Sequence record: MN850604.1
Length of the DNA: 50,596 nt
Direction: 5' to 3' (one strand)
Origin: Escherichia phage tunzivis
How positions within the stretch are numbered: the stretch's first letter is position 1; each line of letters begins with the position of its first letter. The translations under genes were made by a program, and so were the position numbers. The notes beneath the pieces are model-generated. The model had not been told where the DNA came from. It ran no database searches and saw only the letters and a list, made by a program, of their open reading frames with translations. Shown here piece by piece: positions 1-50,596 of the stretch.

Positions 1-3
1 AGA

Positions 4-1119
4 ATGAAAAATGTAAAAATTACAGATGAGCAATTCAAGATCGAACGGGCGGCTGGTAAGACATATAAACAGATCGCTCAAGAGTACGGAATGAATGTGA
101 GAAGCGTCGAGCGTCGCGCGGCGCGACTTGCAAAGCAAGGCCAGGTATCCACCATTGGAGCGCCTGGTTTTGGCGTTCATGGTGAGTCAGTAATGACTGA
201 CAAAGAAGGCAACATAATCCTAAAGTGGACTAAAACCAGCAAGGATAAAGAGCAATTAGAAGCATTAATGCGCGCAGCAATGGAGGCATTTAGCGAGGAA
301 GTGCCGCGATTAGATCCGGTTCCATTACAGGAGCGAGACTATAACGAAACGCTTTCCTTGTATCCGATCTTTGACATGCACTTAGGCGCTATGGCCCATA
401 AGCACGAATGCGGCGAAAATTGGGATACTGCCACGGCAGAGCGCGTTATGAATAACTTTATCGACTATGCTTTAATGTGCGCACCGGATAGCGAAAAGGC
501 TGTCATCCTGATTGGTGGCGATATGCTGCATAGCGACGGCCTGGAGGCGGTTACACCTGCAAGCGGTCACGTACTGGATCAAGATAGTCGATATGCAAAA
601 TTGGTTTACGTTGCCATCCGTGCAATGCGACGAGCAATCAATAAAATGTTGTTAAAGCATAAACATGTTGAAGTCCAGATCGTAGAGGGCAATCATGACC
701 AATCAGGAATGATTTGGCTGCGCGCAGCAATGGCGGCAGCATATGAAAACGAGCCGCGCGTTTACGTTGATGTTTCCCCTCGCGTTGTGCACCACACGCA
801 ATACGGAAAAACTTTCCTTGCGTACCATCACGGGCACACAGTGCGTAAACCGGAGACTTTGCTAATGATGTGCGCGTCAGATTGGCGGGAGGACTTCGGA
901 AACTCAAAAACGATGTATGCGCACGTAGGGCACTGGCATCACCAGACCGTAACGGAAACGTCGCTTGGCATCGTGGAAGTACATAGCACCCTGGCGGCAA
1001 AAGACGCATACGCAGCGCGCGGTGGCTGGCGATCTCGACGCCGTGCGGCGGTTATCATTTACGACAAAGAGCATGGAGAGGTTGGGCGATTTGTTCACTA
1101 TCCAGAAATGATGAATTGA
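4..1119 (+). CDS. HTH domain fused to calcineurin-type metallophosphoesterase (Mre11/SbcD-like)
   Basis: 371-aa ORF; N-terminal helix-turn-helix-like segment (KTYKQIAQEYGMNVRSVERRAARL); ordered phosphoesterase motifs FDMHLG, GGDMLHSDG, EGNHDQ, YHHGH, GHWHH; followed by hairpin+T-run terminator. Confidence 0.6.
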   Translation: MKNVKITDEQFKIERAAGKTYKQIAQEYGMNVRSVERRAARLAKQGQVSTIGAPGFGVHGESVMTDKEGNIILKWTKTSKDKEQLEALMRAAMEAFSEEVPRLDPVPLQERDYNETLSLYPIFDMHLGAMAHKHECGENWDTATAERVMNNFIDYALMCAPDSEKAVILIGGDMLHSDGLEAVTPASGHVLDQDSRYAKLVYVAIRAMRRAINKMLLKHKHVEVQIVEGNHDQSGMIWLRAAMAAAYENEPRVYVDVSPRVVHHTQYGKTFLAYHHGHTVRKPETLLMMCASDWREDFGNSKTMYAHVGHWHHQTVTETSLGIVEVHSTLAAKDAYAARGGWRSRRRAAVIIYDKEHGEVGRFVHYPEMMN

Positions 1120-1166
1120 TGAATTTTTATTTAAATCAATGACAAATTAAATCAAAAACTTGCAAA

Positions 1167-1197
1167 GGGGCGGCGTTTGTCGCCTCTTTTTTTTTGT
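1167..1197 (+). terminator. rho-independent terminator
   Basis: GC stem (GGGGCGGCG..CGCCTC) followed by run of 9 T. Confidence 0.6.
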
Positions 1198-1265
1198 TTA
1201 ATTTTTTACCATGTACGTTTATCATGCGGTCAATATATTGACTTTAATTAATATGGAGAATAAAA

Positions 1266-1481
1266 ATGAAAGATTTTATTAACGCAGCTACCGCTGGATC
1301 TGGCGGTTCATCTATCGCAAGCGCCGCTACAGGGCAGTTAACCATTGCTATTGCCAGCTTTGTTTTAATGGCTGCATTCGGTGCATGGGGCGCTTACCTT
1401 CGCTGGCGTGATAGTAAAAAATTCCACGAAGCGATCGAAAAAGGTGATATTCAAAAAGCTATTGAAATCAGGGGCAAGTAA
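1266..1481 (+). CDS. putative holin
   Basis: 71 aa; one hydrophobic TM stretch ([21 protein letters not shown]) and charged C-terminus; stop overlaps endolysin start (TAATG); RBS GGAGA upstream. Confidence 0.5.
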
Positions 1482-1972
1482 TGAGCATAAAGAACAGGGT
1501 AGCGGCTGCTGCCTTTGGCGTTGCGGTTGCCTTGACTTCTCCACTTCTTGAAGAGATCGAAGGGGTAAGATACAAGCCATACAAAGATATTGCTGGAGTA
1601 TGGACGGTTTGCGCAGGAATCACCGGACCAGATGTTATCCTGGGGAAAACGTACACTAAAAAAGAGTGTGATGCTTTGTTGGCTAAGCATATCCAGGTTG
1701 CTAAAAAGGAAGTTGACAAGCAAGTTAAGGTTGATATTCCTGATAGTATGCGTGCAGCAATGTACTCATTCACTTACAATGCAGGTGTGGGAGCTTTCAG
1801 AAATTCAACAATGCTGAAACTCATCAACCAGGGGAAATTAAACGAGGCTTGCGATCAGCTTTATCGTTGGACTTATTACCATAACCCAAAAACAGGAAAG
1901 CGCGAGAAGTCTAAAGGCTTACTTAACAGGCGCAAGGTCGAATACAAATATTGCACAATGGATCTGAAATGA
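1481..1972 (+). CDS. SAR endolysin (phage lysozyme, R21-like)
   Basis: 163 aa; N-terminal Ala/Gly-rich signal-anchor-release segment ([14 protein letters not shown]); lysozyme E-D-T region ([28 protein letters not shown]); [16 protein letters not shown] motif typical of P21/P22-type lysozymes. Confidence 0.85.
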
Positions 1973-2364
1973 TGAAGAATTTTTTACTTACACCAATCGC
2001 AATGGCGGTGATCTTGTCTGGATGTTCAAGCGTTACGCCACTGACCGGATTAATCGGCAGTAAGCCGGAAATCACAGCACAGGCTGGAGCGGAGAACGTG
2101 AAGCAGACAGTTGGCATTACAGCAAAGCAGGACGCCAGCACAAAACAGGAAACCACAATAAAGGAATCTGCGGTTGACAAGGTGGACACGTCCAGCAAGA
2201 AGGATTTCACAACATCAACCATTCAGGCCAATACCATCAAGGCAGACAAAATTCAGGTCGTGCAGGGTAATAACGGCAGATGGTACGATCCAGTAATCAT
2301 ATGCGTGGTTGTGTTTCTTGTGCTGATTTGTCTTTACTGGAGAGAAAAGAAAAAGGAGGCTTAA
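1969..2364 (+). CDS. unimolecular spanin (u-spanin, T1 gp11-like)
   Basis: ATG at 1969 overlaps endolysin stop (ATGA); lipoprotein signal with lipobox LSGC; C-terminal TM segment ([16 protein letters not shown]); position after endolysin. Confidence 0.6.
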
Positions 2365-2381
2365 TGCCTCCTTTATTTTTA
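2354..2381. terminator. bidirectional terminator between convergent lysis and early-left operons
   Basis: AGGAGGC-ttaat-GCCTCCT hairpin flanked by A-run and T-run. Confidence 0.55.
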
Positions 2382-2603
2382 TGCGTCGGGCCACATATGA
2401 GTTTCGTTTGTTGGCTTGTTCGATTCGTCGTACTGCCTTACTTCAATGCTGCAAGTGTCGCCGTACATTTCTGAAATCTTGCGCTCATTTTCAACCGCCG
2501 ATTGCTCACTCCAGCCTGAATCCTTATCGTAAACTGTCGGAATTTCAGAAGAAGATCCATTTGCATGATTGTATACGCGAACTACTAAAAACTTGCTGGA
2601 CAT
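2379..2603 (-). CDS. hypothetical protein
   Basis: ORF 2379..2654; start chosen at internal ATG (MSSKFLVV) preceded by AAAAAGGAAAA; motif-type promoter upstream. Confidence 0.4.
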   Translation of the reverse strand: MSSKFLVVRVYNHANGSSSEIPTVYDKDSGWSEQSAVENERKISEMYGDTCSIEVRQYDESNKPTNETHMWPDA

Positions 2604-2664
2604 AATTTTTCCTTTTTGGTTGGTTCGTTTCGATGAAACAAATATACCCGACACAAGGTCTGGA

Positions 2665-2683
2665 GTTTTAACAAAAAATGCTA
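2665..2683 (-). promoter_or_regulatory. conserved motif copy (reverse strand; variant TAGCATTTTTTGTTAAAAC), upstream of 2379..2603
   Basis: 18-nt spacer then TATATT (-10-like); CATCGAAACGAACC leader follows. Confidence 0.55.
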
Positions 2684-2801
2684 TTCCATACGCTTTACTG
2701 TAACCAATAACACACCATCATCATTGCATAAAACGTGTTCAGTGGTGCTAAAAGCTCGCATATCTGAATAAAGTAGCGTAAGTAAAGCATGAATAAAATC
2801 A

Positions 2802-3197
2802 TCATGTGATATTGAATTTACGGCGCAGTGCTTCAAGATCTTGTCTATTAGCTTTTGCCTGGAACAATTCATCATCGCCCATCTCCCCTATTCTAGCTAT
2901 ATCCCTGATCCAGTCGTTGCGCATACCATCCAGGCTATACAATTCGAATCCGAAAGGCCGCTTTGACGATCCTTTGGACCAGTATTTTCCGCAGACTCCA
3001 TCTATATAACCAGCCGTCATCATTCTTGCGCAAAATTCCTTAGATGCAAGGCTGGCGAACATTCGCGGCGTAAGTCCGGCGGCCCGTGCGAGCCGCTCAC
3101 ATTCTCTATGCTGATAGATAAATTTGGCTATGTGCTGCCTGTTAAACCAATCGTATGACTCACACCATTTATACAGATCAAGCAAAAACATAATCAT
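2802..3197 (-). CDS. hypothetical protein
   Basis: 131-aa ORF; start ATG overlaps stop of upstream gene 3194..4774 (ATGA coupling). Confidence 0.45.
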   Translation of the reverse strand: MIMFLLDLYKWCESYDWFNRQHIAKFIYQHRECERLARAAGLTPRMFASLASKEFCARMMTAGYIDGVCGKYWSKGSSKRPFGFELYSLDGMRNDWIRDIARIGEMGDDELFQAKANRQDLEALRRKFNIT

Positions 3198-4774
3198 CCC
3201 AGCAGTATTGGATTGACAAAAATAACACCATTAATCACACAAACATAATTTCTTTCTTCCAGCATTGGCAGTAAGTGCCCTTCTATCCTTTTCATTACGC
3301 CAGCCTGACCAACGAAAGGTTTTACCTTTCTCGCTGATTCGTACAGGGCGCGGATATTCAGAATCCCTTTATTAGCCTTGCCGTGCCTCGTGATCAATTC
3401 AATCAATTTACCCATTTCAGCATCATCACCAGCATAACCAGAAGCATTGGCGGCGCTAATGTATGTTTTGCTCAATTCCTGAAACATGATCAACGCCTCT
3501 TGCATTGTTTCCACGTCGATCTCTTTCGACTTCTGCGGGTATCCGGCAGGATTAAACCAGTTACGGATAACATGCAGGACGGAAGCAAGCCTGATCACCT
3601 GTTTATCCATTTTACCCAGCGCACCGCGTAACATTGTATGAGAATACTTTCCTCCGTCTGCAAGATGCGGTTCCATATCCTGGCGAGCAATGTTGAGCAC
3701 TCGCATAGCTGAACGGCTTATTTTCAGCGATATATTTGATTCGCTCATGATGTTATGCACCAATTGATAATATTGGGCTTTCAATTCAGAATCCACCGCC
3801 TCATAGGTAGAATCACCATTTTCATCAATGAATGAGCGACGGCCTAAGAATGATTCCTCTCGGACCAACAAAAAACGCTCACTAACACCGATGCCTCGCG
3901 ATCCAGCGTCCATGATTCCGCTTATCGTTTCATCCTGGGCTATGACGCTCATACATCCAAGCGCGCGAAAACTCATATTATTGTCAGCATTAGCACGGGC
4001 AATTGATACGTGACCATTATCCCACGCCTTAAGCACTAACTCACTGTTAGTCTTCCTTTCGCTATTTGCATAGGTCAAGCCTAACAGACTGTTAATACTT
4101 GTTGCTTCATCAGATATTACGGCAAAGTTACCTTGCTTGTTGTTGATTTTCGCCAAGCCTTCTGGAGTTGTATCTGAAACAGGAAAAGTTATATCACACA
4201 TTTTTTCCAGCTTTTCCTCCAGATCCTCTTTTTCCTGGTATAGAGATTCCATATCAGCGCCGGATCTTTCGCTTTTCATCTCCTTTGCAAGACCTGCCAG
4301 CTTTGCCTGTATTTTCTTTCTTTCCTTGCGGCGTTGCTCGTTGATCTTCTCAACTTCCGCAATCATCGGAGCAATAGCCATGCTGTTGATCGCAGATTTA
4401 CCAGTTGACGGCGGCTGGCTTGTAACGACGTAAAGCGCAGTCGGCTGATCGGTTCCGTGATAGTCAACCGTAAAGCGTCCAAGCATAGCGGCAGAAATGC
4501 AGCCGATAAAGTGCATGTAAGCCGATGATTCAGGGAATTGAACGGATCGCGCAATGCTGCGTGATAACTTGCCGACAACATCAATATCATTACCAAGAGA
4601 AATAACGGGGTAGCGATCGTGACCGCTATTCACATCCTTTACGTCGCCCCAAAAGCTGGACGACTGGCGATAGCCGTTAGCCTGAATTGATACGCGAACT
4701 GGCGAAAGGTTCTGGCTTTCAGCCATAGCGATTATTTGTTGTGGAGTTAATTTGTTCGTTTCTAATGAAAACAT
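3194..4774 (-). CDS. P-loop NTPase, putative replication-associated helicase-like protein (DUF3987-like)
   Basis: 526 aa; Walker A-like VVTSQPPSTGKSAINS; RBS AAGGAGAAG; motif-type promoter 53 bp upstream; family assignment is from memory. Confidence 0.45.
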   Translation of the reverse strand: MFSLETNKLTPQQIIAMAESQNLSPVRVSIQANGYRQSSSFWGDVKDVNSGHDRYPVISLGNDIDVVGKLSRSIARSVQFPESSAYMHFIGCISAAMLGRFTVDYHGTDQPTALYVVTSQPPSTGKSAINSMAIAPMIAEVEKINEQRRKERKKIQAKLAGLAKEMKSERSGADMESLYQEKEDLEEKLEKMCDITFPVSDTTPEGLAKINNKQGNFAVISDEATSINSLLGLTYANSERKTNSELVLKAWDNGHVSIARANADNNMSFRALGCMSVIAQDETISGIMDAGSRGIGVSERFLLVREESFLGRRSFIDENGDSTYEAVDSELKAQYYQLVHNIMSESNISLKISRSAMRVLNIARQDMEPHLADGGKYSHTMLRGALGKMDKQVIRLASVLHVIRNWFNPAGYPQKSKEIDVETMQEALIMFQELSKTYISAANASGYAGDDAEMGKLIELITRHGKANKGILNIRALYESARKVKPFVGQAGVMKRIEGHLLPMLEERNYVCVINGVIFVNPILLG

Positions 4775-4826
4775 TCGTTAGCTTCTCCTTTGTGGGCCGT
4801 AAATTTTAACGGCCCAATACTACCCC

Positions 4827-4845
4827 GTTTTGTCAAAAAGTGCTA
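4827..4845 (-). promoter_or_regulatory. conserved motif copy (variant TAGCACTTTTTGACAAAAC), upstream of 3194..4774
   Basis: 18-nt spacer then TAAAAT inside GC hairpin GGGCCGTTAAAATTTACGGCCC. Confidence 0.5.
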
Positions 4846-5064
4846 TTTGATCCGCTCTATTGCAACCAGAAGTCGATCAGGCTGGCGGTCGCTGTAGCAT
4901 TCTCCTGTAATCCCATCCTTAAACGTAAAGTAAAGCGCCTTATGATATGAAAAACCAATCAGCCAACCTACCGCCGTTTTTTTGATGGGCCTGACTATAT
5001 CGCCAGGCTTGAAAGTCTTTGTGGTAGAATGCGTTACTTTGTAACGGTTTTCACTGTTTATCAC
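4843..5064 (-). CDS. hypothetical protein
   Basis: 73-aa ORF; GTG start overlapping stop of upstream gene (GTGA). Confidence 0.35.
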   Translation of the reverse strand: MINSENRYKVTHSTTKTFKPGDIVRPIKKTAVGWLIGFSYHKALYFTFKDGITGECYSDRQPDRLLVAIERIK

Positions 5065-5447
5065 AGATATTTGCCCTCAAACAGATAACAGCCGCCAGCA
5101 GAGAATCCGACCTCTTCACGGTACAGGTTCCAGCGGTCGCCGCACTCATCAAAAACATAACCCGCAACGCTTCCAAGCGGTCGCCCTTTCTCGATCTGGT
5201 ATCGCTTGCCCTGCTTAAAGTGCTTTTTGCACGGCATGTTATGATCTACAAACGTGCAAAGAACGGTTTTTGTGTTAATGGCGCGGTAATCATCTCGGTT
5301 TGCTGGAAGCCAGCGGCTACCCTTAACAAGCGTCTTAACCTGGAACTCTTCCACCTCGATCACATCATCACTTCCTGCAATCTTCTGATAAACCGTTTTA
5401 AAACGGCCTTTCATCAATACGTTGGTTTCATTACAGATAACATTCAT
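5061..5447 (-). CDS. hypothetical protein
   Basis: 128-aa ORF; RBS AAGGAGATCT 7 nt upstream of ATG; motif-type promoter upstream. Confidence 0.45.
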   Translation of the reverse strand: MNVICNETNVLMKGRFKTVYQKIAGSDDVIEVEEFQVKTLVKGSRWLPANRDDYRAINTKTVLCTFVDHNMPCKKHFKQGKRYQIEKGRPLGSVAGYVFDECGDRWNLYREEVGFSAGGCYLFEGKYL

Positions 5448-5500
5448 GATCAGATCTCCTTTGTTTGTTCGATGTGATTATGCCAGGTTTTTACACCTGG

Positions 5501-5519
5501 CTTTTAACAAAAAGTGCTA
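5501..5519 (-). promoter_or_regulatory. conserved motif copy upstream of 5061..5447
   Basis: reverse complement of TAGCACTTTTTGTTAAAAg; hairpin GCCAGGTG..ACCTGGC; CATAAT 18 nt downstream. Confidence 0.55.
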
Positions 5520-6233
5520 TTTTGAGTTTGACTCAAAGACGGCGCGAGCAAATCCGCGCGGAGTGAGGGAGCGGATCATCTTTGTGCGCGATGACTTGCC
5601 GCCAGTTTTGGCCCAGCCTGGATTATCTTTGTCTTCCTCTTTCGGCAGGATTAAAGCGCGCGGAGGAATAACAAAGCCGTTGCCAGTCCAGAGGCACGTT
5701 TTCTTAAAATAGCGATCACGCGCCGGAATAATATCAGGGAAGTCGGGATGTTTATCATCTTCCGGCAGATAGCCAGCGTAATCGCACGGATGGAACGTAT
5801 AATCAGGCTTACGCCATAACGTTGACAACTTGCCAACCGGATTTTCGATCATGTAAGGAACACCGAAATAATCAGCTATATCAGCCGCGATTCTGCAAGT
5901 GTCGGCGGCCTCATCCTGGAACGATGGATTCTCAAGGCGTTTTTTGGCCCAATGGCGAGATCCGCTATTTGCAAGGTCGGTGCAAGGAGGGAACGCCATA
6001 ATAAAATCAGGATTGCCCCACTCATTATTGATTGCCTTAACATAAAAAGCATCATCAATCCAGACGTTAACGTATTCGATATTCTCATGCTGTATGCGCA
6101 CTGACTGGTAATCACCGTGATCGCCGCCGTCAGCATTAAAGCAAATGCACTTATAGCCATTATCAGCCCAATCTTTAACGGCTTTACCAGATCCATCAAA
6201 TAGGGAGAATATAAAACCTTTATACATCGTCAT
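5517..6233 (-). CDS. compact DNA (cytosine-5)-methyltransferase
   Basis: ORF 5517..6296; start placed at MTMYKG with GAGG RBS; C5-MTase motifs I (FSLFDGSG), IV (FPPCTDL) and VI (ENPVG) in canonical order; unusually short, no long target-recognition region. Confidence 0.6.
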   Translation of the reverse strand: MTMYKGFIFSLFDGSGKAVKDWADNGYKCICFNADGGDHGDYQSVRIQHENIEYVNVWIDDAFYVKAINNEWGNPDFIMAFPPCTDLANSGSRHWAKKRLENPSFQDEAADTCRIAADIADYFGVPYMIENPVGKLSTLWRKPDYTFHPCDYAGYLPEDDKHPDFPDIIPARDRYFKKTCLWTGNGFVIPPRALILPKEEDKDNPGWAKTGGKSSRTKMIRSLTPRGFARAVFESNSK

Positions 6234-6237
6234 TACC

Positions 6238-6462
6238 TCAAAACGGAAAACAGCGCGGACAACCAGGATCGAAATCGCATCCACAATCATTAACAATCAT
6301 AGTTGGATCTGCAAATATTGCGCTTGATTCAAGATCCATATCCATATCACCTAAAGCCTCATCAAGAGTCTTAATTTTATATGCCACTTCAAGCGCCGCC
6401 TCTTTATTTAGTCCGGCATCTTCTGCCATTTGAAGGCGCTCAAAAAATCCGTCTTGACTCAT
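6238..6462 (-). CDS. hypothetical Cys-rich small protein
   Basis: 74 aa; C-terminal CGCDFDPGCPRC cluster; RBS AAGGGGA. Confidence 0.4.
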   Translation of the reverse strand: MSQDGFFERLQMAEDAGLNKEAALEVAYKIKTLDEALGDMDMDLESSAIFADPTMIVNDCGCDFDPGCPRCFPF

Positions 6463-6586
6463 CGCATAATCCCCTTAATAACAGCCAAGATAATAGCCAT
6501 GCCAGCAGCAGTAACCAAAAAACCAACCGCGCCAATAATCGAATAAAAAAAGAAATCAATAGCCTTATCTATCACTTTCCACCTCA
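6459..6586 (-). CDS. small hydrophobic protein (not in ORF track, <60 aa)
   Basis: 42 codons read manually (MRWKVIDKAIDFFFYSIIGAVGFLVTAAGMAIILAVIKGIMR); stop overlaps start of 6238..6462 (ATGA). Confidence 0.3.
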
Positions 6587-6617
6587 TTTAAAAGGCGGCA
6601 AAACGCCGCCAGATTAA

Positions 6618-6845
6618 TTAAAGAGCACGCCAACTTTGAATATAGAAAGAGTTTTCTTCCAGTAATTCTTTTAACTGATCTTTATTGTATTTGCGCACCT
6701 TACCGCCTGGATGGATACCAATAAGATAGCCGCCTTTGCCCTCGGTGATAGTGATTTGGCTAATTCCACAAGACTTATCAAGTTTTACAGCCACGCGGTG
6801 ATGAGCGTCAATAGTTGACATAATGTTTAAAACTTTTGCTTTCAT
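6618..6845 (-). CDS. hypothetical protein
   Basis: 75-aa ORF; RBS GAGGAT. Confidence 0.45.
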   Translation of the reverse strand: MKAKVLNIMSTIDAHHRVAVKLDKSCGISQITITEGKGGYLIGIHPGGKVRKYNKDQLKELLEENSFYIQSWRAL

Positions 6846-6953
6846 TTAAATATCCTCAATTGAAATATGAATGGCGTCGTGCTCTTTTTCCGTCGCCGCC
6901 GTAATGGTCATTTGCAACCGCTACCATCCAGGCATTTTTGAAAATAAATAGCC

Positions 6954-7166
6954 TCATTTCTTATTTTTCATCTTAAATTTATGGCCTGGAACACCAGCAC
7001 CAATATATCCATCGTTGTATTCCATTAAATAAAGGTGAAGGCCATTATCTGAAATTACATGAGGATCTTCTTTGAGATTTCCCATTAGCGGGTATTCTTT
7101 TCCGCGCGTAAATCTCCAAGTTGAGTCATAAGTTTCTACGCATTTAAGTTTTAATTGCTTTGCCAT
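6954..7166 (-). CDS. hypothetical protein
   Basis: 70-aa ORF; start overlaps stop of upstream gene (TAATG). Confidence 0.45.
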   Translation of the reverse strand: MAKQLKLKCVETYDSTWRFTRGKEYPLMGNLKEDPHVISDNGLHLYLMEYNDGYIGAGVPGHKFKMKNKK

Positions 7167-7363
7167 TAGATGATCTCCATGTATGTTTCAAAGCCATTTA
7201 ACTTGAACAGGCCGTTTTCACATTTGCGAACGTTCCAAGTTAGCCCTGAGTGGTACGCCTCCATATCATCAAGGTCAATGGTGATTTCAGCACCTTTCTT
7301 AAACAAACCTTTTTCGTGAGACTTGTCGCGCTTAACAACTTTAACATCAACCTGATTTTCCAT
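7166..7363 (-). CDS. hypothetical protein
   Basis: 65-aa ORF; RBS GAGGAT; motif-type promoter upstream. Confidence 0.45.
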   Translation of the reverse strand: MENQVDVKVVKRDKSHEKGLFKKGAEITIDLDDMEAYHSGLTWNVRKCENGLFKLNGFETYMEII

Positions 7364-7417
7364 CTTTAAATCCTCGTTTGTTGTCGATGCGCTTACTATA
7401 CCAATCAGCAGCGCATC

Positions 7418-7437
7418 GTTTTTAACAAAAAGTGCTA
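7418..7437 (-). promoter_or_regulatory. conserved motif copy upstream of 7166..7363
   Basis: motif then hairpin GATGCGCT..AGCGCATC containing TATAGT at 17-nt spacing. Confidence 0.55.
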
Positions 7438-7438
7438 T

Positions 7439-7702
7439 TTAGTCCAGAAATTCGATTTCACGCTCTCCAGTTAACGGATTCACAAGCCAGAATCCGAGTG
7501 GTTCGCCGTGAACACCGCCATAGAATCCAAGAGCCGTCAGATCTTCACCTTTAACGAATACCAGGTTTCCGCTACGGCTTACGTGAGACACGTTAACGAT
7601 AACCGGAAATGTGCGATCCTTAAATGCAGGCCGCAGGGCGTAACATCCGTTATTGAGCAAACGTGCTTTGCGCTTAACTGGAATAGGTGCATTAATTTTC
7701 AT
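7439..7702 (-). CDS. hypothetical protein
   Basis: 87-aa ORF; RBS AAGGAG. Confidence 0.45.
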   Translation of the reverse strand: MKINAPIPVKRKARLLNNGCYALRPAFKDRTFPVIVNVSHVSRSGNLVFVKGEDLTALGFYGGVHGEPLGFWLVNPLTGEREIEFLD

Positions 7703-7714
7703 GGTTATTACTCC

Positions 7715-7927
7715 TTATCGTAAAGATTTAAAGACGTATAGTTTATTGCGGTAACTATATATCCGCATTGTTATTTCTCGCAGCGCAATATATTCCTTCC
7801 TGTTTTCCGGCAGACTGGCGAGCAACAACAGGCAGTATTTATAAGCGCGGTCAAGATTCCTTTCCGTGCCCCTGCAATATCCCTTATTGCGCCTGGAGCG
7901 GTACAGCCATAACAATTTCTTGAACAT
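7715..7927 (-). CDS. hypothetical protein
   Basis: ORF 7715..8017; start moved to internal ATG (MFKKLLW) preceded by GGGAGGA. Confidence 0.4.
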   Translation of the reverse strand: MFKKLLWLYRSRRNKGYCRGTERNLDRAYKYCLLLLASLPENRKEYIALREITMRIYSYRNKLYVFKSLR

Positions 7928-7928
7928 T

Positions 7929-8138
7929 TCAGATCCTCCCATACAGATCGCAAACTTCGTTGATAAAACAGCGTTGAGACTCTTTATCCTGCTTCTCAAA
8001 AATTGCGCGGCATTCAAACTTAAGATTATGCACGATGACTACAACCATATTTTCAGGCATTGAGCGGTTATAGCGTCGCGCGTCAGTGATTAAAACATCC
8101 ATACCCATCTCATGTGCTTTCTTGATCACATCCAACAT
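7929..8138 (-). CDS. hypothetical protein
   Basis: ORF 7929..8162 begins with TTG; internal ATG (MLDVIKK) preceded by AGGAGAAG chosen. Confidence 0.4.
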   Translation of the reverse strand: MLDVIKKAHEMGMDVLITDARRYNRSMPENMVVVIVHNLKFECRAIFEKQDKESQRCFINEVCDLYGRI

Positions 8139-8392
8139 TTTTTCTTCTCCTGCAATAAGCAAACATCATTGATAAAATCAGCACGGCCCTTAATGTTGCT
8201 GATGTGGAACGTCTTTTCAGCGTACAGGCCATCACCTTCAATCACGATCATTACGCGAGTCGGTTTATTCACGGGCGCACACGAAAAGAGTGGTCGCGCC
8301 GGAAGAAATTTAGTGGTCACATCCAGGTTGGCCCTGGCGGCCCTGCAAAACGCCTCCGCCAGATCCAAATCATTTTCGGTAATCACCGCCAT
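8126..8392 (-). CDS. hypothetical protein
   Basis: 88-aa ORF; TAATG overlap with upstream gene. Confidence 0.45.
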   Translation of the reverse strand: MAVITENDLDLAEAFCRAARANLDVTTKFLPARPLFSCAPVNKPTRVMIVIEGDGLYAEKTFHISNIKGRADFINDVCLLQEKKKCWM

Positions 8393-8664
8393 TACTTCTT
8401 GATCTCCTTACTGATAAATTTCAGCACCTGGCGCAAGAAAACTTCGTTGTTGATAGTCGCTGGCAATTCTTCTTTCACTTCTTGCGGCAGATAGATATTG
8501 CCGTGCCAGGTCAAGCAATCGTAGTTGATACGATAAGAGCAAAGCCACTCGCAATCGTTATCTGCTTCCCAAATGCAGAGTTGCAGAACATCGCCAAAAT
8601 CTTCAACAGTCAGATCCAGACCGTGACGCTTAGCGAAATTGAAAGTGGTTTTGCTGATGTTCAT
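8392..8664 (-). CDS. hypothetical protein (first gene of leftward early operon)
   Basis: 90-aa ORF; RBS AGGAGAT; motif-type promoter at 8724..8742. Confidence 0.45.
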   Translation of the reverse strand: MNISKTTFNFAKRHGLDLTVEDFGDVLQLCIWEADNDCEWLCSYRINYDCLTWHGNIYLPQEVKEELPATINNEVFLRQVLKFISKEIKK

Positions 8665-8723
8665 TTACTATCTCCTGAGCGGTTCGTTTCGATGTGTGTA
8701 ATGTACCCGATCAGGCGGCCTGA

Positions 8724-8742
8724 GTTTTAACAAAAAGTGCTA
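8724..8742 (-). promoter_or_regulatory. conserved motif copy upstream of 8392..8664
   Basis: exact 19-mer; 18-nt spacer; TACATT; CATCGAAACGAACC leader. Confidence 0.55.
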
Positions 8743-8749
8743 TTTGACG

Positions 8750-9300
8750 GTTATCGCCAGGATTGCGATCGAAATAATCAAAAGTAATCATTCGTAATCA
8801 AATCACGTCAAAATGATGATTGCCTTTGCAAATTTGATGAGAAAAGCAATCACGTTTAATCATTGGTTGCAGGGGAGATAGTGAAACCTTCCCCTCTTGC
8901 CTCACTTTTCCGCTTGGCTGTCAGCGGTTGTTGTCTTTTGTTCACCCCTGTTACCGATTTCAGGCGGCGTGTTTCCGCGCGGTTTTCCGGTGTATCGAAA
9001 ACGGAAAAAACAAAAAAAATCCTTTATAATACATTGAAAATAAAGATTATTTATTTATATATATCTATAATGTTTTCTTTTTGTTCTCACTGTTACAGTG
9101 CTTTTTGTTGGGTATGGTGTGTTTGTGTGTGGGTATATATGGATAGTTGCGCGCGCGGCGGATTGCATATGTATATATACTTTTTCCGGCGGATTGCGTT
9201 AACAGCGTGAACAGAAAAATAACAGCCCTGAAATCAATAACTTGCGCATGATTTTGTAGTTTTTCGATATTGGTAACGTTTTGAATACAACAAAAACATT
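8750..9300. repeat. AT-rich divergent control region with short direct repeats (TAATCA-type), TA/TG-rich tracts and a motif-like AGTGCTTTTTGTT
   Basis: TAATCA/AATCAC repeats 8775..8870; GGTTTTCCGGTGTATCGAAAAC 8981..9002; TTATTTATTTATATATATCTATAAT 9047..9071; GTGTGTTTGTGTGTGGGTATATATGG 9118..9143. Confidence 0.5.
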
Positions 9301-9326
9301 GACACGCACAAAATAGCTTTTATAAT
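9299..9326 (+). promoter_or_regulatory. consensus sigma70 promoter (TTGACA-16 nt-TATAAT), candidate early promoter
   Basis: TTGACA at 9299..9304, TATAAT at 9321..9326; 32 bp upstream of first rightward gene. Confidence 0.65.
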
Positions 9327-9357
9327 GCGCCAACAGTCAACAACTGGAGGAAAGGAA

Positions 9358-9822
9358 ATGGAACAGAAGACCACTAAGGACTATTGCGATTGGCTTCGCG
9401 AGCTTGGTCGCCGCCTGGCTAGTGGCGATATTGAAGAGTATAAAATGTCACTAATTGACCTGGCCGGAATGTTAAGCGGTGACGACTGCTACAAGATCAC
9501 GCGCAGTTCATCCTACAGCCGGACCATTATCAACCGCGTTCCAGAAGTAAGGGCCGCAGGTCGGGTAAGCATCAAGGTAGAGGAAACGGAAGATGATAAA
9601 TTTTACGTTTTCCGCATGGTCCGCGAATCGAAAAGGAAAATCATCACACCCGAAGAATTGCCAGCCATCAAGGCAAGGGCGATCAAAAAGTTTGCCGATC
9701 GCATACTGGCAGCAATCCCGAATATCGTGGACCTGGAAGGGGATAAACTGGCTGGGGCTTGCGAGGGTGTAAGCCGCTACCAGGATATGATCCGCGAAAT
9801 CATCAAAGAGGAAGAGCAATGA
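9358..9822 (+). CDS. hypothetical early protein (first gene after consensus sigma70 promoter)
   Basis: ORF 9325..9822; ATG at 9358 preceded by GGAGGAAAGG; 154 aa; a possible DNA-binding role is speculation. Confidence 0.45.
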   Translation: MEQKTTKDYCDWLRELGRRLASGDIEEYKMSLIDLAGMLSGDDCYKITRSSSYSRTIINRVPEVRAAGRVSIKVEETEDDKFYVFRMVRESKRKIITPEELPAIKARAIKKFADRILAAIPNIVDLEGDKLAGACEGVSRYQDMIREIIKEEEQ

Positions 9823-10091
9823 AAAAGGCATTAATCAGCGTTTTGGCGGCAATGGCATTCCTGACCGGATGCAAAGAAGATGGCGCGCATGTTGGCAATG
9901 TGCAGATGGCTAACCCTGGCGATGACTACAGCGTAAGGGAGCTATTCACCGCTGACGGTTGCACCGTTTACCGATTCTATGACGATCGCACTGTTTACTT
10001 CACCAACTGCAAGGGCACTACTAGCTGGGAAGTGTCGAAAAGCAATGGCAAAGGCACGAAGACAGAACATATGACCGTCGAGACAAAATAG
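9819..10091 (+). CDS. lipoprotein (candidate superinfection-exclusion protein)
   Basis: ORF 9759..10091; ATG at 9819; signal peptide with lipobox LTGC; about 70 mature residues with two further Cys; stop TAG is part of the downstream motif. Confidence 0.5.
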   Translation: MKKALISVLAAMAFLTGCKEDGAHVGNVQMANPGDDYSVRELFTADGCTVYRFYDDRTVYFTNCKGTTSWEVSKSNGKGTKTEHMTVETK

Positions 10092-10107
10092 CACTTTTTG
10101 TTAAAAC
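10089..10107 (+). promoter_or_regulatory. conserved motif copy upstream of 10164..10349
   Basis: exact TAGCACTTTTTGTTAAAAC; hairpin GCCAGGTGCAAAGCCTGGC; CATAAT 10126..10131; leader CATCGAAACGAG. Confidence 0.6.
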
Positions 10108-10163
10108 GCCAGGTGCAAAGCCTGGCATAATAGCCTCATCGAAACGAGATTGAGGAAACAAAA

Positions 10164-10349
10164 ATGGCACGTCGCATCACCAAAGACCTTAAAGTACTGA
10201 ACAAAGAAAACGTAGTTAAAATCCTGGTTATCTGGGGCTACAACGAAGAAACAGCAAAGCAGAAGGTAGAGGCAGGTTATGACCTGGCTGTAAAAGCAAT
10301 GCCAAACGATGACGCCAAAGGCATTGCAAACTATGTAGCGTTCTTTTAA
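10164..10349 (+). CDS. hypothetical protein
   Basis: 61-aa ORF downstream of a motif-type promoter and CATCGAAACGA leader. Confidence 0.4.
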   Translation: MARRITKDLKVLNKENVVKILVIWGYNEETAKQKVEAGYDLAVKAMPNDDAKGIANYVAFF

Positions 10350-10364
10350 TTAGCAGGTGAATAG

Positions 10365-10550
10365 ATGAAAACGAAATTAGTCCATAAGTCAGAAATCAAG
10401 ATCGGCGATACTGTGATTCACAACGGCGAGCTTAGAACGGTTGGCAAGGAGTCAATAAGCCACGATGAATTTATGGGGATCTTGTTGTTCGGTGACTCTT
10501 ATCGTCTTGGTTACAAGATGGTTGAGCTTGTGGAAGATGTCAAATTCTAA
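10365..10550 (+). CDS. hypothetical protein
   Basis: 61-aa ORF; RBS AGGTGA. Confidence 0.4.
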   Translation: MKTKLVHKSEIKIGDTVIHNGELRTVGKESISHDEFMGILLFGDSYRLGYKMVELVEDVKF

Positions 10551-10551
10551 A

Positions 10552-10570
10552 TAGCACTTTTTGTTAAAAC
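10552..10570 (+). promoter_or_regulatory. conserved motif copy upstream of 10649..11542
   Basis: exact 19-mer; CATAAT 10589..10594 (18-nt spacer). Confidence 0.55.
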
Positions 10571-10648
10571 TCGAAAACGATAACCAGGCATAATAAATCA
10601 CATATGGCGGCACGGCGTCGCCCACAAAACCAATCAGGAGAAAGCACC

Positions 10649-11542
10649 ATGTTAAAACTTGCTGACATTAAATTCCCGATCACCTTCGAATCTCGCGGCA
10701 TTGGTCATTACATTTTTACCGATGAAAAAACATGCCATAAGGTTGATATGAATAGCGACAAACTAAGCCCATCAGACATGGAGATTGAACACTTTATTGA
10801 TGCGCACAATACGCAGTACAACGCACTTAAAGACTATGGCTATGCAATGCCAGGATATACCAGCTTCCACTACAAGCCATATAAAGGCCAGGTGTTGCCA
10901 GTGCGCTCACCGGAACGCGCAGAGATTCCGATGGTCGAGATGAAAACATGCGACTATAAAAAGCTGTGGTGCTTAAGTGTTGACAATATCAAGTATCCGA
11001 TCACGTTCTACACGGTTGGTAATTCAACGATTCGATTCACATCGCGCGACAATGGCGTTTATAGCGATGGTACGAAATCAGAGTTGAAAGTTGATTTCTT
11101 TGTCAACGGTCACAATAGATACAATCCGCACAACGAAGAGGATAAAGTGTACTACGTGGAAGACATTACAAAACACTTGTTTGGAGAAACTCCATTCGGC
11201 GGCGGTAAGACGTCAATTCAAAAAATCATTGGCGATGAGATCCACAAAGCGGCTGCCGAAATGAAAGCGCCTGGAGGCTGGCGTATTGACAAGAGCGCAT
11301 TTGCAAATCAAGAAATAGTAACGCAGGGAGCAATTGAAGATATGCCAGTTGCAGCCACTCTAAAAGGAGTCCGGCTTGATGACGGCACCTGGTATGAAGT
11401 AACGGCTACACCAAAGACGATCGAGATTCATGATGACGTTGTTATCCTTCTGCTTCACTACGGCGGCTATAAAAACCGGACGATTGCAGGTGAGATCAGC
11501 ATCAAGCGCGGAACGATGGTTAAGTGGAAGGTGAAGATTTGA
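10649..11542 (+). CDS. hypothetical protein
   Basis: ORF 10604..11542; ATG at 10649 preceded by AGGAG preferred over 10604 (which would be leaderless). Confidence 0.45.
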   Translation: MLKLADIKFPITFESRGIGHYIFTDEKTCHKVDMNSDKLSPSDMEIEHFIDAHNTQYNALKDYGYAMPGYTSFHYKPYKGQVLPVRSPERAEIPMVEMKTCDYKKLWCLSVDNIKYPITFYTVGNSTIRFTSRDNGVYSDGTKSELKVDFFVNGHNRYNPHNEEDKVYYVEDITKHLFGETPFGGGKTSIQKIIGDEIHKAAAEMKAPGGWRIDKSAFANQEIVTQGAIEDMPVAATLKGVRLDDGTWYEVTATPKTIEIHDDVVILLLHYGGYKNRTIAGEISIKRGTMVKWKVKI

Positions 11543-11618
11543 GTTTGTTCACTGCGGCGCACGTCGCCGCATGGATCGGATTGTTTGCCTACCTGTTTAG
11601 CTTTTATTGAGGTGAGAG

Positions 11619-11771
11619 ATGGCTACCTGGATTTTACTGATTCTTATGATTGATGGCGGCGTTGACCATATCGAAATGAATAGCCAGCAATCTTGCATTG
11701 AGGCACGAGAGCAGATCAAGAACAACAACGGGTTTTATGCGTACACTCACACGCTATGTATTAAGAAATAG
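11619..11771 (+). CDS. small hydrophobic protein, paralog of 12777..12938 (<60 aa, not in track)
   Basis: Manual read MATWILLILMIDGG...CIEAREQIKNNNGFYAYTHTLCIKK; RBS GAGGTGAGAG; stop TAG is the first triplet of the motif at 11769. Confidence 0.4.
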   Translation: MATWILLILMIDGGVDHIEMNSQQSCIEAREQIKNNNGFYAYTHTLCIKK

Positions 11772-11787
11772 CACTTTTTGTTAAAAC
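11769..11787 (+). promoter_or_regulatory. conserved motif copy upstream of 11841..12062
   Basis: exact 19-mer; TATAAT 11805..11810 embedded in GGCCA..TGGCC hairpin. Confidence 0.55.
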
Positions 11788-11840
11788 TCAAATGTGGGGC
11801 CAAGTATAATGGCCTCACTTTCAACGAAGGAGATAAAACG

Positions 11841-12062
11841 ATGTACATTAAAAAGAAGATGAAATGCATTTCCGTTAACTATGCTTGCTCTGGCATGTTC
11901 AAGCCTGGCGAAATCTATACGGCGCAAAAACTGAAATCATCAACCGGATCTTTTTACGTGAGCAATAATAAGGGGCATCGCATGTTCCTGAACGGCGGCG
12001 AAGGCACTAAGGTTATGGCGCACGCTATGGTAATTGCTGAATTTGAGGAAGTGAAAGAATGA
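11841..12062 (+). CDS. hypothetical protein
   Basis: ORF 11778..12062; ATG at 11841 preceded by AAGGAGA. Confidence 0.4.
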   Translation: MYIKKKMKCISVNYACSGMFKPGEIYTAQKLKSSTGSFYVSNNKGHRMFLNGGEGTKVMAHAMVIAEFEEVKE

Positions 12063-12244
12063 TTATCTACGTTGTGCATGGTGATATTTACTACGACGGA
12101 GAATACTTTGAGGGAGCCTTCAGCGAATTTGATAAGGCAGAACAGCACGCTGAGACGCTTCCGGATTGTTACGACGAAGTAACAATACGCGAGATAAAAC
12201 TTGATGATCCAACATATGATGGCGACAAATGGAGCGTAAAATGA
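12059..12244 (+). CDS. hypothetical protein
   Basis: 61-aa ORF overlapping neighbours by 4 nt each side. Confidence 0.4.
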   Translation: MIIYVVHGDIYYDGEYFEGAFSEFDKAEQHAETLPDCYDEVTIREIKLDDPTYDGDKWSVK

Positions 12245-12780
12245 AAAAATACACTTTCGAACTGTGGGGCAAGAAGTACGAATTAATCACCAGCAAGCCG
12301 ATTGTTATCGTTGACCTGGACGGCACACTATCGGACGGATCGCATCGTCTGCACTTGCTGCCAACTGAAAACTTGCACCTTGCCGAATCGTGGAGCGAAT
12401 TTAACAGGGCCGCCGACGGAGATTCACCGATTAAGAGCACGATCGCGGTTATTAACGGTTTGTGGGTGTCAGGATTTGCCATCGTCATCTTGACCGGACG
12501 TAGCGACGAGGTTCGCTATAAAACCTGCAAATGGTTGAATGAGAACGGTGTGAAGTTTGACGAAATCATCATGCGCCGCCAGGAGGACAACCGAAAGGAT
12601 ACGGTTATTAAAGAAGAAGCCTTGCGCGCCATTGGCCTGGACAGCATTGTTTGCGCCTTTGACGATTCGCCGAACGTTGTTAAGCACTTCCGCAGCCTGG
12701 GAATCACAACCTATCAGGTCACGGAATACGACAAGCCGCACGCTCACCTGCAATCTCACGGCGTGGAGTGTTTAAAATGA
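12241..12780 (+). CDS. HAD-superfamily phosphatase (polynucleotide 3-prime-phosphatase / nucleotidase-like)
   Basis: ORF 12229..12780; HAD motif I VIVDLDGTLSD near N-terminus; ATGA overlap with upstream gene. Confidence 0.55.
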   Translation: MKKYTFELWGKKYELITSKPIVIVDLDGTLSDGSHRLHLLPTENLHLAESWSEFNRAADGDSPIKSTIAVINGLWVSGFAIVILTGRSDEVRYKTCKWLNENGVKFDEIIMRRQEDNRKDTVIKEEALRAIGLDSIVCAFDDSPNVVKHFRSLGITTYQVTEYDKPHAHLQSHGVECLK

Positions 12781-12938
12781 CTTGGTTGCTTTTAATCTTT
12801 GTCACAAGTTACAACTCCGCAGCTATTGAGTCGCAGGAGTTCCACGGCGAATCAAGATGCCAGGAAGCGCGAAAGCAAGTTATTCTCCACATGTCAGATA
12901 GTGGGAAGGATGTAACAGCGTTATGCGTTCGTAAATAG
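12777..12938 (+). CDS. small hydrophobic protein, paralog of 11619..11771 (<60 aa, not in track)
   Basis: Manual read MTWLLLIFVTSYNSAAIESQEFHGESRCQEARKQVILHMSDSGKDVTALCVRK; ATGA overlap with phosphatase stop; stop TAG is the first triplet of the motif at 12936. Confidence 0.4.
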   Translation: MTWLLLIFVTSYNSAAIESQEFHGESRCQEARKQVILHMSDSGKDVTALCVRK

Positions 12939-12955
12939 CACTTTTTGCAAAAAAC
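12936..12955 (+). promoter_or_regulatory. conserved motif copy (variant TAGCACTTTTTGCAAAAAAC) upstream of 13011..13274
   Basis: 18-nt spacer then TATAGT 12974..12979 inside GGGCTT..AAGCCC hairpin. Confidence 0.5.
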
Positions 12956-13010
12956 AGATCATTGGGCTTGCTGTATAGTAAGCCCATCAACAACAAACGA
13001 GGATTAAATC

Positions 13011-13274
13011 ATGGCTAACAAGATCGAGTTTTTTAAAGCTGTAGACATTATCGACGGCGCGCCTAGCTTCTTTGCTATCCATTCTATTGACGGCAAGGAT
13101 ATTGGGTACAACGTTATCCGTCGAGATGGAATATCAAAAATTAGTGACCTGGTAGGCCATATTGTGTCAAACGGGAAATGCGCATGGCCCGATTCGCCAC
13201 GAGAGCCGCGCCGCCGCGACATGGTAGAGCCTGTTCTGCTTTACACTCTGGTAGTAGAGGGAGAAAATAAATGA
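13011..13274 (+). CDS. hypothetical protein
   Basis: 87-aa ORF; RBS GAGGA; downstream of motif-type promoter. Confidence 0.45.
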   Translation: MANKIEFFKAVDIIDGAPSFFAIHSIDGKDIGYNVIRRDGISKISDLVGHIVSNGKCAWPDSPREPRRRDMVEPVLLYTLVVEGENK

Positions 13275-13456
13275 TTTTGTTACTTGCTTTTTTGGTTGTT
13301 TTTCTTTACATTTCAGGCTTATTCACGTTCCGCGCGTTTGTGAAATATTCTGGCGCGACAGACAAGGACGATAAAATCGTTCTCGCTTTCTGGTTTGTTT
13401 GGGTGTGGTTAGCAATTTACGAGATCATCAGAGAAAAACAGAAATTTGAGTGGTGA
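13271..13456 (+). CDS. small membrane protein
   Basis: 61 aa, two hydrophobic segments; ATGA overlap. Confidence 0.4.
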   Translation: MILLLAFLVVFLYISGLFTFRAFVKYSGATDKDDKIVLAFWFVWVWLAIYEIIREKQKFEW

Positions 13457-13515
13457 TTCTTGCTATGGCGCATTCATGCAGTGCGCCATGTTGAGAAAAC
13501 CTAAAGGGGGAGACG

Positions 13516-13665
13516 ATGCGTAACTTTGAAAAAATCATTACCAAAAAGAAGCGTCGCGGGTACGATGAGCATGTGGAGCTTGTGAAAAAGCAACGCAAGA
13601 AGCGCAACGAAGACAAGAAGCGCGGGAAAAAATTTAATGCGATTTTTCGCTATGGAGATCATTAA
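13516..13665 (+). CDS. small basic protein (<60 aa, not in track)
   Basis: Manual read MRNFEKIITKKKRRGYDEHVELVKKQRKKRNEDKKRGKKF...; RBS AAAGGGGGAGA. Confidence 0.3.
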   Translation: MRNFEKIITKKKRRGYDEHVELVKKQRKKRNEDKKRGKKFNAIFRYGDH

Positions 13666-13667
13666 TC

Positions 13668-14258
13668 ATGAAACGAGACATTATCATTCTTAATGGGCCG
13701 CCAGGTTGCGGGAAGGACACTATTGCAGCTTACCTAACGGGCCATCGTTACCCAGCGGTTAAGGCGTCATTCAAACAGCCGATGTTCGATATTGCGTTTT
13801 CCATGCTTGGCCCGACTCGATATGATGAGTTTATTGACCTGTACAACGACCGAGAGCAAAAAGAAAAGCCTCAAGTTATCTTAGGCGGCAAGTCACCTCG
13901 ACAATTCATGATCTGGATTAGCGAGGATGTAATGAAGCCAGTCTTTGGGGATCACTATTTCGGGCGTCGCATGGTTGAAGAGATTCACGAGATGTACCGA
14001 GATTTAGCGGTTGTGATCAGTGATGGGGGATTCCCCGAAGAAGTCAAGCCGCTTGTTAAGGCAGGGCATGAGGTGCATATTTGCCGATTGCATCGCGACG
14101 GCTTCACGTTTGCTGGCGATTCGAGAGACTACATTGACCTGAGCGGTTATCACTATCGAATCCATCACTATGACTTCCACTTGCAGGACGGAAAGCCGGA
14201 ACTGGCTGTAAACGAGATCGTCAATGCTGTCAAATGGAAGCACACACAGATTAAATAG
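13668..14258 (+). CDS. P-loop kinase (dNMP kinase / polynucleotide kinase-like)
   Basis: 196 aa; Walker A LNGPPGCGKDT at N-terminus, as in phage nucleotide kinases. Confidence 0.55.
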   Translation: MKRDIIILNGPPGCGKDTIAAYLTGHRYPAVKASFKQPMFDIAFSMLGPTRYDEFIDLYNDREQKEKPQVILGGKSPRQFMIWISEDVMKPVFGDHYFGRRMVEEIHEMYRDLAVVISDGGFPEEVKPLVKAGHEVHICRLHRDGFTFAGDSRDYIDLSGYHYRIHHYDFHLQDGKPELAVNEIVNAVKWKHTQIK

Positions 14259-14273
14259 CACGAATTGCTAAAC
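14256..14273 (+). promoter_or_regulatory. conserved motif copy (variant TAGCACGAATTGCTAAAC) upstream of 14329..14730
   Basis: TATAAT at 14293..14298, 37 bp from TAGCAC; GC hairpin between. Confidence 0.5.
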
Positions 14274-14328
14274 GCGGGGCGCAATGCCTCGCTATAATGC
14301 AAACACCAATCAACGAGAGGAAACAATC

Positions 14329-14730
14329 ATGGTGGAGTTAAACGACATTCGCGTTGGAACAAAATTTCGCGTAACCTGGGCAGATAAATATTGTGGCGTT
14401 AGCAAGGGCCAGGTTGTTGCGGTGGATAGTATTTATCGTGGTGTTAGTGGTGACTTTTGCCGTCCGCGCATCAATAATGGCTATATCATTACTCGCCGTA
14501 TTGGCTTTGATAATTATTGCGTAGTGGCGACTCAAGGAGTTTTGATTGAGCTTAAGAGAATCAGCGATCATCTCGGTCGTCATGTTAAGGCAATGAAAAC
14601 ACCATTTCAGCGAGCGAGATACGATGCGCGACGTATGCGCCGACTTGCGCGAAATGCGATCAAGTTCAAAAAGCCTGGCGATGATTTTTACGGCATGTAT
14701 AAGGGGATTGCGCGCAATGCTGGGAAATAA
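14329..14730 (+). CDS. hypothetical protein
   Basis: ORF 14284..14730; ATG at 14329 preceded by GAGAGGAAACA; downstream of variant motif and TATAAT. Confidence 0.45.
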   Translation: MVELNDIRVGTKFRVTWADKYCGVSKGQVVAVDSIYRGVSGDFCRPRINNGYIITRRIGFDNYCVVATQGVLIELKRISDHLGRHVKAMKTPFQRARYDARRMRRLARNAIKFKKPGDDFYGMYKGIARNAGK

Positions 14731-14829
14731 CAATAACGCAACGAATCCTAAGCCACCTTTTGATTTTCATTCCGCAATGATTGCGGTATTATCAATGCTA
14801 CTTTTTCTTTATAGCATGAGGGCGCTACT

Positions 14830-15078
14830 ATGGTTTTTAACGCATTGAAACGACTGTTTAAGCCGGAATACCGGATCGTATTTTGCCGCGACTGTTCTAC
14901 TTATCATGTGCAGCGACGCAGCTTAGGCGGCAATTGGCACTATGTTACAGACGACTTTTTCGGCATCATTGCCACTGAATTTAAGTATTACAGCGATGCT
15001 TATATGTACGTCAAGAAGCGCCACCGCTTACGCAAGTGTCGTTTTTCCGTGCTGATTCACGTTAATGATTGTTACTGA
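14830..15078 (+). CDS. hypothetical protein
   Basis: 82-aa ORF; RBS GAGGGCG. Confidence 0.4.
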   Translation: MVFNALKRLFKPEYRIVFCRDCSTYHVQRRSLGGNWHYVTDDFFGIIATEFKYYSDAYMYVKKRHRLRKCRFSVLIHVNDCY

Positions 15079-15085
15079 GGTGAAA

Positions 15086-15268
15086 ATGAAAACTGGTATT
15101 ATTATTCTTTTCCTGATTCTTTTCGGCAGTCATTTAACCATTAACTATGAGGGCATTATGGCCTTTTGGGGCAACTTGATGATGTTTGCCGCTGGTTCAA
15201 TTGCTGGCTACTCTGACGGGAAAAAGGATGGTGTGCGCAAGATGCTGATGGGGCTTAAACAAAAATAA
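15086..15268 (+). CDS. small membrane protein
   Basis: ORF 15065..15268; ATG at 15086 after GAGGTGA; two hydrophobic segments. Confidence 0.4.
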   Translation: MKTGIIILFLILFGSHLTINYEGIMAFWGNLMMFAAGSIAGYSDGKKDGVRKMLMGLKQK

Positions 15269-15279
15269 GGGGATATGAA

Positions 15280-15570
15280 ATGGCAAACAAAACTTACCGC
15301 AAACTACTTGTTAACGCTTTTGAAAACATCGCGCAGTGTAACAAGTGGAACGACTCTAAACACTCGCCAATCACAATGAAGCGCGCCGGATTCAAAAATG
15401 CTCGTTCATGGGCGCGAGCTTTCGCAGCTTGCTATATGCCGGATGGCGGACTAGGGGTGATGAACGATTTTTTGATCAACATGATAGAGGAAGCGGCGCG
15501 AGAGGATCGACCGCTGACACAGCGAGATTTTGACGGCTTCGCGCGCGATGAGCTTTACTATCTGAGCTAA
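15280..15570 (+). CDS. hypothetical protein
   Basis: 96-aa ORF; RBS AAGGGGA. Confidence 0.45.
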   Translation: MANKTYRKLLVNAFENIAQCNKWNDSKHSPITMKRAGFKNARSWARAFAACYMPDGGLGVMNDFLINMIEEAAREDRPLTQRDFDGFARDELYYLS

Positions 15571-15589
15571 TAGCACTTTTTGTTAAAAC
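15571..15589 (+). promoter_or_regulatory. conserved motif copy upstream of 15646..15858
   Basis: exact 19-mer; hairpin AAGGGCA..TGCCCTT; TAAAGT at +37. Confidence 0.5.
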
Positions 15590-15645
15590 TTCCGCAAGGG
15601 CATTTGGTAAAGTGCCCTTATTGAAGCGAAACAGAGGAAAGCGCA

Positions 15646-15858
15646 ATGAAAATCAAAATCACCAAAATCGACACTATCAACGGCGACGGATCAATCACTC
15701 TTGAGCAATGTGGCTTGGTTGTTGGTGATGTGCTGGAAGTTGACGGACATTTCAGCGACGGATCTTATTGTGTTATTGCGCCGCGTAACAGCGAGTTTAT
15801 CAAGGCTGGCGACAATATTAGTGTTAACCATGACGAATGCGAGGTAGTAGAAGAATGA
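15646..15858 (+). CDS. hypothetical protein
   Basis: 70-aa ORF downstream of motif-type promoter; RBS AGAGGAAAG. Confidence 0.45.
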   Translation: MKIKITKIDTINGDGSITLEQCGLVVGDVLEVDGHFSDGSYCVIAPRNSEFIKAGDNISVNHDECEVVEE

Positions 15859-16118
15859 TCACGATTAACCTGTCAGAGCAGCAAGCGCGCATTATATTAG
15901 CTGCCTTTGGCTGGCGAGATGATGACGGCATCCAGGCAACGGTTAAAATTCCTGAGCCAGTGGCGCGTGAAGTTTTCATCCAGCTAGAACACGCATTTGA
16001 TCCTGCTGGCACTGAGCAAGCGGAAACTGCCGCATGGTTCGGAGAGAACGGATACAGAGATCAGCAAGTCGAAAACTGGAAGCGCATAAACGAGACTATG
16101 GAGGAATCAGGTTTATGA
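15855..16118 (+). CDS. hypothetical protein
   Basis: ORF 15837..16118; ATG at 15855 overlaps upstream stop (ATGA). Confidence 0.4.
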   Translation: MITINLSEQQARIILAAFGWRDDDGIQATVKIPEPVAREVFIQLEHAFDPAGTEQAETAAWFGENGYRDQQVENWKRINETMEESGL

Positions 16119-16429
16119 TTTACATTCACTACTACCAAATCGGAACTAACGAGAACAAGAAAGAGCATCGTTTCATCCATGATGATTTGGACAAGGCAAA
16201 GGCACAGCAACAGGTTTTAGGCGGTGTCATTAAGGCTTTTGAGCCTGTAGAAGATATTGAGTACCGCGAGCATTTAAAAGATGTTGTTATTGATGAGATC
16301 TCTTGCTTGATTGATGATATGACAAATCACGGCCCTGGTTCCCCGTGGGAAGATGCAGGATCTGTAACGTGGGATAAGGCCAAAGTTAAGACGCTAAACA
16401 ACTTTCGAGAGATTCTCGACGGTTTTTAA
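16115..16429 (+). CDS. hypothetical protein
   Basis: ORF 16034..16429; ATG at 16115 overlaps upstream stop (ATGA), preceded by GGAGGAA. Confidence 0.4.
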   Translation: MIYIHYYQIGTNENKKEHRFIHDDLDKAKAQQQVLGGVIKAFEPVEDIEYREHLKDVVIDEISCLIDDMTNHGPGSPWEDAGSVTWDKAKVKTLNNFREILDGF

Positions 16430-16499
16430 TTAAAAACGCATAGCCGTTAGAGAGCCTCAATCGCATTCTAACGAGCTATTTTTCTGGTAAGGTGATTTA

Positions 16500-16628
16500 A
16501 TGGATGAGTACAAACAACCCTCGCAATGGTGCAAAGAGAAGCAGGAGGAAGCACTTGAGCGCGGAGATGTAGAAGAAGCTATGAACTATTTCAAACTTGC
16601 GGAAGAATGGAAGGGGAGAGGATACTGA
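16500..16628 (+). CDS. small protein (<60 aa, not in track)
   Basis: Manual read MDEYKQPSQWCKEKQEEALERGDVEEAMNYFKLAEEWKGRGY; RBS AAGGTGA; stop overlaps next start (TGATG). Confidence 0.3.
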   Translation: MDEYKQPSQWCKEKQEEALERGDVEEAMNYFKLAEEWKGRGY

Positions 16629-16858
16629 TGTTCGGCATGAACGAGGCGCAATTCAACGCAGCTAAACGCCAGGCTAAAAAGTGCGGCGAGGCAATGAAAG
16701 CGGATGTGGAAAAGCGCGGGAAGTATGTTGATGAAGTAATGAAGGGCATCATTGCAGAACACTACCAGCCAATCGCGCCAATGTTGACGATCACTCAATT
16801 CATTTGGCTATGTGGTTACTTGCGCGGACGTTGGGGGAACGCTTTCGACAGGGAATGA
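16628..16858 (+). CDS. hypothetical protein
   Basis: ORF 16607..16858; ATG at 16628 (MFGMNEAQ). Confidence 0.4.
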   Translation: MFGMNEAQFNAAKRQAKKCGEAMKADVEKRGKYVDEVMKGIIAEHYQPIAPMLTITQFIWLCGYLRGRWGNAFDRE

Positions 16859-16887
16859 TTGACAACTCTTTCCTGATTGGTTAGCAT
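16859..16887 (+). promoter_or_regulatory. sigma70-like promoter (TTGACA-17 nt-TAGCAT)
   Basis: TTGACA 16859..16864 and TAGCAT 16882..16887; upstream of structured leader 16924..17006. Confidence 0.4.
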
Positions 16888-16923
16888 GGCGTCGTTTACA
16901 TAAGAGCGGCTTTGTCCGAACGC

Positions 16924-17006
16924 GTGACGCGATAGTCACACAACAACGGCGATATGCAGGAGGTTTTTGCAATGCAAAATAATCCGTAAGACGTATCGCC
17001 TTTTTT
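16924..17006 (+). other. structured leader: nested palindromes, 5-codon mini-ORF and terminator-like element upstream of 17021
   Basis: GTGACgcgataGTCAC 16924..16939; GGCGATA (16948..16954) pairs with TATCGCC (16994..17000) followed by TTTTTT; palindrome TTTTGCAaTGCAAAA 16965..16979; mini-ORF ATG CAA AAT AAT CCG TAA 16972..16989 with AGGAGG 8 nt upstream. Confidence 0.35.
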
Positions 17007-17020
17007 AATGGAGATCTAAA

Positions 17021-17254
17021 ATGATTAAATACAAATTAACCGTTTCTTTCCGTGATACCGTTATTCATCCTTTCTACAATAGCTTTGTTAACAGCTTTAC
17101 AGTAGAAGCGACAAGTGATCAGCTTGGCGGTGACGAAACTTGCATTTCTATCGGCAATGTTGCTTATCCGATTCACAACATTACCAGCATTAAGCGTGAG
17201 GTTGTCGCTGATGAATTACAAAGTGAAGATGACGATCCGGCGAATGGGGCGTAA
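17021..17254 (+). CDS. hypothetical protein
   Basis: 77-aa ORF; RBS ATGGAGAT; preceded by structured leader region. Confidence 0.45.
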   Translation: MIKYKLTVSFRDTVIHPFYNSFVNSFTVEATSDQLGGDETCISIGNVAYPIHNITSIKREVVADELQSEDDDPANGA

Positions 17255-17396
17255 CTGCCAATCATGCAAACAGGAATATGAATGCGTAGTTGATGCTCTT
17301 GATGAACTGGAAGCAGTAGCAAAAGCAAAAGAGCAATCGGGCGCTAATCCTGAAACACATCAATTTTCAATTAATCTTGTGAGGGCTTTACAATGA
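17229..17396 (+). CDS. hypothetical small Cys-containing protein
   Basis: ORF 17115..17396 in alternate frame; internal ATG 17229 (MTIRRMGRNCQSCKQEYEC); overlaps previous gene; uncertain. Confidence 0.3.
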   Translation: MTIRRMGRNCQSCKQEYECVVDALDELEAVAKAKEQSGANPETHQFSINLVRALQ

Positions 17397-17617
17397 TCGC
17401 ATTATCTTTCTGCATTGGTTTTATCATGGCTATCATTATCTTTTCCGTTGTCATGCGCTTTGCTTATAAGTTCGTGATTAATAAAGGTTGGTACGCTTCT
17501 GCCATCTGGAGCGAAAAACAAAAGAAATGGCTTGTACGTGGTCAATACCTGATGATCGGCAGCAAGATCCTAAATTCCATTCGAGCCAAAGATGGAAAAG
17601 TAAAATATACAGCTTAA
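17393..17617 (+). CDS. small membrane protein
   Basis: 74 aa; N-terminal TM segment; ATGA overlap; followed by strong terminator. Confidence 0.45.
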   Translation: MIALSFCIGFIMAIIIFSVVMRFAYKFVINKGWYASAIWSEKQKKWLVRGQYLMIGSKILNSIRAKDGKVKYTA

Positions 17618-17622
17618 AAATT

Positions 17623-17648
17623 ACCCGCCGCACGGCGGGTTTTTTATT
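17623..17648 (+). terminator. rho-independent terminator
   Basis: ACCCGCCG-cac-GGCGGGT then TTTTTTATT. Confidence 0.7.
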
Positions 17649-17658
17649 GCCCGTTGTT

Positions 17659-17667
17659 TGGTATAAT
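17659..17667 (+). promoter_or_regulatory. extended -10 element TGgTATAAT upstream of terminase small subunit
   Basis: TGGTATAAT directly after terminator 17623..17648; no clear -35. Confidence 0.35.
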
Positions 17668-17695
17668 CAGGCATCTAACCAAAGGAGGATTAACA

Positions 17696-18223
17696 ATGGC
17701 TAAAAACGTTGAGCCTGCTGTAAAGGCATTAAATTTCAAAGAGTTATATAATAAAACTTATGGCGATATTGTCACGCTAAACAACCGCCACAAGTACACG
17801 CCGGAACAGGTTTTTGATATGGCGATCCGCTATTTCACTTGGGCCGAAGAGAATCACATCCAGGCGGCTGAAACTGCTTCCTTTCAGGGTGACGTGTACG
17901 AGAGCAGAGTTTACAAGCCTCGCGTTTTCACGGTTAACGGATTCAGCTTGTATCTCGGCGTGACTGAGGCTGCCGTAAGCAAATGGCGTAAAGAGCCTGG
18001 ATTCTGCGATGTGATGGAGTTTGTTGATAAAGTAATTTACGAGCAAAAATTCCAGCTTGCGGCAAATAACATGATTAATGCTGGATTTATCGGTAAAGAG
18101 ATCGGCGTAGAGAAGCCAGCAACAGTGAGCGTTGAAGCTAGCGCGGCAGCTAATGCAAGCATTGACGCAGTAACTGCCGATGAGGTGAAAGAGGCTGTTA
18201 TTGATATTCTGGAGCAACTTTAA
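17696..18223 (+). CDS. terminase small subunit
   Basis: ORF 17654..18223; ATG at 17696 after AAAGGAGGA; immediately upstream of, and overlapping (TAATG), the large terminase. Confidence 0.6.
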   Translation: MAKNVEPAVKALNFKELYNKTYGDIVTLNNRHKYTPEQVFDMAIRYFTWAEENHIQAAETASFQGDVYESRVYKPRVFTVNGFSLYLGVTEAAVSKWRKEPGFCDVMEFVDKVIYEQKFQLAANNMINAGFIGKEIGVEKPATVSVEASAAANASIDAVTADEVKEAVIDILEQL

Positions 18224-19791
18224 TGATCATATGGGAAGATTTGACGGCGGCGCAAAAGCGAGCCATTAAAGAAATCAGTGAGCATTCATTCGAAAAGATG
18301 ATCAGAATCTGGTTTCAGTTATTGCAGGGGCAAAAATTCCAGAGCAACTGGCATTTTAGCTTATTGTGCAGTGAGGTAGAGAAGATCATCAATGGAGAGT
18401 CGCAGAATGTGATTTTCAACATTACGCCAGGTAGCGGTAAGACTGAGATTTTCTCGATCCACATGTCACCCTACGCGTCATTGAAAAGTCGGAAGGTGAG
18501 AAACCTTAACCTTTCGTTTAGTGATGGACTTGTCCAGCAAAACAGCAACAGGATAAAGGAGATTATCGGTTCTCCTGAGTGGCAAGAGCTATGGCCAGGA
18601 AAACTGGCAAAGGCGAGCGCAAAAGATCTCATAGTTACGGATGGCGGCAAGGTTAAATTGCAAGTTAACTCACGTTCTATTGGCGGACAGGTAACAGGTT
18701 TGCGTGGCGGCTATATGGATGATGGTTTTACTGGTATGCTGGTTCTGGACGATCCAGACAAGCCTGATGATATGCTTTCTAAGGTCAAGCGTGAGGCGAT
18801 CCACATGAGGTTAAAAAACACAGTGCGTTCTCGTCGAATGAAAGACACCACGCCAATTGTTATGGTGCAACAGCGACTACACGTTAATGATTCCACCTGG
18901 TTCATGCTTAATGGCGGGATGGGCGGTATTGAGTTTAAAGTTGTGAGCATTCCTGCGCTGGTTACGAAAGAATACCGCGAAACGCTTCCTGATTGGTTGA
19001 AGCCTGAATTTGATCGTGATGTGTTGTCAAGTAAGCCAGTGATGATAGATGGAGTTGCTCATTATTCATTTTGGCCTGCAAAGGAAAGCGCGGAGGAATT
19101 GCTTGCATTGCGCAATGCAGATCCTTACACGTTCGCCAGCCAATACCAACAACAACCCATCGCGCTTGGCGGCAACGTGTTTAAAACAGAGTGGTTCCAG
19201 TATTACGGCAGCGGCGAAAAATGCGCACTTCCTAAACCGGATCGCTTTGAATACACATTTATTACTGGAGATACAGCACAGAAGGCCGGAGAGCTTAACG
19301 ACTATTCAGTTTTTTGTTATTGGGGGATGTATAAAAATCGCGTTTACTTCATTGATGGCATTCGCGGCAAGTGGGAAGCGCCAGATCTTGAATTAAATTT
19401 TATTGCCTTCGTTAATCAGTGCTGGAAGCGCAATAAGGAGTGTGGCAGCTTGCGACGTATTCACATTGAGGATAAGGCCAGCGGCACGGGTTTGATTCAG
19501 GGGGCCAAAAAGAAGATCCCGATTGATATAAATCCCGTTCAGCGAAGCAATGACAAGGTAACGCGAGCAATGGACGCCGCGCCAGTAATGAGGGCAGGAC
19601 GTGTGGCACTGCCAGAAAGTCATCCCATGTTACCTGAGATACTGGCAGAGGTTGCAGCGTTCACTTTTGACGATTCTCATCCCCATGATGATATTGTCGA
19701 TAATATAGTTGATGCTGTTAACGTCGAAATGAACTTGGCAGATGATCCGGTAGCAAGGATGAAAAAGCTGGCTGGTCTACGCAATAAATAG
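18223..19791 (+). CDS. terminase large subunit
   Basis: 522 aa; P-loop-like TPGSGKTE in N-terminal ATPase half, acidic residues in C-terminal nuclease half; position TerS-TerL-portal. Confidence 0.8.
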   Translation: MIIWEDLTAAQKRAIKEISEHSFEKMIRIWFQLLQGQKFQSNWHFSLLCSEVEKIINGESQNVIFNITPGSGKTEIFSIHMSPYASLKSRKVRNLNLSFSDGLVQQNSNRIKEIIGSPEWQELWPGKLAKASAKDLIVTDGGKVKLQVNSRSIGGQVTGLRGGYMDDGFTGMLVLDDPDKPDDMLSKVKREAIHMRLKNTVRSRRMKDTTPIVMVQQRLHVNDSTWFMLNGGMGGIEFKVVSIPALVTKEYRETLPDWLKPEFDRDVLSSKPVMIDGVAHYSFWPAKESAEELLALRNADPYTFASQYQQQPIALGGNVFKTEWFQYYGSGEKCALPKPDRFEYTFITGDTAQKAGELNDYSVFCYWGMYKNRVYFIDGIRGKWEAPDLELNFIAFVNQCWKRNKECGSLRRIHIEDKASGTGLIQGAKKKIPIDINPVQRSNDKVTRAMDAAPVMRAGRVALPESHPMLPEILAEVAAFTFDDSHPHDDIVDNIVDAVNVEMNLADDPVARMKKLAGLRNK

Positions 19792-19808
19792 CACTAATTG
19801 CTAAAAAG
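19789..19808 (+). promoter_or_regulatory. conserved motif copy (variant TAGCACTAATTGCTAAAAAG) with adjacent TATAAT, between terminase and portal
   Basis: variant motif followed 4 nt later by TATAAT (19812..19817) and then a terminator hairpin; atypical spacing. Confidence 0.4.
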
Positions 19809-19818
19809 TTATATAATC

Positions 19819-19846
19819 AAGGCTGGATTTTTCCAGCCTTTTTTAT
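19819..19846 (+). terminator. rho-independent terminator after terminase
   Basis: AAGGCTGGA-ttttt-CCAGCCTT then TTTTTATT. Confidence 0.65.
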
Positions 19847-19861
19847 TATGGAGATTTGACG

Positions 19862-21154
19862 ATGAGCGAAAAAACAAGGCTAGTTAAGGCCGATGGATAC
19901 AACGAGATTTTCAAGGGTAGTAAGGGCAATGGGCGTGTAGAGTTGCCTTTCTTTATGCAGGGGTTCGAATACACCACGCACGCTGATTTTTACATTCGTG
20001 ACGGCCTAGCAAAACGAATCATCGACGTTGTTCCAGAAGAAATGGTGACGCCTGGATTTAATATTGATGGCGTGGAAGATGAGGAAAGTTTTAGATCTTT
20101 GTGGGATGAGAAGCGACTAAACGATAAAATCATTGATGCGCTTTGCTGGTCGCGTCTTTTTGGTGGCGCTGCAATCGTGGCAATCGTCCAGGATGGCAGG
20201 TCGTTAAAGTCACCTGTAGCGCCTGGTGCAATCCTTGAAGATGTTCGCGTTTACGATCGCTTTCAGGTTAGGGTAGAAAAGCGCGAAACTAATCCACGCA
20301 AGGTAAGATATGGTGAGCCATTAATTTACACCATTTCACCTGGTGCCGACTTGCCAGAATACCAGGTTCACTATTCGCGAGTCTGTATTATCGACGGTGA
20401 GCGGCTACCAAATCAGCGGCGTCAATCAAATGATGGGTGGGGTGAGTCGATCCTGAATAAGAGACTTGTTGAGGCTATTTGTGATTATAACTACTGCGAA
20501 AACTTAGCAACTCAATTGTTGCGACGTAAGCAACAGGCGGTATGGAAAGTTAAAGGTCTTGCTGATCTTTGTGATGATGATGATGGTGTTAGTGCCGCAC
20601 GTTTGCGACTTGCTCAAGTTGATGATGAGGGTGGCGTAGGCCGTGCGATCGGCATTGATGCGGAAGATGAGGAATATGATGTTTTAAATTCTGATATTTC
20701 TGCCGTCGATTCGTTCTTGGAAAAGAAGATGGATCGCATTGTATCTCTTTCCGGCATCCATGAAATCATCCTCAAAAACAAGAACGTTGGCGGTGTTAGC
20801 GCGAGCCAAAACACGGCGCTTGAAACCTTCTACAAGCTGATCGACCGAAAGCGAAAGGAAGAATACAAACCAATCCTTGAATTTCTGATCCCGTTCCTTA
20901 TTCAAGAGGAAGAATGGAGCATTCAGTTTGCGCCGTTAAGCGTTCCAAGCGAAAAGGACCAGGCCGAAATCTTGAACAAGAACATTGATTCTTTGAGTAA
21001 GGCTATTGACGGTCAATTCATGGATGCAGAAGAGGCGCGCGACACATTGCGAGCCATTGCGCCTAACGTTAAACTAAAAGACGGCAATGACATTAAATTA
21101 CCTGAGCAAGACGTAGAGCCAGAGCCAGGAACAACAGAGGGTAGCAATCAATGA
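19862..21154 (+). CDS. portal protein
   Basis: ORF 19856..21154 (TTG); ATG at 19862 with GGAG RBS; about 430 aa; acidic C-terminus; synteny after terminase. Confidence 0.7.
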   Translation: MSEKTRLVKADGYNEIFKGSKGNGRVELPFFMQGFEYTTHADFYIRDGLAKRIIDVVPEEMVTPGFNIDGVEDEESFRSLWDEKRLNDKIIDALCWSRLFGGAAIVAIVQDGRSLKSPVAPGAILEDVRVYDRFQVRVEKRETNPRKVRYGEPLIYTISPGADLPEYQVHYSRVCIIDGERLPNQRRQSNDGWGESILNKRLVEAICDYNYCENLATQLLRRKQQAVWKVKGLADLCDDDDGVSAARLRLAQVDDEGGVGRAIGIDAEDEEYDVLNSDISAVDSFLEKKMDRIVSLSGIHEIILKNKNVGGVSASQNTALETFYKLIDRKRKEEYKPILEFLIPFLIQEEEWSIQFAPLSVPSEKDQAEILNKNIDSLSKAIDGQFMDAEEARDTLRAIAPNVKLKDGNDIKLPEQDVEPEPGTTEGSNQ

Positions 21155-21906
21155 TAGTGAAAGGCGTCGTTAAACAATGGCGCTTTCCTGAAGCAAGCGA
21201 GCGGCAATTGCGCCGCTCAATTCAGGAGGCGATAAGGGATCTTGTTGTGCTGATGCGCAGCAAAACAAAGGAAATGAAATTTGACGCGGACACCGAAGAA
21301 ATCAACGCCGCAGAGGATGAGATTAGTAGCTTCGCGTTAAAGCTAATAGCTGGCATCGCCGCATCACTTCCGGCTATCGGTCTTGCTGTTTATAAATTCA
21401 ACGCGAAGCAATTTATTAACGTAGCCAAATCAACGGGAGGCAAGTCAAATTCAGCCGTTATCATCCTTATGGCTATTGGGGCCAATGCGAATGAGAGTTG
21501 GTATAGGACGCTATACGGTCAATGGCATGACATGACGATCGCGTCTCTTCAAAAGCTATTTGGAAACATCGTGTCTGACTGGTCAACCAATATTAGATTG
21601 GCAAACTTTCGCGGAATGAGAGATAGCCAGGTTAATGAATTGGCTGGTAAGAGGTTCGCAGTGTATAGCTCTTGGGGTAAGACAAGGGCGGAAAACATCA
21701 TAGGCGCTTGGAATAGTAGACTCATGCGCCAGCGTCTTTATGATTCAAAAGTAACTCATTATTTTTGGCATGGTATGCTTGATGACAGAGAGCGATTGCA
21801 GCATGTACAATGGGAAGGTAAGCGCATTGCGCTAGATTCTGAACATGATTTTCCTGGTGAGCCTTTCGGTTGTCGTTGTTGGGCCATACCAGATTGGAAC
21901 AGTTAA
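21151..21906 (+). CDS. head morphogenesis protein (Mu F / SPP1 gp7-like)
   Basis: 251 aa; ATGA overlap with portal; conserved position. Confidence 0.55.
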   Translation: MIVKGVVKQWRFPEASERQLRRSIQEAIRDLVVLMRSKTKEMKFDADTEEINAAEDEISSFALKLIAGIAASLPAIGLAVYKFNAKQFINVAKSTGGKSNSAVIILMAIGANANESWYRTLYGQWHDMTIASLQKLFGNIVSDWSTNIRLANFRGMRDSQVNELAGKRFAVYSSWGKTRAENIIGAWNSRLMRQRLYDSKVTHYFWHGMLDDRERLQHVQWEGKRIALDSEHDFPGEPFGCRCWAIPDWNS

Positions 21907-21916
21907 GAGGTATTAA

Positions 21917-23032
21917 ATGAAGGCAAAACAAAGATTTGATAGCGCCAAAGTAAAGGCGCACTTTGATGATAACGGGTTTTTAGTTGATCGCCCTATCGTG
22001 GCGCGAATTGGTTTACAAGTCTATCAGACTCCTTTCGGTGAGCGCCGAGAATTTCGCCCTGCGTCAGAAGTATTCAAGGCCGACTCGCTCGCCACCTTTG
22101 CAGGGAAGCCGGTCACGGTTGGTCACGTCACGGTAACGCCAGAAAACGCCGAAAAGGTTGTAGTTGGTTCTTGTGCTGGCGCTGGTGTGCCGAACGGGAT
22201 CGGCGTAGAGGTTCCGTTAAGCATTTACTCAAAACGAGCAATCGAAAGCGCAAAGAAGCGAGACACGGCGGAAATTTCAGTTGGTTATACATCGGTTGAT
22301 ATTGATAAACCAGGCTGGGGCAATAATAAAACTGGTGAGTACGTTTTCGATGAGGACGTTAGCGAAGACTGGAAACCTGATTCTCCTGATTGGGTTAAGT
22401 TTGATGCAATCCAGACTGAAATCAAGGTAAACCACATCGCGTTAGTTTTCCGAGGTCGAGCTGGCATTGCAAAATTAAACCTTGATAGCCAGCAAGATTT
22501 TCCGTATAGTGACGACGTTATTAACAACAAAGAGGATCAAATCATGACTGTAAAAATTAAACTGGATGGCGCTGTAGAGTTTGACGTGCCGAAAGCGGTT
22601 GCGGATCACATTGAATCACTGAAAGCTGATACCAAAGCGCAGAAAGAAAAGGCTGACAGCCTGGAAGCTGAGCGAGACGCACTGCAAACCAAAGTAGATG
22701 GCATTCAGGATCAGATTGATGCCGCAGTCAAGAAGGCCAAAGAAGATGCCGAGCAATATGCTCAATTAGTGGCAGACGCTAAAGAGTTAGGCATCAAGTG
22801 CGACGGCCTGGATGCGAAAGCAATCAAGGTTGCATACATCAAGGAAGTTATGGGCAATGACGTTTCTGATAAAACTGATGCCTATATCGAAACAGCTTTC
22901 GACATCGCCAAAAACTCTGATAAAATGGCGGCGCAGCGTAAGAGCATTAAAGGTGACTCTTTCGCGAATGAAAAGCAGGATGACGCAGGTTCTAAGCTGA
23001 ATCCTAACGCTCGTTTTGAGAAACTGAAATAA
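21917..23032 (+). CDS. scaffolding protein (possibly with N-terminal protease-like domain)
   Basis: 371 aa; C-terminal half strongly coiled-coil (KADTKAQKEKADSLEAERDALQTKVDGIQDQIDAAVKKAKEDAEQ); lies between MuF and capsid genes. Confidence 0.5.
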   Translation: MKAKQRFDSAKVKAHFDDNGFLVDRPIVARIGLQVYQTPFGERREFRPASEVFKADSLATFAGKPVTVGHVTVTPENAEKVVVGSCAGAGVPNGIGVEVPLSIYSKRAIESAKKRDTAEISVGYTSVDIDKPGWGNNKTGEYVFDEDVSEDWKPDSPDWVKFDAIQTEIKVNHIALVFRGRAGIAKLNLDSQQDFPYSDDVINNKEDQIMTVKIKLDGAVEFDVPKAVADHIESLKADTKAQKEKADSLEAERDALQTKVDGIQDQIDAAVKKAKEDAEQYAQLVADAKELGIKCDGLDAKAIKVAYIKEVMGNDVSDKTDAYIETAFDIAKNSDKMAAQRKSIKGDSFANEKQDDAGSKLNPNARFEKLK

Positions 23033-23044
23033 GGAGTAATTAAA

Positions 23045-23554
23045 ATGGCTAAAATTGGAGCAAGTTATTTTGACACTATGGCGCGTGCGCTTCCTGGTCA
23101 GGTATCCGATACTTCGGCATATAACATCGACGGCGCTTGTGTTCTTGACAAGGAAGACGGCATCCCAATCCTGGTTGGCGTGGCTGTTAAGCTAAAAGGC
23201 GTTGACTCAATGGGTAATAAGCTGATCGACGCTATTTCTGGTAGTGGTGATGTTCCTTATGGCGTTGGCATCCGTTCGCACTTTCAAACTACGGCTGATA
23301 ATGGACGAATGGTTTATGAGGCTGGCGGCGGAATCAACGTTATGACAGAGGGACGCGTTTGGATGGTTGGCGATGATACCGACAAGAGCAAAAAACCATC
23401 GTATCGTGAGCCTGTAAAAATTGATGAAAACACTGGCAAGGTGAAAAGTGCTGGCACTATCAATACCAACTGGATTTACACGGGAGATAAAACCACATTT
23501 GGAACTGGCGATGATGTGTTGACTTTGTTTGAAGTTCAGGTCTTCCCAAGCTAA
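23045..23554 (+). CDS. capsid decoration-like protein, paralog 1
   Basis: 169 aa; shares pattern YNIDG...TEGRVWM...W-YTGD with 23605..24393; followed by terminator. Confidence 0.45.
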   Translation: MAKIGASYFDTMARALPGQVSDTSAYNIDGACVLDKEDGIPILVGVAVKLKGVDSMGNKLIDAISGSGDVPYGVGIRSHFQTTADNGRMVYEAGGGINVMTEGRVWMVGDDTDKSKKPSYREPVKIDENTGKVKSAGTINTNWIYTGDKTTFGTGDDVLTLFEVQVFPS

Positions 23555-23558
23555 AATT

Positions 23559-23587
23559 AAGGCGCTCGCTTGAGCGCCTTTTTTATT
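23559..23587 (+). terminator. rho-independent terminator
   Basis: GGCGCTC-gcttg-AGCGCC then TTTTTTATT. Confidence 0.7.
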
Positions 23588-23604
23588 ATGTAAGGAGAAA
23601 TGAA

Positions 23605-24393
23605 ATGGCTAAAGATTATTCATCTGTTATGGGTCTTTCTTGCCCTGGTTGTTTGGTTGATTCTACTCGCTACAATATTGATGGAACTGGTGTTTGCGGA
23701 TCTGAGTCGATCATTGCTGGCAAGGTTGTTTTCTTCAAAGAGAGAGTAGAAGGTTATAACATATTTGTTGATCAAAAAGAGGATAATGCAGTAGTTGCTG
23801 GTATTGCGCTAAGGAGCAACATAACAACAACAGTTAACGAGGATGGCGGGTACTCTGACTGCAAAGAAGGTGATCCTATTAGCGTTGTAACTCGTGGTCG
23901 CGTGTGGGTGTTAACTGAAAGTATTGATGAAGCTCCTTCACACGGTGAAAAAGTATATGTTAATAACGATGGATTTGTTGGTAAGTCCGGCGACCAGGTT
24001 GTTGATGGGTGGATTTTTACAGGTGATTTTATGAAATTTGACAGTAGCATTAACATTGTAGGGATTCATATCAAACCTGTAATAGTACATGTTCAAAAGT
24101 TAACAGCGGCTATTATTGAAGATGTTGAAGGTAACAAGCCTGATGGAAACAGACCAAACAATGAGCCTGTTAATCTCAAGGTTACTGTAGAGCCTGAATA
24201 TGCAACAGATAAAACTGGAACATGGGAGATTTCATTAGGAGGAGAATACGCATCAATTTCGCCAAGTGGTGACACGGCGCAAGTAACGCCATCAAGCAAT
24301 GGTGATGTATATGTAAACTGGGTGGCAAATGACGGATCTGGTGTATCTGACACATTTATCATCAACTTTGTAGATCCAGAGCCTGGCCCTTAA
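23605..24393 (+). CDS. capsid decoration-like protein, paralog 2, with C-terminal Ig-like domain
   Basis: 262 aa; N-terminal about 150 aa paralogous to 23045..23554 (YNIDG...TRGRVWV...WIFTGD); C-terminal beta-rich segment (NLKVTVEPEYATDKTGTWEISLGGEYASISPSGDTAQVTPSSNGDVYVNWV) resembles bacterial Ig-like domains. Confidence 0.5.
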   Translation: MAKDYSSVMGLSCPGCLVDSTRYNIDGTGVCGSESIIAGKVVFFKERVEGYNIFVDQKEDNAVVAGIALRSNITTTVNEDGGYSDCKEGDPISVVTRGRVWVLTESIDEAPSHGEKVYVNNDGFVGKSGDQVVDGWIFTGDFMKFDSSINIVGIHIKPVIVHVQKLTAAIIEDVEGNKPDGNRPNNEPVNLKVTVEPEYATDKTGTWEISLGGEYASISPSGDTAQVTPSSNGDVYVNWVANDGSGVSDTFIINFVDPEPGP

Positions 24394-24411
24394 CATAAAA
24401 ACATCTTGCAC

Positions 24412-24429
24412 GTTTAACAAAAAGTGCTA
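24412..24429 (-). promoter_or_regulatory. inverted conserved motif copy in front of major capsid gene
   Basis: GTTTAACAAAAAGTGCTA on + strand, followed by hairpin/T-run and RBS GGAGG; no class-F -10 on either strand. Confidence 0.45.
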
Positions 24430-24436
24430 TCATCTA

Positions 24437-24461
24437 GGCCGTTACATTTAACGGCCTTTTA
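24437..24461 (+). terminator. hairpin with short T-run upstream of capsid gene
   Basis: GGCCGTTA-cattt-AACGGCC then TTTTAT. Confidence 0.45.
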
Positions 24462-24474
24462 TGGAGGAAACAAA

Positions 24475-25446
24475 ATGGCTAAAAAATATGATGAACTAGA
24501 TGCTACGATTGTAGCAAATCATTTACAGGTTCAGGGCGTTAAGGGTGATGCTTCTGATATGGGTATTTGGACCGCTCAAGAGCTACACAAGATCCGCTCT
24601 ACCGCATACGAGAAAGAGTATCCGGCAGGTTCCGCACTTCGCGTATTCCCTGTAACAAACGAGCTTTCTGATACTGATAAGACTTTTGAGTATCAGACTT
24701 TTGATAAGGTTGGCTACGCGAAAATTATCGCCGACTACACCGACGATCTGCCGACCGTGGACGCGCTGATGACTTCTGAATTTGGCAAGGTGTTCCGCCT
24801 GGGTAACGCTTTTCTGATCTCCATTGATGAGATTAAAGCAGGTCAGCGAACTGGCAAGAGCCTGTCAACTCGCAAGGCTAACGCTGCGCAAAATGCGCAT
24901 GATCAGTTGATTAACTTCCTGGTGTTCAAAGGTTCCAAGCCTCATAAGATCGTTTCCGTTTTCGATCACCCTAACCTTACGAAAATTGTTTCTAAAGGAT
25001 GGATGAGCCAGGATGGAAACACCAAGTTCCCTGATGTGGCAAGCGATGAACTGGAGGCTGCAATCGAGACTATCGAGGAAGTAACAAAAGGTCAGCACCG
25101 CGCGACTAACATCCTGATCCCGCCGTCCATGCGTAAAGTCTTGACGGTTCGAATGGAAAATACCACTGAAAGTTATCTTGAATACTTCCAGAAGCAAAAC
25201 GGCGGAATCACTATCGACTCTATCGCAGAGCTTGAGGATATTGACGGCAAAGGTACGAAAGGTTGCTTGGTTTACGAAAAAGATCCAATGAACATGAGCA
25301 TTGAGATTCCAGAAGCGTTTAACATGCTTCCGGCGCAGCCAAAAGACCTTCATTTCAAGGTTCCTTGCACTTCCAAGTGTACTGGCCTTACGATTTACCG
25401 TCCGTTTACGATGGTGCTTATTACTGGCTTGAAAAAGTCAGTTTAA
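24475..25446 (+). CDS. major capsid protein
   Basis: ORF 24424..25446; ATG at 24475 after GGAGGAAACAAA; about 320 aa; followed by strong terminator. Confidence 0.65.
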   Translation: MAKKYDELDATIVANHLQVQGVKGDASDMGIWTAQELHKIRSTAYEKEYPAGSALRVFPVTNELSDTDKTFEYQTFDKVGYAKIIADYTDDLPTVDALMTSEFGKVFRLGNAFLISIDEIKAGQRTGKSLSTRKANAAQNAHDQLINFLVFKGSKPHKIVSVFDHPNLTKIVSKGWMSQDGNTKFPDVASDELEAAIETIEEVTKGQHRATNILIPPSMRKVLTVRMENTTESYLEYFQKQNGGITIDSIAELEDIDGKGTKGCLVYEKDPMNMSIEIPEAFNMLPAQPKDLHFKVPCTSKCTGLTIYRPFTMVLITGLKKSV

Positions 25447-25456
25447 TTAGATAACA

Positions 25457-25490
25457 TGGGGAGCCTTAAGGGTTCCCCCTTTTTTTATTT
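25457..25490 (+). terminator. rho-independent terminator after major capsid gene
   Basis: GGGGAGCC..GGTTCCCC then TTTTTTTATTT. Confidence 0.7.
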
Positions 25491-25504
25491 ACGGAGTACA
25501 CAAA

Positions 25505-25771
25505 ATGAGCAAAACTTTAAAACTTAAAGTAACTGGCGTTTGCATGATTATTATGGACGGTAAGCGTTATCACCATGGTGATGAGATTGAAATTGAATCT
25601 GATCGTATTAATGATTCCGCAATTGAATACCTGATCGCTCGCGGCGATGTGGAAGTTAAAGACAATTCCGAAATTAACGAGCAAATCAAGGAGAAAGCGG
25701 AGAAGAAGCGCAAAAAAGATCCTACAGAGGGCAAGAGCCGCAAAGAGCTAGAGGATGGCGGCGAATATTAA
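25505..25771 (+). CDS. hypothetical head-associated protein
   Basis: 88 aa; Lys/Glu-rich C-terminus; between capsid and connector genes. Confidence 0.4.
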
Positions 25772-25818
25772 TAATTGGGGCGCTTATGCGCCCCTTGTCA
25801 TATCTGGAGAAAACAAAA

Positions 25819-26237
25819 TGGTAGATGAATTTTACACAGACGCTGAAATCGTTCAGCAAATCGTAAAGTTGGCCCCACCAATGCAGCAGGTTGATCCCGA
25901 TTTAATTGTGGCATGGATTGAGCTTGCTAAAGAATTTGTTTGCAAAAAACGGTTTAAAAACTCATACCCGAAAGCGGTTGCGCTTTACACTCTTCACCTT
26001 ATGACCTTAGACGGGGCAATGAAACAGGAAGGTGAAAGCGTAGAAAGCTATTCCCGCCGCGTTGCATCGTTCACTCTGACTGGTGAGTTTAGTCAGACGT
26101 TTGATCGAATTTCTTCCGATACAAGCGGAAAGCAGATCCGACAAACGCCGTGGGGCAAAATGTACGAAGTGTTAAACCGTAAGCACGGTGGCGGCTTTGG
26201 ACTTGTAACTGGATTGCGCCGGAGATGTTGCCGATGA
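25819..26237 (+). CDS. head-tail adaptor/connector protein (putative)
   Basis: ORF 25755..26237; ATG at 25819 after GGAGAAAACAAA; synteny. Confidence 0.45.
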
Positions 26238-26608
26238 ATTACAATGAGATTGCAAGAATGGCTACTGCTGGGATTAACTTTTTCAGCGACGCTAACGGTA
26301 TGTTTAAGTGCATCACGCAGCAGGGAGGGGTTGATATTATCGGCGGGGAGGAAGTTACCAAGCCTGAGATTTCAGTGATGATAAAGGGGCTTGTTAGATC
26401 TCCGAGGACTAGAGAGGTTGACGGTGAAACGATCCGAGTAACCGACAAGTTGGGGGTATTCACCAATGAAACTGAGATCAAAAATGGTTATCAGATTGAA
26501 ATTGATGGCGATCGTTATGTTGTCGTTGAAGCAAGACCAGTCAGACAGACTAACATCACGGCAGCTTATCGTCCGATATTAAGGAGGATTGCAGTGCATG
26601 GCGGATAA
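26234..26608 (+). CDS. head-tail joining protein (putative)
   Basis: ORF 26225..26608; ATGA overlap; synteny. Confidence 0.4.
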
Positions 26609-27041
26609 TTATAAGATCAGGGAATTTCACGGTGATATAAGCAGGTGGATTGATTCAGTAAGCAGCGGCCTTGTTGATTGCGTTGAAATGTTCGCGACAA
26701 ACGTCCACGAGGATCTTGTAAAGCGTTCGCCAGTTGATACGGGCCGATATAAAGCTAACTGGCAGGTAACAGCAAACAAGCCGCCGCTATATGCTCTCAA
26801 TCAATACGATCGCGATGGTAGTAAAACCATTGCAGAAGGCAAGCGAGCAATATATGCAATCATGCGGGGCGGTGGCGCGGTGCGGTCAATCTATTTTTCA
26901 AACATGCTTATTTACGCCAATGCGCTTGAATACGGGCATTCAAAACAAGCGCCGTCCGGCGTGCTGGGAATCGTGGCGGTAAAGCTGCGATCATATATGA
27001 CTAAGGCAATAAAGGATTCGAGGGCAAAAAATGCACTATGA
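26598..27041 (+). CDS. tail-head joining protein (HK97 gp10-like, putative)
   Basis: ORF 26589..27041; ATG at 26598 after AAGGAGG; synteny. Confidence 0.4.
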   Translation: MADNYKIREFHGDISRWIDSVSSGLVDCVEMFATNVHEDLVKRSPVDTGRYKANWQVTANKPPLYALNQYDRDGSKTIAEGKRAIYAIMRGGGAVRSIYFSNMLIYANALEYGHSKQAPSGVLGIVAVKLRSYMTKAIKDSRAKNAL

Positions 27042-27432
27042 TTTAATGTTAGCGGCAAGAAAGGCGCTGGCGGCGGAATATGAATCACTATTCAAGATCG
27101 CCTATGAAAACGTTGATTTTGTTCCGCCTGGTGATGGTTCGATGTGGTTAAAATTTGACTACATGGAAGCCGACACAGATCGCATATCTCTTGATAGAAA
27201 ATGCGTTTCTTATATCGGATTGGTTCAGGTTGGAATTGTTATTCCTCCTGGCGTCGGCACTGATAAAGCGCGTTTGCTGGCTAAAGAGATTGCGAGATTT
27301 TTCTATGATGGTAGAATGTTTGAAACTGGCTATATTAGCGATGGGGCAAACGTCCACGCATTACTAAAAAGTGAAACAGGTTGGTTCTTACCGATCCGTT
27401 TCAGTGTTAGGCTTGACACAAAGGAGGAATAA
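27031..27432 (+). CDS. tail terminator/completion protein (putative)
   Basis: 133 aa; immediately upstream of major tail protein. Confidence 0.4.
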   Translation: MHYDLMLAARKALAAEYESLFKIAYENVDFVPPGDGSMWLKFDYMEADTDRISLDRKCVSYIGLVQVGIVIPPGVGTDKARLLAKEIARFFYDGRMFETGYISDGANVHALLKSETGWFLPIRFSVRLDTKEE

Positions 27433-27434
27433 TC

Positions 27435-28097
27435 ATGCACTTGCCTAATGGTTCTCAAATTTTCATCGGCGTTAATATGGGTGAGCCAATTAGCGCGACT
27501 CAAATCAGCAATGCTGATAATCCTGTTTTTACAACCGAAAACACTCAAAGCATCAAAAAAGGCGCTTATGTTCTTATTGAAACATCTTCTTGGGGAAAAC
27601 TTGTTAGTCGAGTGCTTCGAGTTAAGGAAGTATCAGATAATGTAAGTGTTACTCTTGAGGGTGTTAGCACTAAAGATACAAACGTATTTCCAGAAGGACA
27701 GAACACAGCAACTTTCCGAGAAGTGAAATCTTGGGTAGAGGTTCCTTGCGTACAGGATCTTGCGCAGGACGGCGGCGAGCAACAGTATTACACTTATCAG
27801 TGTTTGGCTGATGACCAGGAGCAGCAGTTACCGACCTACAAGAGCGCGGTTTCTCTTACCTACACTTTCGCTCATGAATATGATAACCCGATTTATCCGA
27901 TCTTGCGCGAGGCTGAGGAATCCGGCGACGTAACCGCTTTGCGTATGTACGTGCCGAAAGCTAAAGAGATGCGTTGCTGGGCTGGCGTATTGTCTTTTAA
28001 TGACATTCCGCAAACAACTATGAACGAAATGGAAACTGTTTCCCTTTCTGTATCTCTGAAAGGCCGATTCACGTTCTTACCTTCCGACGTTAAGTAA
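27435..28097 (+). CDS. major tail protein
   Basis: 220 aa; RBS AAGGAGGAA; followed by strong terminator; precedes G/GT chaperone and tape measure. Confidence 0.55.
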   Translation: MHLPNGSQIFIGVNMGEPISATQISNADNPVFTTENTQSIKKGAYVLIETSSWGKLVSRVLRVKEVSDNVSVTLEGVSTKDTNVFPEGQNTATFREVKSWVEVPCVQDLAQDGGEQQYYTYQCLADDQEQQLPTYKSAVSLTYTFAHEYDNPIYPILREAEESGDVTALRMYVPKAKEMRCWAGVLSFNDIPQTTMNEMETVSLSVSLKGRFTFLPSDVK

Positions 28098-28100
28098 AAC

Positions 28101-28124
28101 AAGGGGCGTTGCGCCCCTTTTTTC
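28101..28124. terminator. terminator after major tail gene (possibly bidirectional)
   Basis: AAGGGGCG-ttgc-GCCCCTT then TTTTT; A-rich on 5-prime side. Confidence 0.65.
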
Positions 28125-28163
28125 ATTCCTGTAAAATCAATCTATCAAATAAATTAATTCCAC

Positions 28164-28181
28164 TTTTAACAAAAAGTGCTA
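28164..28181 (-). promoter_or_regulatory. inverted conserved motif copy abutting RBS of tail chaperone G
   Basis: TTTTAACAAAAAGTGCTA then TAAGGAGATCTTAAGATG; on the opposite strand a TAGATT lies at the canonical +37 distance. Confidence 0.45.
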
Positions 28182-28196
28182 TAAGGAGATCTTAAG

Positions 28197-28514
28197 ATGG
28201 CAAAGATGAAACTAACGTTAGGCCCACTGCCTGATTTTAAGCTGCCTGTTTCTTTCGTGCTTCCAAATGGTGATGAGCAAGTTATTGTTTTTACCGTGCG
28301 CCACAAGAAGGCAAGCGAAATTCACGAACGATACACGGCAGAAAAGCCGATGAGCGACGTAGAAATGATCACCTTCCTTGCTTCCGGTTGGGATCTGGAA
28401 GATGAATTTAACGAGGAAAACGTTGCTAAATTGCTGGATTATTACCCGTCTGCGTCATTATCGCTGACTGGTCATTATATGAAAGCACTTGCTGGGCAGC
28501 GGGTAAAAAACTAA
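28197..28514 (+). CDS. tail assembly chaperone G
   Basis: 105 aa; ends just after slippery heptamer A_AAA_AAC (28505..28511); precedes tape measure. Confidence 0.7.
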   Translation: MAKMKLTLGPLPDFKLPVSFVLPNGDEQVIVFTVRHKKASEIHERYTAEKPMSDVEMITFLASGWDLEDEFNEENVAKLLDYYPSASLSLTGHYMKALAGQRVKN

Positions 28515-28831
28515 AGCGGGCGGTTTACCTGTTTTACCTCAAGCCGCCAACTGACGCACAATTAGAGGCCGTCGGCCTATCCCGTTCAGACTACGAAGGG
28601 GAGGATCCGCCGGAGGTAATTTTTGATGAATCAATGTTTCAATCTTGGGATCTATTTTGCGCCATGCAGACGCAATGGAGATCGACTAGCGGCAGTGTGT
28701 ATGGGTTCGACTATAACGTTTTGCCTATGCTTTTTGACATTTACAAGATTGAGGATCGGGAGATGGCGCTAAATGATTTGCGCATCATGGAACAAAAGGC
28801 GCTAGAAATGATTCATTCAAACAAAACATAA
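28197..28831 (+). CDS. tail assembly chaperone GT (-1 programmed frameshift product)
   Basis: -1 frame stays open from 28511 to 28831 (the track ORF 28634..28831 is its distal part); lambda G/GT-like arrangement. Confidence 0.55.
28505..28511 (+). other. -1 programmed ribosomal frameshift slippery site A_AAA_AAC (G to GT)
   Basis: heptamer lies 1-2 codons before the G stop; -1 frame open for a further 107 codons. Confidence 0.6.
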
Positions 28832-28852
28832 GCGCCGAGAGGCGCTTTTTTA
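28831..28852 (+). terminator. rho-independent terminator after GT
   Basis: AGCGCC-gaga-GGCGCT then TTTTTT. Confidence 0.6.
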
Positions 28853-28870
28853 ATATCTGGAGGTTTTAAA

Positions 28871-31552
28871 ATGGCTGAAAAATACGCTGGCCTAACGCTA
28901 GGCGTTGACGTGTCGCAGGTCAACAATGCTGTTAAATCATTGCAGCAATTCAAGAAGGCAAACGACGACGCAAAAAAAAGCGTTAATGAATTTGTTGATT
29001 CTGAGGTTGTGGCGCGACAGCAAGCAAAACAGTTTGCCGAAGAACTGGCGCGCCAGAAAGCAGAATTTAAGAAAATCCAAGAGTCAATTGATCCCACCGC
29101 GTCAAAGATGGATAAGCTGCGAAAGGCAGCGACACAGCTTGATGCGCTATGGAAAAAGGGCATTGTTCCTGATGAGACTTTTTTTGAGCTTGGATCAATT
29201 CTTGAGACGCAGCAAAACAAGCTGATCGCAACAAAAAAAGCGATGACGGAGGAAGGCCGCGCGGCGCTTGAGGAATCAAAGAACAAAGCGCGTGCAGCGG
29301 AAGAGGCTAAAAAATTCGTCCAGGCTTTGCGTGAGCAGGAAGAAGCAGCCGGAAAAAGCAAGTCTGAATTGCTGGAAATGAAAGCGGCACAGCTTGGTGT
29401 TAGCCAGGAGGCAGCGCCTTACATCGCAAGGCTGAAAGAGCAGGAAAAGCAGATCCAAAAACTTGGAATTTCTACGGGCCAATACAAACAAGCAATGGCG
29501 CAATTGCCAATGCAGATCACAGACGTGGTGACTTCACTTGCTTCTGGAATGCCTGTTTGGTTGGTCGCAATCCAGCAGGGCGGACAGATTAAGGATTCTT
29601 TTGGTGGCGCATCCAATGCTTTAAAAGCGTTGCTATCTTTCCTGAATCCGGTAAACGTGGCGTTTGGCTTGCTTTCCGGTACGCTGGCAATTGCTGCATA
29701 TAATGCCTACAAAACACAGACAGAGTTTGAGGCAATTAAAAAAACCGTTCAGGAAACAACTGGCTTGACTGGTGATTTTGCCGAAAAGATTGCTACCGGA
29801 ATACAGGAGCTTTCCGACAAGACAGGCGAAAGCGCCGAAGATCTTGCAAAGGCTTACATCACTACGAAAGACGGCGCGAGCGAGGCGATTAAAAAACTGG
29901 TTGACGTTGGCATGACTTATGATGACGCAAAAAAGAAAGTCAACGAGTACAAGGGCGCGTCTAGCTTTGTCAGCTTGAATAACGAAATTGCAAACCACAA
30001 AAACAAAGTCCTTGAGTTGGGCGATTCGTGGTATGAGGTTTTGAAAGCGAAGCGTGATTACGCTTCCCCGTCCGGCGGCCTGTTAGGTAAGGAGCTTGGC
30101 TATGTTAACCCTATGCTTAAGTTTGCACTTAACACTTATGAAGACATTGGAAAGGTCGTAAAAGATGCGAATAAGGACATGGCGGAACGAGCGGAGCGAA
30201 TCGACAAAGAAAACCTGGCCTTAAACAGAGTGCGCGCAGCACAGGAGGCTTTAAACAAAGCTATTGAGGATCAGAAAAATGTGGCGCGTTCGGCTGATGA
30301 AGAACTGAAAAAGCGCGCGGCTGAAAACGTGGAGTTTAGGCGCAAAGAGCTTGAGGAAATCAAGAAGCAGGAGCAGAAAAAGAAAGAGGCTAAAGGTGGA
30401 ATAGTTCGCGGCCCGACTGAGCAGCTTGATAAAGAGTTGTACGTTTTAAAAGCGCAACTGGAGATGCTTAAAGAGCATCGCACTGTTAACGATGTTATTT
30501 CTCGCCAGCGTAAATCATTATGGAGTATCGAAAAGCAGATCGAGATCCTGGAGGAAGCGCAGAGCAAGCGTAAATTGACCGGAGCGGAACAGGCGCTACT
30601 AAACGAGCAAAAAGCCGTTCTTGAAATGGCAAGGCAAAAAGCGGAGCTAGGGGATCAGATTGTTTTACAGGAGCGCAAAAACAAGCTGGAGCAAGATAGC
30701 ATTAAGTTTATCCGTGAAACTCAGGCGGCTATTGATGTGCTTGGCCTTAAGCAACTTGGCTACACTGAAAAGCAGATCGAGCGTGAGCTAGAGTTACGCA
30801 AGCTGCGCACCGACTACGAGGCGCAAGGCGGAAGCATTAGCGATGAAGTTTTTCAGCAAATGGAGGCGAAACTTAAGCAGTATTATCAGACACAGGATGA
30901 GGTTCAAGGCAACTGGTTGGCAGGAGCAAAAAACGCATGGGAGATGTTCGCGGAAGATGCAAACAATGCCTATGGCAATGTTCAGCAGATCGCAAGCGAG
31001 GCGTTAAACGGCCTTACAAACCAATTAGCGAATTTTATCGCTACTGGCAAGGCAAACTTTAAAGACTTCTCGACGGCTATCATCAAAATGATTATTCAGA
31101 TGATTACGAAAATGGTTGTCTTTAATGCGTTATCTGGCCTGATGGGTGGTCAAACCTGGACGATGGGGAGCTTGCTTAAGAATATTGGCGGATTTGCTGG
31201 CGGTGGATACACTGGCGACGGCGGGAAGTATGAGCCAGCCGGAATTGTCCATAAAGGTGAATTTGTCATGACGAAGGAGGCGACGCAGCGTATCGGGGTA
31301 GGAAACTTGTACCGCATGATGCGAGGCTATGCTAACGGCGGCGTTGTTGGTAGTTCCGGCCATACTGGCGGTGGCGCTGTAACTGGTGGAGCACCTCAAT
31401 TTAACATCGGCGGGATTGATGTTAGCATCACTAACGGAAACGATCCGAAGGGCATCGAAACTGGTGTTAAGATGATCTTTACTGATATGATTAAACGTTC
31501 CTGTATGCAGGGCGGCGAGGTTTACGAATTTGTTATGAGCAAGCGAGGTTGA
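28871..31552 (+). CDS. tail tape measure protein
   Basis: 893 aa; highly alpha-helical Lys/Glu/Ala-rich; C-terminal Gly-rich region; canonical position. Confidence 0.85.
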   Translation: MAEKYAGLTLGVDVSQVNNAVKSLQQFKKANDDAKKSVNEFVDSEVVARQQAKQFAEELARQKAEFKKIQESIDPTASKMDKLRKAATQLDALWKKGIVPDETFFELGSILETQQNKLIATKKAMTEEGRAALEESKNKARAAEEAKKFVQALREQEEAAGKSKSELLEMKAAQLGVSQEAAPYIARLKEQEKQIQKLGISTGQYKQAMAQLPMQITDVVTSLASGMPVWLVAIQQGGQIKDSFGGASNALKALLSFLNPVNVAFGLLSGTLAIAAYNAYKTQTEFEAIKKTVQETTGLTGDFAEKIATGIQELSDKTGESAEDLAKAYITTKDGASEAIKKLVDVGMTYDDAKKKVNEYKGASSFVSLNNEIANHKNKVLELGDSWYEVLKAKRDYASPSGGLLGKELGYVNPMLKFALNTYEDIGKVVKDANKDMAERAERIDKENLALNRVRAAQEALNKAIEDQKNVARSADEELKKRAAENVEFRRKELEEIKKQEQKKKEAKGGIVRGPTEQLDKELYVLKAQLEMLKEHRTVNDVISRQRKSLWSIEKQIEILEEAQSKRKLTGAEQALLNEQKAVLEMARQKAELGDQIVLQERKNKLEQDSIKFIRETQAAIDVLGLKQLGYTEKQIERELELRKLRTDYEAQGGSISDEVFQQMEAKLKQYYQTQDEVQGNWLAGAKNAWEMFAEDANNAYGNVQQIASEALNGLTNQLANFIATGKANFKDFSTAIIKMIIQMITKMVVFNALSGLMGGQTWTMGSLLKNIGGFAGGGYTGDGGKYEPAGIVHKGEFVMTKEATQRIGVGNLYRMMRGYANGGVVGSSGHTGGGAVTGGAPQFNIGGIDVSITNGNDPKGIETGVKMIFTDMIKRSCMQGGEVYEFVMSKRG

Positions 31553-31554
31553 TA

Positions 31555-31905
31555 ATGAAGCTGGATCAGTTTAAGTGGTGCACGCAGGTTCAGAACGGTG
31601 GCGGGTCCATGACGTCATCAAATAACGATCGAGAGATTGCATTCGGTAACGGATACACACAGGTAGCATCTGGAGGCTTTAACACAATCCGGCGAGAGTT
31701 TAGCATTGTTTACGCTGGGCTTGATTACAGAGATGTTGTCAAGTTCCTAAATGAGCACAGACTAAAACCTTTCTTGTGGATCATGCCTGATGGAAGCCCT
31801 GGATTGTTCAGAGTGAAAAGCGGTAGCGTCGGCCTTACTCCATTGTCGCCAACCGTTCAGGAAGTAAAAGCCACTTTTACGGAGCAATTTACATCAATGC
31901 AGTAA
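31555..31905 (+). CDS. minor tail protein (lambda gpM-like)
   Basis: ORF 31549 (TTG); ATG 31555; about 116 aa directly after tape measure. Confidence 0.55.
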   Translation: MKLDQFKWCTQVQNGGGSMTSSNNDREIAFGNGYTQVASGGFNTIRREFSIVYAGLDYRDVVKFLNEHRLKPFLWIMPDGSPGLFRVKSGSVGLTPLSPTVQEVKATFTEQFTSMQ

Positions 31906-31908
31906 TTT

Positions 31909-31934
31909 AAAGCCGCCTTTGTGCGGCTTTTTTC
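31909..31934 (+). terminator. rho-independent terminator
   Basis: AAAGCCGC-ctttgt-GCGGCTTT then TTTTCTT. Confidence 0.6.
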
Positions 31935-31967
31935 TTGATGTTACAATGAGCAAAAAGGAGGTAGAAA

Positions 31968-32729
31968 ATGGCTAATAAAGAATCAGGTAGAGTTGAATTT
32001 GAGAACTGCCTACAAAGTTTGTACCCAGGCGAAATTATAACGCTTGTAGAGATTGACGGGACGAAGTTCGGAGCAAATATTTACCGATTTCACAATGAGA
32101 ACATCTCTTATACTGCCGAGGAATTAATGCAAGCGCAGCAAACCGGAATCTTGCCGCCGAAAGATATTATTTTTCAGGGTGATGTTTACGGAGCGCGGCC
32201 TTTCGGTGTGAGCGGGATTAACTTCACAAGTAACGGCAGGGCAGATAAGCCTCAGCTTATAGTGTCAAACCTTGACAGCAGGGTTAGCGCCATGATCAGA
32301 AATTACAATGGCATGATGCAAGCAAAGGTGACTTTCTGGATCACGGCAAAGGAATTTATAGGAGAAGGCGGAGCAATCAAAGATGGCGCTTACAGAAAAT
32401 TGGTTTATTACATTGAGCGCCCAAGCCAGTATAATAGAGAGGTGGCGAAATTTGATCTGACATCGCCTTACGATATGGATGGATTAATGATCCCGCCGCG
32501 CATCACTCAAAGCGTTTGCTATTGGGCGCAAAGGGGGTGGTACAGGAGCGGAAAGGGTTGCTCTTATAACGGATCGGCAATGTTCGATAAAGACAATAAG
32601 CCAGTAACAGATCCATCACAAGACTATTGCGCCGGAACTGTAACGGCTTGCAAATTGAGGTTCGGTCAGCAAAACGAGTTGGATTTCGGCGGTTGTGCGG
32701 TGGCATCACTGCTACGGAGGAATCAATAA
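31968..32729 (+). CDS. minor tail protein (lambda gpL-like)
   Basis: 253 aa; C-terminal Cys cluster (CYWAQ...GKGCSYNGS...CAGTVTAC); RBS AAAAAGGAGG. Confidence 0.65.
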   Translation: MANKESGRVEFENCLQSLYPGEIITLVEIDGTKFGANIYRFHNENISYTAEELMQAQQTGILPPKDIIFQGDVYGARPFGVSGINFTSNGRADKPQLIVSNLDSRVSAMIRNYNGMMQAKVTFWITAKEFIGEGGAIKDGAYRKLVYYIERPSQYNREVAKFDLTSPYDMDGLMIPPRITQSVCYWAQRGWYRSGKGCSYNGSAMFDKDNKPVTDPSQDYCAGTVTACKLRFGQQNELDFGGCAVASLLRRNQ

Positions 32730-33460
32730 TGATTAGTGCAAAAATTAAACTTGAAATAATGCAGCACGTTAAAGAGGAATACCCTAAAGAGGCTTGCGGC
32801 GTCATAACTCAAAAGTCACGGGTACAGAAATATCACCGCATAACCAACGTGCATGACGATCCAGAAAATAATTTTGAAATGGACGCCGTAGAGTACGCTG
32901 AATCGCTCGACAAAGGCGAATTAATCGCGGTGGTACATTCCCATTGCGGGGATGGTGCTAGTACGATACCGAGCGCGCACGACTCATGTATGTGCGATGA
33001 AATGGGTGTATCGTGGATTATAGTTTCATGGCCCGAAGGTGATATGAGAATTGTCGAGCCGCAGGAGAGGCCGCTTATCGGTCGCCCGTGGTCGCTGGGG
33101 TCGTTCGATTGCTGGGGTCTTATCATGGCATGGCATAAACAGCACGGAGTAGTATTGAATGACTTCCGAAAGCCTTACGAGTGGTGGAAGTCAGAATATG
33201 GTGAAAATCTTTACCAGGATAATTATTTGAAAGAGGGATTTGTTGAAACTAACGAGCCTCCAAAACCTGGTGATATGGTGATTATGCAACTATCATCACC
33301 AGTCTGGAATCATGCGGGAATTTATTTGGGTAACAACCAGCTATTACATCATGCGTTTGGAAAGCTATCTCGCATCGACTTGTATTCTGGATGGTATCAG
33401 GAGCACACTGTAAAAATTTGTCGACATAAGGATCTGAAATATGACATTGAAAGTAATTAA
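32729..33460 (+). CDS. tail assembly protein (lambda gpK-like; MPN/JAB + NlpC/P60)
   Basis: ORF 32627..33460; ATG 32729 (TAATG overlap); JAMM-like HSHCGDGASTIPSAHD and NlpC/P60-like Cys in FDCWGLIMAWH. Confidence 0.75.
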   Translation: MISAKIKLEIMQHVKEEYPKEACGVITQKSRVQKYHRITNVHDDPENNFEMDAVEYAESLDKGELIAVVHSHCGDGASTIPSAHDSCMCDEMGVSWIIVSWPEGDMRIVEPQERPLIGRPWSLGSFDCWGLIMAWHKQHGVVLNDFRKPYEWWKSEYGENLYQDNYLKEGFVETNEPPKPGDMVIMQLSSPVWNHAGIYLGNNQLLHHAFGKLSRIDLYSGWYQEHTVKICRHKDLKYDIESN

Positions 33461-34037
33461 GCTATCTGGTTCCCTGGGGCGTAGATTTGGCGTCTTTCAC
33501 AAAATGGCGGTTGACTCATACCCCGAAGCAATACGTGCGTTATCTTCCCAGGTTGAAGGGTTCAAAGACTACATGCAAAGCGAAGTAGGATCGCGCATGA
33601 AGTACGCTGTATTCGTTGACGGTAAAAACGTTGGTCAGCATGATGAAAAATCATGGAAGTGCGCGCGAGAGGTTCGAATAGTTCCCGTTCCAACTGGTTC
33701 TAAGTCCGGCGGCCTGTTTAATGTTGTTCTTGGCGCTGCAATTATGGCCACTGCGTTCTTTACTGGTGGTGCAAGTCTTGCTGCTATGGGCGCTTTTGCA
33801 TCTTCCGCATTTATGATGGGTGGTGCTATCGCGCTTGGCGGTGTCATGCAAATGATCTCGCCGCAGCAGGGAGGAATGAAACTGCAAAGCCAATCAGCAG
33901 AAAATAAGCCTTCTTACGCTTTCGGCGGTGCTGTAAATACCACGGCGGCAGGTTATCCGGTTCCTTTGCCATATGGATATAGGACAGTAGGCGGCGCAAT
34001 CTGGTCGGCTGGTAGCTACGCAGAAGATAAAGCATAA
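33441..34037 (+). CDS. tail assembly protein (lambda gpI-like)
   Basis: 198 aa; Gly/Ala-rich hydrophobic C-terminal half typical of gpI; position between K and J. Confidence 0.7.
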   Translation: MTLKVIKLSGSLGRRFGVFHKMAVDSYPEAIRALSSQVEGFKDYMQSEVGSRMKYAVFVDGKNVGQHDEKSWKCAREVRIVPVPTGSKSGGLFNVVLGAAIMATAFFTGGASLAAMGAFASSAFMMGGAIALGGVMQMISPQQGGMKLQSQSAENKPSYAFGGAVNTTAAGYPVPLPYGYRTVGGAIWSAGSYAEDKA

Positions 34038-34043
34038 AAAAAT

Positions 34044-34067
34044 ACCCGCCTTGCGCGGGTTTTTTTG
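34044..34067 (+). terminator. rho-independent terminator before J
   Basis: ACCCGC-cttgc-GCGGGT then TTTTTTT. Confidence 0.65.
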
Positions 34068-34115
34068 TGCATTTATAATGTGCAAACCAAGAAACAGCAC
34101 AAAAGGTTAAAAGTC

Positions 34116-37100
34116 ATGGCTAAATATATGATAAGCGGCAGTAAGGGCGGAAGCAAAAAGCCATACGTGCCAAAAGAGATGGAAGATAACCTGATCTCGA
34201 TAAACAAGATTAAAGTTTTGCTGGCTGTATCTGATGGCGAGTGCGATCCAGATTTCACGTTGCGCGATCTTTATCTTGATGATGTTCCGGTTATTGCCAG
34301 CGATGGCACTGTTAACTACGAGGGTGTTACTGCTGAATATCGACCAGGTACGCAGACGCAAGATTACATCCAGGGTTTTACTGACACATCAAGTGAGGTG
34401 ACAGTTGCAAGAGATATTACCGGAGACAATCCTTATGTTATTTCTGTTACAAATAAAAATCTATCTGCGGTAAGAATAAAGATCCTGATGCCAGTAGGCA
34501 TAAAACAGGAGGATAACGGCGATCTTGTTGGCGTAAGGGTTGAGTATGCCGTAGATATGGCTATTGATGGCGGTTCTTATAGCGAGGTTATGAGAGATGT
34601 AATTGACGGCAAGACAAGATCAGGATACGACCGCAGCAGAAGGATTGATCTTCCTAAGTTTGATGAGCGCGTTTTAATCCGAGTAAAGCGACTGACTCCA
34701 GACAGCACATCTTCAAAGGTAACTGATAAAATCAAGCTGCAAAGTTACGCTGAGGTTGTTGATGCAAAATTCCGTTATCCTCTGACTGGCCTTGTATTCG
34801 TAGAATTTGACAGTGAATTGTTTCCTACGCAAATCCCTAACATTTCTATAAAAAAGAAATGGAAGATTATTAATGTGCCAAGCAACTATGATCCAATATC
34901 AAGAGAATATCACGGGTCATGGGATGGGACTTTTAAAAAAGCGTGGTCAAATAATCCCGCTTGGGTTCTTTATGATCTGGTGACAAATCAGCGTTATGGA
35001 CTTGATCAGCGAGAGTTAGGAATACAGATCGACAAGTGGAGCTTATACGAGGCGGGCGTTTACTGTGATCAGAAAGTTCCAGACGGTAAGGGCGGTACTG
35101 AGCCTCGCTACCTATGCGATGTGGTGATTCAGAATCAAGTTGAGGCTTATCAGCTAATCCGTGACATTTGCTCAATCTTTCGCGGAATGAGTTTTTGGAA
35201 TGGTGAGAGCTTATCAATCGTGATTGATAAGCCACGCGATCCATCATACGTGTTTACTAATGAAAACGTCATCAACGGTGATTTTCAGTACACAACCGCA
35301 AGCGAAAAAAGCATGTACACGCAGTGTAACGTGACGTTTGACGACGAACAAAACATGTATCAGCAGGACGTAGAGGGTGTTTTTGATACTGAGGCGGCAT
35401 TACGATTTGGATACAATCCAACAAGCATTACAGCGATCGGGTGCACACGCAGGAGCGAAGCGAATCGTCGCGGTCGGTGGGTTTTGAAAACAAACCTTAG
35501 AAGCACTACTGTAAACTTTGCTACCGGACTAGAGGGGATGATTCCATCAATAGGTGATGTTATTGCTATCGCTGATAATTTTCAGAGTAGCAACCTAACG
35601 TTAAACCTATCGGGCCGAGTAATGGAAGTTTCAGGATTGCAGGTTTTCGTTCCGTTTAAGGTTGATGCTCGCCCTAGTGATTTTATTATCATCAACAAGC
35701 CGGACGGCAAGCCAGTTAAGCGCACGATCTCAAAGGTTAGCGCAGACGGAAAAACCATAGAGTTAAATATTGGATTTGGTTTTGATGTTAAGCCTGATAC
35801 TGTTTTTGCGATTGACCGTACTGATCTTGCGTTGCAGCAATACGTTGTGACAACTATCAGCAAGGGTGATGACGAAAACGAGTTTACCTATTCAATCACG
35901 GCTGTGGAGTACGATCCGAACAAATACGACGAGATTGATTATGGCGTAAACATTGATGACAGGCCGACTTCAATTGTTCAGCCTGACGTGATGGCAGCGC
36001 CTGAGAACGTTAAGATCTCATCTTATTCTCGCGTCGTGCAGGGCGTTAGCGTTGAGACTATGGTTGTTTCATGGGATAAGGTTCCTTACGCATCGCTTTA
36101 TGAAATGCAGTGGCGAAAAGGTGATGGTAACTGGCTGAATACGCCGCAGACCGCTAACAAAGAGATAGAGGTAGAAGGGATTTATTCAGGCAACTACCAA
36201 GTAAGGGTGAGATCCGTTTCTGCAAGCGGTAACACTTCCCCGTGGTCAAGGATTGCAACCGCAACCCTGACAGGTAAAGTTGGCGAGCCAGGAGCGCCGA
36301 TTAATCTTACAGCCTCTGATAATGAAGTTTTTGGCATTCGTGTTAAATGGGGTATGCCGGAAGGTTCAGGCGATACTGCCTACATTGAGCTTCACCAATC
36401 GCCAGATGGAACGGTGGAAAACTCAAGTCTTCTTACGCTGATCCCATATCCGCAATATGAGTATTGGCATAGCACTTTACCAGCGGGGCAAGTTGTATGG
36501 TATAGAATCCGCAGCGTTGACAGAATAGGCAACGTTTCAAGCTGGACTGACTTTGTTCGCGGCATGGCGTCAGATGACGTTGAATCTGTTTTGGGCGACA
36601 TTCTGGACAAGATTTTTGATACAGAAGCTGGTCAAGAAATCAAAGAGAACGCCATAGACAGTGCCAATAAAATCAAAGACCAGGCGCAATCAATCATACA
36701 GAACGCGTTGGCAAATGATGCAGATGTGAAGTGGACGCGAGTGCAAAACGGAAAGCGCAAGGCTGAATATGGTCATGCTCTTGAGCTTATCGCCAATGAA
36801 ACAGAAGCGCGCGTAACTCAAATCGAAGAGTTAAGGGCATCAATTGATGGCGAGATAACATCAAGCATCAAGACAGTGCAGGAGGCAATTGCCACTGAAT
36901 CAGAGACGCGAGCGACTCAAATTCAGCAGCTTGATTCTAAATTCACAAAAGAAATCGACGGCGTGCGCAAGGATACTTCTGCAAGCATTAGCGATGTAAG
37001 GCAGACAATCACTAACGAGTCAGAAGCGCGCGCTCAGGCCGTTCAGCAGCTTGACGCTAAGTTCACGAAAGAGATAAACGACCTTGACGGAGTTATCAAA

Positions 37101-37694
37101 ACAGAAGTCGAGGCTAACATCTCAGAAGTGAAACAGGCGATCGCCAATGAGACAGAGGCAAGGGTTCAGGCTGACCAGGCATTAACAGCACGATTTGGCG
37201 ACGTTGAATCTGCATTGGTTGAAAAGTTGGATTCTTGGGCGAGCGTTGATTCAGTTGGGGCTAAATACGCTATGAAACTTGGCCTTACTTACAAAGGCCA
37301 GCAATACAGCGCAGGAATGGTGATGCAGCTTTCGCAGGGTTCATCCGGCCTTATATCGCAAATTTTGTTTGATGCTAACAGGTTCGCCATTATGACTAGC
37401 TCTACTGGAGGGACTTTTACTTTGCCTTTCGTGGTTGAGAATAATCAGGTTTTCATTAATAGTCTTTTGGTGAAGAACGGTTCAATCACTAATGCGATGA
37501 TTGGTAATGTGATTCAGTCAAACAACTTTGTTCAAAACCAGCAAGGATGGAGGCTTGATAAAAACGGAATCTTTGAGAATTACGGATCAACGCCAGGAGA
37601 AGGAGCTACTAAATTCACCAATGAGGGATTGAAGGTAAAAGATGCAAACGGAGTATTGAGGGTTGAAGTCGGAAGGATTACCGGAAGATGGTAA
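34116..37694 (+). CDS. central tail fibre / host specificity protein (lambda gpJ-like)
   Basis: ORF 34065..37694; ATG at 34116; about 1190 aa; fibronectin-III-like segment; C-terminal tandem 35-44-aa repeats; last gene of tail operon. Confidence 0.85.
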   Translation: MAKYMISGSKGGSKKPYVPKEMEDNLISINKIKVLLAVSDGECDPDFTLRDLYLDDVPVIASDGTVNYEGVTAEYRPGTQTQDYIQGFTDTSSEVTVARDITGDNPYVISVTNKNLSAVRIKILMPVGIKQEDNGDLVGVRVEYAVDMAIDGGSYSEVMRDVIDGKTRSGYDRSRRIDLPKFDERVLIRVKRLTPDSTSSKVTDKIKLQSYAEVVDAKFRYPLTGLVFVEFDSELFPTQIPNISIKKKWKIINVPSNYDPISREYHGSWDGTFKKAWSNNPAWVLYDLVTNQRYGLDQRELGIQIDKWSLYEAGVYCDQKVPDGKGGTEPRYLCDVVIQNQVEAYQLIRDICSIFRGMSFWNGESLSIVIDKPRDPSYVFTNENVINGDFQYTTASEKSMYTQCNVTFDDEQNMYQQDVEGVFDTEAALRFGYNPTSITAIGCTRRSEANRRGRWVLKTNLRSTTVNFATGLEGMIPSIGDVIAIADNFQSSNLTLNLSGRVMEVSGLQVFVPFKVDARPSDFIIINKPDGKPVKRTISKVSADGKTIELNIGFGFDVKPDTVFAIDRTDLALQQYVVTTISKGDDENEFTYSITAVEYDPNKYDEIDYGVNIDDRPTSIVQPDVMAAPENVKISSYSRVVQGVSVETMVVSWDKVPYASLYEMQWRKGDGNWLNTPQTANKEIEVEGIYSGNYQVRVRSVSASGNTSPWSRIATATLTGKVGEPGAPINLTASDNEVFGIRVKWGMPEGSGDTAYIELHQSPDGTVENSSLLTLIPYPQYEYWHSTLPAGQVVWYRIRSVDRIGNVSSWTDFVRGMASDDVESVLGDILDKIFDTEAGQEIKENAIDSANKIKDQAQSIIQNALANDADVKWTRVQNGKRKAEYGHALELIANETEARVTQIEELRASIDGEITSSIKTVQEAIATESETRATQIQQLDSKFTKEIDGVRKDTSASISDVRQTITNESEARAQAVQQLDAKFTKEINDLDGVIKTEVEANISEVKQAIANETEARVQADQALTARFGDVESALVEKLDSWASVDSVGAKYAMKLGLTYKGQQYSAGMVMQLSQGSSGLISQILFDANRFAIMTSSTGGTFTLPFVVENNQVFINSLLVKNGSITNAMIGNVIQSNNFVQNQQGWRLDKNGIFENYGSTPGEGATKFTNEGLKVKDANGVLRVEVGRITGRW
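36788..37180 (+). repeat. in-frame tandem repeats (~105-130 bp) within J gene
   Basis: four degenerate units beginning ATCGCCAATGA(A/G)ACAGA(A/G)GC / ATCACTAACGAGTCAGAAGC, encoding I-(A/T)-N-E-(T/S)-E-A-R...QQLD(A/S)KFTKEI. Confidence 0.6.
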
Positions 37695-37724
37695 AAAAGG
37701 GGGCATAGCCCCCTTTAATTTTAA
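37695..37724. terminator. bidirectional terminator between J and the convergent leftward operon
   Basis: AAAAAAGGGGGC-ata-GCCCCCTTTAATTTT. Confidence 0.6.
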
Positions 37725-38335
37725 TCATAGTGTGATGCATTTATAACCAAAACAGATGAAGCGGTGTAAATACCAACAGGTCCAGGAGTTTGTGCAACCT
37801 GCCTAGAAAAAGAGTAGATCCCGTTACCATACGCGGCAGCTTGAGACTCAAAAATCATGAATCCACCTAAAGCCGGATTAGGAACAGAGTTTAATGCTGT
37901 CAGTGATGGCATTATGGCGCAAGGATAGCCCATGTTAACATCAAATGCGATCCCGCTTACGCCTACTTGCTTTGCATCTAGCGGCCTCATTTTTCCATGA
38001 TAAACCATTTCACCATGAGCATTATAAAACGCTATGCCGTGACTACCTGGGGGAGTAACCATATTACTAAAAGCATAAACAATAACCTCACCCTGATTAT
38101 CAGATCTATCAAGTCTTATTGCGTGCCTTCCACCATTGTTAAATTGCGTGAATGATATGTATGATTTAGCGGTCAATCTAACAAAGAAAAAACATACCCT
38201 ATCAACAGGAATTGACGAAGTAAAAACGGTTCCGGTATTAGCAGATATTACGGCCCGATCAATTAGATTAACTGGAGTGAAATCTGGACTTAACCATAAC
38301 GATCCGTCTGATTTTTTTATACTCATCCCGTACAT
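37721..38335 (-). CDS. hypothetical protein
   Basis: ORF 37721..38347 (TTG); start tentatively at ATG 38335; downstream of lipoprotein gene in same operon. Confidence 0.4.
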   Translation of the reverse strand: MYGMSIKKSDGSLWLSPDFTPVNLIDRAVISANTGTVFTSSIPVDRVCFFFVRLTAKSYISFTQFNNGGRHAIRLDRSDNQGEVIVYAFSNMVTPPGSHGIAFYNAHGEMVYHGKMRPLDAKQVGVSGIAFDVNMGYPCAIMPSLTALNSVPNPALGGFMIFESQAAAYGNGIYSFSRQVAQTPGPVGIYTASSVLVINASHYD

Positions 38336-38337
38336 TA

Positions 38338-38616
38338 TCACCCCCAAAAAGTATATATATATCTTGAATCAGATCCAGAAAGCCCACTCCATGTAACGGT
38401 GTCGCCACTCACCCCTAAGTTTGGTGCGCCAGGGTCGCCACCACGCCAGGAATTCATGCCAACATATATTGCTTTCAATGATTTACCTGGCGGCCTGTTT
38501 TGGTAAGTCTTGCTACCTGATGGCTGAGTGAATTTATCAAGGAAGAAAACAGGCGTTAAAAGTCCTGTAACTTCCCTTCCTCGATCGTCATATATTGCAT
38601 AACCATATTGCGCCAT
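38338..38616 (-). CDS. hypothetical protein
   Basis: 92-aa ORF; TAATG overlap with upstream lipoprotein gene. Confidence 0.4.
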   Translation of the reverse strand: MAQYGYAIYDDRGREVTGLLTPVFFLDKFTQPSGSKTYQNRPPGKSLKAIYVGMNSWRGGDPGAPNLGVSGDTVTWSGLSGSDSRYIYTFWG

Positions 38617-38885
38617 TAATTACACCTCAAATCAATAAATTTACTTTCATTTTGCCAACGGTTGATAAATTTAACTTCTTTATTGTCAACGCTCAACCTG
38701 TATTGCTTTTGGCTGAATCTGTTTTCGCGGACTGCATTAATTTTGACTTCATGGAATCCGTTAACAGGGAATGTTTTAACGTTAAATTTTGCCGTGCAAT
38801 CGATCTCCTTGAAGTTGCCAGTAGGCGACGCTGCGCATCCTGTCAGAGCGGCTACAGTGGCGATAACTGCGATTAACTTTTTCAT
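38616..38885 (-). CDS. lipoprotein (candidate Cor/Llp-like superinfection-exclusion protein)
   Basis: 89 aa; signal peptide with lipobox LTGC; first gene behind a motif-type promoter; near tail-fibre region as cor-type genes are in other phages. Confidence 0.5.
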   Translation of the reverse strand: MKKLIAVIATVAALTGCAASPTGNFKEIDCTAKFNVKTFPVNGFHEVKINAVRENRFSQKQYRLSVDNKEVKFINRWQNESKFIDLRCN

Positions 38886-38937
38886 CTTTATATCTCCTTA
38901 GTTGTTGTTTTCAACTATACACGATCTTGGGCATCGC

Positions 38938-38955
38938 GTTTAGCAAAAAGTGCTA
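38938..38955 (-). promoter_or_regulatory. conserved motif copy (variant TAGCACTTTTTGCTAAAC) upstream of lipoprotein operon 38885->37721
   Basis: 18-nt spacer then TATAGT; RBS AAGGAGAT. Confidence 0.5.
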
Positions 38956-39325
38956 TTTGTTATTTTTTGTTTTCCGGTGTTATCGAATTTAAGACGGCGT
39001 AAATTTAGCGCAAAATTTAGACAACATAAGATCAATAAACAATCAATAAAATAGATATATACATATAAAATCAATAGTTTATTTATTTATGTATGTATAT
39101 TTGTTTTTTCTTGTTATCTGCGTTTCTTGTGGTTTTGGTTGTTTGTGGTGATTTTTCTTTCTGAGTATCTGTATGTGCCATCATTCATGTGTATGTATAT
39201 AATCCGGCGTATCTGAGAGAACATGGTAACAAGAAAAATAACACACATTAATCATTAACTTATGAGTCAAATCTGTTTTCTTGCCATCTGAGAACGTTTA
39301 GAAAACAGAAAAAACAAAACAGCTA
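38956..39325. repeat. second AT-rich divergent control region, partly homologous to 8750..9300
   Basis: GTTTTCCGGTGTTATCGAA 38969..38987 matches 8982..8999 with one inserted T; ATCAATA repeats; TTTATTTATTTATGTATGTATAT; GT-rich TGTGGTTTTGGTTGTTTGTGGTG. Confidence 0.5.
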
Positions 39326-39353
39326 TTGACTAAATCAACCAAATGGCTACAAT
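39326..39353 (+). promoter_or_regulatory. near-consensus sigma70 promoter (TTGACT-16 nt-TACAAT), candidate early promoter for recombination operon
   Basis: TTGACT 39326..39331, TACAAT 39348..39353; 30 bp upstream of exonuclease gene. Confidence 0.6.
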
Positions 39354-39383
39354 GCACGCATAAAGCAACAAGGAGCATTAAAG

Positions 39384-40439
39384 ATGAGTGATTTTAACGC
39401 CTACACTAGCGAAGAAATGAGCAACGAGCTTTATCATGATCCTAACGCGTGGACTGCTGAATATGTCAGCGGTTCCAGCCTAGCGGAGATTTACAGCACT
39501 TGCCCGGCGTACTGGAAGTACAAGCCGCGCCAGGAAACTAAGGCACTTGTTTTCGGTACGCAGTCGCATACCAACTTTGAAAGCAAGGAGCTATTCGAAA
39601 AAACATATCGCCGCGCACCGTCGCAGGATGATTTTAAAGATCTGATCACTAGTCAAACGGCGTTAGCATCAAAGCTGAAATCTTTTGGCCTGAAAGGTAC
39701 AACGGGCAAACAATACCCTGAATTACTGGAAATGCTGTACAAGTGCGGCGAGGATCTCAATGTGTGGTGGCTTATCGAAATGATGGCAGAATGCCAGGCC
39801 GCAGCGGACGGAGTGCAGTTAATAGACGCTAAAGATTATGATGCCTGTGTAGCGATGCGGCGCGTACTTGAGGCCATACCGGAGCATAACGCTTGCATGA
39901 ACAGCCCAACCGCGCAGCGTGAAATGTCAATATTTGGGATCATCAACGGCGTAAAAGTAAAAGTGCGTCTTGATCACGTTGACGTAAACAAGGATGTAAA
40001 GGCAACAATCATTAACGGTTACGACGAAAAAGGCAGGCCGATTTATGAAGAAGTCACCTATCCAGAAGCGGTGATTATCACTGACTACAAAACAACGGTT
40101 AGCGCAAATCCGGTTGACTTCCAGCGCCTGGCTTACAATCACGGCTATTATCTTAAAATGGCTTTGCAACATGACTTATTCAAAAAGGCGTATCCAGACG
40201 AGGAAAGGCCAGTAATTGTAAGATTGCTTGCTCAAGAGAAGAAAGAGCCTTACTTGCCGCTCGCATTCCGCATGAACATTGAGCAGTTGAAGATTGGGCG
40301 TATCCAGTACATGAGCGTGATCAACAAGTTTAACGTTTGCCAGCAGTTAGATGAATGGCCTTCGTATGCAAACGGACAACCAGAAATTGATCTTGATACT
40401 CCTGATTGGGTCCGTGCTCAATTCAGGCAGTATCTGTGA
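39384..40439 (+). CDS. PD-(D/E)xK recombination exonuclease
   Basis: 351 aa; RecB-like nuclease core (LDHVDV ... VIITDYKTT); first gene after consensus sigma70 promoter; followed by Erf and SSB. Confidence 0.55.
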   Translation: MSDFNAYTSEEMSNELYHDPNAWTAEYVSGSSLAEIYSTCPAYWKYKPRQETKALVFGTQSHTNFESKELFEKTYRRAPSQDDFKDLITSQTALASKLKSFGLKGTTGKQYPELLEMLYKCGEDLNVWWLIEMMAECQAAADGVQLIDAKDYDACVAMRRVLEAIPEHNACMNSPTAQREMSIFGIINGVKVKVRLDHVDVNKDVKATIINGYDEKGRPIYEEVTYPEAVIITDYKTTVSANPVDFQRLAYNHGYYLKMALQHDLFKKAYPDEERPVIVRLLAQEKKEPYLPLAFRMNIEQLKIGRIQYMSVINKFNVCQQLDEWPSYANGQPEIDLDTPDWVRAQFRQYL

Positions 40440-40514
40440 CAAACTAAACAAATAGCTAAACTTTTATAATGGTTGGTGATATAATTCGCCAACCAGATAA
40501 CGGGAGAATGAGAA

Positions 40515-40772
40515 ATGACAGATAAAGACAATGCCACATTATTGCATTTAGAACGATTCATTGATCGAGTAACCATTGCAATGAAAGAATTTATTAAGCC
40601 GATGAACATTAAAGAGTCTGAAGAAATGAAGACTTATATCAAGGACGTGGTTGCATCCATTGACAACGTTATCCTTGTTGCAACGATGAGCAAGGGAAAC
40701 AAAGAGCGCGAGAGGTTGGTTGCTGAATCAACAGAAGAATTTATTAAAATGCTTGAAAGCGAGAAGGAATAA
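40515..40772 (+). CDS. hypothetical protein
   Basis: 85-aa ORF; RBS GGGAGAATGAGAA. Confidence 0.4.
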   Translation: MTDKDNATLLHLERFIDRVTIAMKEFIKPMNIKESEEMKTYIKDVVASIDNVILVATMSKGNKERERLVAESTEEFIKMLESEKE

Positions 40773-41429
<657 letters not shown>

Positions 41430-41434
41430 TAAAC

Positions 41435-41454
41435 GGGGCGCTTGCGCCCCTTTT
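41435..41454 (+). terminator. hairpin/T-run after erf
   Basis: GGGGCG-cttg-CGCCCC then TTTTGT. Confidence 0.5.
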
Positions 41455-41472
41455 GTCATAGGAGAAAACAAA

Positions 41473-41925
41473 ATGCACGTTATTACAGGTGAGATTCGAA
41501 AAGAGCCAAAAGTAAAGCAAATGCCTAACGGCAGCACGCTATATGTTATTGAGCTTTCCGAACGATACAAAGACCGAGAAGGAAATTGGCAGTATACAAA
41601 CTATGTGTTTTTCTTTAACGCGAAAACAGACGGCCTGAATGGTTGGTATGCTGAGGCGTTCCAGGTGGGCAAGGTTATTTCTGTTTCCTGCGATACCTTG
41701 CGAGTTGAAACGCGAGAATACAACGGAAAGATTTACAGTACCGTGCAGCCTGGCGGATTTGCAAACTTGCTATTTAGCCAGAGAGGTGAAAGCCAGCAAC
41801 AATATCAGCAGCGAACGCAAGGAGGATGGGGGCAACCACAACAGCAACAGCAACAAAATACTCAACAGCAGCCGCAGCAAAGCAATCAGCCTCCGATTGA
41901 CTTTGACGACGATATACCATTCTGA
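41473..41925 (+). CDS. ssb: single-stranded DNA-binding protein
   Basis: ORF 41422..41925; ATG 41473 after GGAGAAAACAAA; Gln-rich linker; C-terminal tip DFDDDIPF identical to the E. coli SSB acidic tail. Confidence 0.8.
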   Translation: MHVITGEIRKEPKVKQMPNGSTLYVIELSERYKDREGNWQYTNYVFFFNAKTDGLNGWYAEAFQVGKVISVSCDTLRVETREYNGKIYSTVQPGGFANLLFSQRGESQQQYQQRTQGGWGQPQQQQQQNTQQQPQQSNQPPIDFDDDIPF

Positions 41926-41930
41926 TAACA

Positions 41931-41959
41931 AAAAGCCCCGCATATGCGGGGCATTTTTT
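41931..41959. terminator. bidirectional terminator between ssb and convergent tail-fibre operon
   Basis: AAAAAGCCCCGC-atat-GCGGGGCATTTTTT. Confidence 0.65.
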
Positions 41960-42632
41960 AGTCTAACGTGGTTGGTTTGTTTACCAGTGCCGCTACAACC
42001 GCTTTTAGCTCGTCAATTTCTTTTCTCATCTCATCGTTTTCCGCTTTCAGTTTCTTAACGTGGTGAATCAGTGGAACAGTGAGGCGGTCATACATAACGC
42101 CTTCCGCCACCATGCCATTACTTGAAGCAATGGCAGGATCTTCTCCTTCTTGCAGCGGTCGCCAGTGAACGTACTCCGGCGCAATTTCTCCAACCTCTTC
42201 CGCGATTAGCCCGTACCATCCCCAATCTTTACGGTCGCTTTCACAAGTTGACCGATACCAAACAGGACGCATTTCAAGCATCAGATCCGCATATTCATCA
42301 ATAACCGATTCTACGCTGCTCTTATAACGAGAAGAGGAAGTGGAGCGTAAAACTTGCGACACTCCAGCATTTGGATCAAGCCATAAGTTTGCTGATTGAG
42401 CGGTTGTGTTAAGATTAAATAAATAAAATGCATCTTTACCAGTTAGGGGGTAAAAACTCCCACTATACCTTCCGCTACCCAACTCGGATGATAGATCAGT
42501 TTGTTTTAGATACAACTTCAACTTATTGTCAACATCAGTAGTTGATGCTTTTCCTGCAACATCCTGTTTTAGTGTTGAAACGTCATTTTTCAGCTTCGTT
42601 ATATCACTAGGTATAACAGTGACTGTAGCCAT
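41958..42632 (-). CDS. tail-fibre-associated protein (putative assembly/chaperone)
   Basis: 224 aa; coiled-coil N- and C-termini; last gene of tail-fibre operon; RBS AAGGAG. Confidence 0.35.
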   Translation of the reverse strand: MATVTVIPSDITKLKNDVSTLKQDVAGKASTTDVDNKLKLYLKQTDLSSELGSGRYSGSFYPLTGKDAFYLFNLNTTAQSANLWLDPNAGVSQVLRSTSSSRYKSSVESVIDEYADLMLEMRPVWYRSTCESDRKDWGWYGLIAEEVGEIAPEYVHWRPLQEGEDPAIASSNGMVAEGVMYDRLTVPLIHHVKKLKAENDEMRKEIDELKAVVAALVNKPTTLD

Positions 42633-42644
42633 TTTCCTAACTCC

Positions 42645-42923
42645 TTAAGCCCATTCTCTAATAGGCTGATCTAACTCAACCACGTATCCATTAAAAATTA
42701 CGGCATCAAACTTATCATCAATGATTCGCACATTAACGAAATAGCCGTCGTTCTTTCGCGCAATCTCCTCGCCATCGTCAGATCGTGCAATTACTGTATA
42801 AGTATTGCCGATTACATCGAGCAGGATTGCATCCTGAATGGATTCGTTATCATCCCAATTAATTTTTCCTAAAAAGGCCGAAAACTCGGCCTTGTCTGAA
42901 AATTTTAATGTTAAATCACGCAT
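42645..42923 (-). CDS. hypothetical protein
   Basis: ORF 42645..42968; start set to internal ATG 42923 which overlaps the tail-fibre stop (TAATG). Confidence 0.35.
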   Translation of the reverse strand: MRDLTLKFSDKAEFSAFLGKINWDDNESIQDAILLDVIGNTYTVIARSDDGEEIARKNDGYFVNVRIIDDKFDAVIFNGYVVELDQPIREWA

Positions 42924-44878
42924 TAAACAATTTCCCCCAATTGATGATCTGTTAGTGCCTTGTGCCATATACGGAAGTTTCTAACGTGCCCGAAAAGATG
43001 ACGTTCTCCCGTAGTTGTTTGTCCGCCAATCCTTATAGTAGCCGTCGATCTTATGTATCTCCATTCCGCTTTTGATTCGCTTGATATTATGGAATTACTT
43101 ACACAACAAGTATTGTAATCACTCTTTACTCTCATTCCCATGATCATCTTTTTTAGTTTCGCATTCTCGTAAACCCTTCGGTTTGAGTTACCTATGTCGC
43201 AATAAGGGAATCCGTCATTATCGCCTTCGGCAGACCCGAAAGCAAGAATTATTGCCGCTCCGGTTTGATGGCCGGATGTATCAAAAACACGTGGCGCAGC
43301 GTTTGGCGTTATACTCCAGTTTTTATGAGCTTCCACAAGCACTGTAAACGGCAAATTGTAAAGGTTGTTTTTTATTGGCAATGTAACCATATCGCTTGCC
43401 CTTGTTGTCGGACTTTCATTAGTTATAATGAATGATGAAGCGCAAGATCCAACCTCTACTTGAGGAGTTGTTAAATCCATAAAGCTATTTTCATCAAAAA
43501 CTTCTCCTTGTTTATTAACGACCTGTATTACCCCCCTAATGGAAGTTGATTCATCAGTAACTTTGTAAACTATTTCTGCAAAAATCCATTCCCCGTCTAT
43601 GGTAGCGTTCTTTAGCACTATGTTTTTTGCGTCAACTCCAGAAGTTGCCACCCCTAAGTTATCGCAATCAATAATAGCAGAAGCAACAGAAGATAAAGGA
43701 TCTCCCTTGTCAAATCTTGCTGCAAATCTTACATTTTTCCCCTTAGCCCTAAAAGATATTGTAACTCCATCACCCTTTACAACTGCAATCTTATTTGCAG
43801 CAGGTCCAGCTATAATAGTGTAAGATCCTACGCCACCTAAATATTCCCCTGGTTTAAATGTTGCATACTTAAACCCCCTTTCATCAGTCTTAGTTTCACC
43901 TCTTTCTAATCCTGGATTTGGATTCCATGATTCAGGCTTATTTGAATTTAAAAAATAGTTTGTTCTCTGCCCTTCAATCAAAAGACCATCCTTTTCAAAT
44001 CTAGGTTCATCAATAGCAGCATCAGTAAGCAACCCAGACTTATTAATGTAAGTAGCGGTTGATGCACGTTTAAACTTAACAATCTTGTCACCTGGCATCG
44101 TGATCTCATCATCACCTATGACAATCTTTTTGTATGACGGCGAGAATCCGGTGATCATATCCAGGGAATCATTAAATGGTATCCACACGTCAGGTAGAGG
44201 CTGCAATAAATCTTTGTAAGGTTCTGCGGCCTGTTTTGCGTATTCCTCCGCTTGATCTCGCGCACTTTCAGCGCCTGCCTTTGCGGTGTTCGCAGCATCA
44301 CGCGCAGTTTCAGCGCCTTTTCTTGCAGTTTCAGCGCCAGTCTTTGCAGTGTTTGCAGCGTCGCGCGCGGATTCAGCGGCAGCCTTTGCAGTATCAGCGC
44401 CTTTCTTGCTATTCGCTGCATTTGTTGCGCTTGTCTTCGCGTTATTCTCGCTGGTTTTAGCTGCCTGCTGGCTTGCTGCTGCTGCGTCAGCATTTGTCTT
44501 TACGTCTTCCTGGATCTTCTGTAGCTTATCCCAATCAAAATCCTTGATGATCTCAATAAATCCAGCAAACTCCGATTCCTTCCCCTGGTAATAACGCAAC
44601 GTTTCCGCTACGTCTTGCGCAAGACCGTCAACCGTTAACGAGTCATGAAGCAAGATCAGGTAATTTGTCTTCTGTACTACCGAGCCTCCAGTAGTAATTG
44701 CGCGAATGCTTGTATCGCTAATCACTTCTGTAATCACAGCAGCTTGCAAAGGTTGAGCAAGAAAGAAAATAGTTGCACCTGGGCGAATCAAGGTTAATTG
44801 CTCACGCCATTTTGTACCGTAACCAGTTACATAACCTTGCGCGTCCATAGACGCTTGGCCTTGTCTGTAAATCGCCAT
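42923..44878 (-). CDS. tail fibre protein with Ala-rich repeat and lectin-like (LamG-type) C-terminus
   Basis: ORF 42923..44902; ATG at 44878 after AGGAGG; degenerate Ala/Thr/Lys repeats (DTAKAAAESARDAANTAKTGAETARKGAETARDAANTAKAGAESARD); C-terminal ...HVRNFRIWHKALTDHQLGEI resembles concanavalin/LamG lectin signature. Confidence 0.65.
   Translation of the reverse strand: MAIYRQGQASMDAQGYVTGYGTKWREQLTLIRPGATIFFLAQPLQAAVITEVISDTSIRAITTGGSVVQKTNYLILLHDSLTVDGLAQDVAETLRYYQGKESEFAGFIEIIKDFDWDKLQKIQEDVKTNADAAAASQQAAKTSENNAKTSATNAANSKKGADTAKAAAESARDAANTAKTGAETARKGAETARDAANTAKAGAESARDQAEEYAKQAAEPYKDLLQPLPDVWIPFNDSLDMITGFSPSYKKIVIGDDEITMPGDKIVKFKRASTATYINKSGLLTDAAIDEPRFEKDGLLIEGQRTNYFLNSNKPESWNPNPGLERGETKTDERGFKYATFKPGEYLGGVGSYTIIAGPAANKIAVVKGDGVTISFRAKGKNVRFAARFDKGDPLSSVASAIIDCDNLGVATSGVDAKNIVLKNATIDGEWIFAEIVYKVTDESTSIRGVIQVVNKQGEVFDENSFMDLTTPQVEVGSCASSFIITNESPTTRASDMVTLPIKNNLYNLPFTVLVEAHKNWSITPNAAPRVFDTSGHQTGAAIILAFGSAEGDNDGFPYCDIGNSNRRVYENAKLKKMIMGMRVKSDYNTCCVSNSIISSESKAEWRYIRSTATIRIGGQTTTGERHLFGHVRNFRIWHKALTDHQLGEIV
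44203..44467 (-). repeat. Ala-rich degenerate repeats within tail fibre gene
   Basis: repeated GCGCCTGCCTTTGC/GCGCCAGTCTTTGC-type units encoding (A/T)AKxGAE(T/S)ARDAANTAK. Confidence 0.5.
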
Positions 44879-44896
44879 TTGTAAAATCCTCCTAAA

Positions 44897-44913
44897 TAGC
44901 ACTTTTTGCTAAT
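44897..44913 (+). promoter_or_regulatory. near-palindromic conserved motif copy abutting RBS of tail fibre gene
   Basis: TAGCACTTTTTGCTAAT; read on the gene strand gives ATTAGCAAAAAGTGCTATTTAGGAGG...ATG. Confidence 0.45.
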
Positions 44914-44943
44914 GACAATGCAGATAATAGCATTTTCAAGTGC

Positions 44944-44968
44944 AAAAAAAAACCCCGCATAAGCGGGG
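44944..44968 (-). terminator. rho-independent terminator after primase gene (leftward)
   Basis: on minus strand CCCCGC-ttat-GCGGGG followed by 9 T. Confidence 0.6.
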
Positions 44969-44984
44969 CAATACTAGCGGAGTT

Positions 44985-45914
44985 TTATAGCAGTGATTCA
45001 GGCTTGTAGAGTTTTCTTTCTACGCCCTGTTTAAAATTATCGTTAACAGGCATCATTATGTCAAGCCCTCTTTCCTCTGCCGCGATTATCACATCACGAT
45101 CATCTTTCCGGCAGACTACGCGCATTCTTCTTTCTCCTTTATATCTATGCGCAACCATTTCAAGATTTGAAGGAGTAAAACAGGCCCACACCTCTTGACC
45201 AGTTGATAAATGAACATGCTGAGAATCAACCCAATCAAGGCACAAATAGATCGTCTTATCTGTACTACCTGTTTTAACAACAGATCCGCGCGTGTAGTCG
45301 CGAGCTAAAAACCAATCCTTTCCATCCTCATCAATGAAAAGCACGTTACACATTTCATCATCCAGCCCGTCATCATGCACCAGGTGACAAGGTAGCGCGT
45401 GAATGTATCGACCATCCTTGACTCCGCAATCATAATGACAATCTTCCGGCGGATATATCCCCTCATAAACGCTTAAAGGTGTGCGATCGAATTTTAATGT
45501 TTTTTCCATCACTTTTTCGCAACATTCATGACTTGCCTGTTTCCCGAACGAGTAACCAGAAGAACGCGAAGCGCGTTTGTTTGCTCTGATCCTGTAATCT
45601 TGTGGCACTTTTCCGAGGAAGCGGCCCAAAATGTTGATGGCCTCGCTGTAAGGTTCGCCAGTTAATTTCATTAACCAACCGATCCCCGTGTCGTTGCCGC
45701 ATACGTTGCAGATCGCGCCGCCGTCGCCCTCTTCATTTAGCTTATCAGTCCACCTAAAACGATCCTTACCGCCGCAGTGTGGGCAAGGCTGATGCTTTTT
45801 GTTGAAAACATCGCTATGCAGTCCGCAAATGCTTTGTAGTGCTTCACGCCATAACCCCTTCATATATGGCAAAACATCTTCTTTCTGATAGGTCATAAAG
45901 CTTTCAGTATTCAT
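44985..45914 (-). CDS. DNA primase (zinc-ribbon type)
   Basis: ORF 44985..45992; ATG 45914 after GAGG; primase zinc ribbon CPHCGGKDRFRW...CNVCG; adjacent to helicase gene. Confidence 0.6.
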   Translation of the reverse strand: MNTESFMTYQKEDVLPYMKGLWREALQSICGLHSDVFNKKHQPCPHCGGKDRFRWTDKLNEEGDGGAICNVCGNDTGIGWLMKLTGEPYSEAINILGRFLGKVPQDYRIRANKRASRSSGYSFGKQASHECCEKVMEKTLKFDRTPLSVYEGIYPPEDCHYDCGVKDGRYIHALPCHLVHDDGLDDEMCNVLFIDEDGKDWFLARDYTRGSVVKTGSTDKTIYLCLDWVDSQHVHLSTGQEVWACFTPSNLEMVAHRYKGERRMRVVCRKDDRDVIIAAEERGLDIMMPVNDNFKQGVERKLYKPESLL

Positions 45915-45969
45915 GGCAAACCTCAATAAAAAAGCCCAGCAAATATTATCATTTCGCTGAGCCTTATCA

Positions 45970-46446
45970 TTAGCTATTTGTGCTGTTATCACCTTTGTAG
46001 AATCGTCCGCCTGGTTCGTAGTCTGAATTTTTGACTACGCGCAACATCTCGTATTTGTCGCAACGGGTAGTAAGAGGCTTACCGTTAGAATCAAACCGCA
46101 GATCTGGACGACAAAATGATGCGCGGTATCCTTTGCATCCATTATATTTGTAGTCGTTATGCACCTTTTGTGCTCCAGCGGCTGAAATCATACCACGCTT
46201 TCGCCATTGGTTAACGACTTGCTGAGATACGCGTAGACGTCGAGCCATAGCAGGAACACCGCCATAATACTCGATCAGAATATCCAGGCGAGATTTCAGG
46301 CTTGCTTTTACCTCATCTCGCAGGATAAGAAATCCGGTTCGGTGTTTTCGTGGCTTTTTGTCTTTACCTCGTCGCGTTCCGTTGTTACCGTTAATAGTGC
46401 GCTTGTCGATCTCACCCGTAGAAACTGCAATTCGTGCATCTTTCAT
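45970..46446 (-). CDS. HTH DNA-binding protein (candidate transcription regulator)
   Basis: 158 aa; helix-turn-helix-like GGVPAMARRLRVSQQVVNQWRKRG; RBS AGGTGA abuts an inverted copy of the conserved motif. Confidence 0.5.
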   Translation of the reverse strand: MKDARIAVSTGEIDKRTINGNNGTRRGKDKKPRKHRTGFLILRDEVKASLKSRLDILIEYYGGVPAMARRLRVSQQVVNQWRKRGMISAAGAQKVHNDYKYNGCKGYRASFCRPDLRFDSNGKPLTTRCDKYEMLRVVKNSDYEPGGRFYKGDNSTNS

Positions 46447-46458
46447 CTAGTCACCTCA

Positions 46459-46477
46459 TAGCATTTTTTGTTAAAAC
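46459..46477 (+). promoter_or_regulatory. conserved motif copy (TAGCATTTTTTGTTAAAAC) in divergent region between HTH gene and helicase
   Basis: forward for helicase (TATTAT at +37); on the other strand it directly abuts the RBS of the HTH gene. Confidence 0.55.
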
Positions 46478-46533
46478 AGTTTATTGTAATGAGTCTATTA
46501 TATACTCCAAATGGCATTTTTTAAAGGTTTAAG

Positions 46534-48531
46534 ATGATTCCAAATATCGAAAAACAAATATCAGCGTTAGGCGAGGCAGTAATAAAAAGCATCCAAGAGC
46601 GATTCACGGTTGGCAATATAGTGCCTTATCCTTATCAGTGCGTTGCGTATGCAGAGATCGCAAAGCGCATGAAAAACTATGAGCATCCTTTCTTTGTTAA
46701 GGCTTCTGTATCGGCTGGCAAAACATTGATGTTTGCGATGGTTGCGGCGCAATGCCGCAAAATGGGATTGAAAATGATGGTCCTTGCTCGCCAGGCTGAA
46801 ATTGTTGATCAGGATTCGGAAGAGATCAGCAATCTTGGCGTGCCAAACTCAATCTATTGCGCAGGACTGAAAACAAAAAGCGCATACTTTCCGATCGTAG
46901 TCGGTTCTGAGGGCACTGTAGTAAACGGATTGTTTAAGTCGTTAGGTGATTATGTTCCGCACGTTATCGGTATTGATGAATGTCACCAGGTGGATTGGGA
47001 GGATCTCGCGGACGCGATAGAAAATAATGAATCTTACCAGCAGATGACCACTAAGAAGGATTTGCCTGTACTGATTGGAGAAGAACAGCAATTTGATTCC
47101 AATGGCGATCCAATGTTCGGAACAGGGCGCACACAGTACACCGTAATAATCATGGAAATGATGCGTAGGTGTCGCGAGGCATACGGGCACGAATTGCGAA
47201 TATTCGGCATGACTGGATCTGAGTTTCGCGGCGTGGTTCCAATACTGGTTGAAGATAAGAACAAAAAGGGATTCTGGCGTGAGCAGGTGACTAACATAGA
47301 CACAAACTACTTAATCAAATTCGGTTCGGTAGTGCCAACAAACTTCGGCGACGTAGGCGACCTGGGTTATGACCTTTCAGAGTTCGAAGCCAGTAGCGAG
47401 GATGGCGTTTCAGACTTTGACGCTAAAACATTGCGCAAGATGGAAGAAAAGATCCATCAAGACGCAACAATGACACAGAAAATCATGGCTAAAGTCCATG
47501 AGATATGCAAAGACAGGAACGGAGTTTTAGTTACATGCGCAGGGGAAAGGCACTGCAAGGAGGCTGCCGCCGCACTGCCGCCAGGCGTTGAATACAGGAT
47601 CATAACTGGCAAGACTGGAGATAATCAGCGTAAAGAGTGGCTGAGGGAGGCATACGAGGGAAAAGTAAAATACATCTTCCAGGTACAGGCGCTTACCACT
47701 GGCGTTAACGTTCCGTTTTGGGATACTTCTGTAATACTGAGAAAGATAGGATCTCTAACATTGCTTATCCAGCTTTTGGGGCGCGGCATGCGACTGCTTA
47801 AGCAATGGCACATTGAGCAGGGATTCAAGAAAAAAGATCATCTTGTATTGGATTTTGCAGGTACTATGGATGAGTTAGGTGATTTGTATTTCGATCCAAT
47901 CCTTGAGCAAGCGCAATTCCAAAAGAGATTTACAAACGGGAAAGAGCCTAAGACTTGTCCGATATGTGGAACGCTAAACAGCTTTTACGCTCGCCGATGT
48001 ATGCACGTAGACGATAACGGGAAGCGATGTGAGCATTTTTGGACTTACAGAATTTGCGAGGACCAGGTAGATCCGAGAACGAAAAAGATAATCAAGCGCG
48101 GTTGTGGAACAAAAAACGACGTAGTGGCGAGAGTATGCCGTTGTTGCGATATTTCTCTTGTCGATCCTAACGAGAAGTTAAGCGGTAAGCACTACACCAA
48201 AAACGATTGGTGCAACGTTAAATCTTTCCGCGTTGATATGACGAAAAACCAGAAAGGAATTATTTTTTGCTATGAGCTTGAGGCCAACGGCGACACGTTC
48301 AAGGCATACGAAAGATTTTTCCCTGAGTCAGAAAGCAACATTTGCCGGACGATATGGAGAAAAATAGCATTGCAGCACATACCGGATCGCAAGATTGCTG
48401 GTATGGTGGCGAGCTATAGAAATGCTCGTAAAATAATGTCATACGCTCATCACATCATGCCGCCTGTACGCGTAACGCATCGCAAAAACGGCAAAGGTGA
48501 GGATAACATTGCAAAACGGGAGTTTGTTTAA
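46534..48531 (+). CDS. superfamily-2 DNA helicase with C-terminal zinc ribbons
   Basis: 665 aa; Walker A SVSAGKT, DExH box GIDECHQ; C-terminal CPICG...CRCC clusters; motif-type promoter upstream. Confidence 0.75.
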   Translation: MIPNIEKQISALGEAVIKSIQERFTVGNIVPYPYQCVAYAEIAKRMKNYEHPFFVKASVSAGKTLMFAMVAAQCRKMGLKMMVLARQAEIVDQDSEEISNLGVPNSIYCAGLKTKSAYFPIVVGSEGTVVNGLFKSLGDYVPHVIGIDECHQVDWEDLADAIENNESYQQMTTKKDLPVLIGEEQQFDSNGDPMFGTGRTQYTVIIMEMMRRCREAYGHELRIFGMTGSEFRGVVPILVEDKNKKGFWREQVTNIDTNYLIKFGSVVPTNFGDVGDLGYDLSEFEASSEDGVSDFDAKTLRKMEEKIHQDATMTQKIMAKVHEICKDRNGVLVTCAGERHCKEAAAALPPGVEYRIITGKTGDNQRKEWLREAYEGKVKYIFQVQALTTGVNVPFWDTSVILRKIGSLTLLIQLLGRGMRLLKQWHIEQGFKKKDHLVLDFAGTMDELGDLYFDPILEQAQFQKRFTNGKEPKTCPICGTLNSFYARRCMHVDDNGKRCEHFWTYRICEDQVDPRTKKIIKRGCGTKNDVVARVCRCCDISLVDPNEKLSGKHYTKNDWCNVKSFRVDMTKNQKGIIFCYELEANGDTFKAYERFFPESESNICRTIWRKIALQHIPDRKIAGMVASYRNARKIMSYAHHIMPPVRVTHRKNGKGEDNIAKREFV

Positions 48532-48950
48532 TGGCTATAACTGATAAAGGAGATTATCTTGAGTTTTACGAAAGAGATCCAACCGACACGAGAAAGGAAG
48601 TTAATCACCAGATAGATAGCTTTCAGTGGTTGACTTATGCTCATCCTTATTTGCTAGCGTGGCATACGGTAAACGAGAATGAGAAGTCGAAAGTAACGGC
48701 GATGATTGATCAGCAGTCCGGATTGGTTAAGGGGGTAAGCGATTTCATCATCCTGATTGGTTCAAACGGAAAATACCCCTTTGCAGCGATTGAGATCAAA
48801 CGAGTTAATAAATCAGGCAAGGGGAAAGCATCACCAGTCAGCGATGAACAAAAGGCTTTTTTGCGTCGCGTTCGCAGCTTAGGAGGATTCGCTGCGGTCG
48901 CCTACGGATTTAATCAGTTTAAGTTAGCTATTGAATACATGCTTAAATAG
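48531..48950 (+). CDS. VRR-NUC-type nuclease (putative)
   Basis: 139 aa; PD-(D/E)xK-like core VSDFIILIGSNGKYPFAAIEIKR...SDEQK; ATGA overlap with helicase. Confidence 0.45.
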   Translation: MAITDKGDYLEFYERDPTDTRKEVNHQIDSFQWLTYAHPYLLAWHTVNENEKSKVTAMIDQQSGLVKGVSDFIILIGSNGKYPFAAIEIKRVNKSGKGKASPVSDEQKAFLRRVRSLGGFAAVAYGFNQFKLAIEYMLK

Positions 48951-48966
48951 CACTTTTTGTTAAAAC
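48948..48966 (+). promoter_or_regulatory. conserved motif copy upstream of dam
   Basis: exact 19-mer; hairpin TGGCGCgatggattGCGCCA; CATAAT 48985..48990. Confidence 0.55.
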
Positions 48967-49024
48967 TGGCGCGATGGATTGCGCCATAATTCAATAACAC
49001 GAGATGGCTTTTAATAGCGGAGAA

Positions 49025-49756
49025 ATGAAAATGGCTAAAGATATTTTAGATAAAGACACCCATGACGCATTTGTTAGCTTTGAGCAGTTGGAGAGAGAAA
49101 CGTTTATAGGAAATGCTCTTGCAACTGGAGGCTATTACCAGGCAGTAAAGCCAAATCAATATTATAAGGTAAGCGGCAACCGATACGCTGGAAGCACTAC
49201 GCCGGACGTTGTGCGCGATATGTGGAGCACACCTCAAGAGATCGTTGAGTGGATGGAATCAGAATTTGGCGAATACGATCTCGACGCGGCAGCAAGCCAG
49301 GAAAACGCAGTTTGCGAGAAGTTCTATAGCAAGGAAACAAACTGCTTAAAGCGTTGGTGGGGTAGCAACAAGCACGTATGGCTTAACCCGCCGTACAGCA
49401 ACCCAACTCCATTTATCAAGAAAGCAATTGAGCAAATGGAGCACAACAACCAAATTGATGTTTTGCTGCCTGCCGACAATTCCACGGCCTGGTTTTATGA
49501 GGCGCAGAAAAACGCGGCTGAAATCATCTGGATCACTGGAGAAGTTTACGAAGAGGGGGGAGTGGAATATTCCCGCACCGGAAGAATCGCCTTTGTGTCT
49601 GGATTGACTGGCGAGCCTGTACAGGGCAACAATAAGGGGAGCGTGATTTTTGTCATGCGTAAACTTAAAGAAGGCGAAGAGCAGAAAACGCGATACGTTA
49701 AGATCAGCGATATTTGCCCTTCTGTAACCGAACGCCGCGCGCGCAAACGGAGCTAA
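49025..49756 (+). CDS. dam: DNA N6-adenine methyltransferase (phage Dam-type)
   Basis: ORF 49004..49756; start placed at ATG 49025 after GGAG; catalytic NPPY motif (WLNPPYSN). Confidence 0.7.
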   Translation: MKMAKDILDKDTHDAFVSFEQLERETFIGNALATGGYYQAVKPNQYYKVSGNRYAGSTTPDVVRDMWSTPQEIVEWMESEFGEYDLDAAASQENAVCEKFYSKETNCLKRWWGSNKHVWLNPPYSNPTPFIKKAIEQMEHNNQIDVLLPADNSTAWFYEAQKNAAEIIWITGEVYEEGGVEYSRTGRIAFVSGLTGEPVQGNNKGSVIFVMRKLKEGEEQKTRYVKISDICPSVTERRARKRS

Positions 49757-49760
49757 CACG

Positions 49761-50018
49761 ATGAAAAAAGAGAGAAGCGTTTATTTAAATGAAACTGGCG
49801 AGTGGTTGTTATTTCGCGCTATGGTGTGCGATGCACTTGATAAAAACCCTAACGTGAAAAAGATGATTGATTGCGATCCGTGGGAATTTTCAAGCGCATT
49901 AGATATGAGCTTTGAGGATACAAGAAAACTACCTCTTGAAAAATGGCACGAACAAATAAGAAATGACATGCAAGAGTTTGTCGATTCGTGGAATTTTCAG
50001 AACGGAATGATCCACTAA
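49761..50018 (+). CDS. hypothetical protein
   Basis: 85-aa ORF; stop adjacent to motif at 50019. Confidence 0.45.
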   Translation: MKKERSVYLNETGEWLLFRAMVCDALDKNPNVKKMIDCDPWEFSSALDMSFEDTRKLPLEKWHEQIRNDMQEFVDSWNFQNGMIH

Positions 50019-50037
50019 TAGCACTTTTTGTTAAAAC
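50019..50037 (+). promoter_or_regulatory. conserved motif copy upstream of 50088..50273
   Basis: exact 19-mer; hairpin GCCCGGCATTTTGTCGGGC; CATAAT 50056..50061; leader CATCGAAACGAACG. Confidence 0.6.
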
Positions 50038-50087
50038 GCCCGGCATTTTGTCGGGCATAATTATTTCATCGAAACGAACGTGAGGAA

Positions 50088-50273
50088 ATGAAAATGGTAG
50101 TATATAGCAAGAAAGCATTTGACCAGGCGCAACAAGCCGCACGCGAGGCGGTAAAAGGTGGAACGAAAAACAATATGCAGCTTGATTGGGGCGCTGCAAT
50201 GATTCTACTTCGCGTTGCATATGGTCACTACCCATTAGAATTTGCGGAGGCATATTATAAGCATGAAGGTTGA
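50088..50273 (+). CDS. hypothetical protein
   Basis: 61-aa ORF behind motif-type promoter with CATCGAAACGA leader. Confidence 0.45.
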   Translation: MKMVVYSKKAFDQAQQAAREAVKGGTKNNMQLDWGAAMILLRVAYGHYPLEFAEAYYKHEG

Positions 50274-50505
50274 ACAAGGTAGAGAGGCGGTATGGAATCA
50301 CGCTAAAGAATGCGGAATAGCCGACGATATAAAGAAGATCGCGCAATACTTTGATATTGCAGATGTGAGCATAATTAGCGGCGATAAGATGACTTTCCTC
50401 AAGGAAAGGCCGCGAAAAATGGTAAGGGTTCCAGCAGTTCCAACAAAAATTGATTTCAAAGAGGCAATGGCTAAAATCCGAGAGCCTCGCAAATATTATA
50501 AATGA
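50263..50505 (+). CDS. hypothetical protein
   Basis: ORF 50242..50505; ATG 50263 after GGAGG. Confidence 0.4.
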   Translation: MKVEQGREAVWNHAKECGIADDIKKIAQYFDIADVSIISGDKMTFLKERPRKMVRVPAVPTKIDFKEAMAKIREPRKYYK

Positions 50506-50596
50506 GGATAGTTATCATGTGGCGCTTGTTTGTTCTACCGTTACCCGTTATCATCGCTGTTACAGTTATGTACCATATAGTGATGAGATAGGTGGC

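What the first reader, a model, noticed from the sequence alone, without database searches (positions are those of the whole stretch)
38956..39383. Second AT-rich control region (partner of 8750-9357) upstream of the recombination operon
Kept separate from the first region because its gene context differs. It separates the leftward lipoprotein operon (promoter motif at 38938..38955) from the rightward exonuclease-Erf-SSB operon driven by TTGACT-16-TACAAT. It contains GT-rich TGTGGTTTTGGTTGTTTGTGGTG and repeated GTATGTATAT tracts not seen elsewhere. A replication origin beside the recombination and SSB genes would fit a recombination-dependent replication mode.
Basis: inference. Interest (0 to 1): 0.45.

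Follow-up and report, generated by a model that had tools for sequence, protein, structure and literature searches.

The report
Candidate replication origin of T1-like phage
This 430-base gene-free stretch of a T1-like coliphage is one of two sister copies of a conserved DNA module built like the replication origins of phage P4 and staphylococcal islands, which makes it a testable candidate for an origin nobody has yet located in this classic phage family.

Summary
The window is a complete T1-like coliphage (Drexlerviridae, Warwickvirus). 38957-39383 is non-coding. It lies between a leftward Cor-like lipoprotein operon and a rightward exonuclease-Erf-SSB operon driven by TTGACT-16-TACAAT.

It is a true paralogue of 8931-9357 (alignment z=23). 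The module is conserved across the family, including T1 and TLS.

It is not loose AT-rich spacer. It holds about 15 TGTT/AACA repeats in five oriented clusters with 9-10 bp phasing (0 of 1000 shuffles match). These flank an AT-rich palindrome that, with its partner, is the least stable duplex in the genome. An IHF-like site and one conserved sigma-70 promoter follow.

The repeat word changes with lineage: AACAA in Tempevirinae, GTAAC in Tunavirinae. No conserved ORF, RNA structure, Rfam hit or DnaA box was found.

The phage encodes an MCM-like DUF3987 helicase with a C-terminal winged helix and a P4-alpha-like primase. SaPI and P4 use this protein set on origins of short inverted iterons around an AT-rich core.

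Best reading (about 0.5): an iteron-plus-unwinding-element origin coupled to an early promoter. Main rival (about 0.3): an upstream control region of the early promoter only.

The parts
38938..38956 (-). Left boundary. A copy of the family's 21-nt direct repeat (ATAGCACTTTTTGCTAAAC) with TATAGT at 38920-38915. It is the presumed promoter of the leftward Cor-like lipoprotein operon. It is not part of the conserved module, since TLS has a terminator here instead.
   Evidence: TLS Supplementary Table S1
38957..38984 (.). Outer left repeat array: TGTT at 38958, 38968 and 38978, spaced 10 bp, all in '<' orientation.
   Evidence: It is a direct repeat of 39098-39118 (86%) and an inverted repeat of 39301-39323.
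38995..39019 (.). CGGCGTAAAT box 1 with the near-palindrome TAAATTTAGC/GCAAAATTTA. The box recurs at 39204-39213.
   Evidence: D4, I11
39020..39042 (.). Inner left array: AACA at 39023 and 39038 in '>' orientation, abutting the AT-rich core.
39043..39101 (.). AT-rich core, the candidate DNA unwinding element. It includes TAAAAT/TATATA and an exact IHF-consensus match at 39069-39081. It forms the centre of a 33-nt imperfect palindrome (arms 39038-39070 and 39083-39115).
   Evidence: Least stable 50 bp (39050-39099, z 4.5) and 100 bp (39012-39111, z 5.0) of the genome, alongside the partner. Palindrome. TATATA enrichment. IHF match.
39098..39125 (.). Inner right array: TGTT at 39102 and 39112, plus CGTT at 39121, all in '<' orientation. 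It faces the inner left array across the AT-rich core.
   Evidence: D1, D2, I5, I6
39126..39152 (.). GT-rich tract TGTGGTTTTGGTTGTTTGTGGTG. It is conserved in composition within Tempevirinae only and is absent from the T1 lineage.
39190..39213 (.). TGTATGTATATAAT followed by CCGGCGTATC (box 2). The overlapping GTGCCA-17-TATAAT promoter-like match is not conserved in related genera.
39216..39245 (.). Right array R1: AACA at 39220, 39228 and 39240 in '>' orientation. This is the position where TLS and W011D carry GTGAACA-type repeats.
39250..39262 (+). IHF-like element AATCATTAACTTA, one mismatch from WATCAANNNNTTR. An exact or one-mismatch match sits at the homologous place in 36 of 40 related loci, inverted in the T1 lineage.
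39273..39323 (.). Promoter-proximal inverted pair: TGTT at 39274 and AACA at 39304, 39313 and 39318. It is A-tract rich and UP-element-like.
   Evidence: I3, I12
39326..39353 (+). Sigma-70 promoter TTGACT-16-TACAAT. It is the only canonical promoter conserved in the module and corresponds to P51 of phage TLS.
   Evidence: TLS Supplementary Table S1
39370..39386 (+). Shine-Dalgarno AAGGAG and the ATG of the exonuclease VIII gene (39384-40439).
8931..9357 (.). Paralogous sister module (region A) with the same order of arrays, an AT-rich core (9005-9104) and a perfect TTGACA-16-TATAAT promoter at 9299-9326.
3194..4774 (-). Candidate trans factor: DUF3987 (SF6, MCM-like) helicase with a C-terminal winged helix (residues about 449-525).
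   Evidence: PMC4889955
44985..45992 (-). Primase homologous to the N-terminal primase domain of P4 alpha. It is co-transcribed with a Cro-like HTH protein (45970-46446) from the third early promoter.

Best explanation
38957-39383 is one of two sister copies of a conserved cis-acting module of T1-like phages. It most likely serves as a replication origin of the iteron-plus-unwinding-element type, physically coupled to an early sigma-70 promoter.

Proposed mechanism:
1. Host RNA polymerase fires the three early promoters: the one at 9299, the one at 39326, and the one ahead of the Cro-like/primase operon.
2. The phage's MCM-like DUF3987 helicase uses its C-terminal winged helix to bind the helically phased TGTT/AACA repeats. 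These face each other across the AT-rich palindrome at 39043-39101.
3. IHF bending at the conserved site, and possibly transcription from the adjacent promoter, help the AT-rich core melt.
4. Helicase rings load on either side, and the P4-alpha-like primase primes synthesis.

What is shown: the anatomy, its conservation, its statistical significance, the lowest duplex stability, and the protein folds.

What is inferred: that the helicase (rather than another protein) binds the repeats, that melting occurs there, and that replication starts there.
For: 1. **Repeats.** There are 15 TGTT/AACA words, with 6 same-orientation neighbours 8-12 bp apart, against 0.41 +/- 0.66 in 1000 dinucleotide shuffles. 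Genome-wide, only this region and its partner reach 4 or more. The pooled spacing peaks at 9-10 bp.
2. **Orientation map.** It is conserved in 12 lineages including T1 and TLS: <<<, >>, AT core, <<<, >>>, <, >>, promoter. The repeat finder recovered the unit independently as direct and inverted copies, and found an AT-rich palindrome.
3. **Duplex stability.** The two AT cores are the two least stable duplex stretches of the genome at 30, 50 and 100 bp.
4. **Lineage-specific repeat word.** It is AACAA/TTGTT in Tempevirinae (9-12 copies against 1.6 expected) and GTAAC/TTACA in Tunavirinae. Within T1 the two sister regions resemble each other (score 66) more than either resembles its Tempevirinae counterparts (31-48). 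This fits a co-evolving phage-encoded binder.
6. **SaPI precedent.** SaPI Rep helicases bind 6-12 penta- or hexanucleotide iterons through such a winged helix, with at least two iterons on each side of an AT-rich centre pointing in opposite directions (PMC9371898).
7. **P4 precedent.**
   - The window's primase matches P4 alpha at E 2e-16.
   - P4 ori and crr are two separate loci sharing 8-bp repeats at 9-11 bp spacing in both orientations.
   - P4 ori lies in a divergent intergenic region.
   - Region A carries an exact TGTTCACC.
8. **Distant relatives.**
   - In a phage whose helicase is 36% identical, a 555-nt divergent intergenic region holds the least stable DNA of the locus, flanked on both sides by ACACGCCCACG repeats in both orientations. 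All 7 copies in 19.6 kb lie there.
   - In another relative, the least stable DNA and TTACT repeats lie directly downstream of the helicase gene.
9. **Literature.** No origin has been identified in T1-like phages (PMC11447400, PMC7718038).
Against: - There are no replication, binding or melting data for any T1-like phage.
- The conserved repeat core is only 4-5 bp and sits in A/T tracts. Part of the signal could therefore be intrinsically bent DNA rather than protein sites.
- The module is always attached at a fixed distance to one of only three early sigma-70 promoters, which fits a transcriptional role equally well.
- The helicase gene is 4.2 kb from the sister copy and about 34 kb from this one, whereas SaPI origins adjoin rep.
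- This copy (B) has no full GTGAACA word.
- There is no overall DNA homology to P4 ori or crr.
- The helicase shows no sequence relation to the P4 alpha helicase or its origin-binding domain.
- A Cro-like HTH protein made from the third early promoter is an alternative binder.
- GC skew only tracks gene orientation and does not discriminate.
Confidence: 0.5

Rival explanations
1. The region is purely an upstream control region of an early promoter. Phased A/T tracts and TGTT/AACA sites form bent DNA. Together with IHF, and either RNA polymerase alpha subunits or a phage regulator such as the Cro-like protein, they would boost the two early promoters and later shut them off. Under this reading there is no role in replication.
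For: - The module always ends in the conserved sigma-70 promoter, at a fixed distance.
- Only three such promoters exist in TLS, and two of them carry this module.
- The promoter-proximal repeats are A-tract rich and UP-element-like.
- An IHF-like site lies 40-140 nt upstream of the -35 in 36 of 40 loci.
- A Cro-like HTH regulator is made from the third early promoter.
Against: - The most constrained and least stable part lies 230-330 bp upstream of the start site, which is far for promoter function.
- Fourteen or more sites in five oriented clusters, plus a palindromic AT core, is more than known early-promoter controls need.
- The third early promoter works without any such module.
- The architecture matches that of known self-loading-helicase origins.
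- A distant relative has unmistakable GC-rich iterons around its AT core.
Confidence: 0.28
2. The two sister regions form a bipartite system like P4 ori/crr. Only one of them (perhaps region A, next to the probable pac module) is the true start site. This copy would be a cis-acting enhancer that binds the same protein and loops to the other.
For: - There are two paralogous loci with the same repeat words, which co-evolve within a lineage.
- P4 needs both ori and crr, which share type-1 repeats 4.8 kb apart.
- The primase is homologous to P4 alpha.
- Exact P4-type TGTTCACC and GTGAACA words occur in A but not in B.
Against: - Both copies retain the complete architecture, including the AT-rich core of minimal stability. 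P4 crr, as annotated, is instead two 120-bp direct repeats.
- The 30-kb separation is far larger than in P4.
- The helicase family differs from P4 alpha.
Confidence: 0.1
3. The region is a start site for recombination-dependent replication, or a recombination hot spot. The GT-rich tract and the easily melted core would favour strand invasion or annealing by the neighbouring Erf/SSB/exonuclease proteins.
For: - The region sits next to the exonuclease-Erf-SSB operon.
- A GT-rich tract lies beside the AT core.
- From established knowledge, not tested here: T1 concatemer formation depends on its recombination genes.
Against: - The sister copy has the same architecture, far from the recombination genes.
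- The GT-rich tract is not conserved in the T1 lineage.
- Phased oriented repeats and a lineage-specific repeat word point to sequence-specific binding. Erf-type annealing proteins are not known to need this.
Confidence: 0.07
4. The region encodes something: small proteins (GenBank record MZ234033 annotates three minus-strand ORFs here) or a structured non-coding RNA.
For: Three small hypothetical CDS are annotated in the 99.7%-identical phage vB_EcoS-G3B1. Mechanical ORFs of 33-44 aa exist.
Against: - Between genera, peptide similarity appears in all six frames, and the open segments shift frame and length.
- The RNAalifold consensus energy is about 0 on both strands for 14 sequences.
- Rfam gives no hit, even at E=1.
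- No tRNA was found.
- No conserved internal promoter exists.
Confidence: 0.03

Closest known systems
SaPI replication origins served by self-loading Rep helicases (SaPIbov1/SaPI1/SaPI5)
   Same: - Short penta- or hexanucleotide repeats lie on both sides of an AT-rich centre and point in opposite directions.
- The initiator is itself a hexameric helicase (SF3 or MCM-like SF6) that reads the repeats through a C-terminal winged helix.
- A separate or fused primase is present.
- The repeat word differs between lineages (PMC9371898).
   Different: - SaPI origins lie immediately downstream of rep and occur once. Here there are two copies, 4 kb and about 34 kb from the helicase gene.
- Each copy here is extended by outer arrays, two CGGCGTAAAT boxes, an IHF-like site and a strong early promoter.
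- Binding by the T1-type helicase is untested.
Phage P4 ori and crr (alpha primase-helicase, type-1 repeats TGTTCACC)
   Same: - Two separate cis regions share the same short repeat at 9-11 bp spacing in both orientations.
- The origin lies in a divergent intergenic region.
- The primase is homologous to the alpha N-terminal domain (E 2e-16).
- In TLS, W011D and the window's region A the repeat core is GTGAACA, including one exact TGTTCACC.
   Different: - There is no overall DNA homology.
- The helicase is MCM-like DUF3987, not the SF3 alpha helicase, and has no detectable relation to the alpha origin-binding domain.
- This copy (B) has only GAACA/TAACA/AAACA words.
- The separation is 30 kb instead of 4.8 kb.
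Early sigma-70 promoter P51 of phage TLS
   Same: It is the orthologous promoter in front of the exonuclease gene, with the same TTGACT and a 16-nt spacer.
   Different: The TLS paper lists only the promoter hexamers. It did not describe the 370-bp upstream module, its paralogue at P01 or the repeat arrays, and it reported no origin.
Bacterial oriC (DnaA-dependent)
   Same: Oppositely oriented arrays of closely phased weak sites, an IHF site and an AT-rich unwinding element.
   Different: There is no DnaA box anywhere in either region: the genome has 3 matches and none falls there. GATC sites do not cluster; the sister region sits in a 728-bp GATC-free gap.

Membership tests
Iteron-plus-AT-core origin of a self-loading winged-helix helicase (SaPI/P4 type) | Several short repeats lie on both sides of an AT-rich segment, in opposite orientations. 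| tested here: met
   AACA x2 (39023, 39038) face TGTT x3 (39102-39121) across 39043-39101, with further arrays outside. 0 of 1000 shuffles reach the observed phasing. The pattern is conserved in 12 lineages.
Iteron-plus-AT-core origin of a self-loading winged-helix helicase (SaPI/P4 type) | The AT-rich centre is an easily melted unwinding element. | tested here: met
   By nearest-neighbour energies, this region and its partner are the two least stable stretches of the genome at 30, 50 and 100 bp, z 3.9-5.0. This is computational only; melting was not observed.
Iteron-plus-AT-core origin of a self-loading winged-helix helicase (SaPI/P4 type) | The element encodes a hexameric-type helicase with a C-terminal winged-helix DNA-binding domain, plus a primase. 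| tested here: met
   [not shown]
Iteron-plus-AT-core origin of a self-loading winged-helix helicase (SaPI/P4 type) | The helicase binds the repeats specifically and melts the core. | not testable with these tools
   This needs EMSA or footprinting, plus KMnO4 probing.
Iteron-plus-AT-core origin of a self-loading winged-helix helicase (SaPI/P4 type) | The sequence confers replication in cis. | not testable with these tools
   This needs a plasmid replication assay or marker-frequency analysis.
Iteron-plus-AT-core origin of a self-loading winged-helix helicase (SaPI/P4 type) | The origin adjoins the initiator gene (typical of SaPIs, not universal). | tested here: not met
   The helicase gene is at 3194-4774. 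The nearest module (A) is 4.2 kb away and B is about 34 kb away. In the distant relative L057, the candidate region does adjoin the helicase gene.
P4 ori/crr system | Type-1 octamer TGTTCACC/GGTGAACA repeats. | tested here: not met
   B has no GTGAACA. The genome has 5 copies against 5.95 expected, 2 of them in A. TLS and W011D carry GTGAACA at the homologous array.
P4 ori/crr system | An alpha-type multifunctional protein (primase + SF3 helicase + origin-binding domain). | tested here: inconclusive
   The primase domain is homologous. The helicase is unrelated by sequence (hhalign probability 0.3%), and no PDB sequence hit to the alpha origin-binding domain was found.
Sigma-70 early promoter | -35 and -10 hexamers with a 16-18 nt spacer, conserved in relatives, upstream of an SD and a start codon. 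| tested here: met
   TTGACT-16-TACAAT at 39326-39353, 10 of 12 matches. It aligns in 42 of 43 loci and is listed as P51 in TLS. The transcription start was not mapped.
oriC-type, DnaA-dependent origin | Clustered DnaA boxes (TTWTNCACA) and GATC sites. | tested here: not met
   No DnaA box lies in A or B. GATC sites do not cluster.
Structured non-coding RNA | A conserved secondary structure or a match to a known family. | tested here: not met
   Rfam gives nothing at E<=1. The RNAalifold consensus energy is about 0 on both strands.

The most novel reading that the evidence does not exclude
The two sister modules (9.0 kb and 39.1 kb) act together as a looped, bipartite origin. The MCM-like helicase would bridge them through its winged helix, as P4 alpha bridges ori and crr. 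The complex would tie three early events into one nucleoprotein switch: firing of the early promoters, replication initiation, and (through the extra module beside region A, where the T1 and TLS records are opened) the choice of the packaging start. That would be a new way for a virulent phage to order its life cycle.
Probability: 0.12. Interest if true: 0.75.

Novelty: new member of a known kind. Interest (0 to 1): 0.55.

Why it matters
T1 is one of the seven classic T phages, and Drexlerviridae are among the commonest coliphages in collections and therapy sets. Even so, the papers I could search state that no origin has been found, and they list basic replication and regulation questions as open (PMC11447400, PMC7718038).

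This analysis gives two precise, conserved candidate sites, with a named candidate binder (the DUF3987 MCM-like helicase) and a testable repeat word. A standard plasmid-amplification or marker-frequency experiment could therefore settle the matter.

If the origin reading is confirmed:
- The principle of a self-loading winged-helix helicase on short inverted iterons would extend from satellites (SaPI, P4, SCCmec) to a large family of virulent phages.
- There would be a bacterial-virus model for MCM-type origin loading.

If the rival is right, the module is still an unusually elaborate, family-wide early-promoter control element that has not been described.

Tried and rejected
- **Rfam.** Run at gathering threshold on the whole genome and at E<=1 on the region: nothing.
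- **Conserved RNA structure.** RNAalifold in sliding windows on 14 Tempevirinae sequences, both strands: consensus energy about 0. The only helix is the TGTT/AACA inverted pair.
- **Small ORFs.** Three are annotated in MZ234033. Between genera, similarity appears in all six frames with frame shifts, so the region is treated as non-coding.
- **A second internal promoter.** The GTGCCA-17-TATAAT match at 39175 and the central TATAAT have no conserved -35 and are not retained in other genera.
- **tRNA.** None.
- **Tandem repeats.** Only the AGAAAAC run at 39300-39322.
- **DnaA boxes and GATC clustering.** Absent.
- **Direct DNA homology to P4 ori and crr.** Scores sit at shuffle level.
- **PDB sequence and profile searches.** Run with the helicase, the primase and the Cro-like protein. 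The only hit is Cro-type HTH for the last; there is no link to the P4 alpha origin-binding domain.
- **hhalign of P4 alpha against the helicase alignment.** No relation.
- **Host-factor motifs recalled from memory.** The OmpR (TGTWACAW), ArcA (TGTTA direct repeats at 11 bp) and PhoB patterns were considered. They were not pursued because the repeat word changes between phage lineages that share the same host, and the spacing is 9-10 bp rather than 11.
- **GC skew.** It follows gene orientation and is uninformative.
- **Literature.** Searches found no T1-family transcription-start, transcriptome or origin-mapping data. The 2004 T1 genome paper is not held, so I cannot exclude that it mentions these regions.
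Full report
**What the window is.**
The 50,596-base window is a complete genome of a T1-like coliphage. The region and its flanks are 99.7% identical to Escherichia phage vB_EcoS-G3B1 (Drexlerviridae, Tempevirinae, Warwickvirus). More than 120 phage records match.

The finding covers the gap between two gene sets:
- a leftward set: a Cor-like lipoprotein (38616-38885) and two membrane proteins;
- a rightward set: exonuclease VIII (39384-40439), Erf (40776-41429) and SSB.

**Check of the observation.**
- The motif at 38938-38956 is a minus-strand copy of a 21-nt repeat (ATAGCAC-N3-TTG-N-TAAAA). It has 18 copies in the genome, all pointing along their genes. It is known from phage TLS as an unexplained repeat.
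- TTGACT-16-TACAAT is at 39326-39353.
- The GT-rich tract is at 39129-39151.
- GTATGTATAT occurs exactly twice in the genome, both times here.
- The region is the most AT-rich 100 bp of the genome.

**The partner is a true paralogue.**
- 38957-39383 aligns with 8931-9357 at 68% identity over 307 columns. The score is 88 against 22.3 +/- 2.8 for dinucleotide shuffles. No other genome segment scores above 38.
- The partner carries an extra 185-nt module on its left (8745-8930) that this region lacks.
- The GenBank records of T1 and TLS are opened inside the homologous extra module. T1 annotates 1..2800 as a repeat region. That extra piece is therefore probably tied to the packaging start, not to what the two regions share.

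**Conservation.**
- I took 500 nt upstream of the exonuclease gene from 43 IMG/VR contigs, including T1 and TLS, and aligned them.
- The promoter is retained in 42 of the 43 loci. In the exception (L047) the 500-nt stretch taken did not align over the promoter block.
[quoted passage not shown] P01 corresponds to the partner region, and P57 precedes the Cro-like/primase operon.
- No other canonical promoter in the module is conserved. The window's GTGCCA-17-TATAAT at 39175 is lineage-specific.

**Anatomy.**
Upstream of the promoter the sequence is built from a short word, TGTT or its complement AACA, arranged in oriented clusters. From left to right:

| Element | Coordinates |
|---|---|
| TGTT x3 | 38958, 38968, 38978 |
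| CGGCGTAAAT box 1 | 38995-39004 |
| AACA x2 | 39023, 39038 |
| AT-rich core | 39043-39101 |
| TGTT x3 (third copy CGTT) | 39102, 39112, 39121 |
| GT-rich tract | 39126-39152 |
| TATATAAT + CCGGCGTA (box 2) | 39196-39211 |
| AACA x3 | 39220, 39228, 39240 |
| IHF-like element | 39250-39262 |
| single TGTT | 39274 |
| AACA x3, abutting the -35 | 39304, 39313, 39318 |

- *Phasing.* Six same-orientation neighbours lie 8-12 bp apart, against 0.41 +/- 0.66 in 1000 dinucleotide shuffles. The same holds for the partner and for four other genera. Across the genome, only these two regions reach four or more.
- *Spacing.* Pooled over 12 lineages, the spacing peaks at 9-10 bp, with a second peak near 16-20 bp.
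- *Independent recovery.* The repeat finder recovered a 21-nt unit (TATTTGTTATTTTTTGTTTTC) as two direct and two to three inverted copies. It also found a 33-nt imperfect palindrome whose centre is the AT-rich core.
- *Conserved map.* The order and orientation of the clusters relative to the promoter is the same in Warwickvirus, Hanrivervirus, Tlsvirus, other Tempevirinae and the T1 lineage.

**The AT-rich core.**
By nearest-neighbour duplex energies, the cores of the two sister regions are the two least stable stretches of the whole genome at 30, 50 and 100 bp (z 3.9-5.0). Seven of the 16 TATATA hexamers in the genome lie in the two regions.

**The repeat word changes with lineage.**
- In Tempevirinae the over-represented pentamer is AACAA/TTGTT (9-12 copies against about 1.6 expected). 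TLS and W011D carry GTGAACA at some positions.
- In Tunavirinae, including T1, it is GTAAC/GTTAC and TGTAA/TTACA, 7-11 copies in most lineages sampled (5 in L030) against 0.8-1.5 expected.
- Within T1, the two sister regions resemble each other (score 66) more than either resembles its Tempevirinae counterparts (31-48, shuffle level). Within Tempevirinae each copy is clearly orthologous: 260 and 204 against W011D.
- All these phages infect enterobacteria. A changing word with an unchanged layout therefore argues for a phage-encoded binder that co-evolves with both copies, not a host factor. This step is inference.

**An IHF-like site.**
A match to WATCAANNNNTTR lies 40-140 nt upstream of the -35 in 36 of 40 loci examined. 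It is exact in 22 and has one mismatch in 14, including this window. It is inverted in the T1 lineage. The whole genome has only five exact matches, two of them inside the sister regions.

**What it is not.**
- *Not coding.* Peptide similarity between genera appears in all six frames, and open segments change frame and length.
- *Not a structured RNA.* Rfam gives nothing, and the consensus folding energy is about zero on both strands.
- *No tRNA*.
- *Not oriC-like.* There are no DnaA boxes and no GATC clustering.

**The phage's replication proteins.**
- *Primase.* The gene at 44985-45992 encodes a primase with the Zn-ribbon of primase-helicases. It aligns with the N-terminal primase domain of P4 alpha (24% identity over 253 residues, E 2e-16).
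- *Cro-like protein.* The gene directly upstream of the primase gene encodes a Cro-like HTH protein.
- *Helicase.*
  - The gene at 3194-4774 encodes a DUF3987 protein.
  - This agrees with Kazlauskas et al., who placed DUF3987 in superfamily 6 with a C-terminal winged helix and proposed it as a replicative helicase.

**Comparison with known origins.**
- *SaPI.* Rep proteins are self-loading helicases (SF3 or MCM-like). A C-terminal winged helix recognises penta- or hexanucleotide iterons. There are 6-12 iterons around an AT-rich centre, with at least two on each side pointing in opposite directions (PMC9371898). That description fits 39020-39125 and its outer arrays.
- *P4.* The P4 record annotates ori with 8-bp type-1 repeats (GGTGAACA) at 10-11 bp spacing in both orientations. 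It also annotates a second cis region, crr, 4.8 kb away with the same repeats. P4 ori lies in a divergent intergenic region. The partner region here carries an exact TGTTCACC followed 10 bp later by TGTTACC, and GTTAACAGCGTGAACAGAAAAATA against P4's GTGAACAGAGGTGAACAGTAAAATA.
- *Limits of the resemblance.* It is at the level of words and layout only. Overall DNA similarity to P4 is at shuffle level. GTGAACA is not enriched genome-wide. This copy (B) lacks the full word. The helicase is unrelated in sequence to P4 alpha.

**Independent support from distant relatives.**
- *L055.* In a metagenomic phage whose DUF3987 helicase is 36% identical, a 555-nt divergent intergenic region lies ahead of the Dam-helicase-SNF2-SSB operon. 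It contains the least stable 100 bp of the 19.6-kb locus (z 4.9). ACACGCCCACG repeats flank it on both sides in both orientations, and all seven copies in the locus lie there.
- *L057.* In a second relative, the least stable DNA and TTACT/AGTAA repeats lie in a 531-nt gap immediately downstream of the helicase gene, the position SaPI origins occupy.

**Interpretation.**
- *Best reading.* The best-supported explanation is an origin of the iteron-plus-unwinding-element type, served by the phage's own MCM-like winged-helix helicase and P4-like primase. IHF and the adjacent early promoter would act as helpers. I put this at about 0.5, because no binding, melting or replication data exist.
- *Main rival.* The module may be only an elaborate upstream control region of the two early promoters (about 0.28). 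What favours it is the fixed linkage to the promoter and the A/T-tract character of the repeats.

**Novelty.**
The searchable literature states that no origin has been identified in T1-like phages. It lists only the promoter hexamers here. I found no description of the duplicated module or its arrays. The 2004 T1 genome paper could not be read.

The kind of element is known from SaPI, P4 and SCCmec. This would be a new member of that kind in a large family of virulent phages, with the unusual features of two full copies and a built-in early promoter.

Noticed in passing
window 10088, 10551, 11768, 12935, 15570, 19788, 44896, 46458, 48947, 50018 (+) and 38956, 28182, 24430, 8743, 7438, 5520, 4846, 2684 (-): There are 18 copies of the 21-nt repeat ATAGCACTTTTTGTTAAAA, all co-oriented with the downstream gene. 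Most are followed 17-20 nt later by a TAnAAT-like hexamer and about 30 nt later by an SD/ATG, often with a GC-rich hairpin between repeat and hexamer. This looks like a promoter class without a -35 that would depend on a phage factor. The TLS paper lists the repeat as unexplained.
   Followed up: partly
window 8745-8930: This is an extra module on the left of the sister region, absent from the finding. It has AATCA repeats at about 10-bp spacing and a GATGATTGCC...TTTGCAA motif. The T1 and TLS GenBank records are opened inside the homologous module, and T1 annotates 1..2800 as a repeat region. It may hold the pac site.
   Followed up: partly
window 46446-46534: This is a third divergent early control region, only 88 nt long. 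It has a leftward sigma-70-like promoter (the TLS P57 equivalent) for the Cro-like HTH + primase operon, and a rightward 21-nt-repeat promoter for the SNF2-type helicase. It carries no TGTT/AACA arrays.
   Followed up: partly
[not shown]
   Followed up: yes
L055 2070-2624 (JGI Ga0617948_0001043): In a distant phage with a 36%-identical DUF3987 helicase, a divergent intergenic region holds the least stable DNA of the locus. Repeats of ACACGCCCACG flank it in both orientations, and all 7 copies in 19.6 kb lie there. It is a clear iteron-plus-AT-core candidate origin.
   Followed up: partly
L057 8388-8918: In another relative, a 531-nt non-coding gap immediately downstream of the primase-DUF3987 gene pair contains the least stable 100 bp of the locus and TTACT/AGTAA repeats.
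   Followed up: partly
whole window; gap 8767-9495: GATC is strongly over-represented in the genome (305 against 184.5 +/- 12.5 expected), which fits the family's Dam methylase. The sister region's core lies in the second-largest GATC-free gap (728 bp).
   Followed up: no
window 40440-40515: Between the exonuclease gene and the next gene lies a degenerate copy of the 21-nt repeat (AAATAGCTAAACTTTTATAATGG) followed by GATATAAT. It sits where TLS has repeat DR9.
   Followed up: no
window 44255-44401 and 36789-37164: There are in-frame tandem repeats inside the side tail fibre gene (21/42-nt units) and inside the C-terminal part of the 1209-aa tail tip protein (about 100-130-nt units).
   Followed up: no
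phage collection records MG065636-MG065687: Eighteen records named 'Campylobacter phage' match this coliphage family at about 72% identity over the whole intergenic region. They look like T1-like enterobacterial phages filed under a different host.
   Followed up: no
MZ234033 28524-28854 (= window about 38940-39270, minus strand): The near-identical GenBank record annotates three small hypothetical proteins inside the non-coding module. Comparison between genera gives no support for them.
   Followed up: yes

What the first reader, a model, noticed from the sequence alone, without database searches (positions are those of the whole stretch)
41958..44878. Leftward tail-fibre operon: Ala-rich repeat fibre with lectin-like C-terminus plus two downstream small genes
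The fibre protein has a low-complexity A/T/K-rich repeat region and a C-terminal segment with a LamG/concanavalin-like signature (RNFRIWHKALTDHQLGEI), suggesting carbohydrate (LPS or capsule) binding. Two translationally coupled genes follow (42645..42923 and 41958..42632); the latter has coiled-coil termini and may be an assembly chaperone or a distal fibre component. The operon is convergent with the recombination operon and starts behind an inverted promoter motif.
Basis: partly seen in the sequence, partly recalled or inferred. Interest (0 to 1): 0.35.

Follow-up and report, generated by a model that had tools for sequence, protein, structure and literature searches.

The report
T1-like phage lateral tail-fibre operon
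This is the ordinary three-gene side (lateral) tail-fibre operon of a T1-like coliphage: a long fibre with sugar-binding-type end domains, a small partner protein, and a tiny self-cleaving tip fibre that is broken in about a third of sequenced relatives.

Summary
They form the known lateral-tail-fibre (LTF) locus of Drexlerviridae (genus Warwickvirus; closest relative JLBYU19, 99.2%).

- **Gene 1 (651 aa), the proximal fibre.** It has a virion anchor, an Ala-rich heptad coiled coil, a conserved neck, a hypervariable jelly-roll domain (about 25% identity even to sister phages) and a conserved LamG/ConA-like end domain. The lectin-like reading holds at fold and homologue level. The penultimate domain, not the last one, looks like the specificity cassette.
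- **Gene 2 (92 aa).** It models as a confident α/β fold with no known relatives. It always follows this fibre end in siphoviruses, myoviruses and prophages, so it is probably that end's assembly partner.
- **Gene 3 (224 aa).** It is best read as a minimal distal fibre rather than a free chaperone. It has an N-terminal motif shared with the distal fibre that Humolli et al. predict attaches to the homologous proximal fibre in T5-like IrisVonRoten. It also has a coiled coil of variable repeat number, a short tip and a Peptidase_S74 intramolecular chaperone with an invariant Ser99/Lys104.

The "inverted promoter motif" is a terminator hairpin. The one new observation is that gene 3 carries 8 distinct knock-out lesions in 12 of 34 sequenced relatives, while genes 1 and 2 stay intact. 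Overall this is a new member of a known kind, of modest interest.

The parts
44952..44969 (-). Intrinsic terminator after the primase gene.
   Evidence: GCCCCGCTTATGCGGGGT followed by T9.
44888..44893 (-). Shine-Dalgarno AGGAGG of the fibre gene, 9 nt before the ATG at 44878.
   Evidence: Read directly from the sequence. The start MAIYRQGQ aligns with residue 1 of PDB 7VYV/7LZJ.
42923..44878 (-). Gene 1: lateral tail fibre (proximal fibre), 651 aa.
   Evidence: phrog_1419 tail protein, E 1e-209. Annotated as lateral tail fiber protein in PeterMerian and as tail fiber in JK16 and others.
44519..44878 (-). Fibre residues 1-120: N-terminal virion-anchor domain conserved across Drexlerviridae side fibres and spikes.
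   Evidence: Residues 1-175 match the N-terminus of three solved 'Depolymerase' chains (7VYV, 7VZ3, 7LZJ), E 3e-53. Maffei 2021 notes that only this 5' end is conserved at the locus.
44204..44506 (-). Fibre residues ~125-225: Ala/Thr/Lys-rich heptad repeats, inferred to form a trimeric coiled-coil shaft.
   Evidence: TRF finds 63-nt and 21-nt periods at 44262-44401. Many PHROG tail-fibre families match this stretch.
43949..44188 (-). Fibre residues 231-310: conserved neck (80-89% column identity across homologues). Modelled poorly as a monomer.
   Evidence: pLDDT below 50 for most of it.
43469..43948 (-). Fibre residues 311-470: hypervariable jelly-roll domain, the likely glycan-specificity cassette.
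   Evidence: About 25% identity to PeterMerian, tuinn and swan01, while the flanks are 85-94% identical. NF048003 GTA_spike_fiber scores 54.4 bits against a cut-off of 36 over residues 300-494. pLDDT is about 90. CBM4/6/16/22-like Foldseek hits.
42926..43468 (-). Fibre residues 471-651: conserved LamG/ConA-like beta-sandwich. Proposed docking platform and/or second lectin.
   Evidence: PF13385 is above its cut-off in homologues over the equivalent last ~110 residues. Residues 484-651 are close to identical to IrisVonRoten Gp22 in the printed alignment. pLDDT is 60-70.
42645..42923 (-). Gene 2: 92-aa alpha/beta protein, a conserved partner of this type of fibre end.
   Evidence: phrog_1361, function unknown. 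AF2 pLDDT 90.9; no significant PDB, Pfam or NCBIfam match. Homologues in 178 phage records, with tail-fibre annotation under or beside the match in the rows that are annotated.
41958..42632 (-). Gene 3: 224-aa minimal distal fibre with a C-terminal intramolecular chaperone.
42582..42632 (-). Gene 3 residues 1-17, MATVTVIPSDITKLKND: conserved N-terminal motif, proposed docking peptide.
   Evidence: 13 of 17 residues identical to the N-terminus of IrisVonRoten Gp24. The same motif heads JenP1, KarlBarth and prophage distal fibres of 98-574 aa.
42339..42632 (-). Gene 3 residues 1-98: predicted mature protein, made of a heptad coiled coil and a ~50-aa tip.
   Evidence: The Pfam S74 match starts at residue 99. 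The motif TTAxxAN...LRSTSS is conserved before the cleavage site.
41961..42338 (-). Gene 3 residues 99-224: Peptidase_S74 intramolecular chaperone, including its C-terminal helix.
   Evidence: PF13884 scores 22.0 bits, exactly the cut-off, over residues 99-155. 30 of 35 family members hit it, best E 8e-9. K104 is invariant and S99 nearly invariant.
42446..42450 (-). C5 run in gene 3. It is C6 (a frameshift) in orkinos, JLBYU19 and AV105.
41935..41952 (.). Bidirectional intrinsic terminator shared by the fibre operon and the convergent ssb gene.
   Evidence: GCCCCGCATATGCGGGGC with T-runs on both strands.

Best explanation
This is the lateral (side) tail-fibre operon of a T1-like Warwickvirus. 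It encodes a two-part fibre plus a small partner protein.

**Gene 1** makes the proximal fibre.
- An N-terminal anchor fixes it to the tail tip.
- An Ala-rich heptad coiled coil forms the trimeric shaft.
- Each chain then ends in two beta-sandwich domains. The first is a hypervariable jelly-roll that most likely reads a host surface glycan (O-antigen or another polysaccharide). The second is a conserved LamG/ConA-like domain.

**Gene 2** is translationally coupled to gene 1. Its 92-aa product is a dedicated partner of that fibre end. I think it is most likely an assembly factor, filling the role Tfa plays for lambda Stf. Less likely, it is a structural adaptor.

**Gene 3** makes a minimal distal fibre.
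- Its conserved N-terminal peptide docks it on the proximal fibre's conserved end.
- A coiled coil whose length is set by the number of 21-aa repeats spaces out a ~50-residue tip.
- The C-terminal S74 intramolecular chaperone trimerises the protein, then cuts itself off at Ser99 (Ser99/Lys104 dyad), leaving a 98-residue mature subunit.

The fibre speeds or enables reversible adsorption. It is dispensable on rough laboratory hosts.

**Shown here:** gene structure, homologies, domain variability, synteny of the trio, catalytic-residue conservation, purifying selection.
**Inferred:** glycan binding, docking, self-cleavage, the role of gene 2.
For: **Locus identity.**
- 97 phage records match, and 29 cover at least 80% of the query. 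All relatives fetched are Drexlerviridae, Tempevirinae, Warwickvirus. The same gene order (erf, ssb, then the fibre trio, then primase) is seen in each.
- This locus is described as the LTF locus, with only the 5' end conserved, in Maffei 2021.

**Fibre domains.**
- Anchor: E 3e-53 to solved depolymerase N-termini.
- Shaft: heptad repeats.
- End domains: AF2 and Foldseek give tandem beta-sandwiches resembling CBMs, galectins and LamG.
- NF048003 is above its cut-off. PF13385 is above its cut-off in homologues.
- Residues 311-470 are ~25% identical between sister phages whose flanks are 85-94% identical.

**The trio is a cassette.**
- Fibre end, then 92-93 aa, then an S74 fibre recur in E. coli lambdoid prophages after J and lom.
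- The same order is seen in Nonagvirus JenP1 and in T5-like IrisVonRoten. Dhillonvirus KarlBarth has the same order, but its third gene is annotated as two pieces and shows no S74 motif.
- In six further T5-like phages the distal-fibre N-terminus starts 10-13 nt after the 92-aa gene.

**Docking motif and precedent.**
- MATVTVIPSDITKLKND is 13/17 identical to the N-terminus of IrisVonRoten Gp24.
- Humolli 2025 predicts that Gp24 attaches to the proximal fibre Gp22. Gp22's C-terminus is the homologue of ours.
- The best structural match of the tandem module is Pa193 gp46, the baseplate wedge that carries the tail-fibre attachment loop.

**S74 domain.** PF13884 is at its cut-off and is hit by 30/35 relatives. 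K104 is invariant and S99 nearly invariant.

**Gene 3 is a real gene.** It has its own strong SD. dN/dS is 0.14-0.33 among intact orthologues.

**Gene 2 goes with the fibre end, not with gene 3.**
- It is kept in about 46 prophage loci and in mEp460, all of which lack a distal fibre.
- It is also kept behind a homologous fibre end (40% identity) in an rV5-like myovirus.
Against: - No experiment bears on this phage or on any Warwickvirus fibre. The one virion proteome of a relative (swan01) detected only five abundant proteins and no fibre proteins.
- The window's own fibre misses Pfam Laminin_G_3. Its last domain is modelled at only pLDDT 60-70.
- The Foldseek TM-scores are low, at most 0.36 against the whole two-domain query.
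- Neither gene 3 nor a profile of its family finds any solved S74 structure by sequence. The Pfam score sits exactly on the threshold.
- Docking of gene 3's product on gene 1's product is inferred from a shared 17-residue motif, synteny and a published prediction. It is not demonstrated.
- Pairwise divergence of the 92-aa protein does not track divergence of either beta-sandwich domain. Spearman rho is 0.03 and 0.13, and only 0.37 with the neck, without correction for relatedness. Its binding site is therefore unknown.
- A mature distal fibre of 98 residues is unusually small for a receptor-binding protein.
Confidence: 0.62

Rival explanations
1. Gene 3 encodes a free, trans-acting chaperone that folds the main fibre. 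This is the sense of the database labels 'putative lateral tail fiber chaperone' and 'chaperone of endosialidase'. On this view it is not a virion component.
For: - It carries the 'chaperone of endosialidase' domain.
- The part upstream of the domain is very short (98 aa).
- It is annotated as a chaperone in PeterMerian, JK16, XY3 and Jahat.
Against: - S74 domains are described as C-terminal, in-cis, self-cleaving modules of the fibre they fold (Golomidova 2016; Humolli 2025).
- The main fibre has no S74-type substrate region. Its end domains are beta-sandwiches, not the kind of fibre tip that precedes an S74 domain.
- The same fibre end plus the 92-aa gene persist without any S74 gene in about 46 prophage loci and in mEp460.
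- 12 of 34 relatives carry knock-outs of gene 3 with an intact gene 1.
- Its N-terminal motif is shared with bona fide distal fibres of 351-574 aa.
Confidence: 0.12
2. Gene 3 is a decaying leftover of an ancestral long fibre gene. On this view a recombination event replaced the distal part of the fibre with the beta-sandwich module plus the 92-aa gene, and the old C-terminus was stranded as an ORF with no function.
For: - It aligns only to the last ~200 residues of long fibre families (phrog_3299 positions 1184-1384 of 1385; phrog_454).
- About a third of sequenced relatives have it broken.
Against: - dN/dS is 0.14-0.33 among intact copies.
- It has a strong SD of its own.
- It has a conserved N-terminal motif that long fibres lack.
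- Orthologous short genes of 227-234 aa are abundant in E. coli prophages, in clusters of 650 and 2928 member sequences.
- Each broken copy has a single lesion and an otherwise intact frame. That pattern means recent inactivation, not long decay.
Confidence: 0.1
3. The 92-aa protein is a structural adaptor in the virion, joining the proximal fibre end to the distal fibre, rather than an assembly factor.
For: - It sits between the two fibre genes in every trio.
- It is labelled 'tail fiber protein' in the RefSeq record of IrisVonRoten.
- It is a compact, confidently folded domain.
Against: - It is retained where no distal fibre gene exists: about 46 prophage loci, mEp460, and the rV5-like EmilHeitz, whose next gene lacks the motif.
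- It differs strongly between this phage and IrisVonRoten (49% identity). Yet the LamG-like end and the docking motif it would have to bridge are nearly the same in the two phages.
- It was not reported in the mar004NP2 virion proteome, which did detect a tail-fibre protein that may be its neighbour. That proteome was shallow, and I did not verify the locus-tag mapping.
Confidence: 0.3

Closest known systems
Lateral tail fibre locus of Drexlerviridae (BASEL phages such as PeterMerian Bas05; Maffei et al. 2021, PMC8594841)
   Same: - Same position between the erf/ssb recombination genes and primase/helicase.
- Same conserved N-terminal anchor.
- Same three genes. PeterMerian bas05_0031, 0030 and 0029 have the same order and sizes.
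   Different: - The hypervariable jelly-roll allele (residues 311-470) differs: 26% identity to PeterMerian.
- Gene 3 here has one copy of the 21-aa repeat and is 224 aa, against 231 aa in PeterMerian and 245 aa in two-copy forms.
Two-part lateral fibre of T5-like IrisVonRoten (Bas32): Gp22 proximal fibre with 'galectin-like' domain, Gp23, Gp24 T-shaped distal fibre (Humolli et al. 2025, PMC11990801)
   Same: - The Gp22 C-terminal module is homologous: 59% identity over 468 aa, and close to identical over the printed alignment of the last ~170 residues.
- Gp23 is the 92-aa homologue, 49% identical.
- Gp24 begins with the same N-terminal motif and ends in an S74 chaperone.
   Different: - Gp24 is 574 aa and carries two receptor-binding domains. 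Here the distal protein is 224 aa with only a ~50-residue tip.
- The proximal fibre's anchor is T5-type, not T1-type.
- Attachment of Gp24 to Gp22 is itself a structure prediction, not an experiment.
Peptidase S74 / intramolecular chaperone domains of phage T5 L-shaped fibre pb1, K1F endosialidase and GA-1 gp12
   Same: - C-terminal position.
- Ser-x4-Lys motif (SSSRYK), with the Pfam match starting at the Ser.
- GLIAEEV core.
- C-terminal helix.
   Different: - Sequence similarity to the solved examples is too low to detect.
- The passenger upstream of the domain is only 98 residues, against hundreds to more than a thousand.
- Cleavage was not tested.
Branched LtfA/LtfB fibres of T5-like DT57C (Golomidova 2016; Ayala 2023)
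   Same: - A second fibre protein is attached through the first.
- Both carry S74 domains.
- The fibres are dispensable and often lost on rough hosts.
   Different: - LtfA has no LamG-type end or 92-aa partner, as far as the papers read here describe it.
- The LtfB N-terminus is described as phiEco32 gp15-like. In my search DT57-group records matched only the internal part of the Gp24 query, not its first 26 residues.
Lambda Stf-Tfa (side tail fibre and its assembly protein)
   Same: - In lambdoid prophages the cassette sits where stf-tfa sits, after J and lom.
- A small gene is translationally coupled to the fibre gene.
- The side fibre was lost in the laboratory strain lambda PaPa but is present in Ur-lambda.
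   Different: - The 92-aa protein shows no sequence or fold similarity to any Tfa-type family or solved structure.
- The fibre tip is a beta-sandwich pair.

Membership tests
Drexlerviridae lateral tail fibre locus | Located between the recombination genes (exonuclease, erf, ssb) and primase/helicase, on the opposite strand to ssb. | tested here: met
   ORF map. Identical synteny in orkinos, PeterMerian, tuinn and swan01. Described in Maffei 2021 S1C Fig.
Drexlerviridae lateral tail fibre locus | Conserved far N-terminus of the largest fibre protein; the rest is variable. | tested here: met
   Residues 1-175 match Klebsiella-phage depolymerase N-termini at E 3e-53. Residues 311-470 are ~25% identical to sister phages.
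Concanavalin A-like lectin/glucanase superfamily (Pfam PF13385 Laminin_G_3) | Profile match above the curated cut-off. | tested here: inconclusive
   The window protein has no hit at E<=1. 17 of 37 homologues hit. P0177, P0224, P0164 and P0137 score 27.8-36.6 bits against a cut-off of 27.6 over their last ~110 residues.
Concanavalin A-like lectin/glucanase superfamily (Pfam PF13385 Laminin_G_3) | Beta-sandwich (jelly-roll) fold. | tested here: met
   The AF2 model is all-beta in two domains. Foldseek hits include CBM4/6/16/22, galectins and LamG domains of Gas6 and laminin. Confidence is moderate for the last domain, pLDDT 60-70.
Concanavalin A-like lectin/glucanase superfamily (Pfam PF13385 Laminin_G_3) | Carbohydrate binding. 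| not testable with these tools
   Needs glycan arrays or adsorption assays.
NCBIfam NF048003 GTA_spike_fiber domain | Profile match above the curated cut-off. | tested here: met
   54.4 bits against a cut-off of 36, fibre residues 300-494, profile positions 1-181 of 182.
Peptidase S74 / intramolecular chaperone (Pfam PF13884) | Profile match at or above the curated cut-off, at the C-terminal side of a fibre protein. | tested here: met
   22.0 bits, equal to the cut-off of 22, residues 99-155, profile 1-57 of 58. 30 of 35 relatives match, best E 8e-9. This is a borderline score for the window protein alone.
Peptidase S74 / intramolecular chaperone (Pfam PF13884) | Catalytic Ser and Lys five residues apart at the start of the domain. 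| tested here: met
   S99-S-S-R-Y-K104. K104 is invariant and S99 is at least 90% conserved in 35 sequences down to 31% identity. It aligns with SDSRLK of IrisVonRoten Gp24.
Peptidase S74 / intramolecular chaperone (Pfam PF13884) | Autoproteolytic release of the domain after trimerisation. | not testable with these tools
   Needs protein expression and mass spectrometry.
Two-part (proximal + distal) lateral fibres of the IrisVonRoten type | Proximal fibre ending in the homologous beta-sandwich module, followed by the ~92-aa gene. | tested here: met
Two-part (proximal + distal) lateral fibres of the IrisVonRoten type | Distal fibre beginning with the M-x-T-x-T-x-I-P-x-D-I-T-x-L-K motif directly after the ~92-aa gene. 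| tested here: met
   13/17 identity. Also in JenP1, KarlBarth and 29 prophage loci. Adjacency confirmed in six T5-like phages.
Two-part (proximal + distal) lateral fibres of the IrisVonRoten type | Physical attachment of the distal to the proximal fibre. | not testable with these tools
   Only a published AlphaFold-Multimer prediction exists. No multimer prediction was available here.
Tfa-type tail-fibre assembly proteins (lambda Tfa, Mu U, T4 gp38) | Sequence or fold similarity of the 92-aa protein to such families. | tested here: not met
   No meaningful Pfam hit (no family matched more than one of 28 members, best E 0.014) and no NCBIfam hit. PHROG match is to an unknown-function family only. 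Best PDB Foldseek E is 0.025, to ribosomal and NusG-type folds. This failure leaves open that it works like a Tfa.

The most novel reading that the evidence does not exclude
The mini distal fibre may be a conditionally costly module rather than a neutral accessory. Eight different single lesions hit gene 3 in 12 of 34 sequenced relatives, while the three-times-longer fibre gene and the 92-aa gene stay intact. That pattern would fit active selection for loss of the mini-fibre on the rough hosts used for isolation. The mini-fibre might mask the lectin end of the main fibre, or it might tether virions to a conserved surface glycan, much as lambda's side fibres were lost in the laboratory strain. 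On this reading the phage has a detachable, easily switched-off second receptor-binding layer. The 92-aa protein would then define a new family of partners for LamG-type fibre ends.
Probability: 0.3. Interest if true: 0.5.

Novelty: new member of a known kind. Interest (0 to 1): 0.3.

Why it matters
The locus decides which surface glycans this phage can use for first contact, so it matters for host-range prediction and engineering of T1-like phages. The analysis gives three practical points.
- The swap-able specificity cassette is probably residues 311-470 of the fibre, not the terminal LamG-like domain.
- The cassette of fibre end, 92-aa gene and N-terminal docking motif is shared by T1-like, T5-like, Nonagvirus, Dhillonvirus, lambdoid and (without the motif) rV5-like phages. 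It is therefore a candidate plug-and-play junction for attaching foreign distal fibres.
- Database labels calling gene 3 a 'chaperone' are probably misleading. A third of deposited relatives carry a broken copy, and this should be checked before such isolates are used as wild type.

None of this changes the general picture of siphovirus host recognition.

Tried and rejected
- **Solved S74 structures by sequence.** Searching the PDB with gene 3 alone and with a 35-sequence profile found no S74 structure. The S74 assignment therefore rests on Pfam and motif conservation.
- **Function of the 92-aa protein.** Nothing informative came from Pfam, NCBIfam, a PDB sequence profile or PDB Foldseek. BFVD Foldseek gave only uncharacterised viral proteins.
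- **Co-divergence test for the 92-aa protein's partner.** I compared its divergence with that of the neck, jelly-roll and LamG segments across 19 loci. Spearman rho was 0.37, 0.03 and 0.13. The test is uncorrected for relatedness and the locus is mosaic, so I treat it as uninformative.
- **Virion proteomics in the literature.** The swan01 and mar004NP2 data are too shallow to say whether genes 2 and 3 encode virion proteins.
- **Literature search by family labels.** phrog_1361, VOG7707 and FIG00639828 returned nothing.
- **Sigma-70 promoter for the operon.** None was found between the upstream terminator and the start codon. How the operon is transcribed is unresolved.
- **DT57C LtfB / phiEco32 gp15 docking motif.** I considered whether it is the same as the motif here. 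DT57-group records matched only an internal module of the Gp24 query, not its first 26 residues, so I rejected this.
- **GTG at 44902 as the fibre start.** Rejected. It has no SD, and homologues and the PDB match begin at the ATG.

Full report
**What is there.** The minus strand between 41958 and 44878 carries three ORFs.
- Gene 1, 651 aa: ATG at 44878, preceded by AGGAGG at 44888-44893.
- Gene 2, 92 aa: 42645..42923. Its ATG overlaps the fibre's TAA (TAATG).
- Gene 3, 224 aa: 41958..42632. It starts 12 nt after the previous stop and has its own AAGGAG.

The unit is bracketed by two GC-rich hairpins followed by T-runs. One lies after the primase gene (44952-44969). The other is a bidirectional terminator shared with the convergent ssb gene (41935-41952). 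No sigma-70-like site lies between it and the start codon, so how the operon is transcribed is unresolved.

**Where it comes from.** Megablast of the region finds 97 phage records. The best are Escherichia phages JLBYU19 (99.2%) and orkinos (98%). Every relative I fetched is Drexlerviridae, Tempevirinae, Warwickvirus, and each shows the same neighbours: exonuclease, erf and ssb on one side, primase, regulator and helicase on the other. This is the locus that Maffei et al. 2021 describe as the lateral tail fibre (LTF) locus of Drexlerviridae. They note that only the far 5' end of the largest gene is conserved across the family. They also state that use of the fibres to contact O-antigen "has never been directly demonstrated". 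In PeterMerian the three genes are annotated lateral tail fiber protein, hypothetical protein and putative lateral tail fiber chaperone.

**Gene 1, the proximal fibre.**
- *Anchor.* Residues 1-175 match the N-terminus of three solved "Depolymerase" chains (7VYV, 7VZ3, 7LZJ) at E 3e-53. From memory these are capsule depolymerases of Klebsiella phages, 7LZJ being from the T1-like phage RAD2. I did not check this.
- *Shaft.* Residues ~125-225 are the Ala/Thr/Lys-rich stretch. Tandem Repeats Finder gives a 63-nt period with a 21-nt sub-period. That is a heptad pattern, as expected for a trimeric coiled-coil shaft.
- *End domains.* I modelled residues 231-651 with an alignment of 37 homologues. The model has mean pLDDT 69.8 and shows two all-beta domains. 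The first, fibre residues ~305-480, has pLDDT about 90. The second, ~490-651, has pLDDT 60-70.
- *Fold matches.* Foldseek against the PDB returns a 503-residue chain of the Pseudomonas phage Pa193 baseplate and its E217 equivalent (E 2.5e-7 and 1.5e-6). Below these come CBM4/6/16/22 modules, tandem galectins, and the LamG pairs of Gas6 and laminin. TM-scores are low, at most 0.36 over the two-domain query. This supports the fold class and nothing finer.
- *Family matches.* NCBIfam NF048003 (GTA_spike_fiber domain) matches residues 300-494 at 54.4 bits against a cut-off of 36. Pfam Laminin_G_3 does not reach the window protein. It does hit 17 of 37 homologues, and it is above its curated cut-off over the last ~110 residues of the four I checked.

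Carbohydrate binding was not tested.

**Which domain carries specificity.** Column identity across 34 homologues is as follows:

| Fibre residues | Column identity |
|---|---|
| 231-310 | 80-89% |
| 311-470 | 27-56% |
| 471-650 | 56-81% |

Against sister Warwickviruses the contrast is extreme. Residues 311-470 are 26-27% identical to PeterMerian, tuinn and swan01, while the flanks are 85-94% identical. The same domain is 98% identical to Phunderstruck. This is an exchanged cassette, the usual signature of the receptor-binding determinant. It coincides with the confidently modelled jelly-roll and with the NF048003 match. From memory, the head spikes of the Rhodobacter gene transfer agent, after which that model is named, bind capsular polysaccharide. 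That is a lead, not a test. The terminal LamG-like domain is conserved across phage families. In the BLASTP alignment, residues 484-651 are close to identical to the end of IrisVonRoten Gp22, a T5-like phage fibre.

**Gene 3, a minimal distal fibre.**
- *S74 domain.* Pfam Peptidase_S74 matches residues 99-155 at exactly its cut-off (22.0 bits). 30 of 35 relatives match it, with best E 8e-9. In an alignment reaching 31% identity, K104 is invariant and S99 at least 90% conserved. T76, T77, R96, T98 and Y103 are also invariant, giving the motif TTAxxAN...LRSTSSxRYK. A Ser and a Lys five residues apart at the domain start is, from memory, the catalytic dyad of these self-cleaving chaperones. Golomidova et al. 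describe the domain as a C-terminal autocleavable chaperone with a conserved, predictable cleavage motif.
- *N-terminus.* The first 17 residues, MATVTVIPSDITKLKND, are 13/17 identical to the start of IrisVonRoten Gp24. The same motif opens the proteins that follow the 92-aa gene in JenP1 (351 aa), KarlBarth (98 aa plus a second piece) and 29 E. coli prophage loci (229-346 aa), whatever comes after it.
- *Coiled-coil length.* After the motif comes a heptad coiled coil whose length varies with the copy number of a 63-nt repeat. Forms of 224, 231 and 245 aa occur among relatives.
- *Processing.* Cleavage at Ser99 would leave a 98-residue mature subunit.

**The trio is a mobile cassette with a published structural interpretation.** In IrisVonRoten the order is as follows:
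- Gp22, a 796-aa proximal fibre whose C-terminal module is 59% identical to ours over 468 aa.
- Gp23, 92 aa, 49% identical to gene 2.
- Gp24, 574 aa.

Humolli et al. 2025 predict that the T-shaped Gp24 attaches to the proximal fibre Gp22. They describe a "galectin-like domain" protruding from the end of Gp22 that might be an extra receptor-binding domain. The same order recurs after J and lom in E. coli lambdoid prophages and in Nonagvirus JenP1. In six more T5-like phages the distal-fibre N-terminus begins 10-13 nt after the 92-aa gene (coordinates). Pa193 gp46 is modelled as residues 2-504, which fits the 503-residue top Foldseek hit. It is the baseplate wedge carrying the loop onto which the trimeric tail fibre docks. 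That is consistent with a docking role for this kind of module, but given the low TM-scores it is only suggestive.

**Gene 2.** The 92-aa protein models confidently (pLDDT 90.9) as a small alpha/beta domain. No significant match appeared in the PDB (best Foldseek E 0.025, to ribosomal and NusG-type folds), Pfam, NCBIfam or a PDB sequence profile. BFVD gave only uncharacterised phage proteins.

Comparative context is the only handle on its function.
- Homologues occur in 178 phage records, with tail-fibre annotation under or beside the match wherever the record is annotated.
- It stays with the fibre end even where there is no distal fibre. This holds for about 46 prophage loci and for mEp460, where a 95-97-aa predicted membrane protein follows instead.
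- It also holds for the rV5-like myovirus EmilHeitz. There the 1478-aa fibre ends in a module 40% identical to ours (E 3e-98), followed by a 110-aa homologue.

The protein therefore belongs functionally with the beta-sandwich fibre end. I favour an assembly factor in the role of lambda Tfa over a virion adaptor, but only weakly. It is not a member of any Tfa family.

**Is gene 3 functional?** Among intact orthologues dN/dS is 0.14-0.33, so it is under purifying selection. Yet 12 of 34 distinct relatives have it broken. Ten of these show a split annotation. KMB46 has no annotation over the gene and brachmannus has none at all. I checked all sequences except EC125, which I infer from its identical coordinates and scores to EC195.

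| Lesion | Phages |
|---|---|
| C5 to C6 frameshift at SFYP/LTG | orkinos, JLBYU19, AV105 |
| GAG to TAG (IAE*V) | tuinn |
| Gly codon to stop (DW*WYG) | Phunderstruck |
| Tyr codon to stop (APE*V) | EC195, EC125, JLBYU07 |
| Frameshift at RPVWYRS | ityhuna |
| Frameshift at NTTAQSAN | JLBYU10 |
| Out-of-frame change in the 63-nt repeat | KMB46 |
| Frameshift at LYLKQ | brachmannus (an UNVERIFIED record) |

Each copy has one lesion and an otherwise intact frame, so the events are recent. Gene 1 and gene 2 are intact in every case examined. I confirmed this by sequence length or translation in orkinos, tuinn, JLBYU19, Phunderstruck, EC195 and brachmannus, and by annotation only in the others.

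If eight lesions fell at random over the three genes, all landing in gene 3 (about 24% of the length) would have a probability of about 1e-5. This is a rough figure. Shared lesions may be inherited, and homopolymer frameshifts may be sequencing errors.

The pattern argues against gene 3 being needed to fold gene 1's product. It fits a dispensable or even costly accessory on the rough laboratory hosts used for most isolations. Three precedents point the same way.
- T5-like phages frequently lose their lateral fibres on permissive strains.
- A fibre-shaft deletion gave a general fitness gain in the Drexlerviridae phage Bas13.
- The laboratory strain lambda PaPa lacks the side fibres of Ur-lambda.

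**Verdict.**
- The likely specificity domain is the penultimate one.
- The last gene is a self-processing mini distal fibre, not a free chaperone.
- The upstream inverted repeat is a terminator.

Everything here belongs to known kinds of modules in a known locus. The recurrent inactivation of gene 3 and the tight association of the orphan 92-aa family with LamG-type fibre ends are the only new points. Both need experiments.

Noticed in passing
window 41958-42632, compared with L001, L003, L094-L102: The mini distal-fibre gene is intact in the window. It carries 8 distinct single knock-out lesions in 12 of 34 sequenced Warwickvirus relatives: three different nonsense codons, all inside the S74 domain, and five frameshifts. 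The fibre gene and the 92-aa gene stay intact. Intact copies show dN/dS 0.14-0.33.
   Followed up: yes
window 42446-42450: A run of five C in gene 3 is six C in three relatives of two different sequence backgrounds (orkinos and JLBYU19 versus AV105). It may be a slippage hot spot, or a recurrent homopolymer sequencing error.
   Followed up: partly
window ~42560-42620 (gene 3 residues ~5-25); L001, L002, L003: A 63-nt (21-aa, three-heptad) unit IP(S/G)DITKLKNDVSTLKQDVA(T/G) is present once in the window and twice in orkinos, tuinn and EC195. PeterMerian has one copy plus 7 extra residues. This gives 224-, 231- and 245-aa length variants of the coiled coil. One relative (KMB46) has an out-of-frame rearrangement here.
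   Followed up: partly
L015-L063 (E. coli prophage loci), L011 (mEp460): In about 46 prophage loci the gene after the 92-93-aa gene is not a distal fibre. It is a 95-98-aa (146 aa in four loci) hydrophobic, probably membrane, protein starting MDISPLLHALCAVAAQ. Where a distal fibre is present (L005-L007), the same protein follows it. Its function is unknown, and its position is that of lysogenic-conversion or exclusion genes.
   Followed up: no
L009 (KarlBarth, Dhillonvirus) 3770-4649: The gene after the 85-aa homologue is annotated as two overlapping pieces of 98 and 196 aa. The first piece starts with the docking motif. The second has no S74 motif and a different C-terminus. This is either a frameshifted distal fibre of another type or a genuine two-piece arrangement.
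   Followed up: no
(e.g. OR847733.1, MG065692.1, MG065676.1): Records labelled Listeria and Campylobacter phages carry tail-fibre DNA or protein that matches coliphage sequences. The match is 100% to IrisVonRoten Gp24 over 66 aa for Listeria phage LM 4-11-1, and 47.8% and 28.3% to the 92-aa protein for the two Campylobacter records. These are probably mislabelled or contaminated database entries.
   Followed up: no
window 44879-44951: A strong terminator lies directly upstream of the fibre gene and no sigma-70-type promoter follows it. The operon must therefore depend on an unrecognised (late?) promoter or on read-through. Transcription signals of T1-like late genes were not resolved here.
   Followed up: partly

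What the first reader, a model, noticed from the sequence alone, without database searches (positions are those of the whole stretch)
45970..46446. HTH protein encoded next to a dual-orientation motif copy: candidate regulator of the motif-dependent promoters
This 158-aa protein has a clear helix-turn-helix-like segment. Its RBS directly abuts the motif copy at 46459..46477, so its own expression is likely coupled to the element it might recognise (an autoregulation-like layout). Together with the first early gene product (9358..9822) it is a reasonable candidate for the factor acting at the 19-bp element.
Basis: inference. Interest (0 to 1): 0.45.

Follow-up and report, generated by a model that had tools for sequence, protein, structure and literature searches.

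The report
T1-type phage regulator Pir orthologue
This gene encodes the counterpart of Pir, a phage T1 regulator already shown to switch phage promoters on and its own promoter off, and it sits beside a copy of the repeated promoter element it probably acts on, so the finding is largely known biology with one untested link.

Summary
The window is a near-complete T1-like phage genome (Drexlerviridae, Warwickvirus; 99.6% identical to phage tonn). ORF 45970..46446(-) encodes a 158-aa protein with a Cro-type helix-turn-helix core, and its ribosome-binding site lies 1 nt from the element copy at 46459..46477.

The protein is the syntenic orthologue (58% identity) of T1 Orf23, called Pir. Published GFP reporters show that Pir activates Pdam and Phol and represses its own promoter and PrecE.

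I mapped the published primers onto T1:
- Pdam carries the element at the standard position.
- Ppir carries it in its 5' leader.

The element is a near-palindrome, TAGCA-N5-TG(C/T)TA. It ends 18 nt before a -10 hexamer, which centres it near -42 in place of a -35, as at a class II activator site. The element is already published as an unexplained 21-nt repeat in phage TLS.

The gene has one of only three ordinary sigma-70 promoters in the genome. That promoter's -10 overlaps the -10 of the divergent helicase promoter.

Direct binding of Pir to the element is still unproven, and three results count against a simple model:
- The recognition helix is not conserved, although the element is.
- An element with GAA at its centre (T1 Porf65) did not respond to Pir.
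- Phol and PrecE respond to Pir without a full element.

The parts
45970..46446 (-). Coding sequence of the Pir orthologue (158 aa). It has a disordered, invariant basic N-terminal arm (aa 1-34), a Cro-type HTH core (about aa 42-117) and a C-terminal extension.
46452..46457 (-). Ribosome-binding site GAGGTG, 5 nt before the ATG and 1 nt from the element.
   Evidence: Read directly from the sequence.
46459..46477 (+). Element copy with TTT at its centre, TAGCATTTTTTGTTAAAAC. The near-palindromic core is 46459..46473, centred near -42 of the helicase promoter and near +25 of the Pir transcript.
   Evidence: A TTT-centre copy is present at this site in 26 of the 27 lineage rows; L049 has TTA. The two most distant homologues also carry it.
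46496..46501 (+). -10 hexamer TATTAT of the element-type helicase promoter, 18 nt after the element.
   Evidence: The spacing rule comes from 348 copies in related loci.
46497..46525 (-). Sigma-70-type promoter of the Pir gene, TTTAAA-17-TATAAT (10 of 12 consensus positions). Its -10 (46502..46497) overlaps the helicase -10 by 5 of 6 bases.
   Evidence: The TLS equivalent, P57, is listed in that paper's Table S1.
45928..45965 (-). Hairpin followed by U6, directly after the stop codon. It is probably an intrinsic terminator that makes the Pir gene its own transcription unit.
   Evidence: -22.6 kcal/mol, z -3.7, for the 71-nt stretch 45915..45985 that contains the hairpin. The simple terminator scan did not call it. 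The T1 record annotates a terminator between ST23 and ST24, and TLS lists T57.
45943..45985 (-). Degenerate element CAGCACAAATAGCTAATGA, then 18 nt, then TAATAT, pointing at the primase gene. This is tentative: it has 3 mismatches, which is within chance on its own.
   Evidence: Equivalent copies lie at the 3' end of the gene in T1 (35994-), L040, L046, L050 and as TLS DR10.
46534..48531 (+). Helicase gene, the divergent gene driven by the element-type promoter.
48948..48966 (+). Element copy before the Dam methylase gene (49004..49756). It corresponds to the T1 Pdam promoter that Pir activates.
   Evidence: PMC6737242.

Best explanation
The ORF encodes the Warwickvirus orthologue of phage T1 Pir (Orf23). 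I read it as the phage's early-to-middle transcription switch.

1. The host sigma-70 polymerase transcribes the gene from one of only three ordinary -35/-10 promoters in the genome.
2. The protein then acts at the TTT-centre version of the repeated element, TAGCAC-TTT-TTG(T/C)TAAA. This near-palindrome is centred near -42 and takes the place of a -35 hexamer upstream of a good -10.
3. Most likely the protein binds there as a dimer and recruits polymerase in the manner of a class II activator.
4. At its own locus the same copy serves the divergent helicase promoter. The two -10 hexamers overlap, and the element lies about +14..+32 in the Pir leader. Activating the helicase promoter therefore shuts off Pir's own promoter.

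Shown by experiment in T1: activation of Pdam and Phol, and repression of Ppir and PrecE.
Shown here: orthology, the fold, the promoter geometry, and conservation of the layout.
Inferred: direct binding to the element, dimeric binding, and the polymerase contact.
For: - Orthology and synteny with T1 ST23.
- PMC6737242 reports that Pir activates Pdam and Phol and represses Ppir and PrecE.
- Mapping that paper's primers shows Pdam has a TTT-centre element followed by 18 nt and CATTAT, and Ppir has the reverse-complemented element downstream of TATAAT.
- Geometry: 13 of 16 window copies have a -10-like hexamer exactly 18 nt downstream. Among 348 distinct copies in related loci, 258 have it at 18 nt, 43 at 17 and 11 at 19, with a conserved CA at +1.
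- The element core is an inverted repeat, TAGCA-N5-TG(C/T)TA.
- The Pir promoter is sigma-70 type and free of the element on its own upstream side. It matches one of the three such promoters listed for TLS.
- A TTT-centre copy lies 7-14 nt from the Pir ATG in 26 of the 27 lineage rows; L049 has TTA at 16 nt. The two most distant homologues also carry it.
- The protein is in 849 phage records, essentially all T1-like phages.
- No other sequence-detectable DNA-binding protein was found among 30 small early proteins.
Against: - Nobody has shown binding to the element, and the Pir paper defines no site.
- The presumed base-contacting positions of the HTH (aa 75, 76, 79, 80) have no conserved column across the family, although the element is invariant. 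In one homologue they are G, L, V, L.
- T1 Porf65 has a perfect GAA-centre element but is reported to be Pir-independent.
- Phol and PrecE respond to Pir without a full element.
- All functional data come from a 58%-identical orthologue, from plasmid reporters.
Confidence: 0.6

Rival explanations
1. Pir regulates transcription but does not read the 19-bp element. It could act on RNA polymerase itself, for example with the invariant N-terminal arm binding sigma-70 or the beta flap so that -35-dependent promoters are weakened and -35-less ones are favoured. Alternatively it could bind other sites. The element would then be read by another factor or act as an UP-like sequence.
For: - The two promoters Pir represses (Ppir, PrecE) are the classical -35/-10 ones.
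- Phol and PrecE respond without a full element, and the GAA-centre Porf65 does not respond.
- The invariant part of the protein is the disordered arm, not the recognition helix.
- The arm is conserved at the protein level, because its codons vary synonymously.
Against: - The near-palindromic element centred near -42 is the classic form of a site for a dimeric HTH activator.
- A TTT-centre copy is kept next to the Pir gene in 26 of the 27 lineage rows, while the copy at the corresponding position upstream in related loci (the Pdam position in T1) changes type between lineages.
- No other conserved DNA-binding candidate was found.
Confidence: 0.2
2. The protein is mainly a local Cro-like autorepressor or a replication-module protein (origin binding or helicase/primase loading). 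It would have no genome-wide role at the element.
For: - The gene sits between primase and helicase.
- The fold is Cro-like.
- The variable recognition helix would fit phage-specific local operators.
Against: - In T1, Pir changes the activity of distant promoters (dam, hol, recE) in uninfected cells, and depleting it blocks lysis.
- No phage-specific repeat was seen around the gene other than the shared element.
Confidence: 0.1
3. The first early gene product (9358..9822, DUF7174) is the factor that reads the element.
For: - It is expressed from a perfect TTGACA-16-TATAAT promoter at 9299..9326.
Against: - T1 has no detectable homologue (tblastn at E up to 10) although it carries 24 element-like matches.
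- It is in only 232 phage records against 849 for Pir.
- No experiment bears on it.
- Its position next to the repeat-rich, AT-rich non-coding region 8743..9357 fits an origin-binding role better.
Confidence: 0.04

Closest known systems
Phage T1 Pir (Orf23/ST23), 'prophage induction regulator' (Laganenka et al. 2019, PMC6737242)
   Same: 58% identity over 142 aa. Same position between primase and helicase. Same element copy and overlapping divergent promoters upstream. Same terminator downstream.
   Different: No experiment has been done on this phage's protein. The recognition-helix residues differ (QQ..NQ here, NQ..QG in T1). The T1 paper interprets Pir as a lysogeny-lysis switch and defines no binding site.
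The 21-nt direct repeat aaATAGCACnnnTTGnTAAAA of TLS, T1, Rtp and Rogue1 (PMC11447400)
   Same: It is the same element, with the same orientation rule and the same subgroups defined by the central triplet.
   Different: That paper leaves the function open (stoperator, enhancer or UP element) and names no factor. Two points are added here: the fixed 18-nt distance to a -10 hexamer, and the link to Pir.
Cro proteins of lambdoid phages (P22 Cro, Xfaso 1 Cro, N15 Cro; Pfam PF14549 and PF15943)
   Same: The HTH core has the same fold and detectable sequence similarity. Cro proteins bind near-palindromic operators as dimers and repress.
   Different: The protein is about twice as long. It adds an invariant 34-aa basic arm and a C-terminal extension. 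It activates as well as represses. Its recognition helix is not conserved within the family.
Class II activation, as by lambda cI at PRM (operator OR2 centred at -42) or CRP at -41.5 (from general knowledge)
   Same: A dyad site centred near -42 overlaps the -35 position of a promoter that has a good -10 and no usable -35.
   Different: This is an analogy of geometry only. No contact with sigma region 4 or the alpha subunit has been tested.
Phage T4 MotA/AsiA middle promoters (from general knowledge)
   Same: A phage-encoded early factor redirects host sigma-70 polymerase to promoters in which a phage-specific box replaces the -35.
   Different: The MotA box is not a palindrome and sits at -30. 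T4 needs a separate co-factor that binds sigma. There is no sequence or fold similarity.

Membership tests
T1 Pir family (PHROG 2856) | Full-length sequence homology to T1 ST23. | tested here: met
   tblastn gives 58% identity over 142 aa, E 7e-51. PHROG 2856 matches at E 1.6e-72.
T1 Pir family (PHROG 2856) | Gene lies between the primase gene and the divergent helicase gene. | tested here: met
   The same order is seen in the most distant homologues.
T1 Pir family (PHROG 2856) | Activates Pdam and Phol and represses its own promoter. | not testable with these tools
   This is known only for T1. The promoter sequences are equivalent in this window.
Cro/YdaS-type HTH (Pfam PF14549, PF15943) | Score above the Pfam gathering threshold. 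| tested here: not met
   28.7 bits against a cut-off of 30, and 19.9 against 30.2. Many homologues do carry precomputed PF15943 or PF14549 hits.
Cro/YdaS-type HTH (Pfam PF14549, PF15943) | Cro-like fold of the HTH core. | tested here: met
Cro/YdaS-type HTH (Pfam PF14549, PF15943) | Sequence-specific binding as a dimer to a near-palindromic operator. | not testable with these tools
   A suitable near-palindrome is adjacent. The recognition helix, however, is not conserved.
Class II transcription activators | Binding site centred near -41.5 and overlapping the -35 region. | tested here: met
   The element ends 18 nt before the -10 hexamer and there is a conserved CA at +1, which puts the dyad centre near -42. 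Start sites are predicted, not mapped.
Class II transcription activators | Direct contact with RNA polymerase (sigma region 4 or the alpha subunit). | not testable with these tools
   No data.

The most novel reading that the evidence does not exclude
Drexlerviridae may use a two-letter promoter code. The same TAGCA..TG(C/T)TA frame would carry either a TTT or a GAA/TAA centre, each read by a different phage regulator: Pir for TTT, and Orf65-like proteins for the others. In addition, Pir may recognise its invariant target through the disordered but invariant N-terminal arm (DKRxxNGNNGxxRGxD) rather than through its variable HTH recognition helix.
Probability: 0.2. Interest if true: 0.6.

Novelty: already known. 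Interest (0 to 1): 0.33.

Why it matters
The repeated element in T1-like phages has stood without an assigned function or factor in the phage TLS re-annotation (PMC11447400). Separately, Pir was shown to regulate T1 promoters, but no binding site was defined. Putting the two together gives a concrete and cheap test. If it holds, it would explain how this very common phage family (849 records in the collection searched) runs most of its transcription with host polymerase and one small protein. It would also supply a compact activator/promoter pair for engineering. For this window the practical result is simple: the gene is correctly annotated as a transcriptional regulator and is not a new kind of system.

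Tried and rejected
- Sigma-54 promoter. TAGCAC..TTGC resembles TGGCAC-N5-TTGC, but the spacing is 2 nt short, the GG is missing, and a sigma-70 -10 follows at a fixed distance.
- TTG(T/C)TA as an ordinary -35. The spacer to the -10 would be 21 nt.
- N-terminal conservation caused by an overlapping DNA signal. Rejected because the invariant residues use 2-5 synonymous codons.
Close Orf65 homologues (73-100% identity) were found on only 14 viral contigs, all T1-like, while GAA-centre copies are widespread. The window has only a weak profile-level match, at 15280..15570 (phrog_10642, E 9e-6). Pairwise BLASTP is not significant.
- My interim idea that the window has only TTT-centre copies was wrong.
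- Loci of the most distant homologues were not found in viral or metagenome contigs. Two were recovered through the look-up of encoding contigs.
- The N-terminal arm has no match in PDB.
- No transcriptome or start-site study of Drexlerviridae, and no later work on Pir, turned up.
- No convincing CRP site was seen by eye in the Pir promoter. This was not searched systematically.

Full report
WHAT THE WINDOW IS. The 50.6-kb window is an almost complete genome of a T1-like phage. The 3.6-kb stretch around the finding is 99.6% identical to Escherichia phage tonn (Drexlerviridae, Tempevirinae, Warwickvirus). In that record the ORF in question is annotated 'transcriptional regulator', flanked by primase and helicase.

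45970..46446(-) is a 158-aa ORF starting with ATG. Its ribosome-binding site, GAGGTG, lies at 46452..46457 on the complement, 5 nt before the ATG and 1 nt from the element at 46459..46477. Evidence for the HTH:
- Pfam places a YdaS/P22-Cro-type HTH at aa 55-90, just below threshold.
- PHROG 2856 'transcriptional regulator' matches at E 1.6e-72.
- An AlphaFold2 model built on 61 homologues has mean pLDDT 85. Residues 35-148 are folded and residues 1-33 are disordered.
- A profile of the family finds P22 Cro and Xfaso 1 Cro in PDB at E about 0.003-0.004.

The element is real: 16 copies with at most 3 mismatches against 0.07 expected. The copy next to the gene is not 'dual-orientation'. It points towards the helicase gene, although its core is a near-palindrome.

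WHAT THE ELEMENT IS. I aligned the copies in their own orientation.
- In 13 of 16 copies a -10-like hexamer (CATAAT, TATAAT, TATAGT and similar) starts exactly 18 nt after the element. In the other three it starts at 17 or 19 nt.
- Among 348 distinct copies in 81 related loci, the hexamer is at 18 nt in 258, at 17 nt in 43 and at 19 nt in 11. A conserved CA sits where +1 is expected.
- The element therefore spans about -49..-31 and replaces the -35. TTG(T/C)TA cannot be a normal -35, because the spacer would be 21 nt.
- Across the family the consensus is aaaTAGCAC-(TTT/GAA/TAA/AAA)-TTG(C/T)TAAA. This is an inverted repeat, TAGCA-N5-TG(C/T)TA, centred near -42. That is the geometry of a class II activator site, as for lambda cI at PRM.
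- The element is already published. The 2024 TLS re-annotation describes a 21-nt direct repeat, aaATAGCACnnnTTGnTAAAA, with T, G and A subgroups. It is also present in T1, Rtp and Rogue1. Its function was left open (stoperator, enhancer or UP element) and no factor was named (PMC11447400).

WHAT THE PROTEIN IS. T1 ST23 lies between primase ST24 and helicase ST22 and is 58% identical to the window protein over 142 aa. Laganenka et al. 2019 renamed T1 Orf23 'Pir'. They reported the following (PMC6737242):
- In GFP reporters in uninfected E. coli, Pir activates Phol and Pdam and represses its own promoter and PrecE.
- CRISPRi against pir blocks lysis.
- cAMP-CRP represses Ppir.
- A second protein, Orf65, represses pir and activates its own promoter, which is Pir-independent.

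The paper defines no binding site. I mapped its primers onto T1:
- Pdam contains a TTT-centre element followed by 18 nt and CATTAT.
- Ppir contains TATAAT followed by the reverse-complemented element in the leader.
- Porf65 contains a perfect GAA-centre element.
- Phol and PrecE have no full element.

So the one tested promoter with a TTT-centre element upstream of its -10 is activated. The promoter with the element downstream of its own -10 is repressed.

THE LOCAL SWITCH.
- On the minus strand a sigma-70-type promoter, TTTAAA-17-TATAAT (46525..46497, 10 of 12 consensus positions), precedes the gene. Its -10 (46502..46497) overlaps the -10 of the element-type helicase promoter (46496..46501) by five bases.
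- The element lies about +14..+32 in the Pir leader. Polymerase recruited to the helicase promoter would exclude polymerase from the Pir promoter. This accounts for autorepression without a separate operator.
- A strong hairpin with a U6 tail follows the stop codon. The T1 and TLS annotations also place a terminator there.
- The window has only two other good promoters free of the element: a perfect TTGACA-16-TATAAT at 9299..9326 and TTGACT-16-TACAAT at 39326..39353 before recE. These are the same three positions that TLS Table S1 lists as its only sigma-70 promoters: P01, P51 and P57, the last before the Pir homologue.
- The layout is conserved. In 26 of the 27 lineage rows a TTT-centre copy lies 7-14 nt from the Pir ATG, followed by 18 nt and TATTAT(A). 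The exception, L049, has TTA at 16 nt. Copies at the corresponding position 2.5 kb upstream, the Pdam position in T1, change type between lineages.
- The two most distant homologues I could place on contigs (35-39% identity to the window protein in the alignment) also have the identical arrangement.

WHAT ARGUES AGAINST A SIMPLE READING.
- In 13 maximally divergent family members the invariant columns are M1, D14, R16, N19, G20, N21, R26, G27 and R33 (the disordered arm), E45, A48 and R53 (first helix), G62, R113 and D115.
- No column in the recognition helix (aa 74-83) is invariant or nearly invariant. The positions equivalent to lambda Cro Q27, S28, N31 and K32 range from Q,Q,N,Q to G,L,V,L.
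- The conservation of the arm is at the protein level, because its codons vary synonymously.
- An invariant DNA target paired with a variable recognition helix is unusual for an HTH regulator. Either the arm contributes the specificity, or the invariant partner is something else, such as RNA polymerase.
- Together with the Pir-independence of the GAA-centre Porf65 and the responses of Phol and PrecE, this keeps a polymerase-directed mechanism alive as a rival.

THE OTHER CANDIDATE. The product of 9358..9822 is DUF7174.
- It is found in 232 phage records, against 849 for Pir.
- T1 has no detectable homologue even at E 10, although T1 has 24 element-like matches at up to 2 mismatches.
- It cannot be the general factor.
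- None of 30 other small early proteins hit a DNA-binding Pfam family.

VERDICT. The connection between them appears not to have been stated in the papers I could search. It is well supported by geometry and conservation but lacks a binding experiment. I put 0.6 on direct action at the TTT-centre element.

Noticed in passing
window 8743..9357: A roughly 600-bp non-coding region lies between the two divergent early gene blocks. It holds a cluster of (T)AATCA repeats (8760..8870), a very AT-rich stretch (9000..9100) and the repeated GGCGGATTGC. It may be a replication origin. The adjacent gene 9358..9822 has a weak RepE/winged-helix-like fold.
   Followed up: partly
window 38956..39383: A second AT-rich non-coding region of about 430 bp lies before recE. 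It has similar 'tatatata' and 'ccggcg' features and ends in a sigma-70-type promoter at 39326..39353.
   Followed up: no
window 24411..24429(-), 28163..28181(-), 44897..44915(+): Three element copies lie in the orientation opposite to the flanking late genes. Each sits just upstream of a structural gene: major capsid, tape-measure chaperone and tail fibre. T1 has the same three (15085-, 18849-, 34903+). Two of them have weak -10 hexamers at 18 nt, so they could be antisense promoters or roadblocks.
   Followed up: partly
window 14256..14274(+) and 15280..15570(+): This is the only GAA-centre element found in the window (TAGCACGAATTGCTAAACG, then 18 nt, then TATAAT). The last gene of the run of same-strand genes downstream of it (96 aa) gives a profile-level match to the T1 Orf65 family (phrog_10642, E 9e-6; phrog_8758, E 4e-20). 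Orf65 is the second regulator reported for T1.
   Followed up: partly
window, spacers after the elements at 5501, 8724, 10089, 48948 and 50019; also 4827, 7419, 11769, 12936 and 15571: The 18-nt spacer between the element and the -10 is usually a GC-rich inverted repeat, or else an inverted repeat brackets the -10 itself. In TLS some of these are annotated as terminators. The units therefore look like combined terminator-promoter modules.
   Followed up: partly
window, leaders downstream of many element-type promoters (for example 2600..2625, 10135..10150, 50065..50080): A conserved leader, CATCGAAACGAAC, begins at about the predicted +1, ahead of the ribosome-binding site.
   Followed up: no
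window 19789..19807(+): A TAA-centre element lies between the large terminase and portal genes. Its TATAAT is only 4 nt downstream, so it does not fit the promoter geometry.
   Followed up: no
window 7166..7363(-): A 65-aa early protein matches Pfam PF25180, 'Phage antiviral trigger protein Gp54' (E 1.7e-38).
   Followed up: no
window 1187..1225: The holin gene (1266..1481) has no element upstream. There is only a terminator T-run followed by TATCAT. In T1, the Pir-activated Phol has a CTTTTTG core 25 nt before TAAAAT, in the same register as in the element.
   Followed up: partly
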